Part shown: positions 1 to 58,964 of the stretch, piece after piece
How positions within the stretch are numbered: the first letter of the stretch is position 1
Layout: each line of letters starts with the position of its first letter
Origin: Candidatus Methylomirabilales bacterium
Lineage (GTDB): Bacteria; Methylomirabilota; Methylomirabilia; Methylomirabilales; CSP1-5
Reading direction: 5' to 3'
Length of the DNA stretch: 58,964 nucleotides
Assembly: GCA_046758505.1 (NCBI GenBank)
Contig: JBHIAH010000010.1
Span: 1 to 58,964 of the forward strand
The notes under the pieces: model-generated
Seen by the model: only the letters and a program-made list of their open reading frames with translations
What the model was told of the DNA's origin: nothing
Databases searched by the model: none
Position numbers and translations under genes: made by a program

Positions 1-2
1 GC

Positions 3-85
3 GTAGGGGAGCCTCTCCCCTACAACCCCTCAGTGCCCCTGGCGGAAGCTCGCGGCGTTTAGGAAGAATGAGTTGGAGGGGCACT
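3..85. repeat. REP/MITE-like palindromic element at the window edge
   Basis: GTAGGGGGAGCCTCTCCCCTAC hairpin (3-23) and inverted pair AGTGCCCCT (32-40) / AGGGGCACT (77-85). Confidence 0.4.
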
Positions 86-197
86 CATGCATCCCCCAGT
101 ACTCATACGGACGCTGCTGCACCCATGCCGTCATTGGGAGGGCCACCCCGAACAGACTGAGGACAGAGGCCACCCCCTTCAAGCGTAATAGCTTCAT
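30..197 (-). pseudogene. Truncated secreted/membrane protein (signal peptide + QQRPYEYWGMH), running into a palindromic element
   Basis: ATG at 197 with a GAGGAG RBS; 55 codons MKLLRLKGVASVLSLFGVALPMTAWVQQRPYEYWGMH, after which the sequence becomes inverted-repeat DNA (3-85). Confidence 0.35.
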
Positions 198-603
198 TGT
201 TGTTGACTCCTCTCATAGCTGGGGAGGTCGTGTCCTTCGCCTCTCGACCCAGAACCAGTTAAACGGCCGCGATCGCGCAATCCTGACCTGGGGACGATGG
301 TCCCTGGGATCCTGGGTTTTCAGCGCAATGTCTGTGCCAGCCGTGTTCGCCTGGGAGGAATCCAGCCTAACCTATTGATTTTCCTAAGATCCATGCGTTT
401 ATAGGTCTCACGTTGAGGCGACGAGACCCCGGTCCGCAGGACGCCCCATCCCCAAAGGGAGGAGGATATTAGTTGTAACTAGCCGAAATCTAACTTCGTT
501 GCCGTGAGGCATCAATGCCTCAGTGGGGCACACTGTTCCCTATTGCTTTGTCGCAGAGCGGAAAACGAATGTCCCCGAGTCTCAAAAGCCGCATCGATCT
601 GTC

Positions 604-1020
604 TTACTCGACCATCCATCGAAACACCCGTTCAGGCACGCCGGCAACACCTTTCACGACGATTTCAAGGGCTTTCGGCCTTGGCTGCGGCCACGCAAAC
701 CTTAGGGTTGCCCTCCGGTGATGCCCGCCCCCTGTGACATCCTCGAGGGCGGTAGGCGCCAGCTCACCGCCTTGTCCATCCCGCAACCGTACGATCTCCT
801 CGAATCGATAGAGATCGAGATTCACCGAATGGGTGTTCAGGCTTATCAGGAACGTCAGGGTGTCGCCCGGATGCTTGAGAAGCTTAGCCGTCACCGTAAC
901 CCCGCCTCCTTGGATGGATTGCTCTGTCTCAGACTGGGCGTCTCCCGTATCTACCAATCCGGACGCCGCCAGGAGCATCGCCGTCGTCAAAATCCCCAAC
1001 CCGATCGGTGTCAAGCTCAT
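604..1020 (-). CDS. Secreted hypothetical protein with His motifs (NTHSVNLD, GGGHHR), probable metal-binding
   Basis: Signal peptide, GGAG RBS, His motifs, operon context. Confidence 0.65.
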   Translation of the reverse strand: MSLTPIGLGILTTAMLLAASGLVDTGDAQSETEQSIQGGGVTVTAKLLKHPGDTLTFLISLNTHSVNLDLYRFEEIVRLRDGQGGELAPTALEDVTGGGHHRRATLRFAWPQPRPKALEIVVKGVAGVPERVFRWMVE

Positions 1021-1057
1021 CGGTCTCCCCCCTTACTGGTTCCGCCAAGGTTCAGCG

Positions 1058-2062
1058 CTAGGGAGCGAACACAATTTGGTGCGGCTCTTTACCAACGGCA
1101 ACTTTCCGCACCGTTGTTAGGCTCTCCGCATCCAGGACCACGACCTCTCCGGCCTTAGGACGGGCCACCACGACCCACCGGCCATCTGGCGTAACCTCCA
1201 CGTGCGCTGGTTTGGGTCCCACCTTGACCGTCTGGATGACTGCCATCGTACCGGTGTCTACCACCAGAAGCGTCCCCTTTTCGCGACTTGATACGTACAC
1301 CCGCATCCCATCTGGGCTTACGGCGACCCCGTGCGGCTTATCTCCCACGCGAACGGCAGCGACCACTTCATCGCGCGCCGCGTCGATCACGGCCAGGGTT
1401 CCGCTGCCCACATTTGCCACGTACAGGCGTCGCCCGTCGGGGGAGAGGGCCATATGTCCCGGGGCCTGCTTTAATGGGATCTCTTTCGTCACCCGGGACG
1501 CCGCAACATCGATAACCGCAACAGTGTTGGACCCCATGTTGGAGACGTAAGCTGTCTTCCCATCCGGCGAAAAGACGATGTAGTTGGCGCCTGCTCCGGT
1601 CTCAATGTCCGCCACGGACCGCATAGCCTGAGTGTCCACCACCGCGACGCGGCCTGCTGCCGAGCGGGTCACATAAAGCCACCGCCCGTTGGGGCTGAGG
1701 CTGAGATGATGAGATCCCTTTCCGACGGCCACCCCCCCTGTCACGGTACCGCTGGCGGCATCCACGACTTCAAGGGCGTCCCCCTTTGTGAGGTCGGCGG
1801 CGAAGATAAGGCGGCCATCCGGGGTGACCGCGACCCCGTGGGGCTCCACCGAGAGTGCGAACCTGTGCAGCACCCGACCGGCATCGAGGTCCACCGCGGA
1901 TACCGCCTTGCTTGGTCCCATGCCGACATAGGCAATGCCGTTCCAGGGCTGCGTTTGCCTTCCCGTTCCTGCTCCGGCTGCGCACCCCGCCACGAACAAC
2001 GCAAGCGATCCCAGGCCCATAAGCAAGAGCCACCCTTTTCTTCCTAGAGACTTTTTGGACAT
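1058..2062 (-). CDS. YncE/YVTN-family beta-propeller lipoprotein
   Basis: Lipobox VAGC; repeated SPDG-x-x-YV blades, many with PH motifs (PHGVAV). Confidence 0.85.
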   Translation of the reverse strand: MSKKSLGRKGWLLLMGLGSLALFVAGCAAGAGTGRQTQPWNGIAYVGMGPSKAVSAVDLDAGRVLHRFALSVEPHGVAVTPDGRLIFAADLTKGDALEVVDAASGTVTGGVAVGKGSHHLSLSPNGRWLYVTRSAAGRVAVVDTQAMRSVADIETGAGANYIVFSPDGKTAYVSNMGSNTVAVIDVAASRVTKEIPLKQAPGHMALSPDGRRLYVANVGSGTLAVIDAARDEVVAAVRVGDKPHGVAVSPDGMRVYVSSREKGTLLVVDTGTMAVIQTVKVGPKPAHVEVTPDGRWVVVARPKAGEVVVLDAESLTTVRKVAVGKEPHQIVFAP

Positions 2063-2083
2063 GTTGCCTCCCTTCCTGCTTGG

Positions 2084-3016
2084 CTATTTTGCGACGGGGG
2101 ATGTTGCAGTAGCGGCCCAGTCGACGTAGGAGCCGTCATACAACCGGACCCGGGGATACCCCAGAAGCCGCAAGACAAAGTAGTCATGCGACGCTCGCAT
2201 CCCGGTCCGGCAATACAGCACGATTTCCTTGTCAGATGTCGCCCCGGCCCTCCGGTAGAGCTGCGCCAAGTCCGCGGCGGTCTTGAACCGGCGCGGCTCC
2301 GTCGTCGTCAGGTTACGAACCCAGTCCACGTTCACAGCCCCCGGGATGTGTCCCGGCCGCCTTACATCCGGTCCGGGAACCTTTCCGTCGAACTCTGCGG
2401 GGGAGCGGGCGTCCACCAGGACGATCAAGGGGTCCTTCAGGCGATTCCGGATCCAATTGCGATCCGCCGCCCGGTTGGGACGAGGGTCGCCTTGATAGCG
2501 CGTGGTCTTCGGGTTTGAGATCTCCCGGGATGTCGGCCGGCCTTCTTGCTGCCACAACGCGAATCCTCCCTGTAGGACGCTCACGCGCGGATGGCCAAGG
2601 GAGTCGAGGATCCAGAACAGCCGGGTGGCCCGGTCGCCGCCGAAATCGTCGTAGACCACGACTCGAGTGTCCCGAGTAATTCCCCGGCGCCCCAGTGCCC
2701 GTTCGACCTCCTTGATCGGGGGCAGCATTCCGGGGACTCCGTCGATCGTCCGGGTTATCTCGGCCACGGGCAAGTTAACGGCTCCGAGGATGTGCCCGGC
2801 GGCATAGCGGTCCGGCGAGCGGGCGTCCAGGATACGGACCTGAGGGTCGCGCAGGTGGTCGGCCACTTCCTGCGCTGACTCGAGGAGTGAGGCGTTGGCG
2901 TATCCTTGAGTTGTGGCCTGATTCCCGCTGTACTCGGCGTGAGCCGTCGTTGAGGAGAGCAGCAGGATAACCGCAGCACTTGCCCATACGAAAGGGTGTC
3001 TTGCCAGCCGTGACAT
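2084..3016 (-). CDS. Secreted tandem-domain rhodanese/sulfurtransferase
   Basis: LDARS, GHIPGA, active-site YCRTGMRA, LYDGSYVDW; signal peptide ending AHA; start chosen at ATG with GGAGG. Confidence 0.9.
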   Translation of the reverse strand: MSRLARHPFVWASAAVILLLSSTTAHAEYSGNQATTQGYANASLLESAQEVADHLRDPQVRILDARSPDRYAAGHILGAVNLPVAEITRTIDGVPGMLPPIKEVERALGRRGITRDTRVVVYDDFGGDRATRLFWILDSLGHPRVSVLQGGFALWQQEGRPTSREISNPKTTRYQGDPRPNRAADRNWIRNRLKDPLIVLVDARSPAEFDGKVPGPDVRRPGHIPGAVNVDWVRNLTTTEPRRFKTAADLAQLYRRAGATSDKEIVLYCRTGMRASHDYFVLRLLGYPRVRLYDGSYVDWAATATSPVAK

Positions 3017-3145
3017 GTACACCTCCATCATCCACAGCCCAAAAGACCCGCTACGCTCCAGCACAATGACTCCTTGTCGGCTTCTCCTTTACCTCGTGTG
3101 CTCAGGCCGGAGCGAAGCTGTAGTTCCCATTCATGGTGGCGTTCG

Positions 3146-4405
3146 TCAGAGTTCCTCCCCGTTTCCTGGGCGGCGCGGCTCCATCCTCAGATTATCATCC
3201 TCAATGATCACGAGCCGATCCTTCGATCCCGGCAGGCGTGGGAGAAGGGAGCGAAAGAGTTCGATGCCGGCTGCCATCCTCCAGCGCCGCCACAGTTCCA
3301 CGAACCTGCCTTCGCCCCTCAAGATCCGGAAGTAGTTGCCGATGAGGGCAGGACGGCGCTGCATCATCCGATACGCGAACCCAGGCAAGGCGTAAACGAC
3401 AGCTCCGATCTTTGCCGCCGCGTCCAGCTCCCGGCAGATCTCGTGCTGCACCGCCGCTTCATAGCGCTGGGGGCCGGGAGGGTCCTCACCGGCCGCCAGC
3501 CCTTCCAGGATGGCCTGGGCGGCGAGCTGGCCGCTCCTGATGGCATAGTAGATGCCTTCCCCCACAAACGACTCGACGAGGGCAGCGGCGTCCCCGACCA
3601 GCATCGTCCGGCGCCCTGTCAAGCGGCTAAGGCCTTGGCGGTGGAGGGGGAGGACCCAGCCAGAACGCCGTTCCTCTTCGATGCTCTCCTGAATCCCTTC
3701 GCGGCACAGAAACTGGTGATAGTATGGTTTCGGGCTCCGGACCTTTTTCCCAAATCCCCCAACCCCAACTGACAGATGGTCGGCCTTGGGGAAGGCCCAG
3801 GCATAGCCGCCCGGGATCGAGCCGAAGTCCATCCGGACCTGATCCCCACACCCGATCGGCCAGGAAGACCGGGTCCAGATCTCTCCATCTACGGCCGCAG
3901 CCATCTGCCTCTTCGGTTGGAGCCCAAGGGATCGGGCCACTACGCTCCTCGCCCCATCGGCCCCGATGACGACCCTCCCCTGGTAGACCTCCCGATCGGT
4001 AACGACCAGGGCGCGATCCCTATGCTCATTCACCCGGATCACATGCTCGCCCTCGCGGATCTCGGCCCCTACCTTCCGGGCCCGCTCCGCCAAAAAGGCG
4101 TCGAACTGATGCCGTATGACCAAGTAAGCCACGGGGTCCCTGGACCGGACCGAAACGGGCTCCTCTCCCCTGAGGGTGAACAGGACACCGTGGATCACTC
4201 GCTCCACCAGCTCCAGGATGCTCGCACCCAGTAACTGCTCCACTCTGAGCGAAAGGCAGCCGCCGCAGGGCTTGGGGCGTGGGTGCCGTGCCTTGTCGAG
4301 GGCCAGGACCCGGAGGCCGGCCTGACCCAGGTCACGGGCCGCCGCAGCCCCTGCTGGGCCCAGGCCGATGACGATGACATCGTAAGGCTTGAGCTGTGAG
4401 ATCAT
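3146..4405 (-). CDS. Geranylgeranyl reductase-family FAD oxidoreductase
   Basis: GLGPAG, KPCGG, GADG, GYAWAFPK, LVGDAA...GEGIYYAIRSG. Confidence 0.9.
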   Translation of the reverse strand: MISQLKPYDVIVIGLGPAGAAAARDLGQAGLRVLALDKARHPRPKPCGGCLSLRVEQLLGASILELVERVIHGVLFTLRGEEPVSVRSRDPVAYLVIRHQFDAFLAERARKVGAEIREGEHVIRVNEHRDRALVVTDREVYQGRVVIGADGARSVVARSLGLQPKRQMAAAVDGEIWTRSSWPIGCGDQVRMDFGSIPGGYAWAFPKADHLSVGVGGFGKKVRSPKPYYHQFLCREGIQESIEEERRSGWVLPLHRQGLSRLTGRRTMLVGDAAALVESFVGEGIYYAIRSGQLAAQAILEGLAAGEDPPGPQRYEAAVQHEICRELDAAAKIGAVVYALPGFAYRMMQRRPALIGNYFRILRGEGRFVELWRRWRMAAGIELFRSLLPRLPGSKDRLVIIEDDNLRMEPRRPGNGEEL

Positions 4406-4658
4406 ACCTTGAACCGATCCCTTTCTAGGAGCCCTGGTCGGTGGAAGTTCCCAGATCAGTGTCCGGGGACCTCAGGGGCGATGACGTCTTGTGCCGTATG
4501 ACCAGTTGGCGCTGACGGTCCGAATCACTCCCTTTCCGCGCATCGTTCGGTCGGTCCTTCTCGTCGAGGAGGATGATGATCGAGCTGCAGTACGGATAAT
4601 GTGAAGGCCGCACAGCCCGAAGTGAATCGGCTCGTGACGCGCACCGCCCTGCTAGAGG

Positions 4659-5246
4659 TCAATACCGGATGACTTCACGCGACACAGGGTACGAGGCATA
4701 AATGGTGAACTTATGTTCCTTCCTCCCGGCATTCTTCAGATACATCGCCCGCTGGTGCGCGAGGGCCGCCAGAAAGCGTTTCTCGCCCATGATCCGCGAT
4801 CCCCGAGACACCTCCCGGGCCGCCCGGGCGTCGTCAAAAATCATGACTACGACGTTTTCCCAGTCGAGAAAATCTTGACGAAGTCTCCTCCCCACTGCGC
4901 GGAGGGTGTCCGCGCTCGGCTCCGGCTCGACGGCGATGAAAAGCCCCTCGCTCTCTGGGTGTTTCCAGCGTACCACCCGCTGATACCCCCGACCGTGGGC
5001 GGCGCGGGGGCGAAGGGCCGAGACCACCGCCACCGCGAGGGCCCCGGCCGCACCCAGCAGCAATGTGAGAAAGCTCCGCTTGGTTGGGCGGCTCCCGGCC
5101 GGGCTCCTGGTCTCAACGTTCCGAAGCGTGCCGCATTTTGGGGACGTCCCTGTCATCCCCCTCGACTCTTCTGCCTTCTTGACGCCAGGGAGCTGTTCTG
5201 ACGTCCACCGGACCGCCGTGTTCAGTTTGTGGTCATTGCTTTCCAT
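4659..5246 (-). CDS. Hypothetical protein with Tat-like signal (KRSFLTLL); start uncertain
   Basis: Open frame with a hydrophobic segment ending AHG; alternative start at 5156. Confidence 0.55.
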   Translation of the reverse strand: MESNDHKLNTAVRWTSEQLPGVKKAEESRGMTGTSPKCGTLRNVETRSPAGSRPTKRSFLTLLLGAAGALAVAVVSALRPRAAHGRGYQRVVRWKHPESEGLFIAVEPEPSADTLRAVGRRLRQDFLDWENVVVMIFDDARAAREVSRGSRIMGEKRFLAALAHQRAMYLKNAGRKEHKFTIYASYPVSREVIRY

Positions 5247-5353
5247 TTTAACCCCTCGCAGAATGGACCTGTCAGTGAAAAGCAAAAATCCCCCCCATGA
5301 TCAGGATCGAGTGGATGTGTTCTTCCCTCAGCGCGCGGTAGACCTCAGTTTGC

Positions 5354-5896
5354 CTATCTCAGGATCTCTTCCAAGCGTTCCCGAGACTCGGGGTCTGTCC
5401 AGTCCCGGTAGCCCAGCTCCTTGTACCGGATAATCCCCTTCTTGTCTATGAGGAAGCTAGCCGGAATGCTGAAAATCCGGTACAGGTGCAGCACCTCCGC
5501 CTCTGGATCCAAGAGAACCGGGAAAGTCAGTTCAAATTCTCGCAAGAAGTTCCTCACGACACTTTTTGGCCCAGCATCAATACTCACGGCCAAGATCTCC
5601 AGGCCCAGAGCTTTGTACCGCCGGTACGCTTTTTCCATCGTGGGCATCTCCAGGCGGCAGGGAGGACACCAGGTCGCCCAGAAGTTGATGAATACTCCCT
5701 TTTTCCCTCGAAAGTCGGAAAGGCGAACCATCTTACCGTCAAGACCCGGGAGAGCAAAGTCCGGTGCGAGATATCCCACTGCTGGGCGAACCTCCGGCGC
5801 CGCGTTGCCTTGTCTTACCTGGACAACGAGCGGGAAGAGGCCCGCGAGGAGCAGGCTTGTCGCCACGAACAGAACTCGACCCTGTTTTGCCAGCAT
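5354..5896 (-). CDS. TlpA/ResA-family thiol-disulfide oxidoreductase
   Basis: APDF, INFWATWCPPC, IPASFLIDK. Confidence 0.92.
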   Translation of the reverse strand: MLAKQGRVLFVATSLLLAGLFPLVVQVRQGNAAPEVRPAVGYLAPDFALPGLDGKMVRLSDFRGKKGVFINFWATWCPPCRLEMPTMEKAYRRYKALGLEILAVSIDAGPKSVVRNFLREFELTFPVLLDPEAEVLHLYRIFSIPASFLIDKKGIIRYKELGYRDWTDPESRERLEEILR

Positions 5897-5902
5897 GCCG
5901 GC

Positions 5903-5950
5903 TTATACCTTTAGGATACTCTCGGGGTACTGCTCGTCCGCGGGGTCCAC
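5903..5950 (-). pseudogene. 3' relic of a Rieske gene
   Basis: Encodes VDPADEQYPESILKV*, matching the C-termini of the Rieske proteins at 9819 and 25271; an in-frame TAG lies just upstream. Confidence 0.75.
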
Positions 5951-6066
5951 CGCCGCTCGCACACTCTAATGGCTTGTGCACCGCGTTTCGGCCCTGTTGC
6001 CTCGGTCCACGACCCGCGGGACCCGATGCCCGGTCAGTGAGTACTTTTACCGACCGCCTTCGCCGA

Positions 6067-6402
6067 TCAGGCCTCGCTGGCAATCGCCTCGAATACGCCA
6101 CCGAGGCAGAGCAGTTCGGAGAGCCCCGGTCGCAGGCCATCCACGTCGATGACGATCCCGGTCCTGCAGATTTCCTTTAACCCGGTGCCGAGCACCCGGG
6201 CGCCGAACTCGCCAATCTCGGTCACGCCCGAGAAGTCCAGAACCAGCTTCTCCCCCGACCGGTGCTTGAGGGAGCGGAGGAGCTGCGACGCGGAAGACCC
6301 ATCGAGCACGCCGCCCAGGCGAAAGACCGGTCGGGCCGCGTCCTGGGTCGTGACGATGGTGAAGTGCCCCATTCTCAACTTCTCCGGGTATCTTTCTTTC
6401 AT
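6067..6402 (-). CDS. STAS-domain (anti-sigma antagonist-like) protein, copy 1
   Basis: RLGGVLD...LVLDFSGVTEIGEFG STAS pattern. Confidence 0.75.
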   Translation of the reverse strand: MKERYPEKLRMGHFTIVTTQDAARPVFRLGGVLDGSSASQLLRSLKHRSGEKLVLDFSGVTEIGEFGARVLGTGLKEICRTGIVIDVDGLRPGLSELLCLGGVFEAIASEA

Positions 6403-6498
6403 CGCTGCCTCCCATCGGGCACTGCGGGTCCGTCGGCGCGGTTGAGGAACACCTCGTGGTTCAAAGACCGGGGATCCGCTCCAGCACGGACCGTCGCC

Positions 6499-6801
6499 TC
6501 AGCCGACCACTGAAGCTCGGTAGACGTGGCGGCCATCGCTGCCAGCCGCCGCGACCGCTTCCATCAGGCCTTGGGGCTCGATCTGCTCCGGATCGTAATG
6601 CACCAGGGCCAGGGCACTAAACAGATCGATCTGCACCTGCATGACCCCCTGGTGGGAGAGGAGGCTGTTTCGCACGCGCGTGACGCACGTCTGGCAGCCC
6701 ATCCCGGTCACCCCGAGGACTGCCGTCTCCGCCCGGGCAAGCGCCTCTGGATCAACGGTCTTCTGTACAGGATCAACGTGGCAATTCCCTTCGTGTTGCA
6801 T
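6499..6801 (-). CDS. HMA-domain metal chaperone (CopZ-like), copy 1
   Basis: GMGCQTC motif; N-terminal NCHV; AAGGAGG RBS before ATG 6801. Confidence 0.88.
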   Translation of the reverse strand: MQHEGNCHVDPVQKTVDPEALARAETAVLGVTGMGCQTCVTRVRNSLLSHQGVMQVQIDLFSALALVHYDPEQIEPQGLMEAVAAAGSDGRHVYRASVVG

Positions 6802-6854
6802 CTGGTCCTCCTTTTCCATCGATCCACTCCGGTTCCGTCCACGATCCCCTCGCG

Positions 6855-7652
6855 TCAAGGGACTGATCTCTTGTGCCGAGATCCCACCTCCTTGTGCCCC
6901 AGCCGTCGACGCAGAACGGTGAAGGCCAGTAGGCTCCCGACGAGGACCAGGACGCTCAAGGTCTGAGCAGCGGAGACGCCCCCTGCAAACTGAAGCTGAT
7001 CTGCCCGAAAGGTTTCGACGATGAAGCGGATCACCCCGTAGCCTCCGGCATAGAGAAGAAAGAGCTGACCGGGGAGCAGGCGTCGCCTCCGGAGGGCCCA
7101 TAGCAGCCCGAAAAGAACCAGGTCCAGGCCCATCTCGTAGAGCTGGGTGGGGTGGCGTGGCACCCCCAGGGGGGCCAGGGCGTTCGGATCGGTGAAGGTA
7201 ACGGCCCACGGGACGGTGGTCGGGATGCCGTACGCATCGCCGTTCAGAAAACAGGCAAGCCGGCCAATGGCCTGGCCCAGGATGAGAGCCGGGGTGAGAG
7301 TGTCGGCGAAGATCCAGAAAGAGATCCCGTGCTTGCGACAGAACCAGATCCCGGTCAAAAGTCCGCCCAGGAGAGCACCGTGGATGGCGAGTCCCCCTTT
7401 CCAGACGGCTAGAACCATGTGGGGTTGTCGAAGGAACATCCCCGGGTCGAAAAAGGCAATATAGTAGAGACGCGCCCCCAGGATGCCAAAGAGAATGGCA
7501 AAGAATGCAAAGTCCTCCACCAGGCGGGGATCCATCCTCCGCCGAGCCGCTTCTCGGCGGCCGAGTAGGTAAGCCGCTAGGATAGCCAGGGCGATGACGA
7601 CACCGTAGGACCGGAGTTCGAAGCTTCCTATCTTCAAAAGGATTGGATACAT
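6855..7652 (-). CDS. lgt: Prolipoprotein diacylglyceryl transferase
   Basis: GARLYY, GGLAIHG, QAIGRLACFLNGD, HPTQLYE, RFIVE. Confidence 0.93.
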   Translation of the reverse strand: MYPILLKIGSFELRSYGVVIALAILAAYLLGRREAARRRMDPRLVEDFAFFAILFGILGARLYYIAFFDPGMFLRQPHMVLAVWKGGLAIHGALLGGLLTGIWFCRKHGISFWIFADTLTPALILGQAIGRLACFLNGDAYGIPTTVPWAVTFTDPNALAPLGVPRHPTQLYEMGLDLVLFGLLWALRRRRLLPGQLFLLYAGGYGVIRFIVETFRADQLQFAGGVSAAQTLSVLVLVGSLLAFTVLRRRLGHKEVGSRHKRSVP

Positions 7653-7662
7653 GGACACCTCG

Positions 7663-8874
7663 TTAGAAGGCCGGGACCGGGATTGTCCCCCACGAGTGCC
7701 GCCTGGGCGTCTCCATGGTCAGGATCACCTCCCCGAGGGCTGCATCGATGTCGGCGAAGAAGCGGGGGTACCGCAGGACGCCGACTGAGAGGGCGCGTCG
7801 GGGGGAGACGTTATTGCCCGTCGCCGTGAGGGCCTCGGTGAATATGATCCTCTTTTCCGCCGAGGCAGCCCCATCCCGAAGCTGAGCGAGGGGCGTCAGC
7901 AGGTACATTTGTCCCAGGTGTTTGAGGGCCGCCCAAAACCCTCCCTGCCCGCCCTTTCCGTGGTGGGCTTCATGTTCTCCCAGGTCGGCGAGGAGATGCT
8001 GCATCATGTACTCTTGCGGCAGGATATAGGCGACCAGGGTGCGGCCCTCCCGGTGGAGATCGGCGAGGCGGGAGGCCACCTCCTGGCTGTTCCTTGCGAT
8101 CGTGATGAGCCGTCCCATCTGCTCCGTGCCGATCGGCGTTAGGGAAACGACCGCTAAGCCCTCGGTGTCGTTATAAAGGATGGGCACCCGTCTTTCGGTG
8201 TACTCCCGGAGGAGGAAGCCAGCACCCACCCCGGCCACCAGAGTGATCACGTAGAGGAGGGTGAGGGCGAGTCCCCTGGTTTCGATTCCGCCGGTGAGCT
8301 TCCGGAAAAGCCGCCCACCCGGGTTGCCCGGGAGGAACATCGGGATCCGATCCACATACCGGCGATAGCCCTCCCCGTACCTCCCGAGCATCCGGCCCTC
8401 TTCGTTGCGGGCGAGGAAGTAGTAAACGAAGAGCATGCTGACGTAGAGCACGAGGATGATGAAGCGGGGCCAGTAGAGCAGGAGGCCCAGTCCGGCGATG
8501 GCGAGGCCGAGGTACTGGGGATGCCGGATATACCGGTAGAGTCCTCCGGTGACAACCCCCCGCCGGAACAGCTTGGCCGAGTAGACCTGAAAGGCACAGA
8601 CGAAAAAGATGGCGAGCCCTATCCCCAAGAGGATGGGGCCGGAGTAGACGAGAGCCAACAGGAGCGGATCCTCGGTGTAGGTGATGTGGGGGAGGAAGAA
8701 GGCAGTAAGCCAGCTCGTCCAGACGTTCGCCTCCAGGCGATTCAGGATAGGGGCGTACAGCGAGTAGAAGTAAACGGTGAAAGGGGTGATCATGATCACC
8801 ACCTCGAACGCGATGGCCAGGTAAAAGAGGATGAGGGCCGTCGGCCCGATCTTCCTGAGTCTGTCTGATCCCAT
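7663..8874 (-). CDS. Isoprenylcysteine carboxylmethyltransferase/PEMT-family membrane protein with C-terminal extension
   Basis: TGGLYRYIRHPQY, EE-x-ML-x-RYG-x-x-Y; several TM helices. Confidence 0.8.
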   Translation of the reverse strand: MGSDRLRKIGPTALILFYLAIAFEVVIMITPFTVYFYSLYAPILNRLEANVWTSWLTAFFLPHITYTEDPLLLALVYSGPILLGIGLAIFFVCAFQVYSAKLFRRGVVTGGLYRYIRHPQYLGLAIAGLGLLLYWPRFIILVLYVSMLFVYYFLARNEEGRMLGRYGEGYRRYVDRIPMFLPGNPGGRLFRKLTGGIETRGLALTLLYVITLVAGVGAGFLLREYTERRVPILYNDTEGLAVVSLTPIGTEQMGRLITIARNSQEVASRLADLHREGRTLVAYILPQEYMMQHLLADLGEHEAHHGKGGQGGFWAALKHLGQMYLLTPLAQLRDGAASAEKRIIFTEALTATGNNVSPRRALSVGVLRYPRFFADIDAALGEVILTMETPRRHSWGTIPVPAF

Positions 8875-9230
8875 CTTTCAACTCCGCAATGCCATTCCAC
8901 ACGGGTGGCGAAAAACTCGGTGGTCGGGAAAGATCATTGACGGTCGGATCAAAAGATACGAGATATAAGACTGCCCCTCGTGGGGGTGCTCAACCTCGAC
9001 GGTCGCGAGGGACAGGGGAGGAGTCGGGAATAAATCGGCCGAGACTTGCCGTCCCGGCCCCCCCCCGGCCATCAGGGGCCGTCCAGGCTGGTCCTTCTCT
9101 CTTTGATCCCGCGCCCCCGCACTGACATAGCTCAATAATAAGCTGCTCCGTTCGTTGGACACGAGAAAGGAAGCGACTGTGACGAACAGGGCCCATATCC
9201 AGCTCCAAATACCGAGGCCTCCCGCGCTGA

Positions 9231-9776
9231 CTATGAGACGTCTGTACGGGCCTGCGGTGGGGACAGGAGTTGCTCGATCTGGGCCAAGAGGGTATCCATA
9301 CTGATCTCGCCGATGTGTTTGTGCGCGATCTTCCCCTCCCGGTTAATAAAGAAGGTCTCGGGGACGCCGTAAACGCCATACTCGATGGCGATGCGACTCT
9401 TGCGGTCCATGCCATTCGGAAACGTCTTGCCGTGCTCCTGGATGAAGTCTTTCGCATTGTTCTCGGTGTCCTGGTACACGATGCCCACCACCATGAGGTC
9501 TCGGTCTTTGTAGCGCCGCCAGGCTGCTTCCAGCCTGGGAGCCTCGTTCCAGCAGGCCGGGTAGCACCAGGAGGCCCAGAAGTTGACGACGACCGGCCGC
9601 CCCCTCAGGTCCTGCAGCCGCAGTGTGCCCCCGTCCAGGAGGCTCAGGCTGAAGTCGGGGGCGAGCTTGCTCACCAGCGGCGACGGGATCAGCGTGGGAT
9701 CTTTCCCGAAGCCGTAGGCAAGCAGGAGAAGCAGAGCAATGACTGATAATAGGATGAGGATTCTCGCTCTCCGCAT
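9231..9776 (-). CDS. TlpA/CcmG-family thioredoxin-fold protein with atypical CxxxC
   Basis: VVNFWASWCYPAC, YGVYGVPETFFI. Confidence 0.88.
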   Translation of the reverse strand: MRRARILILLSVIALLLLLAYGFGKDPTLIPSPLVSKLAPDFSLSLLDGGTLRLQDLRGRPVVVNFWASWCYPACWNEAPRLEAAWRRYKDRDLMVVGIVYQDTENNAKDFIQEHGKTFPNGMDRKSRIAIEYGVYGVPETFFINREGKIAHKHIGEISMDTLLAQIEQLLSPPQARTDVS

Positions 9777-9818
9777 GGGTGTTGTTGTACCCCCTTCTCA
9801 CGAGGCGTCGATCGTTGT

Positions 9819-10385
9819 CTATACCCGCAGGATACTCTCGGGGTACTGCTCGTCCGGGTCCTCCCCGGGCCGCATGACGTAGACGATGGATTTGTCCACC
9901 AACAGATCCCCCGCCGGACTGAGCGTGATTTGCACCCGGTCCATGGGCCGCGGGGCCGGCCCCTCGAAGTTGAACCCGTCCAGGTAGTAACCACTCCCAT
10001 GGCACGGGCACTTGTATTTGCGATCGGCCGGGATCCAGTTGGGGGTGCACCCCAGGTGGGTGCAGATGGCCAGCATCGCGAAAAAGCTCTCGTCTTCGTA
10101 CCGGACGATCCAGGTGCGGTTGGAGGCCTTGAACCGCGTGTCCACCGTCCCCGGTTGGTACGTATCCGGCCGGCCGGCGTTGAAGCGGGGGCTCGGCTCG
10201 AAGAGGACGCGGGGGAACATGAAGCGCAGAAACGCCACGGTCACGGTGCCGAGGAACGCAAGCACCCCGCCCCACGCGGCCAGGGAGAAGAAATCCCGGC
10301 GGGACCAGGTGGTTGCGTCGCGTACTCCCTCATCCTTCGGCGTTTGGGCCTGGGTGGCGGTGTCTCTCTGGATCACCGTGGGCAT
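9819..10385 (-). CDS. Tat-exported Rieske [2Fe-2S] protein
   Basis: SRRDFF, CTHLGC, CPCHGS, GPAPRP. Confidence 0.93.
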   Translation of the reverse strand: MPTVIQRDTATQAQTPKDEGVRDATTWSRRDFFSLAAWGGVLAFLGTVTVAFLRFMFPRVLFEPSPRFNAGRPDTYQPGTVDTRFKASNRTWIVRYEDESFFAMLAICTHLGCTPNWIPADRKYKCPCHGSGYYLDGFNFEGPAPRPMDRVQITLSPAGDLLVDKSIVYVMRPGEDPDEQYPESILRV

Positions 10386-10524
10386 CGGGCTTCACCTGCC
10401 TTCACTCGTGAGTTCATCGGATACCGTGGCTTGTCCACCGGGTTTTGACTCCGCTGCTTCGGTTCACAGTCCGCGGCGAGGCGGCGCTGGGCCAGTGCAC
10501 ACGAGAACGCTCGGCCTTCGCCGA

Positions 10525-10860
10525 TCAGGCCTCGCTGGCAATCGCCTCGAATACGCCACCGAGGCAGAGCAGTTCGGAGAGCCCCGGTCGCAGGCCATCC
10601 ACGTCGATGACGATCCCGGTCCTGCAGATTTCCTTTAACCCGGTGCCGAGCACCCGGGCGCCGAACTCGCCAATCTCGGTCACGCCCGAGAAGTCCAGAA
10701 CCAGCTTCTCCCCCGACCGGTGCTTGAGGGAGCGGAGGAGCTGCGACGCGGAAGACCCATCGAGCACGCCGCCCAGGCGAAAGACCGGTCGGGCCGCGTC
10801 CTGGGTCGTGACGATGGTGAAGTGCCCCATTCTCAACTTCTCCGGGTATCTTTCTTTCAT
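10525..10860 (-). CDS. STAS-domain protein, copy 2
   Basis: Identical translation to 6067-6402. Confidence 0.75.
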   Translation of the reverse strand: MKERYPEKLRMGHFTIVTTQDAARPVFRLGGVLDGSSASQLLRSLKHRSGEKLVLDFSGVTEIGEFGARVLGTGLKEICRTGIVIDVDGLRPGLSELLCLGGVFEAIASEA

Positions 10861-10956
10861 CGCTGCCTCCCATCGGGCACTGCGGGTCCGTCGGCGCGGT
10901 TGAGGAACACCTCGTGGTTCAAAGACCGGGGATCCGCTCCAGCACGGACCGTCGCC

Positions 10957-11259
10957 TCAGCCGACCACTGAAGCTCGGTAGACGTGGCGGCCATCGCTGC
11001 CAGCCGCCGCGACCGCTTCCATCAGGCCTTGGGGCTCGATCTGCTCCGGATCGTAATGCACCAGGGCCAGGGCACTAAACAGATCGATCTGCACCTGCAT
11101 GACCCCCTGGTGGGAGAGGAGGCTGTTTCGCACGCGCGTGACGCACGTCTGGCAGCCCATCCCGGTCACCCCGAGGACTGCCGTCTCCGCCCGGGCAAGC
11201 GCCTCTGGATCAACGGTCTTCTGTACAGGATCAACGTGGCAATTCCCTTCGTGTTGCAT
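10957..11259 (-). CDS. HMA-domain metal chaperone, copy 2
   Basis: GMGCQTC; identical to 6499-6801. Confidence 0.88.
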   Translation of the reverse strand: MQHEGNCHVDPVQKTVDPEALARAETAVLGVTGMGCQTCVTRVRNSLLSHQGVMQVQIDLFSALALVHYDPEQIEPQGLMEAVAAAGSDGRHVYRASVVG

Positions 11260-11532
11260 CCTCTTCCTCACGCCCTGGATCCTTCTGCTTTGGGTTCACG
11301 ACCCCTCTTGCTCAACACCGCACCGCCGGCGACCCTCCCTCCGCGAGCCGGAACCTTTTGCACACCGCACATGCATGGAGATGAAGGCGGGCGAGGTCAG
11401 GAGAGGGAGGATGGTGTGCCAAGGGATATCTTCATCACGCGTAGACCCCCCAGACGATCACAGTTTGGAAAATGCGGGAGGAGAGGATCCCGGCTGGTTC
11501 GCCTGGTAGACTCCCTCTCGCCTCACCGGTTT

Positions 11533-12084
11533 TTATGTTTTCATCCCAGGGCAATGTCCTTTGTCGCGCAGCTGCTTGAGGGCCATCCACTGCTCCGCCG
11601 TCAGGACTGATTTCCCCTGCTCGACAACCCGAATCCGTTCCAGGGCGAGGTCGCTCCGCAGCGCTGCGATGCTTTTCAACGTCGCTTCGGCCTTGGCAAG
11701 ATCCACCTTGTCCGTGCCAACGATCTTCGCGAGTTCACCATACCGCTCCCGCAGGGTCTGGAATCCCTCCTCAGCCATTTTCTGGAACCCGGCCCGAAGA
11801 TTCTCGAGCTTCGCCACCTGCTCGGGGGTCAGCTTCAGCTCAGCCTTTCGCTCCAGCATGCGGGTGATGGGGCGGTGCAAGAGCCCCATGTGCTCGCGCA
11901 TCTCGTGTCCAGGCCCGGGCGAATACCCCATCGTGCCGGGACCCGTCCTGCCATCCATCATCCCCATCATGGACATGGACGACTGTTCGCCGCTACCCTG
12001 GTTCCGAGCCAGGGCAGACCCTGCGATGCCCAACACGGTGATGCTTGCGATGAGCACCCCCCCCACCATCAACCGACCTTTCAT
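11533..12084 (-). CDS. Spy/CpxP/ZraP-like periplasmic metal-binding chaperone
   Basis: Signal peptide, Met/His-rich N-terminus, LKLTPEQ and VLTAEQ LTxxQ motifs. Confidence 0.85.
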   Translation of the reverse strand: MKGRLMVGGVLIASITVLGIAGSALARNQGSGEQSSMSMMGMMDGRTGPGTMGYSPGPGHEMREHMGLLHRPITRMLERKAELKLTPEQVAKLENLRAGFQKMAEEGFQTLRERYGELAKIVGTDKVDLAKAEATLKSIAALRSDLALERIRVVEQGKSVLTAEQWMALKQLRDKGHCPGMKT

Positions 12085-12270
12085 GATGTATCTCCTCCCC
12101 TGATGCTGGCGAGTCATCCTTCTTAGCCCCCCGGGGAGACTCGCAGCGAGCAGATTCCCCGCGGGGCAACTTCGCTAGCCTGGGACGCGTTTCTCACGGC
12201 GTGAACCAGGGCACGGGACCCAATCTGTCTCCCTTCGTGACTCCAGCGTGCTGACGCACCAGGTGCCCGT

Positions 12271-12756
12271 TCAGCCCTTGATGGCCCAGACCTCCTGTTC
12301 GTCAAGGTGCTTCAGCAGGGTGCGGAACGCCCGGACCATCAGCACCGGCCGCGTGGTGCACTGGAGGACCTTTTCAGCCACGCTGCCCCGGTCAAAGTGG
12401 TTGAAGCCGGTGGCGCCGTGGCTCATCATGGCGATGAGGTCCACGTTTTCGTGCTCGGCCGCCGTGAGGATCTCCACCGCCGGCTCGCCCACCAGCACTT
12501 CCACCCTTGTCGTTACGCCGGCGTCCTTCAGGCGCTTGGCTACCCCCTCGAGGTACTTGGCCGCCTGCGCCTGATCGCTCTCCAGCCACTTTCGACCCTC
12601 CGTAGCGGCCTCCGCAGCAATCTCGCCGTGCCTGGGATCAGTGGTACGCAGCAGGACCACCTCGGCCCCGGTGGACTTGGCGATCGTTTCCACGTGGGGC
12701 AGGATCCGCTCGGCCAGCTGCGAGCCGTCAAGTGGGACTAAGATACGCCTGTACAT
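12271..12756 (-). CDS. Universal stress protein
   Basis: MYRRILVPLDGS, DLIAMMSHG, GSVAEKVL, PVLMVR. Confidence 0.92.
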   Translation of the reverse strand: MYRRILVPLDGSQLAERILPHVETIAKSTGAEVVLLRTTDPRHGEIAAEAATEGRKWLESDQAQAAKYLEGVAKRLKDAGVTTRVEVLVGEPAVEILTAAEHENVDLIAMMSHGATGFNHFDRGSVAEKVLQCTTRPVLMVRAFRTLLKHLDEQEVWAIKG

Positions 12757-12946
12757 AACCCTCCCTCCTTCCGCGGGTCCGTCCTTCCGGTCAAACCCGG
12801 GTTGACACCTTTTCGCGTGGACGGACGTGAACCTTTCATTCGTCTCTCTTGCCACGCAAGGATCATTGATCACCCATCGGAATGCCGTACCACCCCCCTT
12901 CCTCTGGCCCACCTCATCGCTCTCAATGGATCACCCACCTGGAGTC

Positions 12947-13414
12947 TCAGGCTCTCTTGCTCACCACGATCTGGTCTCGCCGCGCCTTGACGGCGTATTG
13001 CTCGAGCGGCCGGGGGGGTGGACCGGCGATGTTGATGCCGTTGAGGTCGTAGTGCCCGTTATGACACGCGCACCAGATGTGGCTCAGGTCGGGCCGGTAC
13101 TGCACTGTGCAGCCGAGGTGCGTGCAGACCGCAGAGAAAGCCCGAAGTTCCCCCGCCGGCGTCCGGATCAGGATCCCCGGGCGGTTGCCGAACCTGAAGA
13201 TCTGCCCCGAATTCTGCTTCACGTCAGCCGGCTTAATCGGCAGTCTTACCGTCCCCGCCGTGGATTCGCCGGCCGGCGGTGGGATCAGGTACCGACCCAC
13301 GGGATAGAGCACCGCAAGCAGGAACGCCCCCACAGTTGTATTGAGGAACCAGTTGATGAATTTCCTGCGGGACGGTTCGCGGTTGCGTCTATTGTCAATA
13401 ACAGTCTGGCTCAT
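12947..13414 (-). CDS. Tat-exported Rieske [2Fe-2S] protein
   Basis: SRRKF, CTHLGC, CACHNG, GPPPRPL. Confidence 0.92.
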   Translation of the reverse strand: MSQTVIDNRRNREPSRRKFINWFLNTTVGAFLLAVLYPVGRYLIPPPAGESTAGTVRLPIKPADVKQNSGQIFRFGNRPGILIRTPAGELRAFSAVCTHLGCTVQYRPDLSHIWCACHNGHYDLNGINIAGPPPRPLEQYAVKARRDQIVVSKRA

Positions 13415-13434
13415 GGCCTTACCCTTCTTTTTTT

Positions 13435-13677
13435 TCAAGACATTGACTCTTCTTCGACCTTTGGTTGGTGATGGCCACCGTGCATCCCGAAAAGATGCAT
13501 CAGAGGGCACGCCAGGAGGACGAGAAAGAGCAGAGCCGTTCCCCAGCTGACCCCCAACAGGGGCAACAGAAGGACAGCCGCCAAGGGCAGGCCGCAGCCG
13601 ATGATCATGAGCCAGGCGCGGTTGCCTGGGACTGAGCGCAGTCGATCTCCGTGGGTTTCAGTGGCACGATGCTCCAT
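13435..13677 (-). CDS. DUF2933-like small membrane protein
   Basis: Two TM segments, LACPLMHLFGMHGGHH. Confidence 0.8.
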   Translation of the reverse strand: MEHRATETHGDRLRSVPGNRAWLMIIGCGLPLAAVLLLPLLGVSWGTALLFLVLLACPLMHLFGMHGGHHQPKVEEESMS

Positions 13678-13834
13678 GGCCCTCTTCCGTTTTTCCGACG
13701 TACTTCTCCGGATTTTTGTCAAAGGTCGCCTTGCAGCCTTTGGCGCAGAAGTAGTACGTGAGTCCCTGGTAGTCTGACGTGGCGGCCGCCTTCGCCTCCT
13801 CAACCTCCATGCCACACACCGGATCCTTTGTCAT
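13658..13834 (-). CDS. YHS-domain protein (58 aa; below the ORF-track cutoff)
   Basis: MTKDPVCGMEV...YYFCAKGCKATFDKNPEKY; AGGAGG RBS. Confidence 0.92.
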   Translation of the reverse strand: MTKDPVCGMEVEEAKAAATSDYQGLTYYFCAKGCKATFDKNPEKYVGKTEEGHGASCH

Positions 13835-14040
13835 GGCTCTTCCTCCTTTCAGATTTGAAGTGGGTTTTCGCGGTACTTACTCAGATCGACATCTCGCATC
13901 GATGACTGAATTCGTGGTTGTCGATCTGGGGCCGTTTTCGATCGTGCCCGGGACCTCAGCAGTGCCCCTCGCGACAGTGGGCCACCCGCGGCATCATGAA
14001 GCGTGGCATCTCCTTCACCTCCCTCCTTGGCTCTATCGCC

Positions 14041-14370
14041 TTAGCGAACGGTGATCTCTCCCGTGACCTCTCGCGTCCCGCCCTGTGTTGCGAGCGTCAG
14101 CGCATATCGATACTTGCCCGGGCGATCGAAAAAGACATGAACCTCCCGTTGCGCGAAGTCCTTCGAGACCCCGGCCCCTTGGACATCGGGAAAGACAATC
14201 CGCACTGCCTTGCCGGTCACATCGATCCAGGAGACTATCTCTCCCGCTGAGACGGTCAGGGCGCGGTCGCTGAGCCCGTCCTTGGTGAGCATGATCCCCG
14301 CAGCCTTGGCGGGAGCGGCCATGAGGACCGCCACGACGAAAACGATGGCTGGAATAATCCACCTCTTCAT
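14041..14370 (-). CDS. Secreted cupredoxin-fold-like protein lacking copper ligands
   Basis: Signal peptide; LTVSAGEIVSW and FDRPGKYRY...GEITV; no Cys. Confidence 0.6.
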   Translation of the reverse strand: MKRWIIPAIVFVVAVLMAAPAKAAGIMLTKDGLSDRALTVSAGEIVSWIDVTGKAVRIVFPDVQGAGVSKDFAQREVHVFFDRPGKYRYALTLATQGGTREVTGEITVR

Positions 14371-14431
14371 TGCCTTTCTCCTTCCTTTCAGAACTGCTCC
14401 CCCTGTTTCCTCCACATTACACTGGCCACTT

Positions 14432-14689
14432 CTACACCCAGCGTGCCCGAAAGTAGTTGTAGCTCGGCACGAAGATCAGGGCCGTGTACAGGGCGTAGAG
14501 GATGACCTCTACCAGGCCCAGGAAATATGACCCCCACGTGATCCCCTGAAACCCAGGGAGCAAGACCTTCCACATCGCGACCATGGTGAGCGACGGAACG
14601 GCCAGATCCCACAGGATACATAGGGTGAAGGTCACAACCCCGAACAAGCTCAGGGCCGAGGCCACCACCTTGACGTTCAACGGTCTCAT
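14432..14689 (-). CDS. DUF5676-like small membrane protein
   Basis: LCILWDL...LLPGF...FLGLVE...PSYNYF. Confidence 0.75.
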   Translation of the reverse strand: MRPLNVKVVASALSLFGVVTFTLCILWDLAVPSLTMVAMWKVLLPGFQGITWGSYFLGLVEVILYALYTALIFVPSYNYFRARWV

Positions 14690-14714
14690 CGTAACTCCCT
14701 CCGTTTCTTGGGGA

Positions 14715-15047
14715 TCAGTGTCGTTTCACCGTGGCCACGAGCCGGTCTACGGCCACGATAATTACTTTTTCCCCTTTCTCGATGCGCTCACCGCTTTGGG
14801 CAGACCAGAGCTCGTTGTGGTGCCGGATGACGCCTCGGGGATTGAGATCCTGAATCACTTGCGCCTCCTTGCCGATCATCCCCTCTGGGCCCGTCTGGAC
14901 CGGCAGGTGCATGGTTCGCCCAATGACGAAGTACAGGAAGGCGGACAGGACCAGCACAATGCCGTATAGGGGAAGGGCTACTTCGAGCGGGAAGACCGCG
15001 AAGAGCCCGAGGCCGATAACAGGTAGCAGGAGTATGAGGTGACACAT
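14715..15047 (-). CDS. NfeD-like C-terminal domain membrane protein
   Basis: MCH N-terminus, TM pair, TGPEGMIG...ELWSA OB-fold pattern. Confidence 0.8.
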   Translation of the reverse strand: MCHLILLLPVIGLGLFAVFPLEVALPLYGIVLVLSAFLYFVIGRTMHLPVQTGPEGMIGKEAQVIQDLNPRGVIRHHNELWSAQSGERIEKGEKVIIVAVDRLVATVKRH

Positions 15048-15070
15048 CTCTTTTCCCTCTTCCCTCAACC

Positions 15071-15256
15071 TCAGTGGCAGGAACCCTTGGTCGGCATCGG
15101 CTTCTGCTCCCCTTTGTGCTCCGGCGTTTCTCCGTGGCCGCCGTGGGAATGACCACCGCCGCCACAGCACCCCATCCCGCCGTGCCCTCGGAACATGAAC
15201 CAGACAAGCCCGATTCCCAGTAGAATCCACACCCAGTTACTCGCTACCCATTCCAT
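15071..15256 (-). CDS. DUF2933-like His/Cys-rich small membrane protein
   Basis: One TM, GMGCCGGGGHSHGGH, C-terminal SCH. Confidence 0.8.
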   Translation of the reverse strand: MEWVASNWVWILLGIGLVWFMFRGHGGMGCCGGGGHSHGGHGETPEHKGEQKPMPTKGSCH

Positions 15257-15292
15257 GATCTCTCTCCTTTCGTTGCGTGCAACCCCCCGACC

Positions 15293-15676
15293 TCACCGGG
15301 TCGAGATGTCTTGTGCCGCCTGCTCAACCTTCTCCTGACATGAAAGACAGAAGGCCGCATCGGGGACGGCCTCCAGGCGCCTCCGAGGGATCTGCGCTCG
15401 GCACATCTGGCAGATACCGTAGCTCCCTCGCCGAAGGGTCTCCCAGGCTCGATCCAGGCCCCTGGCCCGGGATACCAACAGCTCATACGCCCTCACCTCC
15501 TGCTGTTTCAGGACCCTCAGTTGTGCCGTGTCGAGGATGTCGCCGAAACCATCGCTCGGCGATTCCTGGACCCCAGAAACCCCATTCATAGTGCGGTGAG
15601 CGATTCGTTTCAATCGTGCCTGGACGGCCTGTCGTTCCTCCGCTATCTGTTGAGTCAAGGTTTCCTGTCTGCCCAT
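15293..15676 (-). CDS. TraR/DksA C4 zinc-finger protein
   Basis: YGICQMC...RRLEAVP...CLSCQ. Confidence 0.85.
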   Translation of the reverse strand: MGRQETLTQQIAEERQAVQARLKRIAHRTMNGVSGVQESPSDGFGDILDTAQLRVLKQQEVRAYELLVSRARGLDRAWETLRRGSYGICQMCRAQIPRRRLEAVPDAAFCLSCQEKVEQAAQDISTR

Positions 15677-15687
15677 TTCGCGCCCCC

Positions 15688-15897
15688 TCACGTCTGCAAC
15701 CCGTTCGCTCCTTCCGCCCGGCACAAGGCCAGAGGCAGCGGAAGCACGACTACCACGGTGGTTAGGAACACCATCCCTGCTGGCCAGAGTCCCGACAGCG
15801 AGCCTACGAGCAATACCGTCACCGGCAGGGTGAAGAGCCACAGCGCCAATGTGAGACAGGCGAGCGTATCCCAAAAGCTCTGTGTCCTCTCCTTCAT
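15688..15897 (-). CDS. Small two-TM membrane protein
   Basis: GGAG RBS, hydrophobic ORF filling the operon gap. Confidence 0.5.
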   Translation of the reverse strand: MKERTQSFWDTLACLTLALWLFTLPVTVLLVGSLSGLWPAGMVFLTTVVVVLPLPLALCRAEGANGLQT

Positions 15898-15923
15898 CTG
15901 CAATCTCCTACGATCCCTGTTCA

Positions 15924-16424
15924 TCACTCAAAGGCCGGGCAGTCTGTATCCTCCCGTCCTTCCAGTCCTGATACCTGCGCAGAGAGGTCGGGTGGATTGG
16001 ATGAAGCCGACCGGATGCCGGTATCTTCGACCTTTAATCTTCGCAGCGGCTCAGGCATCCACTCGTCTCCCCCAGCTATGAGGACCAAGGTACCGGGATA
16101 ACGCTGGCGAATAGCCCGGATAACCTTCACATCCTCCTGCTCATCCGGCTCCTCTCTTGGCCTGGGGTCGTACACGATCACGTCCGCCTGTCGGCAAGAG
16201 GGGCAGGGGAGCCCTGCGAGAAGCAGACACCTGAGGCGCCCATCTTTTCGGTCCCCGATGCCGGGACAGTCGAGCACCGCGTGTTGTCGGTATGTGAGCC
16301 ATGTCCCGTAGAGCCGACGCATCTCTCTGTCTCGCTCTACCAGTACCACTGTGGCCATCCTCATGCCGCCCTCACTTCCTCGCCAAGCTGGCACCGACTC
16401 TCGATCTGGCGTTCTCATCTTCAT
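15924..16424 (-). CDS. Atypical receiver-like protein with Cys-rich insertion
   Basis: VVLVERD...ADVIVYD receiver pattern with DCPG...C...CPSC. Confidence 0.6.
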   Translation of the reverse strand: MKMRTPDRESVPAWRGSEGGMRMATVVLVERDREMRRLYGTWLTYRQHAVLDCPGIGDRKDGRLRCLLLAGLPCPSCRQADVIVYDPRPREEPDEQEDVKVIRAIRQRYPGTLVLIAGGDEWMPEPLRRLKVEDTGIRSASSNPPDLSAQVSGLEGREDTDCPAFE

Positions 16425-17227
16425 GCTGGCCGCCTCCCTGCGCGTCTTCTCCTCCGCTCACTTAAGAGGGACCACGCATTGAACCGAGAGGCTGGCAAGT
16501 GTTCGCGAAAGAATGCATAGGCATGCAAGGGAAACGAATCATGCTGCCTTTCGGTGAACTGGATGCCGTAGCGGTAACTCATGCTCGCACGGTTTTTCGC
16601 AAACCACTGTACGTACCCTCTCAAAGCCAACGAGTGCCCCGCGACGGTGAGGCCAATCGTGATCGGTTCCCACTCATGGAGGCGGTGGTGGAGGTGCGCG
16701 CCGAGACCACCGGCGCTGAGATCCCGGAGCATCCCTGGTGTTTCTCCAGAGGAGCCGGTGCGAATGCGCATGGGGACGGTGAAACTAAGCCGGGCGTCTT
16801 CCCGTACACCGACATACCGGGCCTCCGGAGGTGGGCCGACCGGGAAACGGGGTTTCGCGAGCAACCCCCGGACCGTACCGAGGAATTCCTCATGATTGAA
16901 GGGTTGGTGAAACAGCCGATCCGCGCCGAGGCGGAGGAGGGTGTGGCGGAGCCCGACATCGTCCAGTCGGCTACTGACCACCACCACTGGAATGTCCCGA
17001 ATCTTCGCGTGCCGGTACCGGTACTCGAGGAAACTCCGGCCATCCATAACGGGCATCTCGACGTCGAGGACGATCACGTCTGCAGTCTCCCCCAGAAGGC
17101 AGATCAGCCCCTCAGCCCCATTGCTGGCCTCGGCCACGGAAAATCCCTCTGCGTCCAGGAGATCTCGATACTGTTCTCGAAGCAGGCGATTATCCTCAAT
17201 GATCATCACGGTGTAGTTGGGTTGCAT
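16421..17227 (-). CDS. Response regulator receiver + PilZ-domain protein
   Basis: IIEDN, VLDVEMPVMDG; REDAR and DLSAGG PilZ motifs. Confidence 0.85.
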   Translation of the reverse strand: MQPNYTVMIIEDNRLLREQYRDLLDAEGFSVAEASNGAEGLICLLGETADVIVLDVEMPVMDGRSFLEYRYRHAKIRDIPVVVVSSRLDDVGLRHTLLRLGADRLFHQPFNHEEFLGTVRGLLAKPRFPVGPPPEARYVGVREDARLSFTVPMRIRTGSSGETPGMLRDLSAGGLGAHLHHRLHEWEPITIGLTVAGHSLALRGYVQWFAKNRASMSYRYGIQFTERQHDSFPLHAYAFFREHLPASRFNAWSLLSERRRRRAGRRPA

Positions 17228-17358
17228 CCTCACAAGCCTCTCTATTTCTGTCTCGGCGACATCTCTTCGGTGTTCAACCCCATTCCCGTACCTTTCTCCC
17301 TTCCTCACTATCTTGGCGCCTTTGGCTGCGCGGGGTTGCCCACGTCACGGACGACCTC

Positions 17359-19815
17359 TCACCGGTCGCTGGGTCGGATGTCTACCCGGCGGAGCCGGTT
17401 GGCATTGGTCACCACCGTGGTGGACGAGGTGGCCATGGCGATCTCCGCGAGCACCGGGTGCATCCACCCGATGATGGCCAGCGGGATCATCACCACGTTG
17501 TAAAAGAACGCCCAGAACAGGTTCTGCTTGATCTTGCGGAAGGTCGCGCGGCTCAGCTTGATCGCGCTCACGACACCCGAGAGTTGGCCGCTCACCAGGG
17601 TGACGTCCGAGGCCTCGATGGCGATGTCCGTTCCGGTCCCGATAGCGATGCCCACGTTGGCCTGGGTCAGGGCCGGGGCATCGTTGATGCCATCACCCAC
17701 CATGGACACCAGCCCGAAACGGTCCTGCAGCTTCTGGATTTCGGTGACCTTTCCGTCCGGCAATACCTCGGCCAGGACCTGGTCAATCCCGACCCGCCGG
17801 GCGATCGCGTCGGCCGTGCGCTGATTATCACCGGTGATCATCGCCGTCTGGACCCCCATCTCGTGCAATTCGCGGATGGCTGCCACCGAATCCTCCTTCA
17901 ACGTATCGGCGACAGCGACGACTCCGGCCAGGGTGCCGTTGGCAGCTACCAGCATGGCGGTCTTGGCTTCATTCTCCAGACGCACGAGCTCCTTTTCTAA
18001 TGGAGCTGGGTCGAGACCGCGCTCTCTCATCAGCCTGCGGGAGCCAACGAGCACGCGGTCGCCATTGATGGCAGCCACGACCCCCTTCCCTCGCACGGCC
18101 TGGAAGTTCTCCGGGATCGCGAGACTCACTTTCGCATTCTCGGCGCGCTCCACAATGGCCCGCCCGAGTGGATGTTCGCTTCCCCGTTCGGCCGAGCCCG
18201 CCAGGTGGAGTATGCGTTCCTCGGCAAAGCCGTTTACCGCCAGAATGTCCGTGACTTCCGGCTTGCCCTTTGTGATTGTCCCTGTCTTGTCAAAGACGAT
18301 CACATTGATGTCTTTCAGGGTCTGGATCCCTTCGCCCGACCGGATGAGAATGCCGTTCTCCGCGCCCATGCCGCTCCCTACCATGAGCGCTGTCGGCGTT
18401 GCCAGACCCAGGGCGCAGGGGCAGGCAATGACCAGCACGGCCACGGTGGACACGATTGCCAGGGTCAGCACTCCAAGGTTGGGGCTGACCCAGGGCAGAA
18501 AGGCGCCGAGTTGTACCAGTGGGTCCATTACGCCCGGGAAGAAGAGCCAGGCGAGGAGGGTCAACACCGCGATCCCGATAACCACTGGCACGAAGACAGC
18601 CGTCACCCGATCGGCGAACGCCTGGATAGGGACCTTGGAGCCCTGGCATTCTTCCACCATCTTGACGACCTGAGCAAGGAAGGTGTCTTTGCCCACCTTG
18701 GTAGCCTCGACCTGCAATAGCCCCTCTTGATTGACGGTGGCCCCGATGACTTCCTCGCCTGGTCCCTTGTTGACGGGCATGGACTCGCCCGTGGCCATGG
18801 ACTCGTCCACCGCACTTTCTCCTTCCAGAATTACGCCGTCGGTGGGGATCTTTTCCCCGGGGCGGACGATCATCACATCACCGACCGCCACCTTCTCGAT
18901 CGGAACCTCGACTTCTCGACCGTCGATGAGGACCCGCGCCGTTTTTGCGCCCAGCTGCAGCAGCTTGCGGATCGCCTGGGAGGCCCGCCCTTTGGCCGTC
19001 TCTTCCACATAGCGTCCGGTCAGGTGGAAGGCCATGATCATGGCCGCCACACCCGCGTAGTTCGCTACGGGGAAGAAGAAGGTGGGCGGTCCGGTCAGGA
19101 AGGAAACGCCGGTGCCCAGCGCGATGAGGGTGTCCATGTTGGCGTAACCGTGCCGCACCGCGGCCCAGGCGCCGCTGTACGTCGTGCGACCCACCCAGAA
19201 GAGGACGGGAACTGCCAGGACGATCAATCCGAGATCGTACGTCGTCTGGTTGGGCCAGACGATACCAAAGAACATCTCGGCGAACATCCACAGGATGATC
19301 GGCGTGGTGAAGCCCCACGCCACCTGCATGCGGAAGCGAGCAGCCTGCATCTTCCGCTGTTCGTGGTCGCCCGCTTCCTCGGCCGCCGCGGCCGCCTCAG
19401 GCACCTCGAGCACTTCGTATCCGGCGTCAGCGACCGCCTGTTTGAAATGGGCCAGGGTGGCGGTTGCTGGAATGCGAGTAACGGTCGCCTTCTCGGTGGC
19501 CAGGTTTACGTTCGCGGCGATCACCCCGTCCACGCCCAGGAGGGCTCGCTCGACGTGGGAGACGCAACTGGCGCAGGTCATGCCCGAAATGGGTAGGGAG
19601 ACCTGTTCCAGCGAGACCTCGTATCCCGCATCGCGCACCGCTTTCACGAGGGTCATTGGATCTGCGCCGTTTGGCTCGTACTTCACCGTGGCCCGCTCGG
19701 TCGCAAAATTGACACCCGTCTCCTGCACCCCGGGGAGTCCCCGGAGCGTTTCCTCGATATGCGCCGCGCACGACGCGCAGGTCATCCCTTCAATTGGCAG
19801 CTCGATCAGCTTCAT
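17359..19815 (-). CDS. copA: Cu(I)-translocating P1B-type ATPase
   Basis: Two GMTCASC HMA domains, [32 protein letters not shown] and MATSS. Confidence 0.95.
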
Positions 19816-20005
19816 CGTCTCCCTCCGTTGCGTGTCTCATCCAGTCGACGTGACCGGGATCTCCTGCTCGGGCCTTTCGGATCCGCCTCGTGGCTGCACG
19901 GAATACAAAGCCAGCCGCGCAGCCTGGGGTCCTTATACATGGAGCGGAGGAGCGGGAGGCGGCAGCAGCTCCCGCTCCTCCGCGGGTATCATCAACCGGG
20001 CATCC

Positions 20006-20380
20006 TCAGTGGGCGCTGTGATGTCGCTCGCCCGTGTGCATCGGCGCCTCGTGCGGCTTCTCGAGGCCTCTATAAGCCGCCAGGGCGGCAACCACCACGC
20101 CGACGATAACGTCATTCAGGGTTGCGGCGGCGATCCCGCTGTACGCCAATAGGAATGGGGCAAAAAGCGCCCAGAGCCCGAGGATGGCGACGGTCCAGCT
20201 TACACCTGCCATTCCTGCAGTCTCTGGCCCTACGGCCCGCCAGAAGGCGAAGGCTGCGATGAGGAGGCCGACGATCACATCCTCCCACAGGGCAGTCCGG
20301 TTCCCGGCATAATCCAACGTAAACGGGGCCACTGCGAGCCAGAGCCCCAGTACGCAGTTTGTCCAACTGATCCACTTCAT
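20006..20380 (-). CDS. SPW-repeat membrane protein
   Basis: Two LGLW-x-x-x-APF-x-L-x-Y repeats. Confidence 0.8.
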   Translation of the reverse strand: MKWISWTNCVLGLWLAVAPFTLDYAGNRTALWEDVIVGLLIAAFAFWRAVGPETAGMAGVSWTVAILGLWALFAPFLLAYSGIAAATLNDVIVGVVVAALAAYRGLEKPHEAPMHTGERHHSAH

Positions 20381-20400
20381 CGGTCGTCACCTCCTTTCGC

Positions 20401-20811
20401 CTACGCGGGCGGTCTGCCCGCCTCGGCAGGGGCATTGCTGCCGACTCCGGTTCCAGCCGGCTTGTCACCCACGATTTCCGACAGAAACCGGGGAGTGCCC
20501 CCCATTTGGGTCGCGCAGTGCGCGAGCCCGCAACTCTGTCCGGCGAGAGGCAAGGTAGAGTGCCCAGAACATCGGCCCCTCCGAATCGTCGTCAGCCCTG
20601 GCACGTCGGCTCCATCCAGAGCGCACGCAGACGAGGACGTCGTCTTGTCGGACCCATGCGTGCCAGCGACACACCGGGCGCGTGAAAGGGGGTGAAGTTC
20701 TACCCACCCGTCCTGCACGTCCGAGGCCTCCTTCAGCATCCATTCGATCTTGGGCCTGTGCGCGGCGTACGTCATTCCCCTGGGCTGAAGCGTGATTGTT
20801 TGCGTTTCCAT
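20401..20811 (-). pseudogene. Degenerate HMA-domain remnant
   Basis: METQTITLQPRGMTYAAH...IE (GMTCxxC with both Cys lost), then non-homologous sequence. Confidence 0.5.
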
Positions 20812-20828
20812 CGCTAAGCACCCGGGGT

Positions 20829-21083
20829 TCATGCCTTTGCTCTCACCCGGTTATAGACCGGCACGAAAATGAGGGCGACATAGAAGCCCATCACGAAGCT
20901 TTCCGCCAGGCCCAAGACGAACTGGGCCGGATCGATCCATCGAAAACCTGGGAGAAGGACCTCCCAGATCCTCTGGGTCCCGAGCGAAGGCCAGAGCAGC
21001 CACAGGCCTACATCCAGCAGAAATGAGACCCCGAGAAAAATTCCCACCGAGAAACCGACGGTCATGACGCGCAATCTTCCCAT
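20829..21083 (-). CDS. DUF5676-like small membrane protein (paralog of 14432-14689)
   Basis: WEVLLPGF...LGLAES...LIFVPVYN. Confidence 0.75.
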   Translation of the reverse strand: MGRLRVMTVGFSVGIFLGVSFLLDVGLWLLWPSLGTQRIWEVLLPGFRWIDPAQFVLGLAESFVMGFYVALIFVPVYNRVRAKA

Positions 21084-21093
21084 CCCGTGATCC

Positions 21094-22191
21094 TCACGCC
21101 ATCACTGGCACAGACAAACGGTGCTGAGCTTCTGCCGTCATCTTTGGTTGTACGGGCGTCAGCCGCGCTGGATCGGCGAAGGCGACGTACCCTTTCAGGA
21201 TGTACGATCGCAACGGCTCTCGGCATGCCAGAGCGACAAGCCTGTTGATTAGCCCGACCGGACCCCGCATCAGAAGCCCTTGGAGGAGGCCAAGGAATCG
21301 GTAGAGCCCCCGATGATGGAGGACGAACGCTCGATACTCATTGAGCCCCTGCCGCAGGGGGACCCGCCCCTCCAGGACCCGCTGGAGGATCCGCCCACAG
21401 GCCTGGCCAAAGTAGATGGCCGGACGAATCCCCTCTCCGGTCAGAGGCAGGCACTGCCCCGCCGCGTCCCCGACCACGAAGAGGTTCCCGAGCGTGGGCT
21501 CTCGGAATGACCAGGGAAAGTAGCCTCCATGAATTTTTGCTTTGGCGAGCCCTAAAGAATCCAGGAAGATATCGAGGTGCGGCCGAAGGTGGCCGTTCCC
21601 CGCATAGCTCGCCACGCCGATCCTCGATGCCTGCCCGATGGGAAAGAACCAGGCGACTCCTTCGGGGACAAGGTTCGGGTCGTACCAGAAGGAGAGGCTC
21701 TCCCCCTTGCGTGGGGCAACGGTCTCGATGCCGTAACTCATCCTGTCGCGTGGGGCGTATCCCGGGCAGATCGAATTCGCGAGCACTGCCCGCCAGCCGG
21801 AGGCATCCACGAGGATTGCTCCTCGAAATCGCCCCTGATCCGTAATCACCTCACTCCCCTCAACTCCCTTCACGGCGGCACGCACAATCTGGGCGTCGGT
21901 TCCACCGGCCATCCCTTCGCAGAAGGACCGATAGTCGAAGGTACAGAAATGGTGTTCCTGCACATCGTACCGTTCCGTGCGCGCCGGGGTATGAAACGCC
22001 AAAAAGGGGTGGACTTGAAGTACGCTGTCCATCAGGCCGAGGCGCTCTGGGACCCCGAAGAGCGTCCCGCAGGCCGAGGTCTGTCCGACACCAATGGGCT
22101 TTGGGTCGATCAGCAGAACCTTCCCCCTGAGCTGGCTGGCGACTGCGAGCCCCGCAAAACTGTGTCCTGCAATGATGACGTCGTATGTCAC
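21094..22191 (-). CDS. NAD(P)/FAD-dependent oxidoreductase (GGR/lycopene-cyclase-like)
   Basis: DVIIAGHSFAG, VDASG, WFFP, VGDAAG...TGEGI. Confidence 0.85.
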   Translation of the reverse strand: MTYDVIIAGHSFAGLAVASQLRGKVLLIDPKPIGVGQTSACGTLFGVPERLGLMDSVLQVHPFLAFHTPARTERYDVQEHHFCTFDYRSFCEGMAGGTDAQIVRAAVKGVEGSEVITDQGRFRGAILVDASGWRAVLANSICPGYAPRDRMSYGIETVAPRKGESLSFWYDPNLVPEGVAWFFPIGQASRIGVASYAGNGHLRPHLDIFLDSLGLAKAKIHGGYFPWSFREPTLGNLFVVGDAAGQCLPLTGEGIRPAIYFGQACGRILQRVLEGRVPLRQGLNEYRAFVLHHRGLYRFLGLLQGLLMRGPVGLINRLVALACREPLRSYILKGYVAFADPARLTPVQPKMTAEAQHRLSVPVMA

Positions 22192-22277
22192 GACATGCTC
22201 CCTTTTTTACCTGCGCCGCGCCTCGGCATGATATACGAAACAGAATTATTCATTTCCGAAGTAATGAGCCAAAAAAA

Positions 22278-22718
22278 TCATTCACCCAACCCTGCAACCG
22301 TCTTCCCGAGGAGGTCGAGCAGGGTGTCCTGCTCGTTCGGCTCCAGCGAGTCCATCATGGCGATGATCAGTCCCATCTCGGCCTCCAGGCAATCCTGGTA
22401 CACGTGCTCTCCCCTTTTCGTGAGGGCGACGAAAACGGATCGGCGGTCCTCATTATTCCGGAATCGCTTGACGTAGCCCTTTGTGACGAGACGGTCTACG
22501 ATCCCGGTCATGCTGCTCAAGGGGAACCCGCACTCCTTGGCGAGCTCGGTCATCATGCATCGTCCTCTTCGACCCAGGGCCTCACAGGTGAAAATCTCAT
22601 TGTTCGCCAACTCGGCGGCGACCCCCTTCGCCGCCGGCCTCAGGTAGAGCCGCTTGGCTAGGGCCCGGATGTAAGTATCGAGCAGCATCAGCTTGCCAGG
22701 AGCAGTTCGTTGCACCAT
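22278..22718 (-). CDS. MarR-family transcriptional regulator
   Basis: MTELA...SSMTGIVDRLVTKGYV...EDRRS...LT-x-x-G. Confidence 0.92.
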   Translation of the reverse strand: MVQRTAPGKLMLLDTYIRALAKRLYLRPAAKGVAAELANNEIFTCEALGRRGRCMMTELAKECGFPLSSMTGIVDRLVTKGYVKRFRNNEDRRSVFVALTKRGEHVYQDCLEAEMGLIIAMMDSLEPNEQDTLLDLLGKTVAGLGE

Positions 22719-22737
22719 ATGCTTCACCTAGGAATAT

Positions 22738-22781
22738 TTCGTATCCGAACTAAATATAGCGACACCCTCTGCTGCTGTCAA
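22738..22781 (-). promoter_or_regulatory. sigma70 promoter and probable MarR operator
   Basis: TTGACA (22781-22776), 17 bp, TATATT (22758-22753); palindrome TTCG-N4-CGAA at 22738-22749 with a near copy at 22249-22260. Confidence 0.7.
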
Positions 22782-22807
22782 GTCTTTTTTACGGAGGCCT
22801 CAGGATT

Positions 22808-22960
22808 CTACGCTTCTTCCTCTACGTACTTGTCTGGGGCCTTCTCGAAGGCGTTCTTACAGGCTTGCGCACAAAAGTAATAGGTTGTCCCCTGGTAAGT
22901 TGACGTGGCAGCCGCCTTCGTCGCCTCGACCTCCATGCCGCACACTGGATCCTTCGCCAT
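22808..22960 (-). CDS. YHS-domain protein (50 aa; below the ORF-track cutoff)
   Basis: MAKDPVCGMEV...YYFCAQACKNAFEKAPDKY; GAGGAGG RBS. Confidence 0.92.
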   Translation of the reverse strand: MAKDPVCGMEVEATKAAATSTYQGTTYYFCAQACKNAFEKAPDKYVEEEA

Positions 22961-23028
22961 GCTGTTTACCTCCTCGCTAAACTGTGCCAGAGGGCATCGT
23001 CATCTGCAAGACCCTGGGAGGTTTTTGG

Positions 23029-23691
23029 TCACGGGATGCTTTGAAGCTCGTCCTCGATGACGGTCCGGAATGTCGCGATTGGATGGGCCCCCACGACTTT
23101 CCGCCCATTGATGAAGAAGGTGGGAGTCCCATTGACACCTAAGAGTATACCAATTCCCGTTTCCCCTTCCACCTTTTCCGCATACTTCCCCGTGTCGAGA
23201 CACTGATCGAAAATTGCGCCGTCGAGGCCGAGATCGCGGGCGTACTGTTTGAGTCGATCATCTGCCAGGGAGAGGAAGCCTTTCGACGCAAAGAGCGTAT
23301 CGTGGTACGTCCAGAAGTTCCCCTGCTCCCGGGCGCACTCCGACGCCTGGGCCGCTTGTACCGATTGTGGGCCGAGGATCGCCAGGTGGCGGTAGACGAA
23401 CCGCACCTTGCCTGGCATGATGTACTCTTCGTCAAGGCGGGGGAGGGTCTGTTTCCAGAACCGCCAGCAGAAGGTGCACTGGAAGTCGGAGAATTCGATG
23501 ATGGTGACGGGGGCCTTCTCGGACCCCCTGGCGGGTCCCCTGGCCATCACAGCCAGGATCTCCGCGGCGCGCGGCGCCTGGGTGAAGCCGGTAGAGCTTG
23601 AGGCCAGCACCACCCCCAGAATCCCAAACAACACAAGGCGTCGGGATTTCCGACTCCCGTGCCTGGGCCGGGGATCTCCTTGGTTGCCCAT
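23029..23691 (-). CDS. DsbA-family protein
   Basis: EFSDFQCTFC, GVNGTPTFFING. Confidence 0.9.
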   Translation of the reverse strand: MGNQGDPRPRHGSRKSRRLVLFGILGVVLASSSTGFTQAPRAAEILAVMARGPARGSEKAPVTIIEFSDFQCTFCWRFWKQTLPRLDEEYIMPGKVRFVYRHLAILGPQSVQAAQASECAREQGNFWTYHDTLFASKGFLSLADDRLKQYARDLGLDGAIFDQCLDTGKYAEKVEGETGIGILLGVNGTPTFFINGRKVVGAHPIATFRTVIEDELQSIP

Positions 23692-23792
23692 ATCTGTTCC
23701 CCCGAGGAAAACGTTCGCGGAGCTCAATGGCTTCCGAATTCAGGACGCGTCGCCGGAGCCGCCCTTCATGTCCGATTGGCCTCGGTTGAAGC

Positions 23793-24536
23793 TCACAGCC
23801 GTTTCCACAGCCAGGCGGGCGTAAGGGTGATGAAGTAGCTATTCAGGATTGTCAAATATCCGGTGAAAAGGAGGATCCCGATCAGGACGAGGAAGAGGCC
23901 GCTGGAGATCTCCACCAGCCGCATATACGGGTGGAACCGCTGAAAAAACCGGCTGAAGCGGTCCACGGCCAGAGCGCTCAAGAAGAAGGGGACTCCCAGG
24001 CCGAGCGAATACACGGCCAAGAGGGTCACCCCCTTCCCTCCTGTCGCGGAGGATCCCGCCAGCGTCAGGATGGACCCCAGGATCGGCCCGATACAGGGAG
24101 TCCACCCGGCCCCGAAGGCCACCCCGACCAGGACCGACCCCAGATATCCCGCGGGGCGATTTTCAAATTGTAGCCGATGCTCGCGCATCAGAAACGGCAG
24201 CTTCAAGATTCCGGTGATATGCAATCCGAAAACGATGATGACGATTCCCCCGATCTTCCGGACGAGGGCGATCGAGCCGAGGAGGAGCTGTCCCAGCAGG
24301 GTGAAGGAGGCGCCCAGGGCGATGAAGACCACGGAAAAGCCCAGGATGAAAAGCGCGGCGTTGAGGAGGATGGCGCTTCGGACCACGGCTGTCCGGCCCG
24401 CTTTCATGTCCCCAAGGGACATGCCGGCCACGAAAGAAAGGTAGGACGGGACGAGAGGCAGCACGCACGGAGAGAGAAACGAAAAGAGCCCCGCTGTCAA
24501 GGCCACCACCGAGGTCACATCCACGGCTTGCGCCAT
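23793..24536 (-). CDS. ccdA: Cytochrome c biogenesis/disulfide transporter CcdA
   Basis: SFLSPCVLPLVP and GWTPCIGPILG. Confidence 0.93.
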   Translation of the reverse strand: MAQAVDVTSVVALTAGLFSFLSPCVLPLVPSYLSFVAGMSLGDMKAGRTAVVRSAILLNAALFILGFSVVFIALGASFTLLGQLLLGSIALVRKIGGIVIIVFGLHITGILKLPFLMREHRLQFENRPAGYLGSVLVGVAFGAGWTPCIGPILGSILTLAGSSATGGKGVTLLAVYSLGLGVPFFLSALAVDRFSRFFQRFHPYMRLVEISSGLFLVLIGILLFTGYLTILNSYFITLTPAWLWKRL

Positions 24537-24712
24537 CCTGCCTCTCCTTGGTCTGTGCTCAATACCCGCATTTTACCCTGTTTCGGTAGAAGCCCACAGG
24601 AAGAACCGCCCCTCTGCATTTCGGGCCGCGTCCCCCCACGGCTCGCTGGCTGAGGCTGCTTCCGGCCACGATGGGTGCGTCGAGTCCGTGGGTCACTGTG
24701 CGCGTCCCGACC

Positions 24713-25249
24713 TCATCGTAACAGGTCCTCGAGCATTTTGGTTGACTCGCCGTCGGTCCAGTCACGATAGCCGAGTTCTCGAAAGCGGATCACGCCATCT
24801 TTGTCCACGAGAAAACTTGCGGGGATGGCGAAGATCCGGAACTGGCCGAGGGTTTTCATGTCCGGATCCAGAAGGGCGGGGAAGGTAAGTTTGAACTGCT
24901 CCATGAAGTTTTTCACTATGCTTTTGGGGCCGGCATCAATGCTGACAGCCAGGATCTCGAACCCATCGCGATTATAGGCCTGGTAGGCCCGTTCCATCGT
25001 GGACATCTCCAGTCGGCACGGAGGGCACCAGGTGGCCCAGAAGTTGATGAAGACCGCCTTCTTGCCGCGGAAGTTTGAAAGCCGAACTGGTGTGCCCCGC
25101 AGATTTGGCAGCGTGAAATCCGGTGCTCGGTGTCCCACCGCCGGCCTTGGGTCTTGAGCCCCGGCCTCTGGTCCTGCGGCAGCCAAGAATAAGGAACTGC
25201 CGACCAGGACGGCCCCGAGTAAATACCACCGCGAATATCGATTCTGCAT
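24713..25249 (-). CDS. TlpA/ResA-family thiol-disulfide oxidoreductase
   Basis: INFWATWCPPC; close paralog of 5354-5896. Confidence 0.92.
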   Translation of the reverse strand: MQNRYSRWYLLGAVLVGSSLFLAAAGPEAGAQDPRPAVGHRAPDFTLPNLRGTPVRLSNFRGKKAVFINFWATWCPPCRLEMSTMERAYQAYNRDGFEILAVSIDAGPKSIVKNFMEQFKLTFPALLDPDMKTLGQFRIFAIPASFLVDKDGVIRFRELGYRDWTDGESTKMLEDLLR

Positions 25250-25270
25250 TCTTTCCCCCTCCCGATCCCT

Positions 25271-25837
25271 CTATGCCTTCAGGATACTCTCCGGGTACTG
25301 CTCATCCGGGTCCACCCCCGGCTGCATGACATACACGATTGACTTATCCACTAGCAGGTCACCCTCCGGGCTCAGGATCATCTGCACGCGGTCCATGGGC
25401 CGGGGCGCCGGCCCTTCAAAGTTGAATCCATCCATGTAATAGCCGCTGCCATGGCAGGGGCACTTGTACTTGCGGTCTGCCGGGATCCAGTTCGGGGTGC
25501 ACCCCAGGTGGGTACAGATCGCCAGCATGGTAAAAAAGCTCCCATCCTCGTACCGGACAATCCAGACTCGATGGGATTTCTTGTGGCGGGTGTCGACCGT
25601 CCCTGGTTGATACGTATCTGGCCGACCGGCATTGAATCGGGGGCTCGGCTCGAACAGGACCCGGGGAAACATGAAGCGAATAAAGGCGATCGAAACTGTG
25701 GATAGGAAGGCCAACACCCCGCCCCAGGCCGTCAGGGATAAAAAGTCCCGCCGGGACCAGGTGGTGGCCTCAGAGATCTCCGCATCCGGTTGGGTGGAAA
25801 TCCTCTCTTTCACCGGATCCTTTACCATGGTCGACAT
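25271..25837 (-). CDS. Tat-exported Rieske [2Fe-2S] protein
   Basis: SRRDFL, CTHLGC, CPCHGS; close paralog of 9819-10385. Confidence 0.93.
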   Translation of the reverse strand: MSTMVKDPVKERISTQPDAEISEATTWSRRDFLSLTAWGGVLAFLSTVSIAFIRFMFPRVLFEPSPRFNAGRPDTYQPGTVDTRHKKSHRVWIVRYEDGSFFTMLAICTHLGCTPNWIPADRKYKCPCHGSGYYMDGFNFEGPAPRPMDRVQMILSPEGDLLVDKSIVYVMQPGVDPDEQYPESILKA

Positions 25838-25955
25838 GCGTACGTCTCCTTTACGCCTCGCAGGGACAAATGGGGGAGCTTCTTGCCGATAGTTTTATGA
25901 AGAAGAGGGTGGCCCCTTGAACCCGATTTTGGAAATAGGTTCCCCGTCAGGTGCC

Positions 25956-26333
25956 TTACGGTTTCGCCACCGCCTCAACGACCTCCACCTTGTAGTCTTT
26001 CACCTTTTGAATGTCCGGGCCGACGATGTCCAGAAACTCGACGTCAAAGGCGGCCACGTCGCCCGGCTTGAGTTCGCGGCTGAAGACCCTGCCAAAGGCG
26101 GTGGAGAGGAGCCGATTATCCCTCTCGAAGGCCGCTCCTTTGATCCGGACGCGGGCAAGGATGACGGTTGACTGGTTTTCTGCCGTTCCCGGGATGTGGA
26201 AGTGTTGCTGGGCGCACATGAAAGGGGACTGGATCGTGAGTTTGACCTTGCCCCGGTAATCCTGGCCCGCCTCGGCTCGAAGACTCCCGAGCACCGTGAC
26301 GGCAAGGGCTAAGAACACGAGTCGTTTTACCAT
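25956..26333 (-). CDS. Secreted FxLYD-like beta-sandwich protein
   Basis: Signal peptide, GTAEN...LKPGD...F pattern; GGAGGAGG RBS. Confidence 0.55.
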   Translation of the reverse strand: MVKRLVFLALAVTVLGSLRAEAGQDYRGKVKLTIQSPFMCAQQHFHIPGTAENQSTVILARVRIKGAAFERDNRLLSTAFGRVFSRELKPGDVAAFDVEFLDIVGPDIQKVKDYKVEVVEAVAKP

Positions 26334-26419
26334 AATGTTTCCTCCTCCTGACGGTGTGGGTAAGCCCTCATTTCCGGGGCAGGGGGCTGGCCTCCTTGCG
26401 TACGATCTTGCCCTCCCCG

Positions 26420-26811
26420 TTATGTCTTATGTCCCGGGCTTAGTGACTCCAAAGCCTCCACGAGATTAAGAGGGGTGGTCATGCGGGCCTCTGGGTTCAT
26501 GATCGACTCGGCGAAGTATTCCGACGGATGCATGGGCCCCATCTGTCTCAGCTCGGGGCCCACGGCTTCCCCGCCGGGGTCCAAGAAGTCCTCTCCAATC
26601 ACCTCGTGACAGGAATAGCACTCAAACTTGGCGAACCCCCCCTGCCTTTCGAGGGATCTCCCTGAGGGAGGGTAAAACGCCACCCTCTGGGATAATGCAT
26701 CTCGCTTTTCGCGCGTCGGCCTTGTTCTCCTCCAGCTCTTGCCGGTCCCTGCCAGAGAGTCAACATGAGGAGAAAGACCAGACCCGGGCATACTTGCTCT
26801 CTTTGTTGCAA
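26420..26811 (-). pseudogene. Frameshifted c-type cytochrome
   Basis: Signal peptide + WRFTLPQGDPSKGR in one frame, FAKFECYSCH...GPEL in another; the junction is a G7 run (26636-26642). Confidence 0.75.
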
Positions 26812-26859
26812 ACCACAGCTCTCCTGTCCTCGTATTTTCGCGGGTACCTCCCTGCCCTA

Positions 26860-28131
26860 TTATAGCCAGCCGGTGTCAAAGTCGAGCCGCACGAAATAAC
26901 GCACGCTGTTGCCGAAGGAAAGGGCGAACTCGCTGTTTCCAGGGAAGTTCAGTTCGACCCCGTACACTGCTCGGCGAAAGAATTTGCTCTGGATCTTATT
27001 TACAGCCATCAGACGGACGATGCCTCCTTCGTGCCCGATCGGCGACCGGTTGATGTTGAGGTTGATAAAGGCAAAGCGGTCGATGTGATAGAAACCGCCT
27101 CCGATCAGGACCCGGTCGATTCCCAGGAGGTCCTGCAGCGGCCCGGCCGGGCTGGGAACCATGAGGCTGCCGAAGCCCGAGACCGCGAAATTGTCCTGCG
27201 AAGTGGCGAGGTTCGCAGCGGTCTCGAGGGTGAGCTTCAGTCGCACACCTGCTCCAAGCTTTACGCTTCCGGCGAGGTTGTTCCGGAGGACCTGAAAGTC
27301 TTCCTGCGCCGCGGTGAAGGCGAAGGGGAGGGCGTAGCGGCCGCGGGCCACGTCCCGGGAGATCCGCTCCGGCGCCTGCCAGGCCTCGTAGCTACCCGAG
27401 TAACGGATGGTGAGAGGGCCCACAGGGGCCGATCGCGCCACCCACTCCAGGCGGTACAGGTCCGTGAGGTCGAGGGTGCCGCGCTCGGTGATGTCCGGGT
27501 CCAAGGCGGCAGAGTTGGCCGAAGCCCCGAGGGAGACATCCCGTAGCACGGGCCCGTCAAAAGGCAGGCGGACGGTGCCCCCGGCCTGGTAGAGGCGGAC
27601 ATCCTCGTCGTATTCCAGGAATTCGCCGTTACTGACGTGAAACGCGGGGGGGAGGAACCCGTATCGAAGGCCGAGCGAGGGGCCGCCCAGGCTGGCCTTG
27701 AAAAGATCCGACACCACCACACCGGCGGTCTTCAGGGCGTAGCCGCGCGGGGCCCCTTTGCCGGACAGCTCACTCCAGGACAGGACCGGAGACCCGTCGC
27801 TCGTCTCCCCCTCCAGCACCAAGGTGAGGACCCCCTGGTCTGCCAGGGAGGAGCCATCAACGCCCCGCAGGCGCGCCTCGCCCCGGATGCGGTTTCGCCA
27901 CTCCAAGGCGTCCGCGCGGACCGGCTCCACCGATCCCCGTTCGTTTCGACCCCGGAGAAAGAGGTCCCCCGAGAATCGCCCTTCGAGCCGGAAAGGGGCA
28001 AGCCTGAGAGACTCCGACGTGATGGCCGGCTCACGAACCTTGGCGCTGAGGGAGAAGGGGTACAGGCTGAGCAGGATGACCGCGCCCACGAGAATCGGTA
28101 GTCTCCTTCTTCCCGATGATATCATCGGCAC
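26860..28131 (-). CDS. Secreted/outer-membrane beta-barrel-like hypothetical protein
   Basis: Signal peptide, alternating beta-strand pattern, directly downstream of the RND gene. Confidence 0.6.
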   Translation of the reverse strand: MPMISSGRRRLPILVGAVILLSLYPFSLSAKVREPAITSESLRLAPFRLEGRFSGDLFLRGRNERGSVEPVRADALEWRNRIRGEARLRGVDGSSLADQGVLTLVLEGETSDGSPVLSWSELSGKGAPRGYALKTAGVVVSDLFKASLGGPSLGLRYGFLPPAFHVSNGEFLEYDEDVRLYQAGGTVRLPFDGPVLRDVSLGASANSAALDPDITERGTLDLTDLYRLEWVARSAPVGPLTIRYSGSYEAWQAPERISRDVARGRYALPFAFTAAQEDFQVLRNNLAGSVKLGAGVRLKLTLETAANLATSQDNFAVSGFGSLMVPSPAGPLQDLLGIDRVLIGGGFYHIDRFAFINLNINRSPIGHEGGIVRLMAVNKIQSKFFRRAVYGVELNFPGNSEFALSFGNSVRYFVRLDFDTGWL

Positions 28132-28140
28132 TCGTCCTCC

Positions 28141-31100
28141 TTACCGTGGTCCGGTGGCCGGGGCATCCGTGGCCGACTCTGTCGAACCCCCGTGGGCCCC
28201 GCCGCGAACCGGCGTGGGTGCCAGCTCCAGGAATTCCCCCCGTTCCACGATCAGCTGGTGTTGCCAGGCCTCTTCGGGGTCCCAGCCCCACTTCAGGTAG
28301 AGGGTGGGAACCACGAGCATGTTGAGGAATGTCGAGGTGGCCAGGCCGCCGAGGATGACGTACGCCATGGGTCGCTCCAGCTCCTTGCCGGCGATGTCGC
28401 CGAAGAGGAGGGGGAGAAGGCCGAGCCCGGCCGCGGCAGCCGTCATCAGGATGGGGGCCAACCGCTCCATCGAGCCCTCGACGACTGTTGCCTCTCGGTC
28501 AAGTCCCTCGGCCCGGAGCTGGCGGTAGCGGCTCACCAGGAGGATCCCGTTCCGGGCAGCGATGCCGAAGACCCCGATGAGACCGATGATCGAGGGAATG
28601 CTCATGATTCTGTCCGTGAGGAAGATGGCTACTACCCCCCCGATGAGGGCAAGGGGGAGGTTGGCCATGACCAGCAACGCCGCCCTGGAAGAATTGAAGG
28701 TCTTGTAGAGGAGCAAAAAGATGGCCACAAGGGCCACCGCGCCGTAGTTCAGCAAGATCCGGGTGGCCTGCTGCTGGCTCTTGAACTGCCCGCCGTACTC
28801 GATAAAGTAACCAGGCGGCAGATCGACCCCCTCTTGGATCTTCTGCTGCGCCTCGGCAATGACGCTTCCCAGATCCCGCCCGGCCACGTTGGACTGGACG
28901 ACGATCCGTCGCTGGACCCGTTCCCGGTTGATGAAATACGGCCGGTTCTCGATGGCCACCTCGGCGACCTGGCTGAGCGGGACCCTTCGTCCCCCTGGCG
29001 CGTCAACCAGGACGTTCCGCATGGCCCGGACATCGCGCCGCGACGGCTCGTCGAACCAGAGGAAGAGGTCAAAGCTCTTCTGTCCCTCAATCACCCGGGA
29101 GATGATTTCGCCGTTGAACGCGATCTGTGCCGTCTCGAGAACATCTCCAGCATTGAGTCCTAAACGAGCGGCCCGGTCGCGCTTCACCTTGATTCGGACT
29201 TCCGGGACCCGGATCTGCTGCTCGAGCTGCAAGTCGGTGGTTCCTTTGATCCCGGCGAGGACAGCCTCCACTTGCTGCCCTTTCTCCAGCAGGCGGTCCA
29301 AGTCAGGGCCATAGATCTTGATCGCGATCTGCGCTCGGACTCCAGAGAGGACCTCATCAAGGCGGTGAGCGATGAACTGACCGAGGTTCACCGCCACCCC
29401 GGGAATCTTCTCTAGATCTTCTCGAATGAGGTGAATCAGCTCCTCCGGGTCTCGCTCGCCATAGTGGAGGAGAATGTCAAACTCGATGAAGTTGGGGGGC
29501 ATCGCATCCTCGTCCATCTCGGCCCGCCCGGCCCGCTGGGAGATCGAGGCCACCTCCGGGTATTTCCGAAGCATGGTGGTGATCCGATCGCCCAGACGCA
29601 TCGACTCCCGGAGCGACGTCCCGGGAAGGCTCGTCACCGCCAGGATGAAGTTCCCCTCGTGAAACTCCGGGAGAAAAGAGCGGCCGAGAAAGGGGATCAG
29701 GGCCACGCTGATCCCCAGTAAGACGATCGAAATGACGACCACGACGCGCGGATGCTGGAGCGCCGGCCGCAGGAGACGCTCGTATCCAGCCTTGAGGAGG
29801 CGGATGGTGGCACTCTCCCGCTCCGGCTCGGGGTGGCTTGCGCCTCTGGACTTCGTGAGAAGGAAAGCACACAGGACGGGGGTCAAGGTCACCGCAACAG
29901 CAAGGGAGGTGAGGAGGGAAGCAGCAAAGGCCAGCCCAAGGGGGGTGAGAATTCGCCCCTCCACCCCGCTCAGCAGAAAGATAGGACCAAAGACCACCAG
30001 GATGATCCAGGTGGCGTAAACCACCGAGTCCTTGATCTCGTGGGAGGCCAGGAAGATCACCTTGAGGGGATGGTCCGGTCTTGCCTTCGCCCGGTTTTCC
30101 ATGAGGCGGCGAAAGATGACCTCGACGTAAATGATAGCATTATCCACCACCACACCGATGGCGATCGCAAGCCCCCCTAATGTCATGGCATTGATCCCCA
30201 CACCGAAAGCCTTGAGGATCAGGATGCCTAGTAGGAGAGACAGGGGCATAGCGGTCAGCGTGATGACGGAGGCCCGGACGTTGAAGAGGAAGAAAACCAC
30301 CACGATGGTGACGACGACCGCGCCTTCGATGAGGGCCCGACGGAGGTTCTGGATCGATGACTCGATGAAGTTGGCCTGGCGGAAGACCTGGGCGTGCATC
30401 GCGATTCCCTGGGGGAGGGTCTGCCGGATGTCCTCGAGGGCGCGCTCCACCTCTTGGGTGACGGTCAGGGTGTCGGCCCCAAACAGCTTGGAGATGGTGC
30501 CGATGACCGCCGGTTTACCCATATAGGCCGCATCACCCCGGGGGAACTCCGGGCCGGACTTCACGTTCGCCACGCGGTCCAGGGTGATCGGAATACCGCC
30601 GTGCTCGGCCACGACCGTCTTTTTCAGTTCCTCGAGGGAGGCGATCCGTCCGGCGCCGGTGACCACATACTCCTCTCCCGGGACCACGAGGAAGCCCCCG
30701 GGAACATTTACATTGGCTTGCTTCACCGCCTCCACGACATCATGGACGGTGACGTTGTACCGCAGAAGCTCCTCAGAGGAGAGGAGGACCTGATACTGCT
30801 TCGGGCCAGGGCCCATGCAGACCACCGACGCGACCCCTCGGATGGCCAGGATCCGATTCCGGATGTCCCAATCGCATAACGTCCGAACGTCGAGCGGAGA
30901 AACAGTCTCACTCTGCAGGGCGAACTTGACCAGCCAGCTCACCGCCGAGGTGATGGGGAGCATGACCGGGGCCTCCGTTCCCGGGGGGAATTGCTCTCGC
31001 ACCTCCTGAAGCCGTTCATTCACGAGCTGCCGGGCCGTGTAAATGTCGGTCCCCAACTCAAAGACGATAATGACGGTAGAGAGTCCAGCCGACGTCTTGG

Positions 31101-31350
31101 ATCGAACCACATCCACACCGGGGGTGCCGTTCACTGCTGCCTCGATGGGGAACGTGATAAGGGTTTCCACATCTTCCGGGCTCAGCCCGGGGGCCTGAGT
31201 CTGGATGACGACCTGTGGTGGTGCAAATTCGGGCAGGACATCCAGGGTCATCTGCCGGACGACAAAGACGCCGACGAACAGGAGGATGACATAGGCCACC
31301 ACCGTGAGCATCCGGTTCCGGAGGGACCATTTCGTGATCCAGTCAAACAT
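28141..31350 (-). CDS. CusA/CzcA-family heavy-metal efflux RND permease
   Basis: 1069 aa; DVLPEF, NAMTLGGLAIAIGVVVDNAI, ERLAPILMTA. Confidence 0.95.
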   Translation of the reverse strand: MFDWITKWSLRNRMLTVVAYVILLFVGVFVVRQMTLDVLPEFAPPQVVIQTQAPGLSPEDVETLITFPIEAAVNGTPGVDVVRSKTSAGLSTVIIVFELGTDIYTARQLVNERLQEVREQFPPGTEAPVMLPITSAVSWLVKFALQSETVSPLDVRTLCDWDIRNRILAIRGVASVVCMGPGPKQYQVLLSSEELLRYNVTVHDVVEAVKQANVNVPGGFLVVPGEEYVVTGAGRIASLEELKKTVVAEHGGIPITLDRVANVKSGPEFPRGDAAYMGKPAVIGTISKLFGADTLTVTQEVERALEDIRQTLPQGIAMHAQVFRQANFIESSIQNLRRALIEGAVVVTIVVVFFLFNVRASVITLTAMPLSLLLGILILKAFGVGINAMTLGGLAIAIGVVVDNAIIYVEVIFRRLMENRAKARPDHPLKVIFLASHEIKDSVVYATWIILVVFGPIFLLSGVEGRILTPLGLAFAASLLTSLAVAVTLTPVLCAFLLTKSRGASHPEPERESATIRLLKAGYERLLRPALQHPRVVVVISIVLLGISVALIPFLGRSFLPEFHEGNFILAVTSLPGTSLRESMRLGDRITTMLRKYPEVASISQRAGRAEMDEDAMPPNFIEFDILLHYGERDPEELIHLIREDLEKIPGVAVNLGQFIAHRLDEVLSGVRAQIAIKIYGPDLDRLLEKGQQVEAVLAGIKGTTDLQLEQQIRVPEVRIKVKRDRAARLGLNAGDVLETAQIAFNGEIISRVIEGQKSFDLFLWFDEPSRRDVRAMRNVLVDAPGGRRVPLSQVAEVAIENRPYFINRERVQRRIVVQSNVAGRDLGSVIAEAQQKIQEGVDLPPGYFIEYGGQFKSQQQATRILLNYGAVALVAIFLLLYKTFNSSRAALLVMANLPLALIGGVVAIFLTDRIMSIPSIIGLIGVFGIAARNGILLVSRYRQLRAEGLDREATVVEGSMERLAPILMTAAAAGLGLLPLLFGDIAGKELERPMAYVILGGLATSTFLNMLVVPTLYLKWGWDPEEAWQHQLIVERGEFLELAPTPVRGGAHGGSTESATDAPATGPR

Positions 31351-31362
31351 GCCGTCTCCTCC

Positions 31363-31513
31363 CTTCGACGACCGACGACCTATGACGAAACTGGAAAATG
31401 GAAAGTAGAAATTTCCAATTTCCCTTTTCCGTTTTCTTTTCCTAAAACCATGAACCCTGGTCCCTGAACCAGCTCATGGGTCATCGGTCGTCGGACATCG
31501 GTCAGTGGTCAGT
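31363..31513. repeat. Nested inverted arrays of degenerate heptamers
   Basis: CGACGAC/CGACCGA arm vs TCGGTCG TCGGACA TCGGTCA arm; inner GGAAAAT GGAAAGT vs TCCAATT TCCCTTT TCCGTTT. Confidence 0.65.
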
Positions 31514-32819
31514 GCCCGTGGCCCCCCAATGCGGGTCCACCCCGCTGGGACGTGAGATACTTGGTGTACAGCTGCCTTTTGCCGTCGGTCACTACCTGTT
31601 CCCCCGAGCGGAGCCCCTCTTTCACCCCCACGTAGCGATCATCTCGGGCCCCCAAGACGAGATCACGCCGGACGAAAACCCCTTCCTGCTCCACGAACGC
31701 AAAGTCCTCCCCCTCGGCACTGATCAGGGCCTCGAGCGGAATGGCCACGGTCTGGTGGCTTCCTCCCACAACAACCCCCAGATCAACGAACAAATCCTGC
31801 TTGAGCATCCCGTGGTGGTTACTTATCTCGGCCCAGACATGGACTGTTCGCTTCTCGGGGTCTACCGTCGTGCTAATAAAGGTGATCCGGCCCTCAAAGA
31901 TCTGCTTAGGCAAGGCGGGAGCCCGCACCCGCACCAGCTGCCCCAGCCTGAGGAGGGGAAGGGTATCCTCGAAGGCATCCCCTTCTACGATCACGACCGA
32001 GTCGTCCAGGAGTTTGAAAAGGGGCTGACCGGGCTCGATGGCTTGTCCCAGGATGACGCTACGCTCCACCACGGTGCCTGCGATCGGCGCATCGAGGTGG
32101 AGTGTCGAGACCGTCTTTTCCTGGCGAACCTTCCGGATTCCTGCCTCGGTGATACCCAGCAGGCTGAGCTGTCGGGTGAGGCTTTCGATCTCGTTCAGCA
32201 CAGCCCGATGTTGGTTCTCAGCCGCCAGCAGGTCTTTTTTGGCAGCGATGCCTTTCTCGACCAGGGCTCGCATCCGCTCCAGGTCCGCCTGGGCCAGCGC
32301 GAGTTTGTTCTCGGCCTGGATCAGATCCAGCTCACTTTTCTCCAACTCGAGGCTTTGTACATCCGCCAAGTCCTGTCCCTTCTTGACCCGCGTGCCGAGC
32401 TTGACGTGGATCGCTACGGCCCGGCCGGCCACCCGGCTGGTGACCAGTGCGACCCGGTCGGGATGGGGCTTCACCACCCCGTTGAGGAGCCGGACATCCT
32501 CCACCTGGCGCAGCTCGACCGGAACGGTTTTCAGTCCGATATTGACTTGCTCCGCTTGGGAGAGCGCCACCTTTCCCAATGCAGATTCCTGCGCCTCGGG
32601 ATGCGGTTCTTCATGGCCAGGGGGTTCTTTCTCCTGGTGTTCCGTGACGGCTGTTTCCTCTCCCCGGTCGTGTCCTTTTTCGCTGGCCATTGCGTGCGGG
32701 ACGACCTTGGCCTGTGGCTTTCCCGGTTCCCGAGAGCAGGCGGTGAGCCCTGGCACGAAGAACAGCAGGGGAATCACAAGAGAGACCGTGACCCGAGAAA
32801 TCCATTCGCTCCCTTTCAC
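31509..32819 (-). CDS. CzcB/CusB-family RND membrane fusion protein
   Basis: His/Glu-rich N-terminus, APIAGTV, VDPEKRT, GLRSGEQVV, C-terminal GHGH. Confidence 0.93.
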   Translation of the reverse strand: MKGSEWISRVTVSLVIPLLFFVPGLTACSREPGKPQAKVVPHAMASEKGHDRGEETAVTEHQEKEPPGHEEPHPEAQESALGKVALSQAEQVNIGLKTVPVELRQVEDVRLLNGVVKPHPDRVALVTSRVAGRAVAIHVKLGTRVKKGQDLADVQSLELEKSELDLIQAENKLALAQADLERMRALVEKGIAAKKDLLAAENQHRAVLNEIESLTRQLSLLGITEAGIRKVRQEKTVSTLHLDAPIAGTVVERSVILGQAIEPGQPLFKLLDDSVVIVEGDAFEDTLPLLRLGQLVRVRAPALPKQIFEGRITFISTTVDPEKRTVHVWAEISNHHGMLKQDLFVDLGVVVGGSHQTVAIPLEALISAEGEDFAFVEQEGVFVRRDLVLGARDDRYVGVKEGLRSGEQVVTDGKRQLYTKYLTSQRGGPALGGHGH

Positions 32820-34189
32820 CGTCGGTATCCTTTCTGTCTGCTGGTCTGTGTAAAATATCCGACAGGCTTCAGACCAGACCCTGGTTTCCGGCCAGCCGGC
32901 TTGAGCATCGTTAATCCCGTTGCTCGCCGCAGTTCCGCCACAGCGGTGTTGAACTCGCCAATGGCCTCCAGATAATCGAATCGAACGTCGGTGAGCTCCC
33001 GCTGGGCGAGGAGCACGTCGGAAAGGCCGAACTGGCCCAGGGTGTATCCTTCCCTGAGGAGACGGAAGTTCTGCTCCTGCTGCGGGAGAATATGCTGCAC
33101 GTACTCCTCGACAATCTGCTGCGAACTCTGGAACTGTCCGAACGCAGTTGCTACCTCCGTCTTGATCTGCGATCGGATAAGGGCAACCTGGGCTTCCTGT
33201 TTCAGGCCCTCGGCGAGCGCCGCCTCGAGTTCTCCCTGCCGGCGATTGAAGAGGGGGAGGGGGATCGCTACCTCCAGGATGCCGCGCCGCTCTCGCTCGT
33301 CCAGGGCGTGGTCCTCCTCGTAGCGGAGGGCTAGCTCTACCTCCGGAAACAACCGTTCGGCCCGAACCAGACTCACGCTGTGGCGAACGGTTTGCAATCC
33401 GGCCGTGGCCGCGTTGAGGTCGGGGCGCAGCTCGAGGGCCTGCTGGAGCAGCGCAGCCCGGGTCCCCGGCAGCTCGGGCAGGAGCAGGGGGCCGTCGGCC
33501 CGGAGGGGAGCATCGGGGGCTCGGCCGAGGCGGAGATTGAGATGCTTGCGGGTGGCTGCGGCCCGCCGCTCCTCGGCAACCCGTCGGGTGAGGGCACGCC
33601 GGAGCTCCACATCCGCCCGGAGCAGGTCGAGACGCGGCACCTCCCCTGCCTCAAACTGTTTGCGGGCAGTCTCTCGCGTCTCTTCGGCGAGGGCCACTGT
33701 CTGCTGTGCCAGCTTGAGCCGCTCCTGGGCCTGAAGGAGCTCGCCAAAGGCGCCCATCACGTCGGCCAGGACGCGCCGCTCCGCGTCCCGGACCTCCCAC
33801 TCGGTCTCTTGCAACTTTGCCGTGGCGATGTTGGTCCGGAGGCCGCGTTGCCCCCGAATTTCCACGGTCTGAGAAAGGCCGACGGCGAAACCCCCAACCG
33901 TCCGCCGCTCCACCGGGCTCTCCTTGCTCCGGGACCGTCCGCCATTCCCTTCCAGCTCTAGGGCGGGGTTGAAGGGGTAGATCTGAGCCTGCATGAGTTC
34001 ACCCCGGGCGACCCCCAGATCCCGGCGGACGACCTGCAGTTCCGGGTTGTTCTGGAGGGCCTCATTCAGCGCCGCTTCTAGGGTGAGGCTTCCTCTCGAT
34101 TTTGGCTGGCCACTGACAGGGGCTGCGAAGAGGATAAGCGCTGCCAGCACGCCATACGTGATTCGTTGGGATATCGTCTTTCTTCGCAT
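32816..34189 (-). CDS. TolC/CzcC-family outer-membrane efflux protein
   Basis: LTLEAAL...NPEL, RPDL, IPLPLFNRRQG; GGAGG RBS before ATG 34189. Confidence 0.93.
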   Translation of the reverse strand: MRRKTISQRITYGVLAALILFAAPVSGQPKSRGSLTLEAALNEALQNNPELQVVRRDLGVARGELMQAQIYPFNPALELEGNGGRSRSKESPVERRTVGGFAVGLSQTVEIRGQRGLRTNIATAKLQETEWEVRDAERRVLADVMGAFGELLQAQERLKLAQQTVALAEETRETARKQFEAGEVPRLDLLRADVELRRALTRRVAEERRAAATRKHLNLRLGRAPDAPLRADGPLLLPELPGTRAALLQQALELRPDLNAATAGLQTVRHSVSLVRAERLFPEVELALRYEEDHALDERERRGILEVAIPLPLFNRRQGELEAALAEGLKQEAQVALIRSQIKTEVATAFGQFQSSQQIVEEYVQHILPQQEQNFRLLREGYTLGQFGLSDVLLAQRELTDVRFDYLEAIGEFNTAVAELRRATGLTMLKPAGRKPGSGLKPVGYFTQTSRQKGYRR

Positions 34190-34354
34190 TACCGGTCCTC
34201 CCGCAATGGCCGACCAGCGAACCAGGTGGGCCACCGCTCCGGTGGACAACAAGGTGACATTCACTCCCCCCCCGGGCGCGAGGGGGTCTGAGTGTCTTCG
34301 TATTCAGGTTCTCAATAGTGTTGGGGAGCGGTAAAAGAAAAAGCGACGGGGTGC

Positions 34355-34627
34355 TTAGCCGCGGGGAGGTGGGAAAGGAGGTGTAAGCGTTACGCCTTTG
34401 TGGAAGGCGTCCTCCTCTGTGCCGAGCGAAGAAGCGAGGAGTAGCCTGTGCGGATCCGATTGGCCTTCGCACGGGACCACGGAGGTCCCGCAGGTTTGAG
34501 CCGTGAGAGTCACCGTCGATGGCGCGCTGGACCCGTGATGGCTGCCGTTGAGATCGGCAGTGAGACACAGCCCGAGGCCTGCCAAGAAACCACACACCAC
34601 AATGTACACCGTCCACTTACGTATCAA
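34355..34627 (-). CDS. Small secreted leader-like ORF ending PPFPPPRG upstream of the efflux operon
   Basis: Hydrophobic N-terminus, HH, two Cys, Pro-rich C-terminus; start uncertain. Confidence 0.55.
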   Translation of the reverse strand: MIRKWTVYIVVCGFLAGLGLCLTADLNGSHHGSSAPSTVTLTAQTCGTSVVPCEGQSDPHRLLLASSLGTEEDAFHKGVTLTPPFPPPRG

Positions 34628-34829
34628 CTCCGCTCCTTCAGCACCCTGGGTCCGACAGGCTTTCGCGGATTGAAGAGGCGCGGAATCCTCCAGCCGTTTT
34701 TTCCCTTGTAGCGTGCCTACCTCAAGTTTGTCAAGCCAATGTTTGGGCGAGGGGATCTCCCTGAAGGACCCGGCCAGCGCCGTGGGGGAGGGTAACTCCT
34801 TACGGTTCTTCTCCTCCCCCATCATGCTT

Positions 34830-35138
34830 TCAAATCACCCAGAAGCGGAGCACCGGGGCGAGCCAGAAGAGGAGCACCAAGAGCGTCGAGCCCCATAAAA
34901 GCCACCGGTGCCACTGGGGCCCTCGTCTCTTGACAAAATGGAAGTAGTAGCCCAGCCCCAGGAAAAAGAAGGACAGGGGTAAGAAGTAGACTCGATATGC
35001 CGCCAGACCGGCGGCCAAGCCTCCGCTGAACACTCCGGCGCCCGCGAAGACCAAGGCCAGGACTCATCACGTGTTGGGCAGCAAGGCGAGGATGACCGAC
35101 CCGATGCCTGCAAGCGGACCTTTCAATTCTCTGGTCAT
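34830..35138 (-). CDS. MerT-like membrane transporter, predicted selenoprotein with tandem UU
   Basis: MTRELKGPLAGIGSVILALLPNT-TGA-TGA-VLALVFAGAG...YRVYFLPLS; TGA TGA at 35069-35064 where MerT has CC; GGAG RBS; downstream hairpin 35013-35058. Confidence 0.8.
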
Positions 35139-35433
35139 GACGCTTCTCCCCTTCCGCCGCCGTGGCATGATCTGCCCCGCTCATGGGCGGAGCTGCCCCC
35201 GAGTTCCGTTTCGCCGCCTCGGTTGTGGATGGACACAATCTTTCCGCTTGAAGAGCCCATGCTTGAGGTGGACCAGGTCGTCACATCCAGTGGTAAGTCC
35301 GTACCGATTGGCAATTTCCTCTAATGCCTTCCACGTTCCTCCTGAACGCTGGAGCCTCGGACCGAGCCGGAGGGCCAGCTTGGCTTACGGGGGACCGACG
35401 AAAGGAGGCCAAGCAAAGCTGAAAAGAGAGTGG

Positions 35434-35940
35434 TTATCTTTGGCGCTGCCGTTGCGCGGCCTTGGGCCCCGTTCGTCGGATGGCAAATCGAATCTCCTGG
35501 GCAGAGATAAAGCCCTCTACGGGGGGAGCCTCGCAATTGCAGGCTTCACCCCGAAGGGGACGGCATGAGGTGTCGAGCTGGTTACGCGCTACCTCCAGTT
35601 CTTCCCTTAGAAGTAATAGTTCCCGGACCTTCTCGTTGACGAATCGAAGATAGTCAGAGATGGCCTCTTGGACCCGCGGACGCAGGTTCCCGCAGTCCTC
35701 CCATTCGGCCAGAGGGAGAAGATCCCGGATGCGGGCCAAGGGGAGGCCCACGTCTTTCGCCCGTTTAACGAAAAGTAATCGGCCGATATCGGCTTCCTCA
35801 TAAAGCCGGTACCCGGACGCACTCCGCCGGGGTTGGGGCAGGAGGCCCAGGCGCTCATAGTACCGAACTGCCTTGCGGGTGACCCGACCCCGCTTGGCCA
35901 ACTCTCCGATACGAAGGAAACCGTCCTTTGGCATGAACAT
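35434..35940 (-). CDS. MerR-family metal-responsive regulator
   Basis: LRIGELAK...VRYYERLGLL...GYRLY; Cys in DCG and C...CNC. Confidence 0.92.
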   Translation of the reverse strand: MFMPKDGFLRIGELAKRGRVTRKAVRYYERLGLLPQPRRSASGYRLYEEADIGRLLFVKRAKDVGLPLARIRDLLPLAEWEDCGNLRPRVQEAISDYLRFVNEKVRELLLLREELEVARNQLDTSCRPLRGEACNCEAPPVEGFISAQEIRFAIRRTGPKAAQRQRQR

Positions 35941-35959
35941 ATGCCCTTTCTCGTGAGGA

Positions 35960-36955
35960 TTAATTATATATTAATGTCTGCGTGGCCGCGTATTGGTATT
36001 TTATCTTGATCTGCAACAGTCCGAAGATTCCGGCGACCGTCAACCCGGAAAAGATGGCGGCCAGCAGGACGATGCCACTGAGCAGCAGCGCGACGCGCCA
36101 TCCCACCATGGTGCGATAATACCAGATGCGTTGCGGTGCGGCCGCAGCGGTAAACCAAAAGGCCACCAGCCCGGCCAGGGCCATTCCGCCCCTCCAGAGA
36201 TACGTCCCGATCAGGAGGTTTGCAATGGGGGGAGCAAAGGAGAGGAGGCCGATCCCGACACCCATCAGGGCATTCAGGAACTGCCCCTGCCACCCACCTC
36301 CGGTGAGCGTGACGGGAAAGATCCAGGAGGGCTTGATCGCCACCGCCGCCAAAAAGCCTGCGGCGACAAAGCCGTAAAGCAGCCGCCACCCGCTCGCCGC
36401 CACTTCTCGCCCGATGAGCCGAAGAGCCAGTTCTCCCCATCGAAGAGGCAATGATCCCCTGGTTTGACTCGGCGGGATGGCTAGGTCGGTCAGATCCGCC
36501 TCTGGCGAGGGGATTGCGGAGACCTCGCTTCGCCTAAGCTGACTTCCCAAGGGGATAAATAGGCCGAGGAAGACGATTACCCCTATCGCGTAGGCGAGCA
36601 GGAATTCCTTTCCAAGCAAGGGCGGGAGCAGGAAAACATAGAACAACAAATAGTGGGCGCCCCCGATAAATGCCAGGAGATCCCGCCACCGGTCAGCGGC
36701 GAGGAAGGTCCGGGCAATGCGGGTGAAGGCGGCGTGGGAGGTGCACCCCGCCCCAACCACAAGGGGGGTCAGAATGCCTCGGAGCCCACCCGATGAGCCG
36801 CCTTGGAGAGCCCGGAGCCTGGCCGGACGAAAAGCGAGGCTGTGGACCGCCACTGCTCCGAGGAAGACCCAAATAAGGATTCCCCGGGCAAAGACCACCA
36901 CCAGGTAGTAAAAGGTCACCCAGGCCCACTTCAGACTTTCCCCCAAAAGGGCCAC
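35960..36955 (-). CDS. Predicted permease (DUF318/ArsP-like)
   Basis: Multi-TM protein, GAGC motif, paralog architecture with 38778-39806. Confidence 0.65.
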   Translation of the reverse strand: MALLGESLKWAWVTFYYLVVVFARGILIWVFLGAVAVHSLAFRPARLRALQGGSSGGLRGILTPLVVGAGCTSHAAFTRIARTFLAADRWRDLLAFIGGAHYLLFYVFLLPPLLGKEFLLAYAIGVIVFLGLFIPLGSQLRRSEVSAIPSPEADLTDLAIPPSQTRGSLPLRWGELALRLIGREVAASGWRLLYGFVAAGFLAAVAIKPSWIFPVTLTGGGWQGQFLNALMGVGIGLLSFAPPIANLLIGTYLWRGGMALAGLVAFWFTAAAAPQRIWYYRTMVGWRVALLLSGIVLLAAIFSGLTVAGIFGLLQIKIKYQYAATQTLIYN

Positions 36956-37018
36956 TGCTTTTTCTCCGATGGCTAGTTACACTCCAACCCGTTCCACCAA
37001 ATTCCAGCGGGGAGTCTC

Positions 37019-37552
37019 CTACGGTTGCCCCATCCTATGCCGACTTACCAGAAGGCTCGCGAGCTCGCCTGCCGCCAGGTCTCGGTACTGGACCTCTCCC
37101 ACCAGGGTGACCTTGGCATCTGTTGCCGCCGCGTCCTTCTTTAATTCCGCCAGGGCAGATCCAGATCGGAGGAGGAAGGGCTGCTCGGTCCCTGCAACCA
37201 CAAAGCGCAGCTGTCCCTCTCCGGTGATGCTCGCGGTCCCCACGGCCTTGATCTCTAAGGCATCGAGGGTGATTCCGCTGTCCCTCACCTTGCGCTCGAT
37301 CAGCTGGGGATCGAGGGTGAAGGTCGAGCGCGGGATGATCTGGATCCAGCCTCGGTTCAGATCGACTTTTACGTTGGCTACGCCATCCAGGCGCAGTAGG
37401 GTCTGTTGGACCCCGTACGCTCAGAAATTTCAGGTCATGCCATGGACGCGCAGCGTGACCTCCTGGATCTCCGCCCTGACCGGGGAAGTGAGCAGGCCGA
37501 ATCCCAGCAACAGCGCCCCCAGGCTTCTTTGAAAGATCCTTTTGCCCCTCAT
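37019..37552 (-). CDS. Secreted HMA-domain protein, predicted double selenoprotein (GMT-U-NF-U-AYG)
   Basis: ATG 37552 with GGAGGGAG RBS, signal peptide; TGA at 37432-37430 and 37423-37421 in the CxxC positions; frame continues to 177 aa. Confidence 0.85.
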
Positions 37553-37578
37553 ATTCTCCCTCCTTTGCTGCCTTTCAT

Positions 37579-38466
37579 TTAAAAGAACTGGTAGCTCACG
37601 CTGAAGATAACGCGTAAGTCGAACTCCGCCTGCTCGCCGTTGAGGTCTTGGGCCACAGGGATCTGTCCCGCCAGGGAGAGGTTCAACTGGGGGATTGGCC
37701 GGTAGAAGAGAAAAGGGTCGGCAAAGAGGACAGTGCCTCCCGAGTTTCGTTGCCCCACCCCGTTCAGCTCACTACGCCCGGCGAATTCTGCGGTCAGCCC
37801 GAGACCGATTCCCAGCTCCGGCCCGGGAAAGGGGGCCTGGTAAATCCGGTGGCTAAAGCTCACGTCGAGGACCAAGAGATCCCCGGCTTCGAAATCCTGT
37901 GCCCCCTCGGTGTTGAGCTTGTAAAAGAGGCTGCCGTTCAGGGCCGAGCGGCCCAGGATGGTGGTGTTGGCCAAACCGAAGATCCCATTCACTGCTCCCA
38001 GGCCGGGCTGGAGCGCCGGCGGCAAACGTTTTCCTCCATCTTTCTGATCCGTGGCCCCGGTAGGGAGTTCCACCCCCCCAAAGACCGAGAACTGCACGCT
38101 GGTCCGAAAGGCATCGTGCTTGAAGAAACGGTATTTCCCCAGGAGGATCAGGTCCCCCGGTCCGAAGGCTTCCTCGACCCGCCCTGAGCGCTCCCGGCGC
38201 TTGTAGACTACCGGGATGGTCCCTCCGATCACCAGATCGTGGAGGGGGGAGTAACTAAAGGAGGTGACGTTTCTCAACCCATCCGTCTCTTGGCCCGCTC
38301 CGCTCCGGCTGGAGAAGATGGTGGCGTTGCTCACGATCTTGCCCACCTCAAAGATGGTCACGCCGGTTCGGGCATCGACTCCCTGGGCCCAACCGTTGAC
38401 GGGTACGGAGAGGGTTGCTCCCGCAGTAGCGACCAAGAGCGCCCAAACCGCTTCTCGCCTTGCCAT
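37579..38466 (-). CDS. Outer-membrane beta-barrel 'transporter' (SphA/MetA-pathway-like)
   Basis: Signal peptide, GPGDLIL-x-GKY, ELPTG, LQPGLG, terminal SYQFF. Confidence 0.8.
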   Translation of the reverse strand: MARREAVWALLVATAGATLSVPVNGWAQGVDARTGVTIFEVGKIVSNATIFSSRSGAGQETDGLRNVTSFSYSPLHDLVIGGTIPVVYKRRERSGRVEEAFGPGDLILLGKYRFFKHDAFRTSVQFSVFGGVELPTGATDQKDGGKRLPPALQPGLGAVNGIFGLANTTILGRSALNGSLFYKLNTEGAQDFEAGDLLVLDVSFSHRIYQAPFPGPELGIGLGLTAEFAGRSELNGVGQRNSGGTVLFADPFLFYRPIPQLNLSLAGQIPVAQDLNGEQAEFDLRVIFSVSYQFF

Positions 38467-38499
38467 CCCTCCCTCCAAGGCCTCTGGATTCCCAGGTCC

Positions 38500-38637
38500 T
38501 TATTTCTCCGGTGCCTTAGCCTGTTCACCTGACTGAGACAGGACTTCAACGCCCTGCTCCTCTTTGTCTTGAGGGGGCCGCTCTTCCCGAATCCCCACCG
38601 GCATGAGAGGGAGACCACATCCGCAAAATTCGCACAT
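38500..38637 (-). CDS. 45-aa peptide with N-terminal MCEFCGC metal-binding motif
   Basis: GGAGGTG RBS, first ORF after a MerR-type promoter. Confidence 0.7.
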   Translation of the reverse strand: MCEFCGCGLPLMPVGIREERPPQDKEEQGVEVLSQSGEQAKAPEK

Positions 38638-38665
38638 CCGAATCCACCTCCTTTCTATATAAAAA

Positions 38666-38697
38666 AGTTTAAGCCTTCCCCTTAGGGGTAAGGTCAA
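38666..38697 (-). promoter_or_regulatory. MerR-type promoter/operator
   Basis: TTGACC, 20 bp, TAAACT with dyad CCTTACCCC-TAA-GGGGAAGG. Confidence 0.8.
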
Positions 38698-38777
38698 GAC
38701 ATATTTGCGAGGAAAGTTGAGAGGAAATTGGTGTTGATAGATCTTCGTTTCTCCTGTGCTTGCCCCGTTCCAGAAAT

Positions 38778-39806
38778 TTAGAAGCCCAAGGCGGGCAAGA
38801 TTTTGCTGATCAGCTTAAGCGGGGGGAGGTCGGGGCGAAAACCGAACAGCGCGTAGATCCAGGTGGAGCCGAGGCCGCCGAGGATAGCGGCAGCGTACAG
38901 GAGGCCGACCAGGATCAGCCCCTGCTTCCCCCCAAAGGTCCTGAAATAGATTCGCACGTCCCGGGGGTGGATCGCGCTGGCCAGGCAGAAACTGATGATC
39001 CCGGGATAGGCAAGGCCATCGGTCTTGAACAGAGCATGGATCACCGGGAGGTTTCCCACGGGGGAGAGGAACATGATCGCAGAGAAGGCAGGACTGGCCA
39101 GGGCATTGAGCAGGTCAGAGGCAGGAGTTTTACGGCCCATGATGTCCGCGAAGATGATCCACCAGGACTCTAGCCCGGCCGCAAAGATGAGCCCTCCCAG
39201 GATGATCCCTACGACAAGCGTCGGTGTGAATCGCCGTACCTCGTGCCCGATGAATTTCAGCATAGCCCACCATCCCTCAAGGGAGAGGAGGAGGGCGCGC
39301 CAGCAAGGGAAGCTGGCCAGATCGAGGACGAATGTATTGCTCTCCGCCTTTCCCATGGCCGGGGTGGCAAGCACTGGTGGTCGAAGCCAGTTGAGACCCA
39401 GGGCAACAACGCCGATCATCACCAGTGCCCCGAGCACCTGCCCCGTGGCAAATTCTGCGCCCAGCGACAGGGCAAAGATCGCCCAGAAGTGGATCGTCAT
39501 GTTCCGGCTGGCAATCAGGTAGGCGAAGGCCGTGGCCGGGGAGCGGCCACGCTTGAGCAGCTCCCATGCGGCCTGCCGGCTGATCTCGCGGTCCGCACTC
39601 CCCACGATGCCCGCCTTCATAGCCCGCCAGATGCTTGGCCCTGCCGTTGATGGACTTTCGAGAAGTCTGTCCCATGTGGAGCGGCGGTACCGCAGGGTCA
39701 GGAGGGCGGCTACGAGAAAGCCCGGAACCCACACCGTGTAGAAGAGGGTCATGAACTTAAACAACTCGATCGTGAAAAACCAGGCCTGTTGCCAAAAAAG
39801 CGCCAT
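38778..39806 (-). CDS. Predicted permease (DUF318/ArsP-like)
   Basis: Multi-TM protein; AFAYLIASRN, SPVGNLP, GIISF motifs. Confidence 0.7.
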   Translation of the reverse strand: MALFWQQAWFFTIELFKFMTLFYTVWVPGFLVAALLTLRYRRSTWDRLLESPSTAGPSIWRAMKAGIVGSADREISRQAAWELLKRGRSPATAFAYLIASRNMTIHFWAIFALSLGAEFATGQVLGALVMIGVVALGLNWLRPPVLATPAMGKAESNTFVLDLASFPCWRALLLSLEGWWAMLKFIGHEVRRFTPTLVVGIILGGLIFAAGLESWWIIFADIMGRKTPASDLLNALASPAFSAIMFLSPVGNLPVIHALFKTDGLAYPGIISFCLASAIHPRDVRIYFRTFGGKQGLILVGLLYAAAILGGLGSTWIYALFGFRPDLPPLKLISKILPALGF

Positions 39807-39915
39807 TGTCCTTCCTTTTGGAGGCCCTAGCCGACTTGACTTCTGATTGCCTCTCGCAATTGAAGCCGGTCAGATCACCGCGTACCTTCTGGGCCCATCG
39901 CCTGTCCCGACACCC

Positions 39916-40770
39916 CTAGGGTCCCCAGGAGGGGCCCCCTTCGTAGCTTGGGCTTCGGGTTAGGTTTACAAAGGCCTTCGTCTTCAGGTCGACGGCGTAG
40001 ATGTCGCCGCCCCGCTCGAAGGCGAGCCATCTGCCGTCGGGGGAGAAGGAGGGTTGGATGTCGAAGGTGTCGGTCTCGGTCAGCCTGTTCAGGTTCGTGC
40101 CGTCCAGGTCCATAAGGTAGACCTCGAACTTCCCCCGCCGGTCCGAGACGAAGGCGATCCTCCGGCCATCGGGCGAGATGGCCGGATCCATATCGGTGGC
40201 GGGATCGGCCGTCAAGCGCCGTTCCTCGCCGGTCTTCAGGTCGAGAAGATAGATCTCCACCTGGCCGTCCCGATCCGAGATGAACGCGGCCCGGAACCCG
40301 TCCGGGCTGAATGCGGGTCAGGCGTTGTTCCCCGGCCCCCTGGTCAAACGCCGCAGGTTCGAGCCATCCGCGTCAATGACGAAGAGATCGGATTTCTCGT
40401 TCCGGAGGCCGTCGAAGACGATCCGGGTCCCATCACCGGAGAACCACGGACAGCCCTCGTAGGTTTCTGTTTTGGTCAGGTTGACCTCGTTCGAGCCGTC
40501 CGGATTCATGGCCCAGATATCACCGTCGCGTTGAAAGGCGATCCGGTCCCCCCGGGGGGAGAAGGAGGGGTTTCCATCTCTGGAGAGGCCGGGGGTGAGG
40601 GGCCGTTTGGTCCCCTCCTCGGCGGCGATGACGGCGATTCTGTATCGGACTCCACTTCCTTCGTGGAAAGTGATCCTCCCTTCCCGCCTGCCGCCTGCCT
40701 CGGCACATCCGAGGGCGAGCAGCCCGGCGACGATCATGGCCGTCAGCAAGACGATCCCTCGCCGACCCAT
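39916..40770 (-). CDS. TolB-like (PD40) beta-propeller lipoprotein, predicted selenoprotein (U151)
   Basis: Lipobox ALGC; ORFs 40318-40770 and 39916-40260 are one frame joined through TGA 40320-40318 (NNA-U-PAFSPDG); hairpin 40289-40307. Confidence 0.8.
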
Positions 40771-40796
40771 GGCAACCCTCCTTTCTCCTTAATTCC

Positions 40797-41306
40797 TTAA
40801 CGGATCTGAAACTGCTCGATCCGGGCCGCCTCCTCCCCTTCCGGGATCTGCCCTACAATAAAGATGGACTCGCCCTCCTGGCCGGCGGCCTTCTTCAGCG
40901 CCTCCAGCTTCTCATCACTGACAAGGGGGATGACCTGGTCCGTCCCCTTCACCTTGAAGGCCGGGCTCCCGTCTCGGGTGGTAAGCTGTCCCACCGCCTC
41001 GAACCGGATCCAGGTCGGGGTAAACCCCGAATCAACGACGGCCTTCCGGAGCTCCTCGACCTTCAGAGGCTGTCCCTCCTTGAGTTGGATGTCCGCCCGT
41101 GCTTTCTTGAGACTTGCCTTCACTTTGTCCACGCCATCCAGGCGTGAGAGGCCCTTTTGGGCCCCATACGCTCAGATGGGTCATATCATCCCGTCGATAC
41201 CCATCTGGACCGAGGAGATCTGTGCCTGGGCCAGTGGGGGATCGGCCAGCGTGGCGAAGAGGCTCATTGCAACGAGCAGGCTGAGAAATACGGCGAGCTT
41301 TCGCAT
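40797..41306 (-). CDS. Secreted HMA-domain protein, predicted double selenoprotein (GMI-U-PI-U-AYG)
   Basis: ATG 41306 with AGGAG RBS, signal peptide; TGA at 41183-41181 and 41174-41172; paralog of 37019-37552. Confidence 0.85.
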
Positions 41307-41321
41307 GGTGTCTCCTTTCTC

Positions 41322-42206
41322 CTAAAAGAGGTATCGGAATCCAAACAGCACGGTATAGTCGGGTTCCAGTCGGCCGCTCGGGAAGTCGTTGACGATCGGG
41401 ATCTGGACCCCTGTCTCGAAGAGCAGGTTCCCGGTGACGATGTACTGGATTCCGGGGGAAATAAAGAGCACGGTCCCGCCGGTGTTGATGTCTTTTCCGT
41501 CGATCGCGTTGTCGCCGGAGGTCCGGCCGTTGAACTCGATGCCCAGATTGAGCTGGGCGGGGGGCGTCGGCCATTCGGGGTACGTCTGATAGGCCAGGTA
41601 GAGGTCGTACAGCAAGACGTTCCCGAACTGAAAGTCCTTCGCCTCGGAGTTGATCTTGCCCCGAAGCGCCGCCTCGATGCTGTACCAGCTTCGGGTGGTA
41701 CCGGCAGCGATCCCCACGATGCCGTCCACGCCGCCCGAGCCGAGCTGGAGTGCGGGGGCTGCCGTGAGCCCGGGTCCCTTACTGGTGGAGCCCGAAGGGA
41801 GTTCGAGGCCGCCGATGACGGCCAGTTGGTCGCGGCCGAAGGGGAGATCTCGCCGATAGAAGGTGTACTTGCCGAAGAGAGTGATATCCCCGATGCCGCT
41901 GGCGTCGAAGGTCCCTGTGGGGGTTTCCAAGTGCTTGTTGACATATGGGACAGTCAGATTCAGCGTCGCGTTGGTCGCCAGGGCGTAGGAAAAGATGGCC
42001 GGGGCCGTCCAGACCTTGAGTTCCTTGCCTCCGCCTTCGAGCCTCTGGAATTGCCCGAAGGACCGCACCGCCGTCCCCAGAAAGAACTGAGTCCGGGGGC
42101 TTGCGCCGAAGATGGGGGCTGCCAGCACGCGGGCCGGCAGAAGGCCAACCCCGATAATCAATAGACCCATTTTCCAGCCCGTTCGGATCGCTCTCCGCTG
42201 CTGCAT
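41322..42206 (-). CDS. Outer-membrane beta-barrel 'transporter' (SphA/MetA-pathway-like)
   Basis: GIGDITLFGKY, ELPSG, LQLGSG, terminal FRYLF; paralog of 37579-38466. Confidence 0.8.
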   Translation of the reverse strand: MQQRRAIRTGWKMGLLIIGVGLLPARVLAAPIFGASPRTQFFLGTAVRSFGQFQRLEGGGKELKVWTAPAIFSYALATNATLNLTVPYVNKHLETPTGTFDASGIGDITLFGKYTFYRRDLPFGRDQLAVIGGLELPSGSTSKGPGLTAAPALQLGSGGVDGIVGIAAGTTRSWYSIEAALRGKINSEAKDFQFGNVLLYDLYLAYQTYPEWPTPPAQLNLGIEFNGRTSGDNAIDGKDINTGGTVLFISPGIQYIVTGNLLFETGVQIPIVNDFPSGRLEPDYTVLFGFRYLF

Positions 42207-42263
42207 AGATTCCCTCCGTAAGCTCATCACGGACGTGGTGGATAGCATTTAGAACATTCCCTC

Positions 42264-42446
42264 TCAGTGGCCGCCCGCCGCGATGGTCCCGGTATCCCCA
42301 AAGATGGGCCCCGCCTGGATCGCCCTTCGACGCGTACTTGTCCTAGCGCAGGCCGATACCAAAATGAGCAATAACAACATCACGACGAATCTCAATGCGG
42401 ACTCGGCCATTCGACCTCTGCCCTTGTCAATTCTTGCATTTGCCAT
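42264..42446 (-). CDS. Possible small lipoprotein
   Basis: Hydrophobic stretch with lipobox VSAC; fills the operon gap. Confidence 0.4.
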   Translation of the reverse strand: MANARIDKGRGRMAESALRFVVMLLLLILVSACARTSTRRRAIQAGPIFGDTGTIAAGGH

Positions 42447-42462
42447 AGTTGGCTCACGAAAT

Positions 42463-44868
42463 CTATTGCTCTCCACAGACGTGGCCGATCTCTCCAAGGG
42501 ACTTGCAGATCTCGGCCCGCTCCATCTGGCCATCCCGAAGGGTGACGGTGATGCGTTTATCCTTGACGTCCCCGTCTACCGCCTGGATGTCTGGCAGCTT
42601 CTCGAGCTTTTGGCGGATGCCGGTGAGGCACCCCTCGCAGTGTATCGTGGGAACCTTGAGTGTGAGCTTCTCCATGGTCACCTCCTCTTTGGTCTCGCGC
42701 CGTGGCAGCAGGCGGCCGCCGAAGGAGTTCAGGAGGACGGTCGTGACACTCGCCGCCATGGCAACCATGGCCATGACCGGGTGGACGAGACCCGTGACGG
42801 CCGCCGGGACGCCGATGCCGTTGAAGGCAAAGGCGAGGGAGACGTTCTGCACCGTCTTGCGGAAACTGCTCTTGCCGATGTAGTAGGCATCCACCACTCC
42901 CCCCAGCCGGTCCCCCACCAGGATGACGTCGGCGGACTCGATCGCAATGTCGGTTCCGGCCCCGACCGCGATCCCGACGTCGGCCTGCATGAGCGCGGGG
43001 GCGTCATTGATGCCATCTCCGACCATGGCCACACGGTAGCCTTGCTGCTGAAGCTTTCGCACCTGTTCGGCCTTCTGGCCAGGGAGGACTTCCGCAATGA
43101 CATCCGTGATGCCGACCTGGCCGGCCACGGCCTTTGCGGTTCGCCGGTTATCGCCGGTGAGCATCGCCGGTTCCAGGCCGGCGCCCTTCATCCGGGCCAC
43201 GGCGTGGGCGGCGTCGTCCTTGAGGGTGTCAGCGATGGCGATCAACCCCGCGAGCTGGCCCGTCTCGGCCGCGGCCACGACGGTTCGCCCCTGTTGTTCC
43301 ATCACCTCTACGCGCTCCTGGACCTGGGTGAGGTCTATGCCTTCGTCCGAGAGGAAGCGAGGGCTTCCGACCAGCACGGCTCTGTTATCAATCGTGGCCC
43401 TGATCCCCCGCCCCGGGATAGCCTGGAAGTCCAGGGCATCAAGAGGCACACGCCCATCCGCTGCCTCCGCGATGGCCCTGGCTAGGGGGTGCTCCGAGGG
43501 GCTCTCGGCGGCCGCGGCAAGCGCCAGCACCTCCTCCTCCATGTAATGGCCCGTCGGCACCACCTCGATCACCTGGGGCTTGCCCCTGGTGATGGTCCCC
43601 GTCTTATCCAGCACGACCTTCCTCACATCTTTGAAGACCTGGAAGGCCTCGCCCGAGCGCATCAGGATGCCCTGCTGGGCAGCCATGCCGCCGCCCCGGA
43701 TCATGGCGAGTGGGGTAGCCATCCCGAGGGCGCAGGGGTAGCCCATCACCAGCACCGCCAAGGTGGCAAAGATGGCCCGGGTGAAGTTCGGTTCTCCGAT
43801 GAGTAGCCAGGCGCCCAGAGTCCAGATCACGAATGCTGTCCCCGCTGCGACGAGTACCCCGGGGACAAACCACAGCAGCACGCGTTCCACCAGCTGCATG
43901 ATGCCCGGCTTGAGCGCCCGGGCTTCCTGGATGGAGCGGGCCACCTGCTCGAGGAAGCTTTCCTCTCCCACCTTGGTGACGCGCACGAGCAAGCTGCCCG
44001 TCTGGTTCATGGAGCCGCCGATGACCTCATCTCCGACGGCCTTCTCGACGGGAATGGACTCGCCCGTCACCAGGCTCTGATCCACCCCCGACAGTCCCTC
44101 CACCACCACGCCGTCCACCGGAAAGCTCTCGCCGGGGCGAATCCGCACGAGGTCCCCCGGTCGCACCTCCTCCGCGGGGAGTTCCTCTTCTCTCCCGTCC
44201 CGGACGACGCGGGCCGTCGGAGGCTGGAGGTCCATCAGTTTCTTGATGGCCTGCGAGCTCTTCGTGCGGACCAGCAGAGAGACGTATGCCGAGAGAATGT
44301 GATACGCGGTAATGAAGACAGCGGCCCCCATGAAGTCGGCCATGGGCCAGGGCTGCGTGAAGAACCCGACTGCGCCGCCGGCCAGGCCACCGAAGGCGCC
44401 GAACTCCATCAGCACGTGCTGGTTCAGGATCCCCCGTTTGAGCGAGGCCCACGCCATCTTGAGGATGGGCCAGCCTACGCCGAAGACCATCCCGAGCGCG
44501 AGGCCCAGCATCACCCACTTGAACAAGGGCTGCTGGACGCCCAGCCACATCGCGCTCATGAAGCCGAGGGAGACGAGCATGAAGCCGGCCGCCACCAGGA
44601 GCTGGTTCCGATGCCGACGCAGATCGGCCTCTTCCTCTTCAAAGGTCCGGACCTTCTTGGGGTCGCGCACCGTGTATCCCAGGCTTCGCAGGGTATCCCA
44701 GAGCTCTGTGGGGGTTACCTGCTCCGGGTCGTAGTGGACCAGCGCTTCCTCATGGGAGAGGCTCACGCCGACCTCCCCCACGCCGTCCATTTGCGTCAAG
44801 GCCTTGCGGATGCTCTCTACGCAGAAGGAGCACTGCATCCCGCCGATCTTTATTTGCAGCTTCTCCAT
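42463..44868 (-). CDS. Heavy-metal P1B-type ATPase with YPC motif and N- and C-terminal HMA domains
   Basis: GMQCSFC, TGES, GYPCALGMATP, DKTGT, SEHPL, GDGIND, C-terminal IHCEGC. Confidence 0.93.
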   Translation of the reverse strand: MEKLQIKIGGMQCSFCVESIRKALTQMDGVGEVGVSLSHEEALVHYDPEQVTPTELWDTLRSLGYTVRDPKKVRTFEEEEADLRRHRNQLLVAAGFMLVSLGFMSAMWLGVQQPLFKWVMLGLALGMVFGVGWPILKMAWASLKRGILNQHVLMEFGAFGGLAGGAVGFFTQPWPMADFMGAAVFITAYHILSAYVSLLVRTKSSQAIKKLMDLQPPTARVVRDGREEELPAEEVRPGDLVRIRPGESFPVDGVVVEGLSGVDQSLVTGESIPVEKAVGDEVIGGSMNQTGSLLVRVTKVGEESFLEQVARSIQEARALKPGIMQLVERVLLWFVPGVLVAAGTAFVIWTLGAWLLIGEPNFTRAIFATLAVLVMGYPCALGMATPLAMIRGGGMAAQQGILMRSGEAFQVFKDVRKVVLDKTGTITRGKPQVIEVVPTGHYMEEEVLALAAAAESPSEHPLARAIAEAADGRVPLDALDFQAIPGRGIRATIDNRAVLVGSPRFLSDEGIDLTQVQERVEVMEQQGRTVVAAAETGQLAGLIAIADTLKDDAAHAVARMKGAGLEPAMLTGDNRRTAKAVAGQVGITDVIAEVLPGQKAEQVRKLQQQGYRVAMVGDGINDAPALMQADVGIAVGAGTDIAIESADVILVGDRLGGVVDAYYIGKSSFRKTVQNVSLAFAFNGIGVPAAVTGLVHPVMAMVAMAASVTTVLLNSFGGRLLPRRETKEEVTMEKLTLKVPTIHCEGCLTGIRQKLEKLPDIQAVDGDVKDKRITVTLRDGQMERAEICKSLGEIGHVCGEQ

Positions 44869-44891
44869 GACACGACCTCCTTGGTGCCCCC

Positions 44892-44923
44892 AGGCTAAAC
44901 CTTCCAGCTAAGAGGAGAGTCAA
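44892..44923 (-). promoter_or_regulatory. MerR-type promoter, proximal copy
   Basis: TTGACT, 20 bp containing GGAAGGT, TAGCCT. Confidence 0.75.
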
Positions 44924-45024
44924 GAACTTTTTTCGCCTGCCAGTCCAGCCGAAAGGGCAGGGGACCTTGGGCCTTGGGGCGGCCGCGTTCTGCCTACTGT
45001 AGCGCTGCAGTCGGTCCTAGCTTG

Positions 45025-45056
45025 AGGCTAAACCTTCCAGTTGAGGAGGGACTCAA
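45025..45056 (-). promoter_or_regulatory. MerR-type promoter, distal copy overlapping the merR stop codon
   Basis: TTGAGT, 20 bp containing GGAAGGT, TAGCCT; near duplicate of 44892-44923. Confidence 0.6.
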
Positions 45057-45511
45057 GAACTTTTTTGGCGGTAGCGGGAGGGGAGAGAAAGGGGCTGGAT
45101 TTCTGCGCGTTCGATGTGGGGGCAGACCGAGCCGGCGCGGCCCCGCGTCCGGGGTCGGCTGGCCGATTTTCGTGCCAAACCGCTCAGCTCGTCGCGGAGG
45201 AGCGTGAGGTCTCTAATCTGGCGGGAGAGGGTGTGCACCCGTTCGGTGAGCAGGGCGTGCACGTGGGGACAGGGCAGATCCCCGCGTTGGCGCAGGGCGA
45301 TGATCTCACGGATCTCGGTCAGGGTGAAGCCGAGAGTCTTCGCCTTCTGGATAAATCGGAGGAGTTCAAGGGTCTGCGGAGTATAGAGACGGTATCGACT
45401 CTCGCTGCGCAGAGGCGGCGGCAGTAACCCCAGGCTCTCGTAATAGCGGATCGTCCGCGGATTGAGCCCGAGTTGCTTCGCAACCTTGCCGATAAATAAT
45501 GGTTGCCTCAT
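45053..45511 (-). CDS. MerR-family heavy-metal-responsive regulator
   Basis: IGKVAK...TIRYYESLGLL...YRLY...GFTLTEI; PCPHV and VCPHIE. Confidence 0.93.
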   Translation of the reverse strand: MRQPLFIGKVAKQLGLNPRTIRYYESLGLLPPPLRSESRYRLYTPQTLELLRFIQKAKTLGFTLTEIREIIALRQRGDLPCPHVHALLTERVHTLSRQIRDLTLLRDELSGLARKSASRPRTRGRAGSVCPHIERAEIQPLSLPSRYRQKSS

Positions 45512-45520
45512 CAGGCCTCC

Positions 45521-45549
45521 ATCCTAGGGCGTTAGGTGCATCCTGTCAA
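45521..45549 (-). promoter_or_regulatory. sigma70 promoter of merR
   Basis: TTGACA, 17 bp, TAGGAT, only 9 nt before the ATG. Confidence 0.65.
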
Positions 45550-45711
45550 GGTCAGCCATTTTTGTTTGGAAGCACACAGGAGGGATGATCGAACCGCCGT
45601 CGTGGAACCAGGCTTGCTTTCCTCATGGTCACCCCCTACAATTTGAATCTATAAGTACCATACACGGTTATTAGAACATATTGACCCGCCATTTGGTTTT
45701 TATCCGCGTCT

Positions 45712-46089
45712 TTACTCTGGCCTCACACAACGTCCTTCATGGTCAAGCATGCCCTCATGAGGTATGGTACCTTCTAAACGTTTAATGTAAAAATCAGGGT
45801 TCTTCTGGAACACTTCTGCGCAATATGGACAACCGCAAAAGTGCACTTCCTGCCCGGCAATCAACCTGACGGCCCGCTCGAGTGGCTTTTCACCCAAGCA
45901 GCTTGGGCATACAATCAGATCATCTATTTTCTTGAGGTATTTCTCAGGATCGGTGGTGAACAGGTCAACGCACCCCTGGCAACAGAAATGGTATTCTTCA
46001 CTGTTATAGCGGTAAGTAGCCGCCTTATCTTTGCTGACGCCTAGCCTGACCAGGGAACAACCACATGTCGGGCAAATGAGTGTTTTCAT
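45712..46089 (-). CDS. Tandem YHS/TRASH Cys-rich metal-binding protein
   Basis: CPTCGC...HFCCQGC...DPEKY and CPSC...HFCGCPYC...NPDFY; GGAGG RBS. Confidence 0.85.
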   Translation of the reverse strand: MKTLICPTCGCSLVRLGVSKDKAATYRYNSEEYHFCCQGCVDLFTTDPEKYLKKIDDLIVCPSCLGEKPLERAVRLIAGQEVHFCGCPYCAEVFQKNPDFYIKRLEGTIPHEGMLDHEGRCVRPE

Positions 46090-46208
46090 TTATTCCCTCC
46101 TGTTTTGTCCGCACCTCAGTTCCATGGCCGGCACTTCTTTAGGAGAAGGCTTCAGTATCTCCCCAATGGGTGAAGGGTCTCAAGCTGTAGGCGGGGGGGC
46201 GAAGTGCT

Positions 46209-46337
46209 CTAGGGCAGGACTGGTGTACGCCAGGGCGGTTTGGGGCGGAGCCACCCCAGGCTCTCGTAATAGCGGATCGTCCGCGGACTGAGCCCGAGTT
46301 GCTTCGCCACCTTGCCGATAAATAAAGGTTGCCCCAT
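46209..46337 (-). pseudogene. Truncated duplicate of the merR 5' end (HTH only)
   Basis: MGQPLFIGKVAKQLGLSPRTIRYYESLG then diverges; 46254-46376 resembles 45428-45550 including the promoter. Confidence 0.85.
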
Positions 46338-46495
46338 CAGGCCTCCATCCTAGGGGGCGAGACGCACCCTGTCAAGCCGAGGGTCTTGCTTCTCGTTGCC
46401 GTAATCAGAAGATTTCTTTCTCCACCTTTGATAATATAGACACAAAGAGGAGTCGGAATAGGGAGCTATCTTCGTTCGTAGAGAAGGAGACCCCG

Positions 46496-47242
46496 ATGGC
46501 CAAAGATCTCAATGTCACACAGATACAGGAGGCGGTGCAGAAGAAGTACGCAGCGGTCTCCCAGTCGGCGGAGGGCAGGTTTCAATACCCGACGGGAAGG
46601 GCGGGCGTGGAAGCGCTCGGTTACGACCTGTCGCTCGTCGGTCAGCTTCCGGATGAGGTCGTCGAATCCTTTTGCGGTGTGGGCAATCCGTTTTCCCTGG
46701 GGGCATTCAGACCTGGAGAGACAATCCTTGATGTGGGCTGTGGGGCGGGATTTGACCTCATCGTCGCGAGTTATCTGGTGGGTCCGTCGGGACAGGTATG
46801 CGGGATTGATCTGACCCCCGAAATGGTGGAACGGGCTCGGATGAACTTGAAACGAGCCGGGGTGTCGAACGGGCAGGTTCATCGTGCGGGCTCGGAGGCG
46901 ATTCCGTACGCCGACGGCACCTTCGACGTGGTGATCTCCAATGGTGTCCTCAATCTCTCGCCGTTAAAGGAAACGAGCTTTGAAGAGATCTACCGGGTCC
47001 TGAAGCCCCACGGCCGTCTGCAGTTCGCCGATATCGTCGTGAAAGCAGATCTACCCGCCGAGGTGGCCACGAGTCTAGAGGCCTGGTCGGAGTGAGTCGG
47101 CGGTGCGATCCCGGTTCGGGATCTTACCCAGTTGATGGCAAAGGTGGGGTTTGTTGGCGTGGAATCCGTGGGACCGACAGGGTTCGCGACCTCACGGTTC
47201 ACAGTCGGGGCGATGTTTCGTGCACGGAAGAGTGACAACTAA
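46496..47242 (+). CDS. ArsM-like SAM-dependent methyltransferase, predicted selenoprotein (WSE-U-VGGA)
   Basis: FCGVGNP, LDVGCGAG, VVISNGVLNL; TGA 47093-47095 read through to TAA 47240-47242; hairpin 47107-47123. Confidence 0.85.
47107..47123 (+). promoter_or_regulatory. Candidate bacterial SECIS element
   Basis: GATCCCG-GTT-CGGGATC stem-loop starting 11 nt after the in-frame TGA. Confidence 0.7.
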
Positions 47243-47334
47243 CGGGTGAAAAAAGGGGAGTGAGGAACGAAGAGCGATAGCCCGACACCCACGACCCAAA
47301 ACCTAACACCCAACACCGACAACCTAGGAATACG

Positions 47335-48681
47335 TCACGTGGTGAGGAGATTGGTCAGGTCGTGCAGCTGTTTCCGGAATTTGTCGTCTCTCGCCATCAG
47401 TTCCCGGATCTTGGAACAGGCGTGGATCACCGTCGAGTGATCCTTTCCGCCGAACTCTGCCCCGATGTCCGGGAGGGAGGCGTTCGTGTTGGTTCGGCAC
47501 AGGTACATCGCCACCTGGCGGGGTAAGACGATAGACTTGTGCCGGCTTTTCGACAGGATTTCCTTTTCGTTGAGGCGGTAAAAGTCTGCAACCACTTCCA
47601 GGATGTGGGGCATGGTAATCGCCCGGTCCCCGTCCACTAACTCCCTCAGGACCTCGCGGGCCAAATCGAGCGTGATCGGCTGATTCGTCAGGGAGGCGTA
47701 CGCGACGATCCGGACGAGGTGGCCTTCGAGCTCCCGGACGTTGGATTTCACGTTCGTGGCGATGAAAAGGGATACCTCATCCGGGATCTGCACACCCTCC
47801 GCCTGTGCCTTTTTCCGGAGGATGGCCGCTTTGGTCTCCAGATCGGGAGGCTGGATGTCGGCGATCAGGCCCCACTCGAACCGAGAGCGGAGCCGTTCTT
47901 CCAGGCCCGGGATCTCCTTGGGTATGCTGTCGCTCGTCAGGACGATCTGTTTCGAGGCATTGTACAGGTCGTTAAAGGTGTGAAAAAACTCTTCCTGGGT
48001 CCGTTCCTTTCCGGCGATGAACTGGATGTCGTCGATGAGGAGGACATCCACGCTCCGATAGCGATTTCGGAATTCGATAGTCGCATCGAAGCGGATCGCG
48101 TTGATCAGATCGTTGGTGAACTTTTCCGACGAGATGTAGGAAATCCGGACCAGACTGTCTCGCCCCAGAACGAGATGGCCGACCGCGTGGAGGAGATGGG
48201 TTTTTCCGAGGCCGACGCCGCCGTAGATAAACAGGGGATTGTACACCTTGGAGATTTGCTCGGCGACCGCCAGCGATGCCGCATGGGCAAGCTGGTTTCC
48301 CGCCCCCACGACAAAGCTGTCGAACGTGTATTTGGGGTTAAGGGAGGGTGCAGGGGTGGTGCGGCGGGCGGCCCGCTTCGGCGGGGCCTTCGGGGGCGGG
48401 GGCGGGGGGCACGGGTCGGCATCGGGGATGACGAGCTCGATCTCCACCCGGGTGAACAGGAGATCCTCCAGGGCGGACCGGAGGAGTTCAAGGTAGTGTT
48501 CTTCAAACCACTCCTTGAAGAAGCGATTGGGCAGCACGACCTGGAGATGATTGCCGTGTATGGTTCCCAGGGTGAGGGGGCGGAACCAGGTTGTGAAACT
48601 ATGGTGAATCAGTTGGCGCTGGATGTTGGAAAGGGCTGCCTGCCATACGTCGTGGGACACGGAAGAAGATTGTCCGGTCAT
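47335..48681 (-). CDS. dnaA: Chromosomal replication initiator DnaA
   Basis: LNPKYTF, YNPLFIYGGVGLGKTHL, LLIDDIQF, TQEEFFHTFN, GGKDHSTVIHA; AGGAGG RBS. Confidence 0.97.
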   Translation of the reverse strand: MTGQSSSVSHDVWQAALSNIQRQLIHHSFTTWFRPLTLGTIHGNHLQVVLPNRFFKEWFEEHYLELLRSALEDLLFTRVEIELVIPDADPCPPPPPPKAPPKRAARRTTPAPSLNPKYTFDSFVVGAGNQLAHAASLAVAEQISKVYNPLFIYGGVGLGKTHLLHAVGHLVLGRDSLVRISYISSEKFTNDLINAIRFDATIEFRNRYRSVDVLLIDDIQFIAGKERTQEEFFHTFNDLYNASKQIVLTSDSIPKEIPGLEERLRSRFEWGLIADIQPPDLETKAAILRKKAQAEGVQIPDEVSLFIATNVKSNVRELEGHLVRIVAYASLTNQPITLDLAREVLRELVDGDRAITMPHILEVVADFYRLNEKEILSKSRHKSIVLPRQVAMYLCRTNTNASLPDIGAEFGGKDHSTVIHACSKIRELMARDDKFRKQLHDLTNLLTT

Positions 48682-48768
48682 CCCATCAGCCTCCTGCAAC
48701 CCTGCTCGACTATTGTTTTAGAAGAAAGTACGTACCGCTAGGTTCAGCTTGCCGCAAGGGGAGGAAAG

Positions 48769-48842
48769 CTATCCACATATTTTCCACAGCGCGCGTGGCA
48801 TCGTAACTTGCGTCTAGGCGAGAGGTCTGCGAGTTATCCCCA
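48769..48842. promoter_or_regulatory. DnaA-box-like sites upstream of dnaA
   Basis: CTATCCACA 48769-48777, TTTTCCACA 48780-48788, TTATCCCCA 48834-48842 (one mismatch each to TTATCCACA). Confidence 0.6.
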
Positions 48843-49060
48843 GAGGCGCTCGGCTTTGTCTGTCGGTGAGTCGCTTTCAAATCCGCTAGAACAGGAAGAC
48901 GGATCGAATGTGAATGCTCCTCCTTCTAGCCGACCTTCACGTTCGAGTCAAGTCCTTTTTGAAGAGAAAAAAAGTTTTTTCTGCAGTTCAAGTCTGACGA
49001 AGAGTTAGCTACGAGGACTCTCGGTGAAAATTGCAGTGATCCTGTGACGCGGCTCCTAGC

Positions 49061-49447
49061 CTACGTCCGCGGGGGCTTGGGTGAGACGGACGTTACGGAA
49101 ACCAGGAGCTCATCGAGGTCCTGCGACTTGGCCCAGTACGCTCCCCCGTGATGGTGGACTTCCGCCTCGACTTCGGTGGTCCCGTACGCGGTCATGATGA
49201 TGACGCGGGTGTCGGGGCATGCCCTTCGCACGGCCTTCAGGAGATCTAGGCCATCCGTGCTCTCCTGCCCGCGCATCCGGAGGTCAGCCAGGATGACATC
49301 AAAGTGTTGCCCCCCGATGGCTTCGAGGGCACTCTCGAGACTGGTGCAGATCTCGACCGTCACCCCGCGGCTCTTCAGGGCGTGGGCCAACGCCAGGCGG
49401 ATAGTCGGGTCATCCTCCATGATAAGGACGTGCAGGGACAAACCCAT
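49061..49447 (-). CDS. Stand-alone response regulator receiver
   Basis: LIMEDD, DVILADLRM, VIIMTAYG, WAK. Confidence 0.85.
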   Translation of the reverse strand: MGLSLHVLIMEDDPTIRLALAHALKSRGVTVEICTSLESALEAIGGQHFDVILADLRMRGQESTDGLDLLKAVRRACPDTRVIIMTAYGTTEVEAEVHHHGGAYWAKSQDLDELLVSVTSVSPKPPRT

Positions 49448-49492
49448 CAGCAGGTCTCTCTTGCCACACAGCGAGATTTTTTCAGTGCGGGT

Positions 49493-49509
49493 TGCAAGGG
49501 GCATACCAA
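49493..49509 (-). promoter_or_regulatory. sigma54 (-24/-12) promoter
   Basis: TTGGTAT-GCCCC-TTGCA with canonical GG-N10-GC spacing. Confidence 0.6.
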
Positions 49510-49635
49510 GGTGAGAGGGAAGCCCCCGTCGTTCCGGGTCTTATCTGATAGAGAGTTACGGGTCAAGCGGGTCGAGGGGATAGGCCCTGTCTGAAAAGGC
49601 GGCAGCCGAGAGGGATCCGGGTGACGCGTCTTGCC

Positions 49636-51045
49636 TCACCCTTTCAGGCGGTACCGCTTGATCTTGTCCAGGAGCGTTGAGCGGGAGATCCCCAGCAGCT
49701 TCGCCGTCTGGGTGCGATTCCCTCCCGTCGCTTCCAGTGCGTCGCGGATGTAGTTTTTCTCGAGGTCGGCGAGGGAAGTAAACCGGTCCGAGTCTCGGCG
49801 GCGCGGTCGGTGGCTTGCCGTCTGTTCCGGGAGGGAGGGGACGGCCGTGCCGGCGAGCCCCTGTAGATCCGCCGGGAGATACTCGGGAAGGATCGTGTCC
49901 CCCCGGCAGAGGATCATCGCACGCTCCGTCACGTTCTTGAGTTCGCGAACGTTGCCTGGCCAGGGATAGGCGAGGAGGATCTCCTGAGCCTGTTCGGAAA
50001 ATCCCCGAATGCGCTTTTTGAGCAGGGTGTTGAACTCCTGGACAAACAATTGACCGAGAAAAAGCACATCATGACCGCGGTCTCGCAAGGGGGGGATCTC
50101 CACGGGCATCACCTTCAGGCGGTAGTACAAGTCCTCCCGGAAGCTCCCGGCCTCCACCAATTTCTTCAGGTCCCTATTGGTGGCCGTGATCATGCGCACA
50201 TCGACCGAGATGTCCCGCAGTCCCCCGACCCGTCTGAAGGTTTGCATCTCCAGGACCCGGAGGAGCTTGGGTTGGACGGCTGCTGGCATGTCTCCGATCT
50301 CGTCCAGGAGGACGGTGCCGCCGTCGGCCACCTCCAAGAGTCCCCGCTTCATCGTTTTGGCATCGGTAAACGCCCCCCGTTCGTGGCCGAAGAGCTCTGA
50401 ATCCAAAAGATTCTCCGAGAGCCCCGCACAATTGATCTCCACAAAGGGCTTGTCTCGGCGGCTCGATTTCTGGTGGATCGCCTTGGCCATCAGTTCCTTT
50501 CCCGTCCCGCTTTCGCCGAGGAGGAGGACCGTGGTCGAGGGATTCTGGGCCACGAGCTCTATGAGCCCGTCGAGCGCGCGGATGGAGGGATGCTCCCCGG
50601 GAATGGCAGGCCCGCGGTCCGTCGCCCGTCGCCGGAAATGCTGGCTGTAATACGAGCGGATCCGATCCTTCCGGAGGCGCTCCACCGCCTTCGACACGCG
50701 GAGTTCCATCGCCGCCAGGTTTCCCTCGGCGGGCTCCTTGAGCAAAAAATCATCCGCCCCACGCTTCACCGCCTCGACCGCCTTTTCGTAGGTCCCATGG
50801 GCGGTGAGCACGATCACCGCGCTCTCGGGCTGGCTCCCCTTGATTTGTTCCAGGGCGGTCAGGCCATCCAGATCTGGCAACTTGAGGTCCAAGAGGATCA
50901 CATCCGGGGCATCCTCTCGAACCAGGTTGATCCCCTCGGACGCCGTGCCGGTCTCGAGGACCCGATACCCCTTGCGCTCGAAATGGTGCCGGAGGGTCTT
51001 CCGGATCAGGGGCTCGTCATCGATAATGATCAGTGTCGACTCCAT
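49636..51045 (-). CDS. NtrC/AtoC-family sigma54-dependent response regulator
   Basis: Receiver, GESGTGKE, GAFTDA, FREDLYYRL, WPGNVREL, Fis-type HTH. Confidence 0.95.
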   Translation of the reverse strand: MESTLIIIDDEPLIRKTLRHHFERKGYRVLETGTASEGINLVREDAPDVILLDLKLPDLDGLTALEQIKGSQPESAVIVLTAHGTYEKAVEAVKRGADDFLLKEPAEGNLAAMELRVSKAVERLRKDRIRSYYSQHFRRRATDRGPAIPGEHPSIRALDGLIELVAQNPSTTVLLLGESGTGKELMAKAIHQKSSRRDKPFVEINCAGLSENLLDSELFGHERGAFTDAKTMKRGLLEVADGGTVLLDEIGDMPAAVQPKLLRVLEMQTFRRVGGLRDISVDVRMITATNRDLKKLVEAGSFREDLYYRLKVMPVEIPPLRDRGHDVLFLGQLFVQEFNTLLKKRIRGFSEQAQEILLAYPWPGNVRELKNVTERAMILCRGDTILPEYLPADLQGLAGTAVPSLPEQTASHRPRRRDSDRFTSLADLEKNYIRDALEATGGNRTQTAKLLGISRSTLLDKIKRYRLKG

Positions 51046-51259
51046 GGCTCGCTTTCCATGAACAGTTAAAAAGAGCAGTCGGCAGTCTGCTGGAGTCGCG
51101 AGAATGCTAGAAGGCCTGGCGGCTCACCGCTCACCCCTTGCCGCTGACTGTTCACTATTGATCATTAACTGATAACTATTTCTCCCTCACGTCTGGACGA
51201 AGACCGAGGACCGACTGTTCGTTATGATGGTACACAAGAATGCGTGGCCAAGCCAAGCG

Positions 51260-52858
51260 TTATGTTCCCGCGGTTGTTATTGAGCCGTCACGGGTGCGGA
51301 GGGGAAGCTGTACCGTGAAGGTTGTCCCCTCTCCCGTGCGACTCTCTACGATGATCCACCCCCCGTGGTCTTCGACGATCCGTCGGGAAATCGAAAGTCC
51401 TAGCCCAGCCCCCCGGGGCTTGGTGGTGAAAAAGAGCTCAAAGATGCGGTCCCGATCCTCGGACGGGATGCCGCACCCGGTATCCGTGATCGACACGTCC
51501 ACCTGGTCTGCTGGCGCCGCTCCCTCCGTTCGGTGGCTCGCGGTTCCCACGGTCACCGTTCCCCCTGGGGCGGTCGCCTCTGCGGCGTTCCTCACCAGAT
51601 TCAGGATGACCTGTTTCAGCTTGTCTTGGTCCACCAAGAGAGCCGGCACGTTGGGGTCGTAGGCCTTCCGGAGCTCGAGGGAACGCTCGCGAATTTCTCC
51701 GAGGCACAGGGTGCAGCACGCGTCCAGGAGCTGGTGGAGATCCGTGGGACTCCGTTCGAGGCGGGAGGGTCGCCCGAAGAGGAGGAGGTCGCTCACCAGG
51801 GCATTGAGGCGGTGGGCTTCCGAGAGCAATCCCTCCAGCAGCTCCTGGTGTGCGGGGGTGAGATCCACTTCTCGCTTCAGGATCTGGGCCACGGAGGTGA
51901 TGCCGAACAGGGGATTCCGGATCTCATGCGCTACGCCGGCGACCACCTGTCCGATGGCGGCGAGACGGTCTTTGCGCCGCAGCTCGGCCTGAAGCTCTTT
52001 GATCTCGCCCAGATCCCGGAAGACCACGATCACCCCCTCGCGATTGCCCTGGGTGTCCGTGAGGTAGGAATTATTGAAGCCGAGGGGGATCGTGCTGCCA
52101 TCCCGGAGGCTGAGCTCGAGCTCCCGGTGACTCGTCTCGCCACGGACCTCCAGCAAGTCGCCCGCGTTGGGGAAGAGGTCGGTCAGCTTGCGGCCCAGGA
52201 GCTCCTCGGGGTGGCAGCGGAGGGTGAGGGCCCCGTGCGGGTTGATCAGCGTAATTGCTCCGCCTGGATCGGCAGCCATCAGGCCGCTGGCCAGGTGGGT
52301 GATGATGCTCTGGGTGAGCCGCTGACTCCGGTGCAGTTCGACCGTCCGCGCCTCCATGCGCTCCCGCAGCTCGCCCGCCAATGCATTCGCCACCTGGTGG
52401 AGACGGCTGAGTTCCGCGACTTTTTCCTGCAGGCTCTGGACCAGCCGGCTGTTCTCTATCAAGAGCCGGTGCCGCTCCTCGGCGCGCCTGACGGCGGGGA
52501 CGAGCGTATCCGGGTCAAGGGGTTTCGGAATATAGTCGTACGCGCCGTGTTTGACGGCCCCGATGGCGCTCTGGACGGAGGCGAAGGCGGTGATCATTAC
52601 GACCGGCGTGGCGGGGGCCACGCTGGCAAAGTGCGACAGGGCCTCGATCCCGCTCATCCCGGGGAGCATCACATCCAGCAGGATCACCGCCGGGGGATTT
52701 GCCTGGGCCAGGTCGAGGGCCGCGTGGGCGTCGGGAGCCGCCTGGACGTGGAAGCCGGCCTGGGAGAGGATGTCTGTACAGAGCTCCCGCATCAAGCGTT
52801 CGTCGTCCACGACGAGGATGGTTGGCTTCGGCGTCTCTGGAGAGGCGGTCGTCATCAT
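51260..52858 (-). CDS. Hybrid sensor kinase (REC-PAS-HisKA-HATPase)
   Basis: VVDDE receiver, PAS, AHEIRNPL, NLVRNA, DTGCGI, FFTTK, GLGL. Confidence 0.93.
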   Translation of the reverse strand: MMTTASPETPKPTILVVDDERLMRELCTDILSQAGFHVQAAPDAHAALDLAQANPPAVILLDVMLPGMSGIEALSHFASVAPATPVVMITAFASVQSAIGAVKHGAYDYIPKPLDPDTLVPAVRRAEERHRLLIENSRLVQSLQEKVAELSRLHQVANALAGELRERMEARTVELHRSQRLTQSIITHLASGLMAADPGGAITLINPHGALTLRCHPEELLGRKLTDLFPNAGDLLEVRGETSHRELELSLRDGSTIPLGFNNSYLTDTQGNREGVIVVFRDLGEIKELQAELRRKDRLAAIGQVVAGVAHEIRNPLFGITSVAQILKREVDLTPAHQELLEGLLSEAHRLNALVSDLLLFGRPSRLERSPTDLHQLLDACCTLCLGEIRERSLELRKAYDPNVPALLVDQDKLKQVILNLVRNAAEATAPGGTVTVGTASHRTEGAAPADQVDVSITDTGCGIPSEDRDRIFELFFTTKPRGAGLGLSISRRIVEDHGGWIIVESRTGEGTTFTVQLPLRTRDGSITTAGT

Positions 52859-52998
52859 CCTTCTCCCCTCTCGTACCTGCGTAACGCTATCAGGGGGCCC
52901 GCGCTTTTTCAATAGAAATGTGCCCTTCCCCCGGCGGGGATGAACGTTGACAGCGGTCCGGCGGGCCCCTATGATCGGCCTGAGGGAGGGGCGCGAAC

Positions 52999-54396
52999 GT
53001 GCGAGACCGGGTGTTCGCGGCTGTGCGGCGGGCGATCACGACGTACCGGCTTATCCGGCCGGGAGACGGGGTCGTGGTGGCCGTTTCGGGTGGGGCCGAC
53101 TCCGTCGTGTTACTCCACTGCCTGCTCCGAGTCCGCGCCACCTGGTCCCTCAGTCTGCACGTGGCCCATTTTGATCATGGCCTCCGGGAGACCTCCCGAC
53201 AGGATGCCCGCTTTGTCGAGGAGCTCGCGGCCTCGTGGGGCCTGTCTGCCACGACGGGATCCTGGGGAGCCGGGGCCCGGCGGGACCGGTCGCTCCAGGC
53301 GGAGGCCCGGCGGGCGCGGTATCGCTTTCTCGAAGAGGTGGCGTCTCAGGTTGGCGCGACAAGGATTGCCCTGGGACACCACCGAGACGATCAAGCAGAG
53401 ACGGTTCTCCTGCACCTCCTCCGGGGCTCGGGACTTCGGGGCCTGCGGGGGATGCTGGCCCTGCGAGAGGGCCGCCTGATCCGGCCGCTGCTCGAAGTGG
53501 GGCGCGAGGATATCGAGGCCTATGTCAAGGCGCATCAGCTCTCCTTCCTCGATGACCCCTCGAACCGGGACCTCCGCTACCTCCGGAACCGGATCCGCTG
53601 GCAGCTCCTCCCGTTGCTCCAGCGGGAGTATAATCCCTCGATCGCCAGGACGTTAGCGCGCATGGCGGCCCTGGTGGCGGAGGACGAGGGCTATCTCGAA
53701 GAGGATGCGGGTGAGACCTTCAATGCCCTGGTGGACTTTCAGGGGAGCACGCTGTGCATGAGTCTCAGCGCTCTTCGGGGCTTGGCCCCGGCGATTCGGC
53801 GCCGCATTCTCGAGCGGGCCATCTGGAGCGTGGCCCCCGGGGTGTATCTCACGGCTGCGCACCTCGAGGCGGTAGACAGACTGACGGCCGCCGCCGGCCC
53901 TTCGGCGGTCACGCTCCCCCAGGCCCAGCGGGCGTGGCGGTCCGGGGGCTTCCTCTATGTGGGGAGGCGCCGACGGGAACGGTGGTCCCCGGTCCGTGAA
54001 GAACTCTGCGTGCCCGGCGAGATCGCCATTCGGGAATGGGGGGTGAGGATGGAGGCGGCGATCGTCCCCCGCTCGATGGCCGATGTCCCGGGAAATGGGT
54101 CGGATCGGGTCTGTATCGACTGGAAGGAGGTCCTGCCCCCGCTCGTCGTTCGGAGTTGGAGACCGGGCGATCGCTTTCGCCCGTTGGGGCTCGGGGGCAA
54201 CAAGAAGCTGCAAGATCTCTTTGTCGATGCGAAGGTCCCCCGGGAGGAACGGGTCCGGGTCCCCGTGGTGACGGACCAGAAGGGAATCCTGTGGGTTCCC
54301 GGGTTTCGGATTGATGAGCGGGGCCGGGTTGGGGGGACGACAGTGGAGGTCCTGGTTCTCACCATCCACCGAGGGGAGGGACATCCCTCCCCCTAA
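52999..54396 (+). CDS. tilS: tRNA(Ile)-lysidine synthase
   Basis: AVSGGADS, HFDHGLR, GHHRDDQAET, RNRIR, TilS C-terminal domain. Confidence 0.96.
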   Translation: MRDRVFAAVRRAITTYRLIRPGDGVVVAVSGGADSVVLLHCLLRVRATWSLSLHVAHFDHGLRETSRQDARFVEELAASWGLSATTGSWGAGARRDRSLQAEARRARYRFLEEVASQVGATRIALGHHRDDQAETVLLHLLRGSGLRGLRGMLALREGRLIRPLLEVGREDIEAYVKAHQLSFLDDPSNRDLRYLRNRIRWQLLPLLQREYNPSIARTLARMAALVAEDEGYLEEDAGETFNALVDFQGSTLCMSLSALRGLAPAIRRRILERAIWSVAPGVYLTAAHLEAVDRLTAAAGPSAVTLPQAQRAWRSGGFLYVGRRRRERWSPVREELCVPGEIAIREWGVRMEAAIVPRSMADVPGNGSDRVCIDWKEVLPPLVVRSWRPGDRFRPLGLGGNKKLQDLFVDAKVPREERVRVPVVTDQKGILWVPGFRIDERGRVGGTTVEVLVLTIHRGEGHPSP

Positions 54397-54501
54397 GGCG
54401 CACCATTTGGTATTGGCTTCTCTATTGCATTATGCTATTTTTTGACCAGGTGGCCGCTGCCACGGTGGCGGCACTTTTTGACCCCCAAGGAGGGTTGAAG
54501 A

Positions 54502-56292
54502 TTGAGTCCTCTCATGAAAAATATGGCGCTCTGGCTGGTGATCGGTCTGAGCATGATCCTCCTCTTCAACATCTTCAATCAGACACAACCGGTCGAGAAG
54601 GAGCTGATCTTCAGCGACTTTATCGCGCAGGTCGAGAAAGGGGAGGTGGCCGAGGTAACCCTCAAGGGGTCGGATATCCGCGGCCGGCTGACGGATGGCA
54701 CTCTCTTCCGGAGCTATGCTGCGGAGGACCCCGAGCTGGTCCCGGCCCTGCGGAAGCAGGGAGTCAGAATCGCCGCCAGGCCCGTGGAACAGAATCCCTG
54801 GTACAACGTGCTCCTCTCCTGGCTGCCCATGCTCCTCTTTATCGGCGTCTGGATCTTCTTTATGCGGCAGATGCAGGGCGGAGGGGCGAAGGCCCTCTCC
54901 TTTGGAAAGGCGCGGGCCCGGCTGCTCACGGAGAAACAGAACCGGGTGACCTTTGCCGACGTCGCGGGTGTGGAGGAGGCCAAGGAGGAACTGGAAGAGA
55001 TCATTGACTTCCTGAAAGACCCTCATAAGTTTCAGAAGCTGGGTGGCCGTATCCCCAAGGGGGTTCTGCTGATGGGGCCTCCGGGGACGGGGAAAACCCT
55101 TTTGGCGCGCGCCATTGCCGGCGAAGCCAACGTTCCCTTCTTTTCCATCTCGGGCTCGGACTTCGTGGAGATGTTTGTGGGGGTGGGGGCCTCACGGGTC
55201 CGCGACCTTTTCGAGCAGGGGAAGAAGCATGCCCCCTGCATCATCTTCATGGATGAAATCGATGCCGTCGGTCGGCATCGGGGGGCGGGGCTTGGGGGGG
55301 GGCATGACGAACGGGAGCAAACCTTGAATCAGCTTCTGGTCGAGATGGATGGCTTTGAGTCGAACGACGGCGTGATTTTGATCGCCGCCACCAATCGGCC
55401 CGACGTGTTGGACCCGGCGCTGCTTCGGCCCGGGCGATTCGATCGACAGGTGATCGTGTCGCGGCCCGACGTGCGCGGCCGGGAGGAAATTTTGAAGGTG
55501 CACGCCAAGAAGATCCCCCAGGACACCGATGTGGACCTCGCGGTCTTGGCGCGAGGGACGCCGGGATTCTCGGGAGCCGACTTGGCCAATCTCGTGAACG
55601 AGGCGGCCCTCTTGGCGGCCCGCGAGGGGAAGAAGTCTGTCGAGATGAAGGATTTTGAGAGCGCCAAGGATAAGGTGCTCATGGGGGTCGAGCGCAAGAG
55701 CCTCATCTTGAGCGAAGAAGAGCGGCGGGCCACTGCCTATCACGAGGCGGGCCATGCCCTGGTCGCCAAGCTCATTCCGGGGGCCGATCCGATCCATAAG
55801 GTGACGATCATCCCCCGGGGCCGGGCCTTGGGGATTACCCAGCAACTGCCCATGGATGAAAAGCACAACTACCATCGGGAGTATCTGCTGAACAATATCG
55901 CTATCCTCATGGGGGGTCGGGTGGCGGAAGAGCTGGTGCTGGGCCACCTCAGCACCGGGGCGGGGAATGACCTGGAGCGGGCCACTGATCTGGCCCGGAA
56001 AATGGTGTGTGAGTGGGGGATGAGCGAGAAGCTGGGTCCCCTCACGTTTGGGAAGAAGGAAGAAATGGTCTTTCTGGGACGAGAAATCGCTCAGCATCAG
56101 GACTATAGCGAACAGACCGCCCAGGAGATCGATGGGGAAGTCCGCCGCTTTGTCGTGGACGCGTACGAGCGAGCCAAGGAGCTGGTCAAATCCCGGATCG
56201 AGGCGCTGCACGCCTTGGCCGCTGCTTTGTTGGAACGGGAGGTGTTGGAGGGTCCGGAGATCGATGGCATTGTCAGCGGGGCATTCGCCTGA
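54502..56292 (+). CDS. ftsH: ATP-dependent zinc metalloprotease FtsH
   Basis: [27 protein letters not shown]. Confidence 0.98.
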
Positions 56293-56296
56293 GGCC

Positions 56297-57175
56297 TTGG
56301 TCCGTCCCGGCAATCGGCTGCCCCCACTCCGGTGTCGGCGGTTCTGCCTTGACGTGACGGCTCGGACACAGATCATGGGGGTCCTCAATGTGACCCCCGA
56401 TTCTTTTTCTGACGGGGGATTGTACCTCGACCCGGGTCGGGCGGTCGCGTATGCGCAGGAGATGGTCGCGGCGGGAGCTGATCTGATCGATGTGGGGGGG
56501 GAGTCAACGCGGCCGGGTGCGGAGCCGGTCTCGGCCGAGGAGGAGCTGCGTCGGATCCTCGTCCCTGTGAGACGCCTCGTCGAAACGCTTCCCGTGCCCA
56601 TCTCGGTGGATACGTACAAGGCGGACGTGGCGGCCGTGGTCTTGGATGGGGGGGTCGACCTCATCAATGACATGAGCGGTCTCAGCTTCGATCCCCGGAT
56701 GGCGTCGGTCGTGGCGGAAGCCGGGGCCGGTCTCGTGTTGATGCACATTCGGGGAACGCCCCGGACGATGCAGGAGGATCCGAGGTACGCCGACGTGGTC
56801 CCTGAGGTGCGAGAGTATCTCCGGGAGCGGATCCTCGTGGCCGAGGCGCGCGGAGTCCGTCCTGAGGCCATCGTGGTGGATCCGGGGATCGGCTTCGGGA
56901 AACGCGTCGAACATAATCTCGACCTCCTGAACCGCCTGCCGGAGCTTCAATCCCTGGGTAAACCCCTCCTGGTCGGGCCGTCTCGAAAGTCCTTCATCGG
57001 CAGCGTCCTGGATCTTCCCCTGGAGGAACGGTTGGAGGGGACGGCAGCGGCGGTCGCCATCGCCATTTGGCAGGGGGCCCATATCGTTCGGGTGCACGAC
57101 GTGCGGGCCATGGCCCGGGTGGCCCGGATGACGGATGCCATTCGGAAGGAATCGAAACCGGGTCTGGAATCTTAG
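56297..57175 (+). CDS. folP: Dihydropteroate synthase (start approximate)
   Basis: MGVLNVTPDSFSDGG, GGESTRPG, DPGIGFGK, SRKSFIG, RVHDV. Confidence 0.96.
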   Translation: MVRPGNRLPPLRCRRFCLDVTARTQIMGVLNVTPDSFSDGGLYLDPGRAVAYAQEMVAAGADLIDVGGESTRPGAEPVSAEEELRRILVPVRRLVETLPVPISVDTYKADVAAVVLDGGVDLINDMSGLSFDPRMASVVAEAGAGLVLMHIRGTPRTMQEDPRYADVVPEVREYLRERILVAEARGVRPEAIVVDPGIGFGKRVEHNLDLLNRLPELQSLGKPLLVGPSRKSFIGSVLDLPLEERLEGTAAAVAIAIWQGAHIVRVHDVRAMARVARMTDAIRKESKPGLES

Positions 57176-57334
57176 GCTGATCCTGGCGTCGCGGGACCAT
57201 TGACATCGCCGGGCGCCAGGAGGCTGTTCCGGTCGAGGGGCTGCCGGAGCCGCGCGGGAAAGACGTCTGGATTCCCGATTGGCGTGCAGGCGGCGTCACC
57301 AGCCGGCGTCACAGAGGAAGGAGGGGCGAGGTTC

Positions 57335-58684
57335 GTGGGGAAAATATTTGGGACCGACGGGGTGCGCGGTATCGCCAATGAAGAACCCATGACCCCCGAG
57401 ACCGTGGTCAAGCTCGGTCGGGCGGCGGCCTATCTCTTCAAGACGAGGGCAGGTCGGCACAAGATCGTCATTGGGAAAGATACCCGGCTTCACGGGTACA
57501 TGTTGGAGTGTGCCCTGACATCTGGAATCTGCTCGATGGGCGTGGATGTCTTGTTGATCGGTCCCCTGCCGACGCCGGGGATCGCCTTTATCACGCGGAG
57601 CTTGCGGGCGGATGCGGGGATTGTCATCTCCGCGTCCCACAATCCCTTTGAGGATAATGGAATCAAGTTCTTTTCCGGGGACGGGTTCAAGCTGCCGGAT
57701 GAGATGGAAGCCCGCATGGAGGTGCTCATCAGTAGCCGGGAGATCGAGCGACTCCGCCCGGTGGCTGCTGAAATCGGCAAGGCGTATCGGATCAACGATG
57801 CGACCGGCCGGTACATCGAGTTTGCCAAGGGAACGGTCCCGAAGGGGGTCTCCTTTCACGGGCTCAAGGTGGTGGTCGATTGTGCCCATGGGGCCACCTA
57901 CAAAGTGGCCCCCGCGATTCTCAGGGAGCTGGGGGCCGCGGTTATCCCTTTGAACATCCAGCCCACCGGCGTCAACATCAACAGTCGGTGCGGCTCTCTC
58001 TATCCAGAGGTTGTGCAGAAAGCGGTGCTGAAACACAAGGCCGACGTTGGCATCTCTCACGATGGCGACGGGGATCGGGCGATTCTGGTGGACGAGACGG
58101 GCGCGGTCTTCGATGGGGACCATACCTTGGCTGTCTGCGCCCTGGACCTCAAAAGCCGGGGACTCCTCCGGTCTGATACCGTGGTGGCGACGGTGATGAG
58201 CAACATCGGGCTCGAACTGTGCCTGAAAGAGGCGGGGATTAAGGTCGTGCGGGCCGCCGTTGGAGATCGCTACGTGTTGGAGGAAATGCTCCAGCACGGG
58301 TACAATTTAGGCGGCGAGCAGTCTGGGCACAGTGTCTTTCTCGATCACAATACAACGGGCGACGGGATTGTGACGGCTCTCCAGGTACTTTCCGTGATGG
58401 TGAAACGGCAGGAGCCTCTCTCTCAGCTTCGGCGGTGTATGACTGTGTGTCCCCAAGTCTTGGTCAATGTTCGCGTCGCAGAGAAGCGGGATCTGGAATC
58501 GGTCCCTGCCGTGCACACGACGATCACGGAGGCTGAGGCTCAGCTCGACGGGAGCGGGCGCGTTCTCGTGCGGTATTCCGGGACGGAGTCGGTCGCCAGG
58601 GTGATGGTGGAGGGGCGAGACGCAGAGCAGGTCGGGCGCCTGGCGAGATTGATCGCGGAGGCCATCGAAAAAGAATTAGGCTGA
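57335..58684 (+). CDS. glmM: Phosphoglucosamine mutase
   Basis: [33 protein letters not shown]. Confidence 0.96.
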
Positions 58685-58798
58685 GACTCGGGAAAGCCTT
58701 TCGCGTCGCCGACGGCATATTCTGGGGGTGCGTATTGCGGCGATTTTTCGTTACGCGTGAACGGGCCATCGGTATGCAGTTGTGGACGTCACCCCATA

Positions 58799-58940
58799 GG
58801 GGGCCCCGGCTTGACGCAAGTCAGATGCCGTCGGCTTCCGGGAACAGGCTTCCCCTCGCCTCGCGGGGGCAGGGGCGGCAAAAAGCAGAAGGTGAGACGG
58901 GGGGGCTGAGGGGCCCCGGCTTGACGCAAACCAGATTCCG
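58799..58940 (+). repeat. Two ~32-bp imperfect direct repeats
   Basis: GGGGGCCCCGGCTTGACGCAA-N-YCAGAT-N-CCG at 58799-58830 and 58909-58940. Confidence 0.7.
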
Positions 58941-58964
58941 CCTTCCTCGCGGGAAGAGGGCTCC

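Follow-up and report, generated by a model that had tools for sequence, protein, structure and literature searches.

Operons that encode several selenocysteine (Sec, U) proteins have been published before: section 9 of PMC13188914 treats SAO, which has six Sec genes, and Tso. The original prediction, which knew of no such organised multi-Sec system, was overstated on this point. Its guess that isolated Sec variants might be catalogued was right for HMA, MerT and ArsM-like proteins, and Sec forms of P1B ATPases and YHS proteins are catalogued as well. High Sec richness has likewise been reported for the Methylomirabilota. A literature search returned no PD40 propeller selenoprotein, no UU pair and no match to the module architecture described here.

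We analyzed a window of 58,964 nt (positions 1 to 58,964 of contig JBHIAH010000010.1, assembly GCA_046758505.1) from a Candidatus Methylomirabilales bacterium, an uncultured organism of NC10/Methylomirabilota type; its features are collected in Table 1. Re-reading the window reproduced every coordinate given in the original prediction for eight in-frame TGA codons in five genes. The good start signals claimed for each gene were found at the listed ATG in four of the five, each preceded by an AGGAG-type ribosome-binding site; in the MerT-like gene, this site precedes the second ATG (35138), which is the probable true start. TGA also serves as the normal stop of dnaA, merR2, the MerT-like gene and the MFP and TolC genes. 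Of the 2298 six-frame open reading frames of at least 300 aa in the genome, 1190 end with TGA, the commonest ordinary stop there. Thus, as had been argued, TGA is not recoded genome-wide.

Table 1. Features of the selenoprotein locus and its surroundings, in order of position
Feature	Position	Strand	Details
CusA/CzcA-family heavy-metal RND pump	28141..31350	-	TIGR00914, 835.5 bits (cut-off 701)
RND periplasmic adaptor (CzcB/CusB-like)	31509..32819	-	TIGR01730, 148.7 bits (cut-off 94.9)
TolC-type outer-membrane efflux protein	32816..34264	-	PF02321 OEP, E 2.4e-50
Small membrane protein, conserved C-x7-C motif	34355..34825	-	No family match
MerT-like three-helix membrane selenoprotein	34833..35168	-	NF033560, E 1.9e-4, below cut-off
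SECIS-like hairpin, MerT-like gene	35018..35052	-	About 15 bp, 11 nt after second UGA
MerR-family regulator 1 (MerR1)	35434..35940	-	PF13411, PF00376, PF09278; TIGR02051 MerR, 80 bits, below cut-off
Permease 1, distantly ArsP_1-like	35960..36955	-	PF03773, E 1.4e-4, below gathering; paralog of permease 2
HMA1, secreted HMA-domain selenoprotein (GMTUNFU)	37022..37552	-	TGAs 37432, 37423; PF00403, 35.6 bits
Two SECIS-like hairpins after HMA1 UGAs	37379..37414	-	Second loop UGGAU
Outer-membrane 12-strand-type channel 1 (COG4313/PF13557-like)	37579..38478	-	Alignment of family
MerR/CueR-type promoter-operator upstream of barrel 1	38669..38698	-	Repeat family D2 and pattern scan
Permease 2, ArsP_1 family	38778..39806	-	PF03773, 73.7 bits (cut-off 32.3); syntenic in other loci
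Secreted PD40 (TolB-like) beta-propeller selenoprotein	39919..40770	-	TGA 40320 (Sec151)
SECIS-like hairpin, propeller gene	40289..40307	-	10-nt spacer, 7-bp stem, loop CGGGU
HMA2, secreted two-domain HMA selenoprotein (GMIUPIU)	40800..41306	-	TGAs 41183, 41174
Two SECIS-like hairpins after HMA2 UGAs	41130..41165	-	
Outer-membrane channel 2	41322..42248	-	Modelled as beta-barrel
P1B-type ATPase	42463..44868	-	TIGR01525, 565.8 bits; N- and C-terminal CxxC HMA domains
MerR/CueR-type promoter-operator upstream of ATPase	44895..44924	-	Repeat family and pattern scan
Further copy of ATPase-side promoter-operator, overlapping merR2 end	45028..45057	-	Repeat family and pattern scan
MerR-family regulator 2 (merR2)	45053..45511	-	Best model CueR, TIGR02044, 97 bits (cut-off 147, below)
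Cys-rich YHS/TRASH-type metal-binding protein	45712..46089	-	PF04945, E 9.8e-11; all sites Cys
ArsM-like SAM methyltransferase selenoprotein	46496..47239	+	TGA 47093 (Sec200)
SECIS-like hairpin, methyltransferase gene	47107..47123	+	11-nt spacer, 6-bp stem, loop GGUUC

Genome searches recovered the Sec machinery: selA (607.5 bits), selB (333.2 bits), selD (406.8 bits, itself with one TGA) and a tRNA-SeC with anticodon tca, the only one found. Relatives carry TGA or Cys at every one of the eight sites, in line with the predicted placement at Cys positions, and a hairpin with a G-rich loop follows each site, also as predicted, with covariation in the HMA and MerT-like families. Since the machinery is present, Sec/Cys pairs occur in relatives and SECIS-like hairpins follow, all eight TGAs are almost certainly Sec codons; SelA, SelB, SelD and tRNA-Sec would decode them with the aid of the hairpins just downstream. 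Identical codons recur at identical sites in diverged relatives, and they are kept over 13-60% protein divergence together with conserved downstream frames. Contigs built independently from four runs of a single study, possibly the source samples, cover six of the eight TGAs with zero differences; the HMA2 pair falls outside the pieces listed. This recurrence and agreement make chance or assembly error untenable.

The structure model of HMA2 (pLDDT 87) has a CopZ/MerP-like N-terminal domain. The HMA family contains 15 UxxU, 5 CxxU and 1 CxxC among 21 distinct sites (two rows of L037 repeat L024), and one full-length homolog, P0169, has CxxC. The HMA hairpins form two helices in which 94.5% of alignment cells are paired and 5 of 11 pairs vary at both positions; no shuffle out of 500 did as well, and slid controls paired only 44-52%. 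The loop of the first hairpin lacks a conserved G. Between the first UGA and the second hairpin there are about 40 nt, which exceeds the usual UGA-to-SECIS window of 16-37 nt.

The MerT-like protein has adjacent Sec residues in helix 1 (TGA TGA at 35069-35064), and its stop is a third TGA (34832-34830). Across 20 loci of this family, we found 4 UU, 1 CU, 3 with a single U placed in a different register and 9 CC, with 3 not covered; two further UU sites occur in L026 and L033. The hairpin is the consensus fold of six UU and one CU relatives, and it persists in L066 and L069 although the letters there differ. The true start of the neighboring small membrane protein is probably later than listed, as its conservation spans only residues of about 62-151. 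An ORF next to the ArsM-like ortholog in L169 shares 51% identity with this protein, and the window's own genome carries a paralog on contig C5.

In the propeller, Sec151 and the invariant Cys107 occupy equivalent positions in adjacent blades, as had been proposed for this eighth TGA. All 11 full-length orthologs have Cys at both positions. Fifteen other propeller clusters are exactly 150 aa long, that is, cut at the Sec151 codon; all four that were read end in GPGNNA directly before TGA, and C-terminal fragments, 86-89% identical, also exist. The hairpin is absent at the Cys codon of the one relative compared.

In solved ArsM structures, the residue that aligns with Sec200 of the methyltransferase is the As-binding Cys. 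One TGA is present in 26 of 58 methyltransferase matches in the order, at the same site in all nine loci checked, and the two relatives compared, which have Cys codons there, lack the hairpin. The protein belongs to a group of Sec methyltransferases that is already curated. Its gene is divergently transcribed, has only a weak tie to the module and may be independent of it. The original five-gene seleno-system keeps four members, the two HMA genes, the propeller and the MerT-like gene.

The profile matches in Table 1 bear out the predicted gene content (MerR regulators, barrel, HMA, ArsP-type permease, MerT-like protein, P1B ATPase and RND pump). No protein in the window reaches the curated cut-off of the MerP, MerT, NF041115, ArsM, TolB, CueR or MerR equivalogs; names such as MerT-like therefore denote weak similarity. 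PF13557 matches two of nine members of the barrel family, and the channel 2 model finds its best PDB matches in FapF and the COG4313 channel 4rl8 (E about 1e-9). The P1B ATPase has GYPCALG where a CPC motif is expected. The promoter at 38669..38698 combines TTGACC with a 19-nt spacer in which a CCTTACCCC/GGGGAAGG dyad lies. There are three such CueR-like promoters in the cluster, found with a pattern derived from the very three sites that its scan returned. MerR-type promoters stand before two units, in keeping with the predicted MerR control.

The same core, an outer-membrane channel, a secreted UxxU HMA protein and an ArsP-type permease, recurs in metagenome-assembled genomes (MAGs) under several phyla labels (Nitrospinota, Binatia, Planctomycetota and Rokubacteria among the labels). 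A search with the barrel alone found 25 loci; in 11 of them an HMA gene with TGA follows the barrel, and in one more an HMA gene with CxxC does. The permease comes next in most such loci, and the order is the same in relatives' genomes. Judged by gene order, this core, sometimes with MerT, is syntenic across genomes. Often found with it are a P1B ATPase in which YPC replaces CPC, a UU MerT-like protein and a MerR regulator. ATPases beside a Sec-HMA module have GYPCA in 10 of 10 rows, as opposed to CPC in all three loci without a Sec-HMA gene. The propeller is inside the module in only one other genome (G021). In our window the module appears duplicated, with two HMA proteins, the propeller, the MerT-like protein, two channels, two ArsP-type permeases, the YPC-type ATPase and two MerR sensors.

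We consider it likely that the TGAs encode Sec and that the duplicated envelope module works as a selenolate-based, efflux-type periplasmic relay for a soft, thiophilic metal. As the metal rises, MerR-type activators would fire the 19-nt-spacer promoters, and the ATPase, probably with the permeases, would export metal from the cytoplasm. In the periplasm, the HMA carrier would capture it with its selenolate pair, in this lineage with help from the propeller, and pass it by ligand exchange either to an outer-membrane channel or to the CusCBA-type pump, whose RND gene closes the unidirectional array. Selenium would provide ligands that are fully ionised and fast-exchanging in an oxidising compartment. 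Cu(I)/Ag(I) is the favoured metal because the operator and regulator are CueR-like and the ATPase fits a Cu-type model; Hg(II) is possible. Of the soft-metal pathway with Se ligands originally proposed, the Sec coding, the parts, their synteny and the MerR-type promoters stand, whereas the metal, the outward direction and the hand-over partners are what we infer from them. Several observations count against the relay. Both MerR genes run in the same direction as their presumed targets and are not divergent, and permeases 1 and 2 have almost no Cys, which makes soft-metal binding by them hard to explain. A diselenide is harder to reduce than a disulfide, so the redox state of a periplasmic UxxU site also poses a difficulty.

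The classical role of MerT and MerP homologs is metal import, and this suits uptake better than efflux. There is some, if small, chance of a mer-like route in which a channel lets in Hg(II) or another soft metal, a UxxU carrier acting as MerP takes it up and the UU protein or permease brings it into the cytoplasm, so that the periplasm is cleared, with the ATPase or a cytoplasmic sink dealing with it thereafter. The HMA proteins match MerP (TIGR02052) and MerTP models, the MerT-like protein matches a MerT model only, and MerR1, as read from its translation, has Cys83 and a C-x7-C-x-C loop, presumably the three-Cys pattern of divalent-metal sensors. Against this, no MerA scores above the cut-off in the genome, which is 96.8% complete (best match 398.6 bits versus 454.45), and on this ground we rejected a mer system as the identity of the cluster. 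Without reduction, import and the co-encoded ATPase would also form a futile cycle, the operators resemble what we take to be the CueR and not the MerR consensus, and many module copies lack the MerT-like gene.

High-affinity acquisition of a scarce soft metal through the channel, for instance copper for cuproenzymes, with Sec providing affinity, looks improbable. A channel, a periplasmic binder and an inner-membrane permease do make an importer layout, selenolates bind tightly, and the phylum includes copper-dependent methanotrophs. But MerR-family activators and P1B efflux ATPases typify responses to excess metal, the array closes with an RND efflux pump, and the module extends to the other MAG labels named above.

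Very improbable, in our view, are redox centers in envelope thiol/selenol oxidoreductases that repair metal- or oxidant-damaged proteins. Most bacterial selenoproteins are redox enzymes, according to PMC9312934. A selenylsulfide could form between the C and U of the propeller pair, and thioredoxin-like and DsbD-like genes lie upstream (23793-25249). But the Sec residues coincide exactly with the metal ligands of the HMA and MerT-type motifs, and the neighbors are all metal-handling genes. It is scarcely credible that the TGAs are real stops of split or decaying genes, assembly errors or codons at which a SelB-dependent tRNA inserts Cys. TGA is indeed the main stop, gene callers cut all these genes, and Sec sites naturally recoded to Cys are known, but the conserved codons and frames, the covarying hairpins, selA and selD with a single tRNA-SeC and the agreeing contigs all speak against this reading.

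Four of the five Sec genes appear to be part of a conserved envelope system under metal-sensor control, of which public databases hold truncated fragments only.

Translation of five frames reproduced exactly the in-frame TGA codons of the original prediction; their coordinates are collected in the table below. Each gene had also been credited with a good ribosome-binding site and start codon. This held for four of the five, in which an AGGAG-type site lies 5' of the listed ATG, but in the MerT-like gene it is the second ATG, at 35138, that has the site in front of it. As had been claimed, TGA is still a normal stop: it closes 1,190 of the genome's 2,298 six-frame open reading frames of 300 aa or more, and it terminates dnaA, the MFP and TolC genes, merR2 and the MerT-like gene itself. 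This use of TGA as an ordinary stop rules out genome-wide recoding. Assembly error, which the prediction had named as a way for it to fail, was assessed with independently assembled contigs from four runs of a single study, possibly the source samples. Zero differences were found at six of the eight TGAs; among the pieces listed, none spans the two HMA2 TGAs. In all four runs the summed contig depth rose 2- to 8-fold, with many variant letters, over 41010-44900 (HMA2, barrel 2 and the ATPase), which suggests that the same samples contain several strains or paralogous copies of the module. A GC3-based scan of the window for further TGA-containing genes was too noisy and missed HMA1 and the methyltransferase gene.

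Features of the cluster in gene order. Every gene from 46089 down to 28141 is on the minus strand.
Order	Feature	Coordinates	In-frame TGA	Strand
	Methyltransferase gene, ArsM-like	46496-47239	47093	
1	YHS/TRASH protein			minus
2	MerR2			minus
3	P1B ATPase	42463-44868		minus
4	Barrel 2			minus
5	HMA2		41183 and 41174	minus
6	PD40 propeller gene		40320	minus
7	Permease 2 (ArsP_1, PF03773, 73.7 bits)			minus
8	Barrel 1			minus
9	HMA1		37432 and 37423	minus
10	Permease 1			minus
11	MerR1			minus
12	MerT-like UU membrane protein, 112 codons		TGA TGA 35069-35064, adjacent	minus
13	Small C-x7-C membrane protein	34355-34825		minus
14	TolC gene			minus
15	MFP gene			minus
16	CusA/CzcA-type RND pump			minus
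	Predicted MerR/CueR-type promoters: two copies upstream of the ATPase (44895-44924 and 45028-45057), one upstream of barrel 1 (38669-38698)			

A search of the genome (96.8% complete) recovered the whole Sec machinery, namely selA (607.5 bits), selB (333.2 bits, the match being cut at a contig end), selD (406.8 bits) and one tRNA-SeC. The selD gene (G000:C6:7795-8721 in the window's own genome; locus L008) also encodes a selenoprotein, its frame having one TGA.

The second check that had been proposed, for Cys/TGA pairs in homologs, gave the expected pattern in all five genes, which align with Cys or UGA at each site. Among 21 distinct HMA sites from the window and the fetched loci, 15 are UxxU, five CxxU and one CxxC (two rows from locus L037 were left out as repeats of L024). 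The sole full-length database homolog, P0169, has CxxC. The remaining 63 database matches outside the window cover at most 66% of the query, and the three that were examined all start downstream of the second TGA. At 20 loci of the MerT-like family, the site is UU in four, CU in one, a single U in another register in three and CC in nine, and it is not covered in three; two extra UU sites are those of loci L026 and L033. The phylum also has more remote MerT-like genes, at loci L071, L079 and L080 (genomes G151, G179 and G085). These read LWVL-U-PAT around a single TGA in another register, a CCGCC/GGCGG hairpin whose loop is of the AGGGU type comes next, and they are possibly another Sec subfamily.

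The eighth TGA, in the propeller gene, had been matched to a Cys in the neighboring blade. Each of the 11 full-length orthologs (42-61% identical) has Cys at the Sec position and also at the equivalent position in the preceding blade (Cys107). Fifteen other propeller clusters, 81-87% identical, are exactly 150 aa long, and in the four examined the C terminus is GPGNNA, directly before the TGA. C-terminal propeller fragments, 86-89% identical, are also present in databases. Together, the 150-aa clusters and the C-terminal fragments indicate that a whole clade has kept both the TGA and the frame beyond it.

As the original prediction had it, a hairpin follows shortly after the UGA in all five genes; its loop is G-rich. 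Past the UGAs of the HMA genes, 15 sequences share two helices, with 94.5% of cells paired and changes on both sides in 5 of 11 pairs; none of 500 shuffles was as good, and slid controls were only 44-52% paired. The second of these helices has a UGGAU-type loop. The UU pair of the MerT-like gene is served by a hairpin of about 15 bp that begins 11 nt past the second UGA and is retained with quite different letters in loci L066 and L069, so that covariation is seen in the HMA and MerT-like families alike. Single-sequence folds gave a 10-nt spacer, 7-bp stem and CGGGU loop for the propeller UGA and an 11-nt spacer, 6-bp stem and GGUUC loop for the methyltransferase UGA. No such hairpin was found at the Cys codon in the one relative compared for the propeller (G021, an unpublished genome) or in the two compared for the methyltransferase. 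A metagenome scan with the propeller protein returned only relatives at most 43% identical, and no DNA of Sec-form propeller genes. Another strong hairpin, at 34780-34829 (GGGGGAGG...CCCTCCCCC, z -3.9), lies after the terminal TGA of the MerT-like gene; it may act as a terminator or attenuator, or have no role.

The arrangement of the cluster recurs in relatives' genomes, where the order MerR, ATPase, barrel, HMA (with TGA) and permease is repeated, sometimes with a MerT-like (UU) gene next. Searching with the barrel alone returned 25 loci from MAGs labeled Methylomirabilota, Rokubacteria, Nitrospinota, Binatia, Planctomycetota and others. An HMA gene with TGA comes after the barrel in 11 of these loci and the CxxC form in one; no HMA match was found in the other 13. 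A permease comes next in most of the barrel-HMA loci. The propeller is placed between the HMA and permease genes in one other genome only, G021.

HMA1 and HMA2 lie above the PF00403 gathering cutoff (35.6 and 33.2 bits versus 24.8). In the HMA2 model (pLDDT 87), a CopZ/MerP-like domain is joined to a second domain of about 70 residues; the model matches the CopZ, MerP and ATP7B domains at TMt 0.8-0.88, indicating a ferredoxin-like fold. For the C-terminal domain Foldseek found no match, its list being filled mostly by matches to the HMA domain. The two barrels of the window have no Pfam match, PF13557 being found in two of nine members of the family (6e-11). A barrel model of medium confidence (pLDDT 66) is closest to FapF and to the COG4313 channel 4rl8 (E 4.6e-9, TMt 0.72). 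For the propeller, a lipoprotein anchor was considered and rejected, since Cys22 is not conserved in three of four close relatives examined.

P1B-1 Cu(I) ATPases carry CPC in TM4 and YN and MxxSS in the next helices. The window ATPase matches the general model TIGR01525 (565.8 bits), and where this group (CopA) has those motifs it reads GYPCALG, FNG and MAMAASV. ATPases adjoining Sec modules have GYPCA in 10 of 10 rows, versus CPC in three of three loci that have no Sec-HMA gene. More fully, the Sec-module ATPases of the window and of loci L024-L029, L035, L036, L040 and L049 show GYPCA(L/V)G for CPC, FNG for YN and a second HMA domain at the C terminus. These YPC-type ATPases possibly form a P1B subgroup of their own that goes with the module.

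In each of the three predicted promoter-operators, the -35 box is of the TTGAC type and the 19-nt spacer holds a CCTT...AAGG dyad. MerR/CueR-regulated promoters have -35 and -10 boxes 19-20 nt apart with a dyad between them, and all three sites look like the copA/CueR operator of E. coli. Two directly repeated stretches of 124 nt (45427-45550 and 46253-46376; 92% identical) place a copy of the merR2 promoter (TTGACA-17-TAGGAT), with about 85 nt from the start of merR2, in the spacer that precedes the YHS gene. The unannotated open reading frame that follows the MerT-like gene is conserved in a core of a membrane helix plus C-x7-C. It has a paralog elsewhere in the genome (contig C5:5622-5918) and an ortholog (L169:2506-2775) beside the ArsM-like ortholog of genome G006, and probably spans only about 90 codons, because the conserved part starts past a stop in the ortholog.

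We compared the cluster with named systems. The closest curated family for the HMA proteins is NF041115, "UxxU_metal_bind," described in the available text of PMC9312934 and PMC13188914 as a putative mercuric reductase/metal-binding protein with UxxU and two Sec residues. Like it, the window proteins have an HMA fold with both metal-ligand Cys residues as Sec in a GM.UxxU motif. Unlike it, they score 36.7 and 40.3 bits versus a cutoff of 95, carry a signal peptide, have at the C terminus an additional domain of about 70 residues, and sit in a fixed barrel, HMA, permease module. Database copies of the module HMA proteins are mostly 111-aa fragments named "hypothetical protein." The propeller resembles TolB (TIGR02800) and PD40 proteins in its PD40 repeats (PF07676, 153.6 bits) and signal peptide. 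However, it scores 170.7 bits versus 343.15 for TolB, has only the PD40 repeats with no TolB N-terminal domain, and differs from both in an invariant Cys/Sec pair in adjacent blades. All of the window's selenoproteins fall under every curated equivalog cutoff.

Sec forms of several of these families are already on record. Sec variants of MerT-family proteins have been published (bioRxiv 10.1101/2022.07.06.499078; PMC13188914), and the available sections of these sources list a "putative mercuric transport protein" with C/SxxU and a MerT family with CU. The reviews, as far as their accessible text goes, catalogue Sec forms of HMA (NF041115), MerT, P1B ATPase, YHS and ArsM proteins (PMC9312934, PMC13188914) and, jointly with the Haft and Gwadz preprint, a Methylomirabilota MAG with 63 selenoprotein genes. 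The word "TolB" does not occur in PMC13188914 or PMC9312934, nor "propeller" in PMC13188914. No UU motif appears in the available parts of the selenoprotein tables of these two papers, and the accessible portion of BSepDB (PMC13326102) held nothing relevant. A literature word search for tandem or consecutive UGA codons gave no bacterial precedent.

The original prediction knew of no such organized multi-Sec system; the multi-Sec operons SAO and Tso have already been published (PMC13188914). SAO is the selenocysteine-assisted organometallic system, as set out in the available text of the Haft and Gwadz preprint (bioRxiv). Both resemble the present cluster in having co-located selenoprotein genes with Sec or Cys-rich motifs thought to touch a heavy metal. 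They differ in taxa and protein families, the window's module being one of the Gram-negative envelope, and no Sao or Tso family match was found among the five selenoproteins and ten neighbors scanned. Outside the cluster, the DsbD-like gene at 23793-24536 has a weak TsoB-type match. It belongs to an upstream stretch (23793-25837) of DsbD-like membrane protein, ResA/TlpA-like thioredoxin and Rieske protein genes with weak matches to curated selenoprotein families (TsoB, WAxxUGC).

The methyltransferase, one of the five genes of the cluster in the original prediction, is not counted as part of the module because it is transcribed divergently and, in other genomes, lies only loosely near modules (loci L028 and L051, genome G006). 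One TGA is present in 26 of 58 matches within the order, at an identical site in the nine loci checked, and aligns with an As-binding Cys of solved ArsM structures. The protein matches the Sec arsenite methyltransferase group (NF008823 "UxxG," NF041537, NF041536, NF047649) over its full length (E 1e-84 to 1e-90), with its Sec at the UxxG site. It remains under every cutoff of this group because the C-terminal domains of the models are absent, and it scores 200 bits versus 263 for the ArsM model NF008823, with Sec and Gly at the positions of the two As-binding Cys residues. The Gly (SNG) replaces the first As(III)-binding Cys of solved ArsM in the window gene and in nine of nine orthologs (loci L169-L177). 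Arsenite therefore need not be the substrate.

The best reading of the gene content is that the module would be a metal-induced envelope relay. MerR-type activators would switch on the ATPase and the modules, and metal would leave the cytoplasm. The secreted UxxU carrier, and perhaps the C...U propeller, would bind it, and the carrier would hand it to the outer-membrane channel or the RND pump. The direction of flow, the partners and the benefit of selenium we infer. In copper handling, PcoB/CopB act in the outer membrane, PcoC/CopC in the periplasm and PcoD/CopD in the inner membrane, and a further route runs through CopA, CusF and CusCBA. The window shares with these systems the logic of channel, periplasmic carrier and permease and the combination of a MerR/CueR-type sensor, P1B ATPase and RND pump. 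No window protein is homologous to the Cop/Pco proteins, however: the channel is probably PF13557/COG4313-like, the carrier an HMA protein with Sec and the permease ArsP_1. As the metal, Cu(I)/Ag(I) is favored, since the regulator and its operators are CueR-like and the ATPase fits a Cu-type model.

The main rival is an uptake relay of the mer type. The MerP-MerT pair (TIGR02052, PF02411, NF033560), with which NF045683, a MerT/CopZ fusion-like selenoprotein, and the Sec MerT forms are grouped as one of the nearest known systems, likewise joins a periplasmic HMA carrier to a small membrane protein whose first helix has a vicinal ligand pair. This MerT/MerP likeness, together with the three-Cys MerR1, keeps Hg(II) open as the metal. 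Yet the MerT-like protein of the window has no PF02411 match, scores 21.8 bits versus 130 for NF033560, and has a UU site, not CC or CU, and no second (cytoplasmic) Cys pair. Moreover, no protein of the genome is above the MerA cutoff (best match, 398.6 bits versus 454.45), and the regulators and operators are CueR-like, unlike those of mer operons.

The finding holds, but it opens no category of its own. As a whole, we tentatively propose, as a possibility somewhat short of probable, a selenium-based trans-envelope relay for soft metals, spread by gene transfer in several uncultured phyla. Selenolates of the HMA carrier, the propeller (which would be the first propeller selenoprotein) and the UU MerT-like protein would carry Cu(I)/Ag(I) or Hg(II) between the YPC-type ATPase/permease and the outer-membrane channel, the UGA-UGA pair being read twice from a single SECIS. 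Dozens of database clusters stored as 111-aa or 150-aa fragments amount to a systematic annotation error, one that hides the module from the usual searches for metal resistance in groundwater, sediment and vent metagenomes. The selenoprotein catalogue would gain a propeller family and the UU motif, and SelB with one SECIS serving two adjacent or nearly adjacent UGAs would have a natural case. If the proposal is true, Sec would be a metal ligand in whole Gram-negative envelope transport pathways, beyond redox catalysis.

Follow-up and report, generated by a model that had tools for sequence, protein, structure and literature searches.

The window analyzed here, a stretch of 58,964 nt, contains on its minus strand a frame of 102 codons that begins with the ATG at position 35138 and ends with the TGA stop at 34832-34830. 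As read from the sequence, MTRELKGPLAGIGSVILALLPNT is followed in frame by TGA TGA, by VLALVFAGAGVFSGGLAAGLAAYRVYFLPLSFFFLGLGYYFHFVKRRGPQWHRWLLWGSTLLVLLFWLAPVLRFWVI, which opens with the residues VLALVFAGAGV, and by the stop. The proposed MerT-like coding region (34830..35138) comprises 102 residues and the terminal TGA, with selenocysteine (Sec) assumed at codons 24 and 25, that is, at a tandem in-frame UGA-UGA (35064..35069, minus strand). This proposed Sec24-Sec25 aligns with the Cys-Cys in the first transmembrane helix (TM1) of the MerT family. A Shine-Dalgarno-like motif, GGAAGGGGAG (35146..35155, minus strand), ends 7 nt 5' of the ATG, and AGGAG or GGGAG is present at this position, before ATG or GTG, in all eight close relatives. 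The ribosome-binding site (RBS), the ATG at 35138, and the run LLPNT-TGA-TGA-VLALVF, all given in the earlier note, were recovered as claimed when the frame was read again. The C-terminal end is shared with two relatives (G012a and L052) whose stop codon at the same position is not TGA (TAA or TAG), so that the C-terminus can be considered fixed. The region 34300-36000 is spanned by one contig in each of four separate assemblies (Logan; DNA runs of a single study, possibly the source of the DNA analyzed here) with 0 differences, and therefore the TGA pair is not an assembly error. A search for RNA runs that contain this stretch returned none.

Directly upstream, and also on the minus strand, is a gene for a MerR-family regulator (35434..35940) with cysteines at positions 83, 126, 134, and 136. 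The protein scored nearly equally on the MerR, ZntR, CueR, and CadR models, below the cut-off of each; a cysteine at the first of these positions (83) is presumably typical of divalent-ion sensors. Neither a promoter-like site (consensus scan) nor an inverted repeat was found in the merR-merT spacer (295 nt), a result that says little because MerR-type promoters have an unusual spacing. Farther upstream, the minus strand encodes a divergent ArsP-like permease paralogue (35960..36955; 21.6 bits, below the Pfam cut-off, and 28% identical to the L052 permease) and the periplasmic HMA protein 2 (37020..37552), a divergent paralogue that carries the UxxU motif GMTUNFU and shares 34% identity with the proteins of the relatives. 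These are followed by a barrel-like protein of the same divergent set (37579..38478, written 38478-37579; 34% identical), by an ArsP_1-family permease (38778..39806, minus strand; PF03773, 73.7 bits) with 79% identity to the L052 permease, by the periplasmic HMA protein 1 (40800..41306, minus strand), which has a signal peptide and the UxxU motif GMIUPIU and is 86% identical to the L052 HMA protein, and by a barrel-like protein of the orthologous set (41322..42248, written 42248-41322; 85% identical). The divergent barrel/HMA/ArsP-like set and the MerR gene sit between the orthologous permease and the MerT-like gene. Downstream of the latter, CusCBA/CzcCBA-type heavy-metal RND efflux genes occupy 28141..34264 on the minus strand, with an OEP (32816-34264), an adaptor (31509-32819), and a CusA/CzcA-type RND pump (28141-31350; TIGR00914, 835.5 bits, cut-off 701). 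Two copper-type P1B ATPases are also encoded in the window. Judging from these predicted neighbors, the MerT-like gene sits in a heavy-metal island. At 23793-26791, the window also contains DsbD_TM, thioredoxin-fold, Rieske, and cytochrome c genes.

The orthologous genes of this island form a cassette that recurs in the relatives and consists of a barrel-like protein, a periplasmic GMIUPIU HMA protein, an ArsP_1-type permease, and a MerT-like protein with the TGA pair (henceforth Sec-Sec MerT). The window's orthologues of the first three are 79-86% identical to those of the relatives. An ArsP_1 permease adjoins the Sec-Sec MerT gene in seven of the eight loci of relatives; in L052, the permease gene directly precedes it and the HMA gene stands two genes before. 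The GMIUPIU HMA gene was found upstream in four loci (L002, L004, L049, and L052), and OEP-HlyD genes downstream in three (L050, L051, and L052). This synteny suggests that the UxxU HMA protein may act as a partner of the MerT-like protein. As for other mercury genes, the best candidate for MerA in the 96.8%-complete genome scored 398.6 bits against a cut-off of 454.45 and is devoid of the C-terminal Cys-Cys, and MerB is encoded on another contig, beside an ArsR-type regulator. In relatives with a Cys-Sec pair, a UxxC MerP-like gene and MerB adjoin the MerT gene, and a locus titled Binatia has MerR, a Cys-Cys MerT, and MerB nearby.

Two stop codons in a row would ordinarily end translation firmly, and the earlier note had predicted that annotation misses the gene. 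Indeed, the databases carry only "hypothetical proteins" that begin after the pair: all 32 members of the four closest protein clusters do so, with lengths of 65-77 residues, and several of these entries have sources named candidate division NC10. Among the 123 matches at E<=0.001 that HMMER retrieved from 1.84 billion representatives, one group, 14 clusters at 50% identity with 69-85 residues, likewise begins just past the pair; the upstream codons of these truncated clusters could be UU, xU, or other, except where the DNA of a relative was read. If these annotations were right, the gene would begin past the pair and encode a 74-residue protein with two helices, and the 23 codons before the pair would be a leader peptide or non-coding. 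The uniform choice of the gene callers (32 of 32 sequences) speaks for this possibility, as does a start-capable TTG or GTG at the fourth codon past the pair in 7 of the 10 aligned sequences. However, this codon is not conserved, being CTG in L049 and CTC in G014 and G034b, and no RBS-like sequence precedes it in the window sequence. The 23 upstream codons, in contrast, are conserved together with an RBS and an ATG or GTG start of their own, and bear the marks of coding-type constraint. Among the close relatives, 55% of the pairwise differences in codons 2-23 are at third positions and 16% at second positions, and the nucleotide mismatch is 24% in these codons versus 60% in the 60 nt 5' of the start, which are unalignable. 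The upstream codons also align with TM1 of the MerT family, so that a product starting after the pair would lose the residues in the family's invariant Cys-Cys columns. We therefore consider a start after the pair, one of the two findings that the earlier note had named as contradicting its proposal, to be very improbable; the database entries that begin there are truncations made by gene callers.

Both TGA codons are kept in all nine distinct sequences of our alignment A4 (the window, L002, L021, L003, L049, L050, L051, L052, and L004), down to the 49% identity of L004; the close relatives read LPN[AT]-TGA-TGA-VLA, and L004 reads IPNL-TGA-TGA-VIA. One additional match with two TGAs (G034b) is weak and more distant. 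Across these alignments, conservation of the TGA pair exceeds chance. When the Cys-substituted protein was searched in six frames against 61 related genomes, 20 of them gave matches; six matches contain two in-frame TGAs, and two contain one. Four more distinct sequences and a duplicate came from scans of two public collections, and each of them has the pair; the scan of genome contigs, in which the pattern coded Cys and so could not match TGA, gave 2 loci, and the scan of metagenomes gave 5 loci, 2 of which were unrelated. One of the pair-bearing records is titled Binatia (L049) and another Methylomirabilales.

A survey of CC, CU, UC, and UU forms had been proposed in the earlier note. The A4 profile was searched against 251 genomes of the phylum, 21 of which gave 27 matches at E<=1e-5. 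Two TGAs are present in 5 of these matches, all in four genomes of one family, one TGA in 6, and none in 16. When the DNA of the remaining matches was read, three proved to be Cys-Sec (ASACU-IGP), eleven Cys-Cys, and five Leu-Sec (FLWVL-U-PA); two of the Leu-Sec forms had been scored as "none" since the match began past the Sec codon. G229 and G250 were left outside this tally. Thus UU, CU, LU, and CC were found at the same position, with the Cys-Sec and Leu-Sec intermediates in the same phylum as the Sec-Sec form, and no Sec-Cys form was seen among the survey matches read. Within the Sec-Sec subfamily, the combination of one Cys codon and one TGA is absent (nine of nine are TGA-TGA). A further survey match, G003, is a C-terminal remnant that retains only the last 43 codons, which shows that the gene can be lost and might suggest that the pair itself stems from nonsense mutations at the two Cys codons of a decaying pseudogene. 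Against such decay, the same TGAs occur in nine distinct sequences from several genomes, including the Binatia-titled L049, the Sec-Sec sequences contain no further stop codons or frameshifts, and substitutions on both sides of the pair are of the purifying type. A pseudogene is hence hardly conceivable.

The assignment of the protein to the MerT family, as made in the earlier note, is supported by indirect similarity. The Pfam model for MerT, PF02411 (gathering threshold 32.9 bits), did not match the window protein at E<=10, nor the nine Sec-Sec members of A4 or any protein of the whole genome at E<=1. The NCBIfam model merT_RC607 gave a weak, near-full-length match (22 bits, E 1.4e-4) that is far below its cut-off of 130. 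No match to the NCBIfam model NF045683 (cut-off 375 bits) was obtained for the window protein at E<=1, and its 102 residues include no HMA/CopZ domain. The similarity became apparent in a profile-profile comparison: hhalign matched 98 columns of A4 to A5 at a probability of 99.7% (E 2.5e-25), UU falling on CC. A5 is a profile of eight Cys homologues, each above the PF02411 cut-off, and as it was picked from the query's own matches, the evidence for homology to PF02411 is transitive. MerT-family similarity, whose absence was the other finding named in the earlier note as contradicting its proposal, was accordingly found, but indirectly, via a profile of Cys homologues. The second group of the HMMER matches consists of full-length or fused proteins with Cys-Cys at the aligned place; 11 of the 12 full-length matches scanned pass PF02411, and three are MerT-HMA fusions. 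In an alignment of 22 sequences (A7), invariance is confined to three columns, C24, C25, and G35. The UU pair sits exactly on the invariant CC column, both in A4 versus A5 and in A7; it is chemically analogous, not Cys. On the basis of the profile-profile match, the invariant pair columns, the PF02411-passing homologues, and the direct scores below the cut-offs, the sequence identifies the protein as a MerT-superfamily member too divergent for the curated models.

Three helices are predicted in the 102 residues, as in MerT proteins of about 100-116 residues, from a low-confidence AlphaFold2 model and from hydropathy: the model, calculated from a 22-row alignment, places helices at residues 9-44, 46-70, and 76-101 (pLDDT 60.7, pTM 0.33), and hydropathy shows one polar trough only, at residues 66-80. 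In the MerT proteins of Tn501 and Tn21, the cytoplasmic loop that joins helices 2 and 3 carries a further Cys pair. In the window protein, this loop, VKRRGPQWHRW, is free of Cys; P0012 and P0029, two homologues above the PF02411 cut-off, are likewise without a Cys pair in the loop. A sequence search of the PDB with the A4 profile returned nothing relevant, the best match being a cytochrome bo3 subunit with an E of 0.6. The weak Pfam matches to DUF1275 and EIID-AGA (E<=10) were rejected as matches of low-complexity helices.

The genome encodes the complete machinery for Sec incorporation, with scores above the cut-offs for selB (333 bits; the match is cut by the contig end), selA (607 bits), selD (407 bits), and tRNA-Sec (80 bits). 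selD carries an in-frame TGA of its own and is itself Sec-containing. At the same time, TGA terminates 13 of the 37 open frames of at least 300 codons in the window and is therefore an ordinary stop codon in this genome. A SECIS-like hairpin with 15 bp and a 4-nt loop containing a G, in this case CGGA, lies 11 nt past the second UGA (35018..35052, minus strand), the position expected for recruitment of SelB. An outer GGCC/GGCC stem lengthens the hairpin of the window to 35058-35013; precisely this hairpin had been pointed out in the earlier note, and it is the minimum-free-energy stem-loop of the region, with 35052-35018 as its conserved core. A second, short conserved hairpin of 7 bp (34999..35015, minus strand) follows directly after the first and is paired in 97% of the alignment cells.

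The consensus derived with RNAalifold from ten Sec-Sec sequences consists of the 15-bp stem and the G-containing 4-nt loop. Pairing was observed in 93.2% of the cells, versus 41-48% when the 3' partner was slid by 1-3 columns, with the structure derived from the same alignment that was used for the pair counts. Seven pairs change on both sides, and none of 500 shuffles reached the observed values; 8 of the 10 sequences are about 75-82% identical, and most of the compensatory changes are contributed by the two divergent ones. A long hairpin is present at the same place in all 12 Sec-containing forms, for which the mean minimum free energy over 54 nt was -26.7 kcal/mol (z -1.52), compared with -18.0 kcal/mol (z -0.43) for 17 Cys-Cys forms, a comparison whose test overstates significance because the sequences are related and not independent. 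The hairpin overlaps the coding sequence of a Gly/Ala-rich helix, and no SECIS family of Rfam was matched in the window.

With these elements, the pair is most likely read as Sec-Sec, and we infer that selenium is inserted at both positions. A different kind of readthrough would imply Cys or Trp at one or both UGA codons, or a gate that makes synthesis dependent on selenium, instead of Sec-Sec or in addition to it. In E. coli, the distance between the UGA and the SECIS element is tightly constrained. If an E. coli-like spacing rule holds here, two adjacent UGAs that depend on a single hairpin should be decoded with low efficiency; moreover, the single-Sec (LU and CU) and the Cys-Cys forms are evidently functional. 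Yet TGA is retained at both positions in nine of nine sequences with no mixture of one Cys and one TGA codon in the subfamily, the Sec machinery is complete, TGA is a stop elsewhere in the genome, and the hairpin is positioned for SelB, all of which makes readthrough other than Sec-Sec distinctly unlikely. In addition, the neighboring UxxU HMA genes have two UGAs 9 nt apart before conserved hairpins. Closely spaced Sec codons with a downstream structure are thus apparently usual in this lineage.

Taken together, we consider it probable that this is a real gene, truncated in the databases, for a three-helix inner-membrane protein of 102 residues that belongs to the MerT superfamily and has Sec-Sec in place of the TM1 Cys-Cys. 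Our proposal for its synthesis and function goes further, and toward it we lean only slightly: one SECIS element would serve two insertions, and the vicinal diselenol within the helix would form, with the UxxU HMA protein, an all-selenolate relay for a thiophilic metal that is coupled to the permease and the Cus-type pump and not to a mercuric reductase. While bound to the one hairpin, SelB would deliver Sec-tRNA(Sec) twice in succession, to the codons that lie 14 and 11 nt ahead of the stem. The N-terminus and the loop 69-79, both basic, may be cytoplasmic; in this N-in topology, the pair would lie about two thirds along TM1 toward the periplasm. The vicinal pair of MerT is held to lie likewise, toward the periplasm in helix 1. 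Two adjacent selenolates would constitute a very soft metal site of low pKa. Between MerP and MerT, the metal is passed by thiol ligand exchange; the membrane Sec-Sec and the periplasmic UxxU HMA protein could swap a thiophilic metal by selenolate ligand exchange in the same manner. Expression would be controlled, in this genome, by the adjacent MerR-type sensor.

Several candidates can be proposed for the metal, and more than one direction for its transport. The metal may be Hg(II), which the relatives linked to mercury would favor, or else Cu(I), Ag(I), or Cd(II); Cu(I) or Ag(I) would be in line with the copper ATPases and the pump of the Cus type. Import would be one direction, and a hand-over that involves permease, HMA protein, and Cus-type pump would be equally possible; import for reduction is unsupported here because no recognizable MerA and no cytoplasmic Cys pair were found. 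The same two features leave the classical MerT pathway incomplete and are compatible with a true Sec-Sec membrane protein that does not transport a metal but is a redox centre or handles selenium or tellurium. The substrates of the family of the ArsP_1-type permease partner are unsettled (its Pfam label is "predicted permease"), and the genes at 23793-26791 mentioned above, DsbD_TM, thioredoxin-fold, Rieske, and cytochrome c, would be in keeping with such a function. Nevertheless, the homology is to MerT-family proteins, the conserved neighbors are HMA metal-binding proteins and a CusA/CzcA-type pump, with a MerR-type sensor in the window, and the Cys-Sec relatives adjoin MerP-like and MerB genes, so that a function apart from metal transport appears unlikely. 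If the proposed metal relay is correct, it would be the selenium counterpart of the MerP-MerT thiol relay, and some bacteria would run a whole metal-handling route on selenium, not sulphur. Adjacent Sec codons would also provide a test of how SelB and one SECIS element face two neighboring UGAs.

Compared with known systems, the protein shares with MerT (PF02411; NF010314, NF033560 merT_RC607) its length in the range of about 100-116 residues and the three predicted helices, a vicinal ligand pair in the first helix in the same alignment column, and the proximity of a periplasmic, MerP-like HMA protein and a MerR-type regulator. It differs in having Sec-Sec for Cys-Cys, a loop from helix 2 to helix 3 that is without a Cys pair, and scores below all curated cut-offs. 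No MerA was found in the genome, and the gene is associated with a permease of the ArsP_1 type and a pump of the CusCBA type instead of merA. Closer to it are the MerT-family selenoproteins with a Cys-Sec pair, which belong to the same superfamily, have selenium at the same metal site, and can be aligned with it (L007, L024, and L060). They contain one Sec versus two in the window protein, and their context is a UxxC MerP-like gene and MerB, versus the ArsP_1/Cus cassette of the window.

Such selenoproteins as a class are known. A "putative mercuric transport protein" is listed as a selenoprotein by Zhang and Gladyshev (2007, PMC1976440; 2008, PMC2398784), and MerT-type selenoproteins also appear, with no motif given for them, in Table 1 of a 2022 review (PMC9312934). 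The motifs in that table are UxxC, CxxU, UxxU, CxU, UxC, and UGC, and UU is absent from it for any family; the known MerT-family selenoproteins have one Sec, and the motif named for them in a preprint is CU. A description of a bacterial Sec-Sec motif was not found in the literature searched (excluding subscription papers and supplements), and the Sec-Sec form thus appears to be undescribed in these papers and lists. Since gene callers truncate the family everywhere, inventories of metal resistance and of selenoproteomes miss Sec-Sec MerT-like proteins. Among the curated selenoprotein models, NF045683 (MerT/CopZ fusion-like) and NF041115 (UxxU) represent the MerT and the HMA type, and the window MerT-like protein matches neither of them. 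The fusion protein L017 is unlike the window protein in that its MerT part has Cys-Cys and Sec is confined to the UxxU motif of its HMA part. This HMA part scored 84.7 bits with NF041115 (cut-off 95), and HMA protein 2 of the window scored 36.7 bits.

The window contains two HMA genes on the minus strand, each encoding a signal peptide and carrying UGA-N6-UGA at the metal motif, which reads GMIUPIU in the first protein (41306-40800) and GMTUNFU in the second (37552-37020). At the C-terminus, both proteins are extended by about 70 residues, and conserved hairpins are located 3' of the second UGA in the HMA genes of the window and of the related loci L049, L004, and L052. The first HMA gene is separated from the ArsP_1 permease gene by a PD40/TolB-like repeat frame (40770-39916, minus strand), which is broken within a repeat by one in-frame TGA (40320-40318; …GNNA-TGA-PAFSPDG…). 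This TGA could be a Sec codon or a nonsense mutation, or it could reflect the presence of two separate genes. In L052, the frame is not present between the HMA and permease genes. In the selD gene of the same genome (L036, G000:C6:7795-8721), the Sec position of the GAG-U-ACK site is encoded by an in-frame TGA; therefore, selenophosphate synthetase is itself a selenoprotein.

In the window, merR and the Sec-Sec MerT-like gene are separated by a spacer of 295 nt (35139-35433), in which simple scans found neither a promoter-like site nor an inverted repeat. In the relatives, the Sec-Sec gene is located about 30-70 nt downstream of the permease gene. A frame of 156 codons (34355-34825, minus strand) without a family match lies between the genes for the Sec-Sec protein and OEP and is an uncertain gene candidate.

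Other forms of the MerT-like protein were observed in relatives. In five relatives of the same class (L055-L059; genomes G182, G180, G151, G085, and G179), a single-Sec form, FLWVL-U-PA, is found at the place of the UU of the subfamily, and the database protein cluster P0025 is a truncated product of this form. In L007 (G047) and L024 (G022), a Cys-Sec MerT-like gene is followed by a gene for a MerP-like protein whose motif is GMTUP[GS]C (UxxC). An ECF sigma factor is encoded upstream in L007. L024 also harbors MerB, preceded by genes for an ECF sigma factor and an anti-sigma protein of the zf-HC2 type. L017 (G034) encodes a fusion of a Cys-Cys MerT part and an HMA domain whose motif is GMTUGTU. 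In L008 (G035), HMA has a gene of its own after the MerT part, and its motif is GMTUGAU. For both forms, selenium is predicted in the HMA part only.

A MerT gene of the Sec-Sec type is represented in L061 (G003:C52) by its last 43 codons alone, and the N-terminal part is not recognisable. This piece is probably a gene remnant. Besides an identical contig, the assembled sequencing runs X3 and X4 contain short contigs that are 90-95% alike over the pair region (window 34927-35110), which suggests that close relatives co-occur in the same samples.

Follow-up and report, generated by a model that had tools for sequence, protein, structure and literature searches.

A Gene for a Predicted Secreted Two-Domain HMA Selenoprotein with a UxxU Site and a Conserved Tandem-Hairpin RNA Element

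The window (the whole 58,964 nt stretch of DNA that was analysed) contains on its reverse strand, at positions 37019-37552, what is very probably a genuine gene for a UxxU selenoprotein of the heavy-metal-associated (HMA) kind, termed HMA-Se 1. Two in-frame TGA codons take the place of both cysteine codons of the metal-binding motif GMxCxxC, and two tandem hairpins follow the second of them. UxxU selenoproteins with an HMA domain are already catalogued. The two-domain family to which HMA-Se 1 belongs, and the gene neighbourhood in which this family is found, are not.

Results

Structure of the HMA-Se 1 Gene

The original prediction proposed a frame that runs from the ATG at 37552 through a signal peptide, an HMA pattern GMT-TGA-NF-TGA and a second domain, 177 aa in all, and all of these elements are present in the sequence (Table 1). 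The start codon is located at 37552-37550 and the TAG stop codon at 37021-37019. The only in-frame stops inside the frame are TGA1 and TGA2, which stand in the context ...RVHGMT-U-NF-U-AYGVQQTLLRLDGV... in the recoded protein. As also predicted, the listing of open reading frames by translation table 11 covers only the last 89 aa (37019..37288).

It is extremely unlikely that HMA-Se 1 is a pseudogene, or that the TGAs result from sequencing or assembly errors. The broken frame and the 89 aa entry obtained with table 11 are what would be seen in such a case, but genomes and contigs that were assembled independently show this same pair of TGAs, purifying selection acts on the family, and the RNA element is conserved. 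The gene is moreover identical in contigs of four runs (X1-X4), with no difference between 36950 and 37650, although these runs share one study, may be the source of the sequence and are thus not independent. No RNA run is among the sequencing runs that contain it. The position of the TGAs is not due to chance, since they coincide exactly with the two Cys columns of the motif and relatives retain them.

Table 1. Features of the HMA-Se 1 locus and of its surroundings. Positions refer to the window.
Feature	Position	Strand	Basis
HMA-Se 1, 177 codons plus TAG stop; predicted secreted two-domain HMA protein with UxxU site	37019..37552	-	Frame, Pfam HMA match, AF2 model
Ribosome-binding site AGGAGG, 6 nt 5' of ATG	37559..37564	-	Comparable AGGAG-type site in 10/10 family genes examined
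Predicted signal peptide, residues 1-27 (MRGKRIFQRSLGALLLGFGLLTSPVRA)	37472..37552	-	Role suggested by composition; AF2 helix at residues 4-21; similar N-terminus in all relatives
TGA1, codon 41, first ligand of GMxCxxC, probably read as Sec	37430..37432	-	TGA in 20/25 distinct Sec-form genes, TGC in 5/25
TGA2, codon 44, second ligand of GMxCxxC, probably read as Sec	37421..37423	-	TGA in 25/25 distinct Sec-form genes
Hairpin 1, GGGGUC-CAACA-GACCCU, 6 bp, -8.1 kcal/mol, probably spacer	37398..37414	-	93.3% of cells paired, 25 sequences
Hairpin 2, CUGCGCC-UGGAU-GGCGUAG, 7 bp, -11.1 kcal/mol, best SECIS candidate	37378..37396	-	Loop, covariation
HMA domain, ferredoxin-like beta-alpha-beta-beta-alpha-beta, residues about 29-102	37247..37468	-	Pfam, AF2 model, structure matches
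C-terminal domain, beta-beta-beta-alpha-beta-beta, residues about 103-177, no named family	37022..37246	-	AF2 model
Upstream gene, 299 aa, presumed outer-membrane beta-barrel ending ...SYQFF	37579..38478	-	No family match; outer-membrane assignment presumptive
Downstream gene, 331 aa, weak ArsP_1-like permease	35960..36955	-	PF03773, E 1.4e-4, below cut-off
MerR-family metal regulator, Cys at about 83, 126, 134, 136	35434..35940	-	Family match
Paralog HMA-Se 2, 169 codons, GMI-U-PI-U-AYG, TGA at 41183-41181 and 41174-41172	40797..41306	-	Two hairpins as in HMA-Se 1
ArsP_1 family permease, 342 aa, module 2	38778..39806	-	PF03773, E 1.9e-20, 73.7 bits
Presumed outer-membrane protein twin, 308 aa, module 2	41322..42248	-	32% identity to 37579-38478 gene
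Heavy-metal P1B-type ATPase, upstream of module 2	42463..44868	-	TIGR01525, 565.8 bits
Second MerR-family regulator	45053..45511	-	Family match

Conservation of the TGA Codons and Selection on the Family

The family was found by an exhaustive profile search, while a word-indexed protein search with the recoded HMA-Se 1 protein returned nothing at near lengths. The alignment of homologs for Cys and TGA variants, which had been suggested as a check of the original prediction, comprises 25 distinct Sec-form genes including HMA-Se 1. Both positions are TGA in 20 of them (UxxU) and the second alone in the other 5 (CxxU); no UxxC form was found among the 25. A scan of 251 genomes of the phylum (E<=1e-8) yielded 17 places, 11 with two TGAs, 5 with one and 1 with none, and all five single-TGA genes are of the CxxU form. 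Public MAGs contributed a further 6 UxxU genes and 1 CxxU gene among 18 loci, and metagenome contigs a further 7 UxxU genes among 80 loci. On contig C11, a single-TGA HMA match was rejected as a Sec form, because its TGA is a plain stop codon. Cys-form relatives carry the classic metal motif GMxCPFCAYG, and both TGAs align with its CxxC. The automatic names given to Cys-form and truncated relatives in the Atlas are 'Heavy-metal-associated domain-containing protein' and 'hypothetical protein'.

Pseudogene decay of the frame downstream of TGA2, with dN/dS near 1, would have spoken against a functional selenoprotein. At the level of the family, dN/dS after TGA2 is 0.13-0.43 in nine close pairs. 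Purifying selection thus acts on the family and on the paralog HMA-Se 2; the HMA-Se 1 copy itself is set aside from this statement because its comparisons are saturated (dN about 0.8, dS above 1).

HMA-Se 1 is a lone, very divergent member of the family, with a best identity of 38% to any relative and a tree branch of 1.7. There is no close ortholog in the 251 phylum genomes, and a metagenome-contig scan with HMA-Se 1 alone as query gave no close relatives. These features, together with the uninformative dN/dS and a permease partner that is also the more divergent of the two in the window, could indicate that only this copy is decaying, while the family is real and HMA-Se 2 is the working gene. 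We regard this as quite unlikely, given that all 177 codons are open with stops at the two Sec positions only, behind a good ribosome-binding site, that the motif GM-U-xx-U-xYG is intact, that both hairpins have been kept through compensatory changes specific to this copy, that the AF2 model reaches a pLDDT of 90, and that the three-gene module is complete. The 21 invariant columns of alignment A1 are also kept, although by construction.

The RNA Element and Its Relation to the SECIS Model

Two tandem hairpins after TGA2 are kept in all Sec-form genes and are lacking in Cys-form relatives. The fold energy of this region, covering both hairpins, is -17.3 to -25.8 kcal/mol in 15 Sec-form genes versus -6.1 to -14.1 kcal/mol in 13 Cys-form genes. 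Over both hairpins and 25 sequences 90.8% of the cells pair, compared to 40-56% with the partners slid, and five pairs are changed on both sides. The covariation score of 0.181 is reached in 0/500 shuffles (0.062), a significance that is overstated since the sequences are kin. Four- and six-fold degenerate codons are frozen in the arms (GGG 25/25, GCC 18/18, CTG 25/25, GGC 21/21); Leu and Gly columns outside the arms use 3-6 codons each. HMA-Se 1 maintains both hairpins by its own compensatory changes, namely U-A at pairs 23/31 and 38/54.

The bacterial SECIS model as presented in the available text of PMC13188914 has a loop of 3-9 nt, an upper stem of 4-16 bp, an MFE <= -7.5 kcal/mol, a G at loop position 1 or 2 that is usually followed by G or U, and a loop spacing from the UGA of 16-37 nt. 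Hairpin 2 lies within these values for loop (5 nt), stem (7 bp) and energy (-11.1 kcal/mol) and has the G as described in that text (PMC13188914). Its loop sequence UGGA is invariant in 25/25 genes, and both-sided changes occur in 4/7 pairs. The loop starts 31 nt after TGA2, inside the spacing range, and 40 nt after TGA1, outside of it. Hairpin 1 is closer (12 and 21 nt from TGA2 and TGA1, respectively, to the loop start), and its loop, CAACA in HMA-Se 1 and CAAAA in most members, has no conserved G and departs from the G-position rule in the same part of PMC13188914. UGA-loop spacings in other selenoprotein genes of the genome are 14-33 nt; in selD the loop GUG of a 9-bp hairpin follows the UGA by 33 nt, and a Prx-like gene has loop UGGAG at +28.

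The original prediction had named a single hairpin behind the second TGA. Its core, GGGGTC-CAACA-GACCCT, exists (37398-37414) and the outer segments GCGTA and TGCGC can pair, but hairpin 2 is the better SECIS candidate. The extended single hairpin was rejected as the main structure, as its energy is -15.2 kcal/mol versus -21.1 kcal/mol for the two tandem hairpins and conservation does not extend to its outer stem. A separate hairpin for each UGA is likewise not supported, since CxxU genes, which have no TGA1, keep both hairpins. How one SECIS can serve both UGAs, as had been asked along with the prediction, is a legitimate question, and the same question is raised for UXXU hydrogenases in the text seen of PMC13582414.

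Selenocysteine Machinery of the Genome

All of selA, selB, selC and selD are present in the genome (selB 333 bits, selA 607 bits, selD 407 bits), and selD itself carries one TGA. In a search of the whole genome, which is 96.8% complete, ARAGORN detected one tRNA-Sec(UCA) with G73, one ordinary tRNA-Cys(GCA) and no further Sec-like tRNA. The Rfam tRNA-Sec model gave one match above the cut-off; those weaker matches that were checked by ARAGORN are ordinary tRNAs. One in-frame TGA is present in nine of the genome's 18 AhpC-TSA matches. TGA is the commonest stop of the genome and terminates 12 of 25 genes in the window, and a genome-wide reassignment of TGA was rejected.

The Sec machinery, the conservation of the TGAs, purifying selection in close pairs and the co-varying RNA element together support the view that both ligands are Sec. 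Alternatively, a SelB-dependent tRNA similar to tRNA-ReC might insert Cys at one or both UGAs, or the codons might be decoded through near-cognate read-through; the resulting proteins would be CxxU, UxxC or CxxC. TGA1 is outside the consensus SECIS spacing, and tRNA-ReC-like genes are present in about 56% of the genomes with UXXU hydrogenases according to the part of PMC13582414 used here. A non-Sec reading is nevertheless very unlikely in view of the tRNA set of this genome, with its one tRNA-Sec(UCA), one tRNA-Cys(GCA) and no second Sec-like tRNA found by ARAGORN, and of TGA1 being kept in 20/25 distinct genes although TGC or TGT would serve for Cys.

Domains and Predicted Fold

The Pfam model HMA (PF00403) matches HMA-Se 1 with 35.6 bits against a cut-off of 24.8 (E 1.3e-08), with profile positions 1-42 of 62 aligned. 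The AF2 model (pLDDT 90.0, pTM 0.81) shows the HMA elements E29-37, H42-53, E58-64, E69-74, H82-91 and E95-109. When this model was used for a structure search, the HMA domain matched 1fvq_A (Z 12.2; rmsd 1.6 across 72 residues), and TM values by target were 0.8-0.9 for CopZ, Atx1 and MerP. The motif GMT-U-NF-U comprises residues 38-44 between beta-1 and alpha-1, and U occupies both positions at which the Cys-form relatives have Cys.

No Pfam model covers the C-terminal domain in HMA-Se 1 or in four Cys-form relatives, and a profile of this domain gave only chance-level matches to PDB sequences (E >= 0.04). Modelled alone, the domain had a pLDDT of 63.1, which is too low for a fold search. Foldseek and a wide structural search with the full model returned results filled by HMA matches.

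Gene Neighbourhood

HMA-Se 1 is part of a module of three genes, for a presumed outer-membrane protein, the HMA protein and an ArsP-like permease. This module occurs twice in the window, together with MerR regulators (Table 1). The two permeases share 28% identity over 211 aa. The same arrangement with MerR, and with or without a P1B ATPase, is found again around Sec forms as well as Cys forms in MAGs whose titles name Methylomirabilota, Nitrospinota, Binatia, Tectomicrobia, Gemmatimonadota, Gammaproteobacteria and Balneolaceae. The presumed outer-membrane protein had no match in Pfam, NCBIfam or PDB sequences, and the permease had no PDB match. A Pfam scan of 35 ORFs between 14.7 and 52.9 kb revealed no member of the MerT or mercuric reductase families. 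A CusA/CzcA-type RND pump is encoded at 28141-31350, in a separate gene cluster of the window.

According to passages of PMC9312934 and PMC13188914, prokaryotic selenoproteins are mostly redox proteins that carry U/CxxC/U motifs, and DsbD-type, TlpA-type and DsbA-type genes are located 12 kb off in the window. UxxU could then be a redox centre with a diselenide/selenol couple, and HMA-Se 1 a periplasmic oxidoreductase on an HMA scaffold that has no metal site. This is unlikely, since fold and motif are those of a metallochaperone and not of a thioredoxin, the Cys-form relatives carry a classic metal motif, and the genes conserved nearby encode metal regulators, metal ATPases and a permease rather than redox partners.

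Discussion

Our data favour a metal-binding selenoprotein whose product would be exported by a Sec-type signal peptide. The mature HMA domain would hold the metal via two Sec ligands (GMT-U-NF-U), and the beta-rich C-terminal domain is predicted to be specific for the family. The UGAs would be recoded by SelB and tRNA-Sec, directed by a conserved element inside the coding sequence that consists of a 17-nt spacer hairpin followed by a 19-nt hairpin with the invariant loop UGGA. The history of the family may have proceeded from CxxC to CxxU to UxxU. With this order, UGA1 would be a later addition that makes use of an existing element.

HMA-Se 1 may be a periplasmic carrier of soft metals (for example Hg(II), Cd(II), Cu(I) or Ag(I)). 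The carrier would pass the metal between the presumed outer-membrane channel encoded by the upstream gene and the ArsP-like inner-membrane permease, under MerR-type control. In an oxidising compartment, two selenolates might capture metal more tightly and more rapidly than thiols do. We lean slightly towards such a transport role in soft-metal handling.

A more far-reaching proposal combines an undescribed trans-envelope shuttle, which uses a bis-selenolate carrier, with the decoding of both UGAs, 9 nt apart, by a single SelB-binding hairpin. Hairpin 1 would here act as a collapsible spacer: with the ribosome on UGA1 it would be folded, so that the effective distance is shorter, and with the ribosome on UGA2 it would be melted. 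We put this forward tentatively and consider it doubtful as a whole. If true, the collapsible spacer would be a new way of extending the reach of a bacterial SECIS.

Standard gene calling reduces members of the two-domain family to a stub of 90-110 aa, and the NCBIfam model for UxxU HMA proteins misses HMA-Se 1. It follows that too little is annotated in the metal-resistance islands of uncultured bacteria of the Methylomirabilota type and related ones. The family constitutes a compact natural series of CxxC, CxxU and UxxU proteins with a short, strongly conserved recoding element. It is thus suited to studying the decoding by bacterial ribosomes of two UGAs at a distance of three codons, a question that also appears in the consulted text of PMC13582414, and it allows thiolate and selenolate metal sites to be compared directly on one small fold that is well understood. 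The module of three genes is conserved, its presumed outer-membrane protein and the C-terminal domain belong to no named family, and it may represent an undescribed route of periplasmic metal handling.

Comparison with Known Systems

The closest described group is NF041115, the 'UxxU_metal_bind' metal-binding (seleno)protein, which like HMA-Se 1 has an HMA domain, Sec at both ligand positions and a metal-resistance context. Its cut-off of 95 bits is not reached by HMA-Se 1 (36.7 bits), by the paralog (40.3 bits) or by another two-domain member (49.7 bits). A gene that does reach it (L142, 96.3 bits, our positive control) is found directly 5' of this module of three genes in a genome from the same genus. 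The NF041115 model has 74 positions, whereas the HMA-Se 1 protein has 177 aa with a second folded domain that belongs to no named family. The RNA element of L142 comprises three small hairpins in contrast to the two tandem hairpins of the HMA-Se 1 family, and CxxU variants occur in the HMA-Se 1 family.

Two Sec residues three codons apart were expected to be rare, and they are; the arrangement is, however, not new, as it is known from NF041115, and a UxxU HMA selenoprotein is listed in the accessible parts of two reviews (PMC9312934, PMC13188914). A two-domain secreted UxxU or CxxU HMA family was not found in full-text literature searches, which covered the main texts of papers. The main text of PMC1976440 contains neither 'mercuric reductase' nor 'UxxU'.

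UXXU Group 4 [NiFeSe] hydrogenases also have two UGAs three codons apart, and a SECIS core common to CXXU and UXXU genes is described in the text available of PMC13582414. They are cytoplasmic or membrane enzymes and unrelated to HMA-Se 1. The way in which UXXU is decoded is left open in that paper, where tRNA-ReC-like genes are frequent in the genomes concerned (PMC13582414); ARAGORN found none in the HMA-Se 1 genome.

With MerP (TIGR02052), the periplasmic Hg(II) binder of mer operons, HMA-Se 1 has in common the HMA fold in a protein predicted to be exported, a GMxCxxC-type site, and an inner-membrane transporter and a MerR regulator as partners. In structure it matches with Z 7.7 to 1afi and TM 0.80 to 1osd, and the score with the MerP model is 36.5 bits versus a cut-off of 92.55. 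HMA-Se 1 differs from MerP in its predicted Sec ligands, its extra domain, and its ArsP_1-like permease and presumed outer-membrane partner, as well as by having no merT or merA nearby among the 35 ORFs scanned.

The best match of the HMA domain by both sequence and fold is to CopZ/Atx1 (NF033795, NF033794; PDB 6ff2, 1cc7), with 42.5 bits, below the cut-off of 91, and TM 0.90 to 6ff2_A. CopZ is cytoplasmic and has one domain, whereas HMA-Se 1 is predicted to have a signal peptide, a second domain and Sec ligands. In terms of function, HMA-Se 1 as a small periplasmic carrier of soft metals would resemble CusF, the periplasmic Cu(I)/Ag(I) chaperone of CusCFBA that is encoded together with envelope transport genes; fold and ligands of the two are unrelated, and the likeness is one of functional analogy.

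Reading Frame and Predicted Fold of HMA-Se 1

Codons 41 and 44, both TGA (TGA1 and TGA2), are the only internal stops in the frame of the window gene HMA-Se 1. The 177-codon frame expected by the original prediction is borne out, starting behind a ribosome-binding AGGAGG and ending at TAG (see the table below), and an ORF report with table 11 gives only the last 89 aa, as had been noticed. The N-terminus is basic and hydrophobic, ending in ...SPVRA, from which we infer export; the product then reads EIQEVTLRVHGMT-U-NF-U-AYGVQQTLLRLDGV. Pfam HMA scores 35.6 bits (cut-off 24.8), in agreement with the HMA pattern seen around both TGAs. Contigs from four sequencing runs (X1-X4) show no differences from the window over the gene; they belong to one study, possibly the source of the window DNA.

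The AF2 model (36-row alignment; pLDDT 90.0, pTM 0.81) predicts an N-terminal helix corresponding to the signal peptide, followed by the full HMA fold (residues 29-102) and a C-terminal beta-beta-beta-alpha-beta-beta domain that runs on from the final HMA strand. Structural matches of the HMA part are CCC2a (Z 12.2), CsoZ (Z 11.2), MerP (Z 7.7) and CopZ (TM 0.90). For the C-terminal domain no Pfam model was found in the window protein or its Cys-form relatives, and a PDB sequence search gave no relative; folded alone, it is modelled poorly (pLDDT 63).

Coordinates of the features discussed; all lie in the window except L142
Feature	Position	Strand	Description
HMA-Se 1 frame	37019-37552	-	177 codons; stop TAG at 37019
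HMA-Se 1 start ATG	37552	-	6 nt after AGGAGG
Hairpin 1	37398-37414	-	6 bp stem; loop CAACA here, CAAAA in most; loop start 12 nt after TGA2, 21 nt after TGA1
Hairpin 2	37378-37396	-	7 bp stem; loop UGGAN, UGGAU here; loop start 31 nt after TGA2, 40 nt after TGA1
Paralog	40797-41306	-	169 codons; second UxxU two-domain HMA gene, GMI-U-PI-U-AYG
Cys-form HMA gene, two copies	6541-6738; 10999-11196	-	translations identical over about 130 residues
DsbA-like, DsbD/CcdA-type transmembrane and AhpC/TlpA-like thioredoxin genes	23029-25249	-	in a row
YHS-domain protein	45712-46089	-	adjoins second MerR regulator
dnaA	47335-48699	-	directly adjoins metal island
L142 (G012:C183)	571-927	+	lipoprotein-like single-domain UxxU HMA protein; 96.3 bits, passes NF041115 cut-off

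A Family with Sec and Cys Forms

With the window gene as query, two-domain relatives with in-frame TGAs were found among 41 related genomes. In 251 genomes of the phylum, 12 matched at E<=1e-8, with 17 places (11 with two TGAs, five with one, one without); all five single-TGA genes are CxxU. The 18 loci from public genomes comprise six UxxU, one CxxU and 11 CxxC, the Sec forms lying in MAGs titled Binatia, Nitrospinota, Methylomirabilota/-ales and Tectomicrobia. From 134 metagenomic relatives 80 loci were kept: seven more UxxU, 71 CxxC motif instances, one UxxC that looks unrelated, and a spurious match. The homolog survey that the original prediction had proposed yields 25 distinct Sec-form genes, 20 UxxU, five CxxU and no UxxC, beside Cys forms that are CxxC. 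As Sec forms are exclusively CxxU or UxxU, the motifs suggest that the second position was the first to acquire Sec, TGA1 being a later addition.

In an exhaustive profile search, numerous Cys-form proteins (165-185 aa) shared both domains and carried the motif DG[LM]xCPFCAYG. The search also returned stubs of about 110 aa beginning just past the motif; these are Sec forms as truncated by gene callers. The 10 Sec forms in a 36-row tree all belong to a 16-row group on one side, and the window gene stands on a long branch (1.7). Its paralog in the window is 86% identical to a gene of L037, a MAG contig bearing the title Nitrospinota. L020 (genome G021, unpublished) is letter-identical to the public record behind L038 over the compared segment, and no claim is based on L020 alone.

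In P0026 the two metal positions are occupied by Trp (GME-W-HL-W-ALG); it is probably a UxxU gene whose annotator translated TGA as Trp. The tree nests P0010, P0030 and P0040 among the Sec forms; their CxxC motif has been lost, and a Cys has been gained at the C-terminus. The metagenome contig L067 holds an HMA-like frame, FGMD-U-AV-C-AH, which may be the UxxC form of another HMA family.

A Conserved Two-Hairpin Element Follows TGA2

Two adjacent hairpins 3' of TGA2 are common to every Sec-form gene. For 15 Sec forms, folding energies of the 48 nt following TGA2 range from −17.3 to −25.8 kcal/mol; the same stretch in 13 Cys forms gives −6.1 to −14.1 kcal/mol and lacks both hairpins, even in cases of similar peptide sequence, and the mean of the 71 metagenomic CxxC instances is −10.4 kcal/mol. 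In the 25 distinct Sec-form sequences 90.8% of the cells are paired, versus 40-56% with slid partners, and five base pairs are changed on both sides. The covariation score (0.181) exceeded all 500 shuffles (mean 0.062), although the sequences are kin, so that their independence is overstated. Synonymous sites in the hairpin arms do not vary (Gly GGG 25/25, Ala GCC 18/18, Leu CTG 25/25, Gly GGC 21/21), while 3-6 codons are in use in Gly and Leu columns elsewhere. The window gene maintains both stems through compensatory changes of its own. By these sequence comparisons, the two-hairpin structure appears to be under selection.

Hairpin 2 meets, for TGA2, the bacterial SECIS constraints stated in the Fig. 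2 legend of PMC13188914. It also resembles hairpins of other host selenoprotein genes, where simple enumeration gave 9 bp with loop GUG at +33 for selD, loop UGGAG at +28 for a Prx-like gene, and +14 to +18 for others. The hairpin originally described behind the second TGA is hairpin 1. It is present, but a role as private SECIS for TGA1 is not supported, because its loop has no conserved G and CxxU genes, which lack TGA1, retain it.

A dN/dS near 1 in the downstream frame had been named as the mark of pseudogene decay. After TGA2, nine close family pairs gave 0.13-0.43 (the start of L040 was over-extended in this computation, which does not affect its aligned portion). The four comparisons that involve the window gene were all saturated (dN 0.80-0.90, dS 1.0-1.6) and uninformative, so its own constraint rests on the open frame, conserved residues, confident fold and maintained RNA element.

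The Host Genome Encodes Sec Machinery

The host genome (G000, 96.8% complete) contains selB, selA, selD and one tRNA-Sec(UCA) with discriminator G; ARAGORN found in it no second Sec-like tRNA capable of Cys insertion. Among ordinary stops TGA is the most frequent, closing 12 of 25 window genes, which shows that the code is not reassigned. Since 9 of 18 AhpC-TSA matches have one in-frame TGA, the genome is selenoprotein-rich, as a review (PMC13188914) likewise reports for a Methylomirabilota MAG. Eight AhpC-TSA-type genes and selD, examined on contigs C1, C7, C14, C79, C88, C114 and C6, have one in-frame TGA each; the hairpin loops after these UGAs start at 14 to 33 nt.

Genomic Context and Proposed Function

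The window is a metal-resistance island, with two P1B ATPases, a CusA/CzcA-type RND pump with OEP protein, two MerR-family regulators and a YHS protein. HMA-Se 1 is flanked by a 331-aa, weakly ArsP_1-like permease and a 299-aa gene without family match, whose product ends in ...SYQFF and is presumably an outer-membrane barrel. The paralog has its own homologs of both neighbours (32% identity between the presumed outer-membrane proteins, 28% between the permeases). Tblastn of the neighbour proteins against 22 loci recovered the same neighbours in several phyla, with or without MerR and ATPase, adjoining Sec and Cys forms alike. The MerR-family regulator adjoining HMA-Se 1 combines a Cys around position 83 with three more at the C-terminus, a pattern typical of MerR-family sensors of divalent soft metals and a lead for this regulator.

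Elsewhere in the window, the two Cys-form HMA copies with matching translations indicate a duplicated segment. The DsbA/DsbD/TlpA-like genes could supply the periplasm with reducing power and so prevent oxidation of a metal site made of Sec or Cys. YHS proteins are listed in reviews among selenoprotein families. As dnaA adjoins the island, the latter may lie near the chromosomal origin.

Alongside the gene, family, fold, RNA element and synteny, which our data demonstrate, we propose a mechanism in which SelB bound to hairpin 2 would have both UGAs read as Sec; the exported protein would bind a soft metal through two selenolates and, under MerR control, hand it between the envelope transporters encoded by neighbouring genes.

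The UxxU pair had been considered rare. NF041115 is an existing curated entry for a UxxU HMA selenoprotein, which two reviews also list; for the two-domain form, full-text literature searches found no description. Within the same genus, another genome has a bona fide NF041115 protein (L142) directly upstream of the module of presumed outer-membrane protein, HMA protein and permease. The window protein scores below the NF041115 cut-off and differs from that family in architecture, export, context and RNA element.

Follow-up and report, generated by a model that had tools for sequence, protein, structure and literature searches.

A conserved gene with two in-frame TGA codons for a predicted exported HMA-OB selenoprotein in Methylomirabilota

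A two-selenocysteine (Sec) version of a metal-binding CxxC site has been described in different protein contexts. The family NF041115 (UxxU_metal_bind) is a stand-alone domain of about 74 aa, which shares with the proteins studied here an HMA domain with Sec at both metal-site Cys positions and a SECIS-like hairpin with a UGGAN-type loop. The UXXU Group 4 [NiFeSe] hydrogenases (PMC13582414) carry a UGA pair, spaced by three codons, at a metal-binding CxxC and also occur in Methylomirabilota. For these enzymes the question was raised in 2026 whether one downstream SECIS allows SelB to decode both UGAs, and in that paper a single SECIS is proposed. Other points of comparison come from metal resistance. 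With MerP (TIGR02052), which binds Hg(II) in the periplasm and belongs to mer operons, the present locus has in common an exported HMA domain, a dithiol-type site, membrane transport genes and a MerR-type regulator; with CusF/SilF, the OB-fold Cu(I)/Ag(I) chaperones that serve Cus/Sil efflux in the periplasm, it shares a small OB-type barrel predicted to be periplasmic, the setting among metal-resistance genes and an adjoining CusA/CzcA-type RND pump.

Furthermore, a profile search brought up a wider, uncurated family of exported HMA-OB proteins of about 175 aa (motif CPFCAYG), with the same architecture and the xxC-AYG motif. CxxC is found in 11 of the 15 representatives that were read, and WxxW in two, probably as a result of TGA being called as Trp. 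The 170-180-aa forms of this family do not reach the cut-off of any NCBIfam model; a 251-aa form with two HMA domains, P0237, passes CopZ_AFE_1862 and TIGR00003, on its HMA domains. In the papers searched, no family with this architecture was found beyond the small NF041115 type. Reference 66 of PMC13188914, on a Methylomirabilota MAG with 63 selenoproteins, may list the HMA-OB protein.

The gene and its surroundings

The window, that is, the whole stretch of DNA that was analysed, consists of 58,964 nucleotides of a Candidatus Methylomirabilales bacterium (GCA_046758505.1, contig JBHIAH010000010.1). A 169-aa read-through protein with TGA at codons 42 and 45 had been reported by a first-pass annotation that gave no strand; it was recovered on the minus strand, from 41306 to 40797, with TGA read as U. 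U42 and U45 lie in the motif GMIUPIUAYG. The plus-strand reading of the same interval was also considered and rejected, as it contains no gene. The features of this module are the following:

40797 to 41306, minus strand: gene of the 169-aa predicted exported HMA-OB selenoprotein (paralog 2), with a TAA stop at 40799-40797
upstream of 40797 to 41306, minus strand: Shine-Dalgarno-like AGGAGAAAGGAGA
41223 to 41306, minus strand: predicted Sec-type signal peptide, codons 1-28 (MRK, hydrophobic core, AQA|Q), read from the sequence
41181 to 41183, minus strand: first in-frame TGA, codon 42
41172 to 41174, minus strand: second in-frame TGA, codon 45
41007 to 41219, minus strand: HMA (ferredoxin-like) metal-binding domain, codons 30-100
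40800 to 41006, minus strand: C-terminal OB-fold domain, codons 101-169
41322 to 42248, minus strand: predicted outer-membrane beta-barrel of 308 aa, ending in FGFRYLF, upstream at 15 nt from the selenoprotein gene
39916 to 40770, minus strand: PD40/TolB-like lipoprotein gene, between selenoprotein and permease genes
38778 to 39806, minus strand: ArsP_1-family inner-membrane permease, downstream (73.7 bits, cut-off 32.3)
42463 to 44868, minus strand: P1B-type heavy-metal ATPase carrying two HMA domains, one at either end; upstream and co-oriented
45053 to 45511, minus strand: metal-sensor-type regulator of the MerR family (CueR matches best, at 97.3 bits, which is below the cut-off)

Both paralogs of the window score above the gathering threshold of Pfam PF00403 HMA (24.8), with 33.2 bits for the 169-aa protein and 35.6 for its paralog. 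In the AF2 model of the 169-aa protein (mean pLDDT 86.5, with values below 50 for residues 1-26), the HMA part adopts the beta-alpha-beta-beta-alpha-beta fold (E30-38, H43-54, E59-65, E70-75, H83-92 and a strand from E96 onwards), and U42 and U45 are placed at the metal loop and helix start between beta1 and alpha1. This part resembles CopZ, MerP and ATP7B domains in a structure search, the best match being 4a48_A (Z 8.6, rmsd 1.4 over 66 residues). A Foldseek search with the whole model returned 15 matches at E<=0.001, with HMA domains among the matches listed. Since whole-model searches were filled by HMA matches, the C-terminal domain was modelled alone. Residues 100-169 (pLDDT 90.9) form a five-stranded barrel with a helix between strands 3 and 4, as in OB folds (E2-12, E15-20, E26-29, H33-41, E49-54, E62-69), and find OB-fold matches at Z 6.8-5.0, the leading folds named being NlpE, YgiW, SSB, PriB, CcmE and SilF. 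These OB matches are generic (Z <7), and Foldseek with this domain against the PDB gave no match at E<=0.001. The gene is real, and by its sequence it encodes a predicted secreted metal-binding protein with both metal-site Cys replaced by Sec.

A second module of the same kind lies nearby:

37019 to 37552, minus strand: paralog 1, 177 aa, with TGAs at 37432-37430 and 37423-37421
37579 to 38478, minus strand: barrel paralog of this first module, 299 aa
35960 to 36955, minus strand: permease-like paralog of this first module (ArsP_1 21.6 bits, below the cut-off)

In paralog 1, U41 and U44 are found in GMTUNFUAYG. The annotation had described the two genes as diverged paralogs that keep both TGAs, and the pairwise alignment agrees, with 35% identity over 136 residues (E 1e-20) and TGA at the same two sites.

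The neighbours are largely shared with relatives. Of 22 Sec-type loci, 20 have a barrel homolog next to the gene and 17 have the permease; MerR genes and a P1B ATPase are frequent flanks, and a MerR-family regulator adjoins the module in three related loci. Neither barrel nor permease was seen within the 2.6-3.5 kb examined around the two Cys-form loci. The barrel at 41322-42248 matches no Pfam family even at E<=5; a language-model atlas places it with clusters of PF13557 Phenol_MetA_deg-type outer-membrane channels (0.98, 25 of 30 hits). The PD40/TolB-like insertion is confined to this genome; the inserted gene has an in-frame TGA of its own (40320-40318), with a hairpin at 40307-40289.

Distribution of the TGA codons

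Among 251 genomes of the phylum, the two-domain protein was found at 17 places in 12 genomes. TGA occupies the second site in all 17 copies, accompanied by TGA at the first site in 12 and alone in five, and the number of copies devoid of any TGA is zero (0/17). One of the five second-site-only copies belongs to an unpublished genome (G043, motif CVTU). A further 14 loci, from metagenomes and named MAGs of Methylomirabilota, Binatia and Nitrospinota, comprise 12 UxxU and two Cys forms, L056 with CPHC and L057 with CSHC. The sole full-length form among 65 protein-database matches, P0052, also has CPHC, and the Cys residues of P0052, L056 and L057 align with the TGA sites. The other 64 matches are C-terminal fragments of 92-112 aa that start past the TGAs. 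Gene callers cut the protein to a 111-aa fragment in nearly every record and the module is therefore mis-annotated in Methylomirabilota, Binatia and Nitrospinota. Protein conservation spans both TGAs.

Four CxxU relatives carry Met-rich C-terminal tails, for example GMKGMGQ, a feature typical of periplasmic Cu(I) proteins. Two weak matches elsewhere in the window, at 6406-6750 and 10864-11208, were set aside as ordinary CxxC HMA proteins, in which TGA is the stop codon. A search of sequencing runs listed no RNA run with the sequence, and the four strong DNA runs belong to one study.

Two hairpins behind the TGA codons

Past the second TGA, the MFE fold shows two tandem hairpins, H1 and H2, in 24 of 25 distinct Sec-type sequences (L027 has no drawn H1); both the TGA and the hairpins are conserved in related genomes. 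Both hairpins are located in coding sequence. Their positions are:

41148 to 41165, minus strand: H1 of paralog 2, GGGGCCC-AAAA-GGGCCUC, 7 bp, starting 6 nt past the second TGA
41129 to 41147, minus strand: H2 of paralog 2, UCACGCC-UGGAU-GGCGUGG, SECIS-like; its loop contains G and is separated from the second TGA by 31 nt
37398 to 37414, minus strand: H1 of paralog 1
37378 to 37396, minus strand: H2 of paralog 1

Over 24 distinct sequences, 91.0% of cells are paired in the two-hairpin model, compared to 41-54% with slid partners. Covariation scores 0.197, as opposed to 0.068 for shuffled alignments, a value reached by 0 of 500 shuffles. The 24 sequences are mutually related, and this control does not amount to a probability. 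Pairs changed on both sides number five, of which four belong to H2 (4/7 H2 pairs, 1/6 H1 pairs). The covariation analysis proposed for the stretch downstream of the TGA thus puts the signal mostly in H2. Several of the double changes are common to one clade of four.

H2 stands out in other respects as well. Its UGGAN loop is invariant (24/24), and on its own it folds at -8.1 to -11.4 kcal/mol in all 24 sequences, with a 5-nt loop and 6-7 bp. In a comparison of 12 distinct genes, synonymous differences amount to 0.031 over codons 54-60 (H2), 0.245 over codons 46-53 (H1) and 0.374 over codons 61-169, which makes the H2 region the one with the lowest synonymous variation in the gene. A Gly codon is GGG and a Leu codon CTG in 24 of 24 sequences, at a local usage of 32% and 36%, respectively. 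The bacterial SECIS model of Zhang & Gladyshev, as given in PMC13188914, asks for a loop of 3-9 nt, an upper stem of 4-16 bp, a G in the first two loop positions, a UGA-loop distance of 16-37 nt and an MFE <= -7.5 kcal/mol. By these constraints H2 qualifies for the second UGA (31 nt) and is out of range of the first (40 nt). H2 (CACGCC-UGGAU-GGCGUG) is probably a SECIS of canonical type, for the second UGA at any rate.

The role of H1 is less clear-cut. In most relatives it has 6 bp and a 5-nt loop, the full range being 5-7 bp and 4-6 nt, and its loop lies 21-22 nt from the first UGA, in range, and 12-13 nt from the second, out of range. In 17 of 24 sequences, neither of its first two loop positions is a G. 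The standard model therefore leaves unexplained how the first UGA is decoded, H2 being 40 nt away and H1 being mostly G-less. From its place between the UGAs and H2, H1 might help H2 to serve the first UGA too, a reading to which we give serious weight, albeit slightly less than to its negation. That H1 is instead a second, non-canonical SECIS for the first UGA seems possible, with the balance tilted towards doubt.

A division of labour could also be imagined, with H1 dedicated to the first UGA and H2 to the second; each UGA would then have its own signal at a workable distance. The published rule of 16-37 nt indeed leaves exactly one hairpin in range per UGA. In addition, H1 folds to at least -7.6 kcal/mol in each of the 20 UxxU rows and to only -6.8 in the four CxxU rows, which are without the first TGA; it is absent from the MFE folds of both Cys forms, and a one-base register slip in the copy of the window leaves it paired. 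However, the four CxxU rows form one clade and thus count as one event, and the CVTU copy of the unpublished genome has a strong H1 despite the lack of a first TGA. The H1 loop is variable (CAAAA, CAACA, CGAAA, CAGAA, ACCAA, CAGCG), with the consensus G missing in the 17 of 24 rows; its covariation is low, as only one of the six pairs changes on both sides, and its synonymous constraint is merely moderate. Small UxxU HMA genes of the NF041115 type, present in some related loci, possess just one conserved hairpin, GCCC-UGGAA-GGGC, which both of their UGAs have within range. Moreover, the AYG motif that feeds H1 is also kept in the distant CPFCAYG Cys relatives, hence the conservation of H1 is partly protein-driven. 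On the whole, such a strict division between the hairpins appears rather doubtful.

The first-pass annotation had drawn a different structure: a single long, E. coli-like hairpin in which H1 is extended by a lower stem GCGT/ACGC, with the A-rich loop as a lineage-specific SECIS variant for both UGAs. This hairpin is present at 41171-41142 and its apical part is kept, with 93.8% of cells paired across relatives. The 59 nt from the first TGA have it as their MFE fold at -31.8 kcal/mol (z -4.63, matched by 0 of 200 shuffles), and paralog 1 folds similarly (-21.2 kcal/mol, z -2.00, matched by 8 of 200). The lower stem, on the other hand, is not conserved: 69.8% of its cells are paired in the 24 distinct related sequences and no pair changes on both sides. 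An extended version of the lower helix has 80.8% of cells paired, with both-side changes at 1 of 13 pairs and a covariation of 0.083 versus 0.197. Both the original lower stem and the extended long hairpin were counted and rejected for the two-hairpin model. The idea of an A-rich variant loop likewise finds no support, given that the loop is unconserved and that H2, with its invariant UGGAN, lies behind it. Besides, the long hairpin excludes H2, the site of the strongest constraint in the gene, and, from what is known of ribosome footprints, the 5' strand of the lower helix must have been unwound by the time a ribosome decodes either UGA. The long hairpin is therefore very unlikely to be the signal. 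As the MFE fold with the TGAs included is a long hairpin that uses the 5' arm of H2, the two folds may nevertheless alternate.

An Rfam scan of 36500-42000 at E<=10 gave eight weak matches and no SECIS family. The best bit score among them, a Guanidine-II match at 40260-40309 (E 0.53), coincides with the hairpin behind the TGA of the PD40 gene.

Decoding, proposed role and known systems

The same genome encodes selB (333 bits), selA (607.5 bits) and selD (406.8 bits), all above their cut-offs, and a tRNA-Sec that exceeds its Rfam cut-off with 80 bits. ARAGORN reports a single tRNA-SeC(tca), whose drawn structure has a G preceding CCA. TGA is not reassigned; it is the commonest ordinary stop (329 of 602 long open frames, followed by TAG in 157 and TAA in 116). 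The selD gene of this genome itself has one TGA, and its hairpin sits 24 nt past that TGA, a spacer equal to the one between the second TGA and H2. Formate dehydrogenase provides no SECIS comparator, as in-frame stops occur in none of the 25 Fdh-alpha-like matches in the genome. Three standard in-silico signs of a selenoprotein are present: a conserved in-frame TGA, aligned Cys homologs and selA, selB, selC and selD. The proposal that the TGAs are selected Sec codons is strongly supported by the machinery, the TGAs kept at the same codons, the Cys homologs, the RNA structure and the conservation of the flanking protein.

Alternatively, one or both UGAs could be read as Cys, by a tRNA of the tRNA-ReC/SelC* type, or as another residue, in which case the site would not be a diselenolate. 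PMC13582414 reports that tRNA-ReC-like tRNAs are enriched in genomes with UXXU hydrogenases and cautions that Cys may be inserted at either UGA. In the present genome (96.8% complete), however, the 39 tRNAs found by ARAGORN include only one whose anticodon is tca and one tRNA-Cys(gca), an ordinary one of 76 nt, counts that come from a 149-contig assembly, in which tRNAs can be missing. The second-best Rfam match to tRNA-Sec has 38.2 bits, below the 47-bit threshold. Finally, the G before CCA in the tRNA-Sec is what we take to be a discriminator of the Ser/Sec type and not the U of Cys identity. Decoding as Cys or another residue is accordingly highly improbable. That the TGAs are true stops in a pseudogene, with a 41-aa peptide and/or a 108-111-aa C-terminal ORF as products, accords with the public annotation, which calls just the C-terminal fragment in the 64 of 65 matches, but can hardly be the case, as both codons are TGA in 12 of 17 phylum copies and 12 further loci down to about 40% protein identity, in-frame conservation is seen for the residues that separate the signal peptide from the TGAs, both sites align with Cys in homologs, and the fragment alone would be without a signal peptide and, in the model, without half the HMA fold.

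As a whole, the locus is probably best explained as coding for an exported HMA-OB diselenolate carrier, made by SelB/tRNA-Sec recoding, in a metal-resistance island. Both UGAs would be read as Sec by the SelB and tRNA-Sec of the organism, with recoding directed by structure within 50 nt past the second UGA. The mature periplasmic protein would then, most likely, capture a soft metal ion on its two selenolates and might pass it between the outer-membrane barrel and the adjacent ArsP-type permease, in one direction or the other, as part of an island presumably under MerR control. By general Sec chemistry, two selenolates would bind soft metals such as Cu(I), Ag(I), Hg(II) or Cd(II) far tighter, and at lower pH, than two thiolates do; how far these uncultured bacteria can tolerate or scavenge metals may therefore be set by the protein.

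As to the metal, Cu(I)/Ag(I) is a tentative choice, made with less than even confidence, and Hg(II) an unlikely one, with other metals sharing the remaining probability. The MerR, ATPase and RND matches do not separate Cu from Zn, Cd or Hg. No MerA match exceeds the cut-off in the 96.8%-complete genome (best 398.6 bits versus 454.45), and a Pfam scan of the locus yields no MerT-family neighbour.

We know of no earlier description of a trans-envelope soft-metal route made up of a channel, a diselenolate carrier and an ArsP-type permease. The most far-reaching combination, with a G-less H1 for the first UGA and a canonical H2 for the second, in a diselenolate carrier connecting an outer-membrane channel with a permease of the ArsP type, is rather unlikely. 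If true, it would mean that two UGAs nine bases apart are decoded with two adjacent, separately conserved hairpins, and that there is a trans-envelope soft-metal route with the Sec form as the rule and not the exception. The module offers a compact, conserved test case for how SelB decodes two UGAs three codons apart, with hairpins that can be mutated separately.

Compared with the closest known systems, the proteins of the window score 40.3 and 36.7 bits against NF041115, below the cut-off of 95 and over profile positions 1-48 and 1-42 of 74. They have, in addition to what that single-hairpin family has, a signal peptide and an OB-fold domain; barrel and permease genes are their fixed neighbours, and their RNA has two hairpins. 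MerP is matched structurally (1osd E 2.7e-4, 1afi Z 6.0), and the TIGR02052 profile gives 34.5 and 36.5 bits, below its cut-off of 92.55; in contrast to MerP, the proteins have Sec for Cys, an added OB domain and an ArsP_1 permease partner instead of MerT. The C-terminal domain matches SilF at Z 6.3 and 6.0 and the C-terminal domain of SilB at Z 5.2, but the SilF match is no better than that of unrelated OB folds (NlpE 6.8, YgiW 6.3, SSB about 6). Unlike in CusF/SilF, no Met/His/Trp metal site was identified in the OB domain, and the metal site is in the fused HMA domain. The UXXU hydrogenases are a different protein with a Ni site and, in PMC13582414, a single proposed SECIS, whereas the HMA-OB gene has a second conserved hairpin between the UGAs and the canonical one. 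An HMA type with two Sec residues is thus already predicted in bacteria; what sets the present version apart is the extra domain, the fixed partner genes and the unusual pair of RNA signals.

The predicted selenoprotein gene and its TGA codons

The gene runs from 41306 to 40797 on the minus strand and, with TGA translated as selenocysteine (U), it encodes a 169-residue protein (MRKLAVF...GIDGMIUPIUAYG...QFQIR) followed by a TAA stop. The first-pass annotation had proposed this read-through protein, with TGA at codons 42 and 45, without naming a strand; both points hold on the minus strand, and a plus-strand reading of 40797..41306 is meaningless.

41183-41181, minus strand: first in-frame TGA (codon 42), from the read-through translation
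41174-41172, minus strand: second in-frame TGA (codon 45), from the read-through translation

Pairwise comparison also bears out the diverged paralog carrying both TGAs: paralog 1 (37552..37019) has them at codons 41 and 44, in the motif GMTUNFUAYG, and shares 35% identity with the window selenoprotein across 136 residues (E 1e-20). The window selenoprotein and paralog 1 match the Pfam HMA model with 33.2 and 35.6 bits, respectively (cut-off 24.8).

The genome (2.99 Mb in 149 contigs, 96.8% complete) contains the full selenocysteine machinery, with every part above its curated cut-off: selA (607.5 bits), selB (333.2 bits), tRNA-Sec (80 bits) and selD (406.8 bits), the latter itself having one in-frame TGA. 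The 39 tRNAs detected by ARAGORN include one tRNA-SeC(tca), drawn with a G preceding the CCA end, and one ordinary tRNA-Cys. Since TGA terminates 329 long open frames (TAG 157, TAA 116), it has not been reassigned. For UXXU hydrogenases, PMC13582414 raises the possibility that a tRNA-ReC inserts cysteine; ARAGORN and a tRNA-Sec model search found no tRNA of this type in the 149 contigs of this 96.8% complete genome.

When 251 genomes of the phylum were searched with TGA read through, the two-domain protein turned up at 17 positions, in 12 genomes. TGA is present at both sites in 12 of the 17 (GMIUPIU, GMTUPIU, GMVUATU, GMVUPTU, GMTUNFU) and at the second site only in five (four GGMQCSLUTYG, one GMICVTU), while no copy without any TGA was found in these genomes. 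The GMICVTU copy, one of the five with a single TGA, stems from an unpublished genome (G043), and no conclusion depends on it. Public contigs yielded 14 further loci: 12 UxxU forms, with MAGs titled Candidatus Binatia, Candidatus Methylomirabilota (two) and Nitrospinota among their sources, and two Cys forms (CPHC, CSHC). Of 65 protein-database matches, 64 are fragments of 92-112 residues that start just 3' of the TGAs, indicating that gene callers truncated nearly every copy; the sole full-length match, P0052, has CPHC. That the gene is a pseudogene, or that codon 42 is a true stop, is very unlikely, because the TGAs are kept across copies, Cys forms exist, the protein is conserved in frame on either side of the TGAs and the machinery is present. 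The same observations uphold the earlier proposal of selected selenocysteine codons.

Tandem hairpins behind the UGA pair

The hairpin quoted in the first-pass annotation (GCGT..GGGGCCC-AAAA-GGGCCTC..ACGC) is found at 41171-41142. Starting from the first TGA, a stretch of 59 nt folds with -31.8 kcal/mol (z -4.63; none of 200 shuffles is as stable), and for paralog 1 the energy is -21.2 kcal/mol (z -2.00; equalled by 8 of 200 shuffles). Folding of the 48 nt past the second TGA gives two tandem hairpins, H1 and H2, in 24 of 25 distinct Sec-type sequences, H1 being undrawn for locus L027; in both Cys forms H1 is absent from the fold. H1, the apical stem of the quoted hairpin, has the consensus GGGGYC, a 5-nt loop and GRCCCU.

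41165-41148, minus strand: H1, with a one-base register slip and seven pairs retained
41147-41129, minus strand: H2, consensus (U)CACGCC-UGGAN-GGCGUG(G)

Covariation was assessed in 24 distinct Sec-type rows (20 UxxU, 4 CxxU), which are related, the four CxxU rows forming one clade. In the two-hairpin model 91.0% of cells are paired, against 41.0-53.8% with the partners slid, and both-side changes occur at five pairs, four of them in H2. The covariation score of 0.197 (shuffled 0.068 ± 0.014) was reached by none of 500 shuffles. Compensation in H2 is seen in L029 (CGC...GGC to CAC...GGT) and in the CxxU clade (CACGCC...GGCGTG to GACGGC...GTCGTC). The lower stem originally drawn (GCGT/ACGC) is paired in only 69.8% of cells, with no pair changed on both sides. 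The extended long hairpin, which is the MFE fold once the TGAs are included, has a lower helix with 80.8% of cells paired, one of 13 pairs changed on both sides and a score of 0.083, so that a long hairpin is disfavoured. Thus, the covariation check suggested earlier favours the conserved tandem hairpins and leaves the lower stem without compensatory change. The A-rich loop had been put forward as a lineage-specific SECIS variant; no such variant is needed, since the H1 loop is variable and a canonical-type loop lies 19 nt further downstream.

The hairpin region is also coding sequence, and its AYG motif is kept even in distant Cys relatives. Synonymous codon use, an independent measure, agrees with the covariation result.

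Differing-codon fraction among same-amino-acid pairs from 12 distinct close orthologs
Codons 29-41 (5' of the first TGA): 0.357
Codons 46-53 (H1): 0.245
Codons 54-60 (H2): 0.031 (12 of 383)
Codons 61-169 (remainder of the gene): 0.374

The sliding-window minimum falls at codons 53-60. Furthermore, all 24 rows encode the Gly of AYG by GGG and the Leu at the H2 loop by CTG; in 13 neighbouring genes, these codons account for 32% of Gly and 36% of Leu codons.

Bacterial SECIS elements, according to PMC13188914, have an apical loop of 3-9 nt with G at position 1 or 2, an upper stem of 4-16 bp, an MFE of at most -7.5 kcal/mol and a UGA-to-loop distance of 16-37 nt. H2 satisfies all of these constraints with respect to the second UGA: every one of the 24 rows has a UGGAN loop, which lies 31 nt from that UGA, and the folding energy is -8.1 to -11.4 kcal/mol. 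It is therefore likely that H2 is the SelB-binding SECIS, at least for the second UGA. Its distance to the first UGA is 40 nt, against the published 16-37 nt. For H1, the distance is 21-22 nt to the first UGA and 12-13 nt to the second; this hairpin is under a weaker but real RNA-level constraint. It could plausibly help H2 to act on the first UGA. Alternatively, with somewhat lower probability, H1 may itself be a second, G-less SECIS for the first UGA; in 17 of 24 rows its loop has no G at position 1 or 2. In the four rows without the first TGA, H1 reaches only -6.8 kcal/mol. The GMICVTU copy of G043 retains a strong H1 though it has no first TGA, an observation on which no conclusion rests.

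Both spacings exist among other selenoprotein genes of this genome. In selD (G000:C6:7795-8721, locus L021; GAGUACKISP) a 9-bp hairpin with a GUG loop begins 24 nt past the TGA, a spacer equal to that between the second TGA and H2, and in the neighbouring PD40 gene a 7-bp hairpin with a CGGGU loop begins 10 nt past it. Small HMA selenoprotein genes in related loci have a single conserved hairpin (GCCC-UGGAA-GGGC), in range for both UGAs and with a loop resembling that of H2. The same two-UGA decoding question is raised for UXXU hydrogenases in PMC13582414.

Protein architecture and relatives

With MRK followed by a hydrophobic stretch and AQA|Q, the N-terminus resembles a signal peptide; residues 1-26 have a pLDDT below 50 in an AF2 model built on a 53-row alignment (mean pLDDT 86.5). 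Residues 30-100 form an HMA fold, for which Foldseek gave 15 matches at E<=0.001, including a B. anthracis copper-binding protein, HMA7, ATP7B, MerP and CopZ, and VIA-align gave 4a48_A (Z 8.6), GolB (6.6) and MerP 1afi (6.0). Residues 100-169, modelled alone (pLDDT 90.9), adopt a beta-beta-beta-alpha-beta-beta arrangement that matches OB folds only: the NlpE C-domain (Z 6.8), YgiW (6.3), SilF with Cu(I) (6.3), CcmE (6.1), SSB/PriB (about 6) and the SilB C-domain (5.2). Foldseek gave no match for this part at E<=0.001, and the structural match establishes the fold without singling out a relative.

A profile search of 1.84 billion representatives revealed that exported HMA-OB proteins, about 175 residues long, make up a wider family. 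Among 15 members examined, 11 have CxxC (mostly CPFCAYG), two WxxW and two no site. The WxxW members P0243 (GMEWHLWALG) and P0314 (GMTWGLWAYG) have Trp at both metal-site positions, most simply a TGA called as Trp by the gene caller, and more UxxU copies may hide as such proteins. For the 170-180-residue forms, every NCBIfam model stays below its cut-off; only P0237, a 251-residue form with two HMA domains, exceeds those of CopZ_AFE_1862 and TIGR00003, through these domains. The CxxU relatives (GGMQCSLUTYG; L030, L031, L033, L046) have Met-rich C-terminal ends (PGMEGMPGMKGMGQ, SGMKGM and similar), which are absent from the UxxU clade.

The related loci also contain small HMA selenoproteins (GMTUFAUP, GMTUGAUP, GMTCKGUE, GMVCQAUP, GMVCSGUT), probably the NF041115-type family and CxxU variants. 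Each gene has one conserved hairpin, of the GCCC-UGGAA-GGGC or GCCUU-GGA-GAGGC type, about 17-19 nt past the second site.

L040, ~40-270, plus strand: small HMA selenoprotein gene
L025, ~60-370, plus strand: small HMA selenoprotein gene
L061 and L023, minus strand: small HMA selenoprotein genes
L034 and L036: small HMA selenoprotein genes

Gene neighbourhood and proposed role

Between 44868 and 28141 all genes are encoded on the minus strand and follow one another in this order.

42463-44868, minus strand: heavy-metal P1B ATPase
minus strand: 308-residue predicted outer-membrane barrel protein
41306..40797, minus strand: the selenoprotein
39916-40770, minus strand: PD40/TolB-like protein
minus strand: ArsP_1 permease
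minus strand: second copy of the set (299-residue protein, selenoprotein paralog 1, permease-like protein)
minus strand: MerR-family regulator
minus strand: two small ORFs
minus strand: CusA/CzcA-type RND pump with adaptor and outer-membrane factor

Upstream of this series come a further MerR-family gene and a gene for a YHS-domain protein. In both the 308- and the 299-residue protein the N-terminus is signal-like; their C-terminal ends are YLF and YQFF, respectively. A language-model atlas clusters the 308-residue protein with PF13557-type outer-membrane 'transporter' proteins (0.98, 25 of 30 matches); HMMER assigns it no Pfam family, so the barrel assignment is a lead only. Among 22 Sec-type loci (L060 and L061 being repeats of L023 and L024), a barrel homolog adjoins the selenoprotein gene in 20 and a permease in 17, ordered barrel-carrier-permease or permease-carrier-barrel, often with MerR-family genes or an ATPase alongside. 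The two Cys-form loci show neither partner within the 2.6-3.5 kb of DNA covered.

Several other genes of the window deserve mention. The P1B ATPase has one HMA domain at either end (CSFC at 13, CEGC at 744) and carries GYPCALGMATP in place of the CPC that is usual in Cu and Zn pumps. The PD40/TolB-like gene encodes a lipoprotein (lipobox LALGC) with a TGA at codon 151 (40320-40318; NNAUPAFSPDG) and its hairpin at 40307-40289, minus strand. This column is Cys in nine of nine closest homologs (42-57% identical), and C107, one blade earlier, is likewise invariant. The gene is a candidate for an undescribed Sec variant of a beta-propeller protein, and among the loci compared it lies within the module in this genome only. 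The YHS-domain protein (45712-46089, minus strand, between the MerR gene and dnaA) has 125 residues and is Cys-rich, with many CxxC/CxC; Sec forms of YHS proteins are listed in reviews, and this gene has no in-frame TGA. Two identical-scoring ordinary CxxC HMA proteins (GMGCQTC; 6406-6750 and 10864-11208, both minus strand) lie about 4.4 kb apart, so that a segment of the window seems duplicated; the one TGA counted there is simply the stop codon.

The selenoprotein would carry a soft metal in the periplasm, as part of a barrel-carrier-permease module within a resistance island. This reading draws on context: the module partners, the Met-rich CxxU tails, the ATPase, which passes a Cu subfamily model (471.7 bits vs 397) and also a Cd model, and the lack of any MerA above cut-off in the genome, which argues against a mer-type import-and-reduce logic. 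We infer both the metal and the direction of transport, copper or silver being somewhat more likely than mercury.

In a literature search limited to main texts, and in Pfam and NCBIfam, no paper or curated model was found for this selenoprotein family. UxxU HMA selenoproteins as such are a known predicted kind, represented by NF041115 and in tables of PMC13188914 and PMC9312934, the former reporting Methylomirabilota to be very rich in selenoproteins. The window proteins match the first two-thirds of the 74-position NF041115 profile, scoring 40.3 and 36.7 bits where the cut-off demands 95, and they are below the NCBIfam cut-offs for MerP and CopZ. What appears to be new in comparison is the HMA-OB architecture, whose site is of the Sec type in nearly all cases, the fixed barrel and ArsP-type permease partners, and the two hairpins behind a UGA pair.
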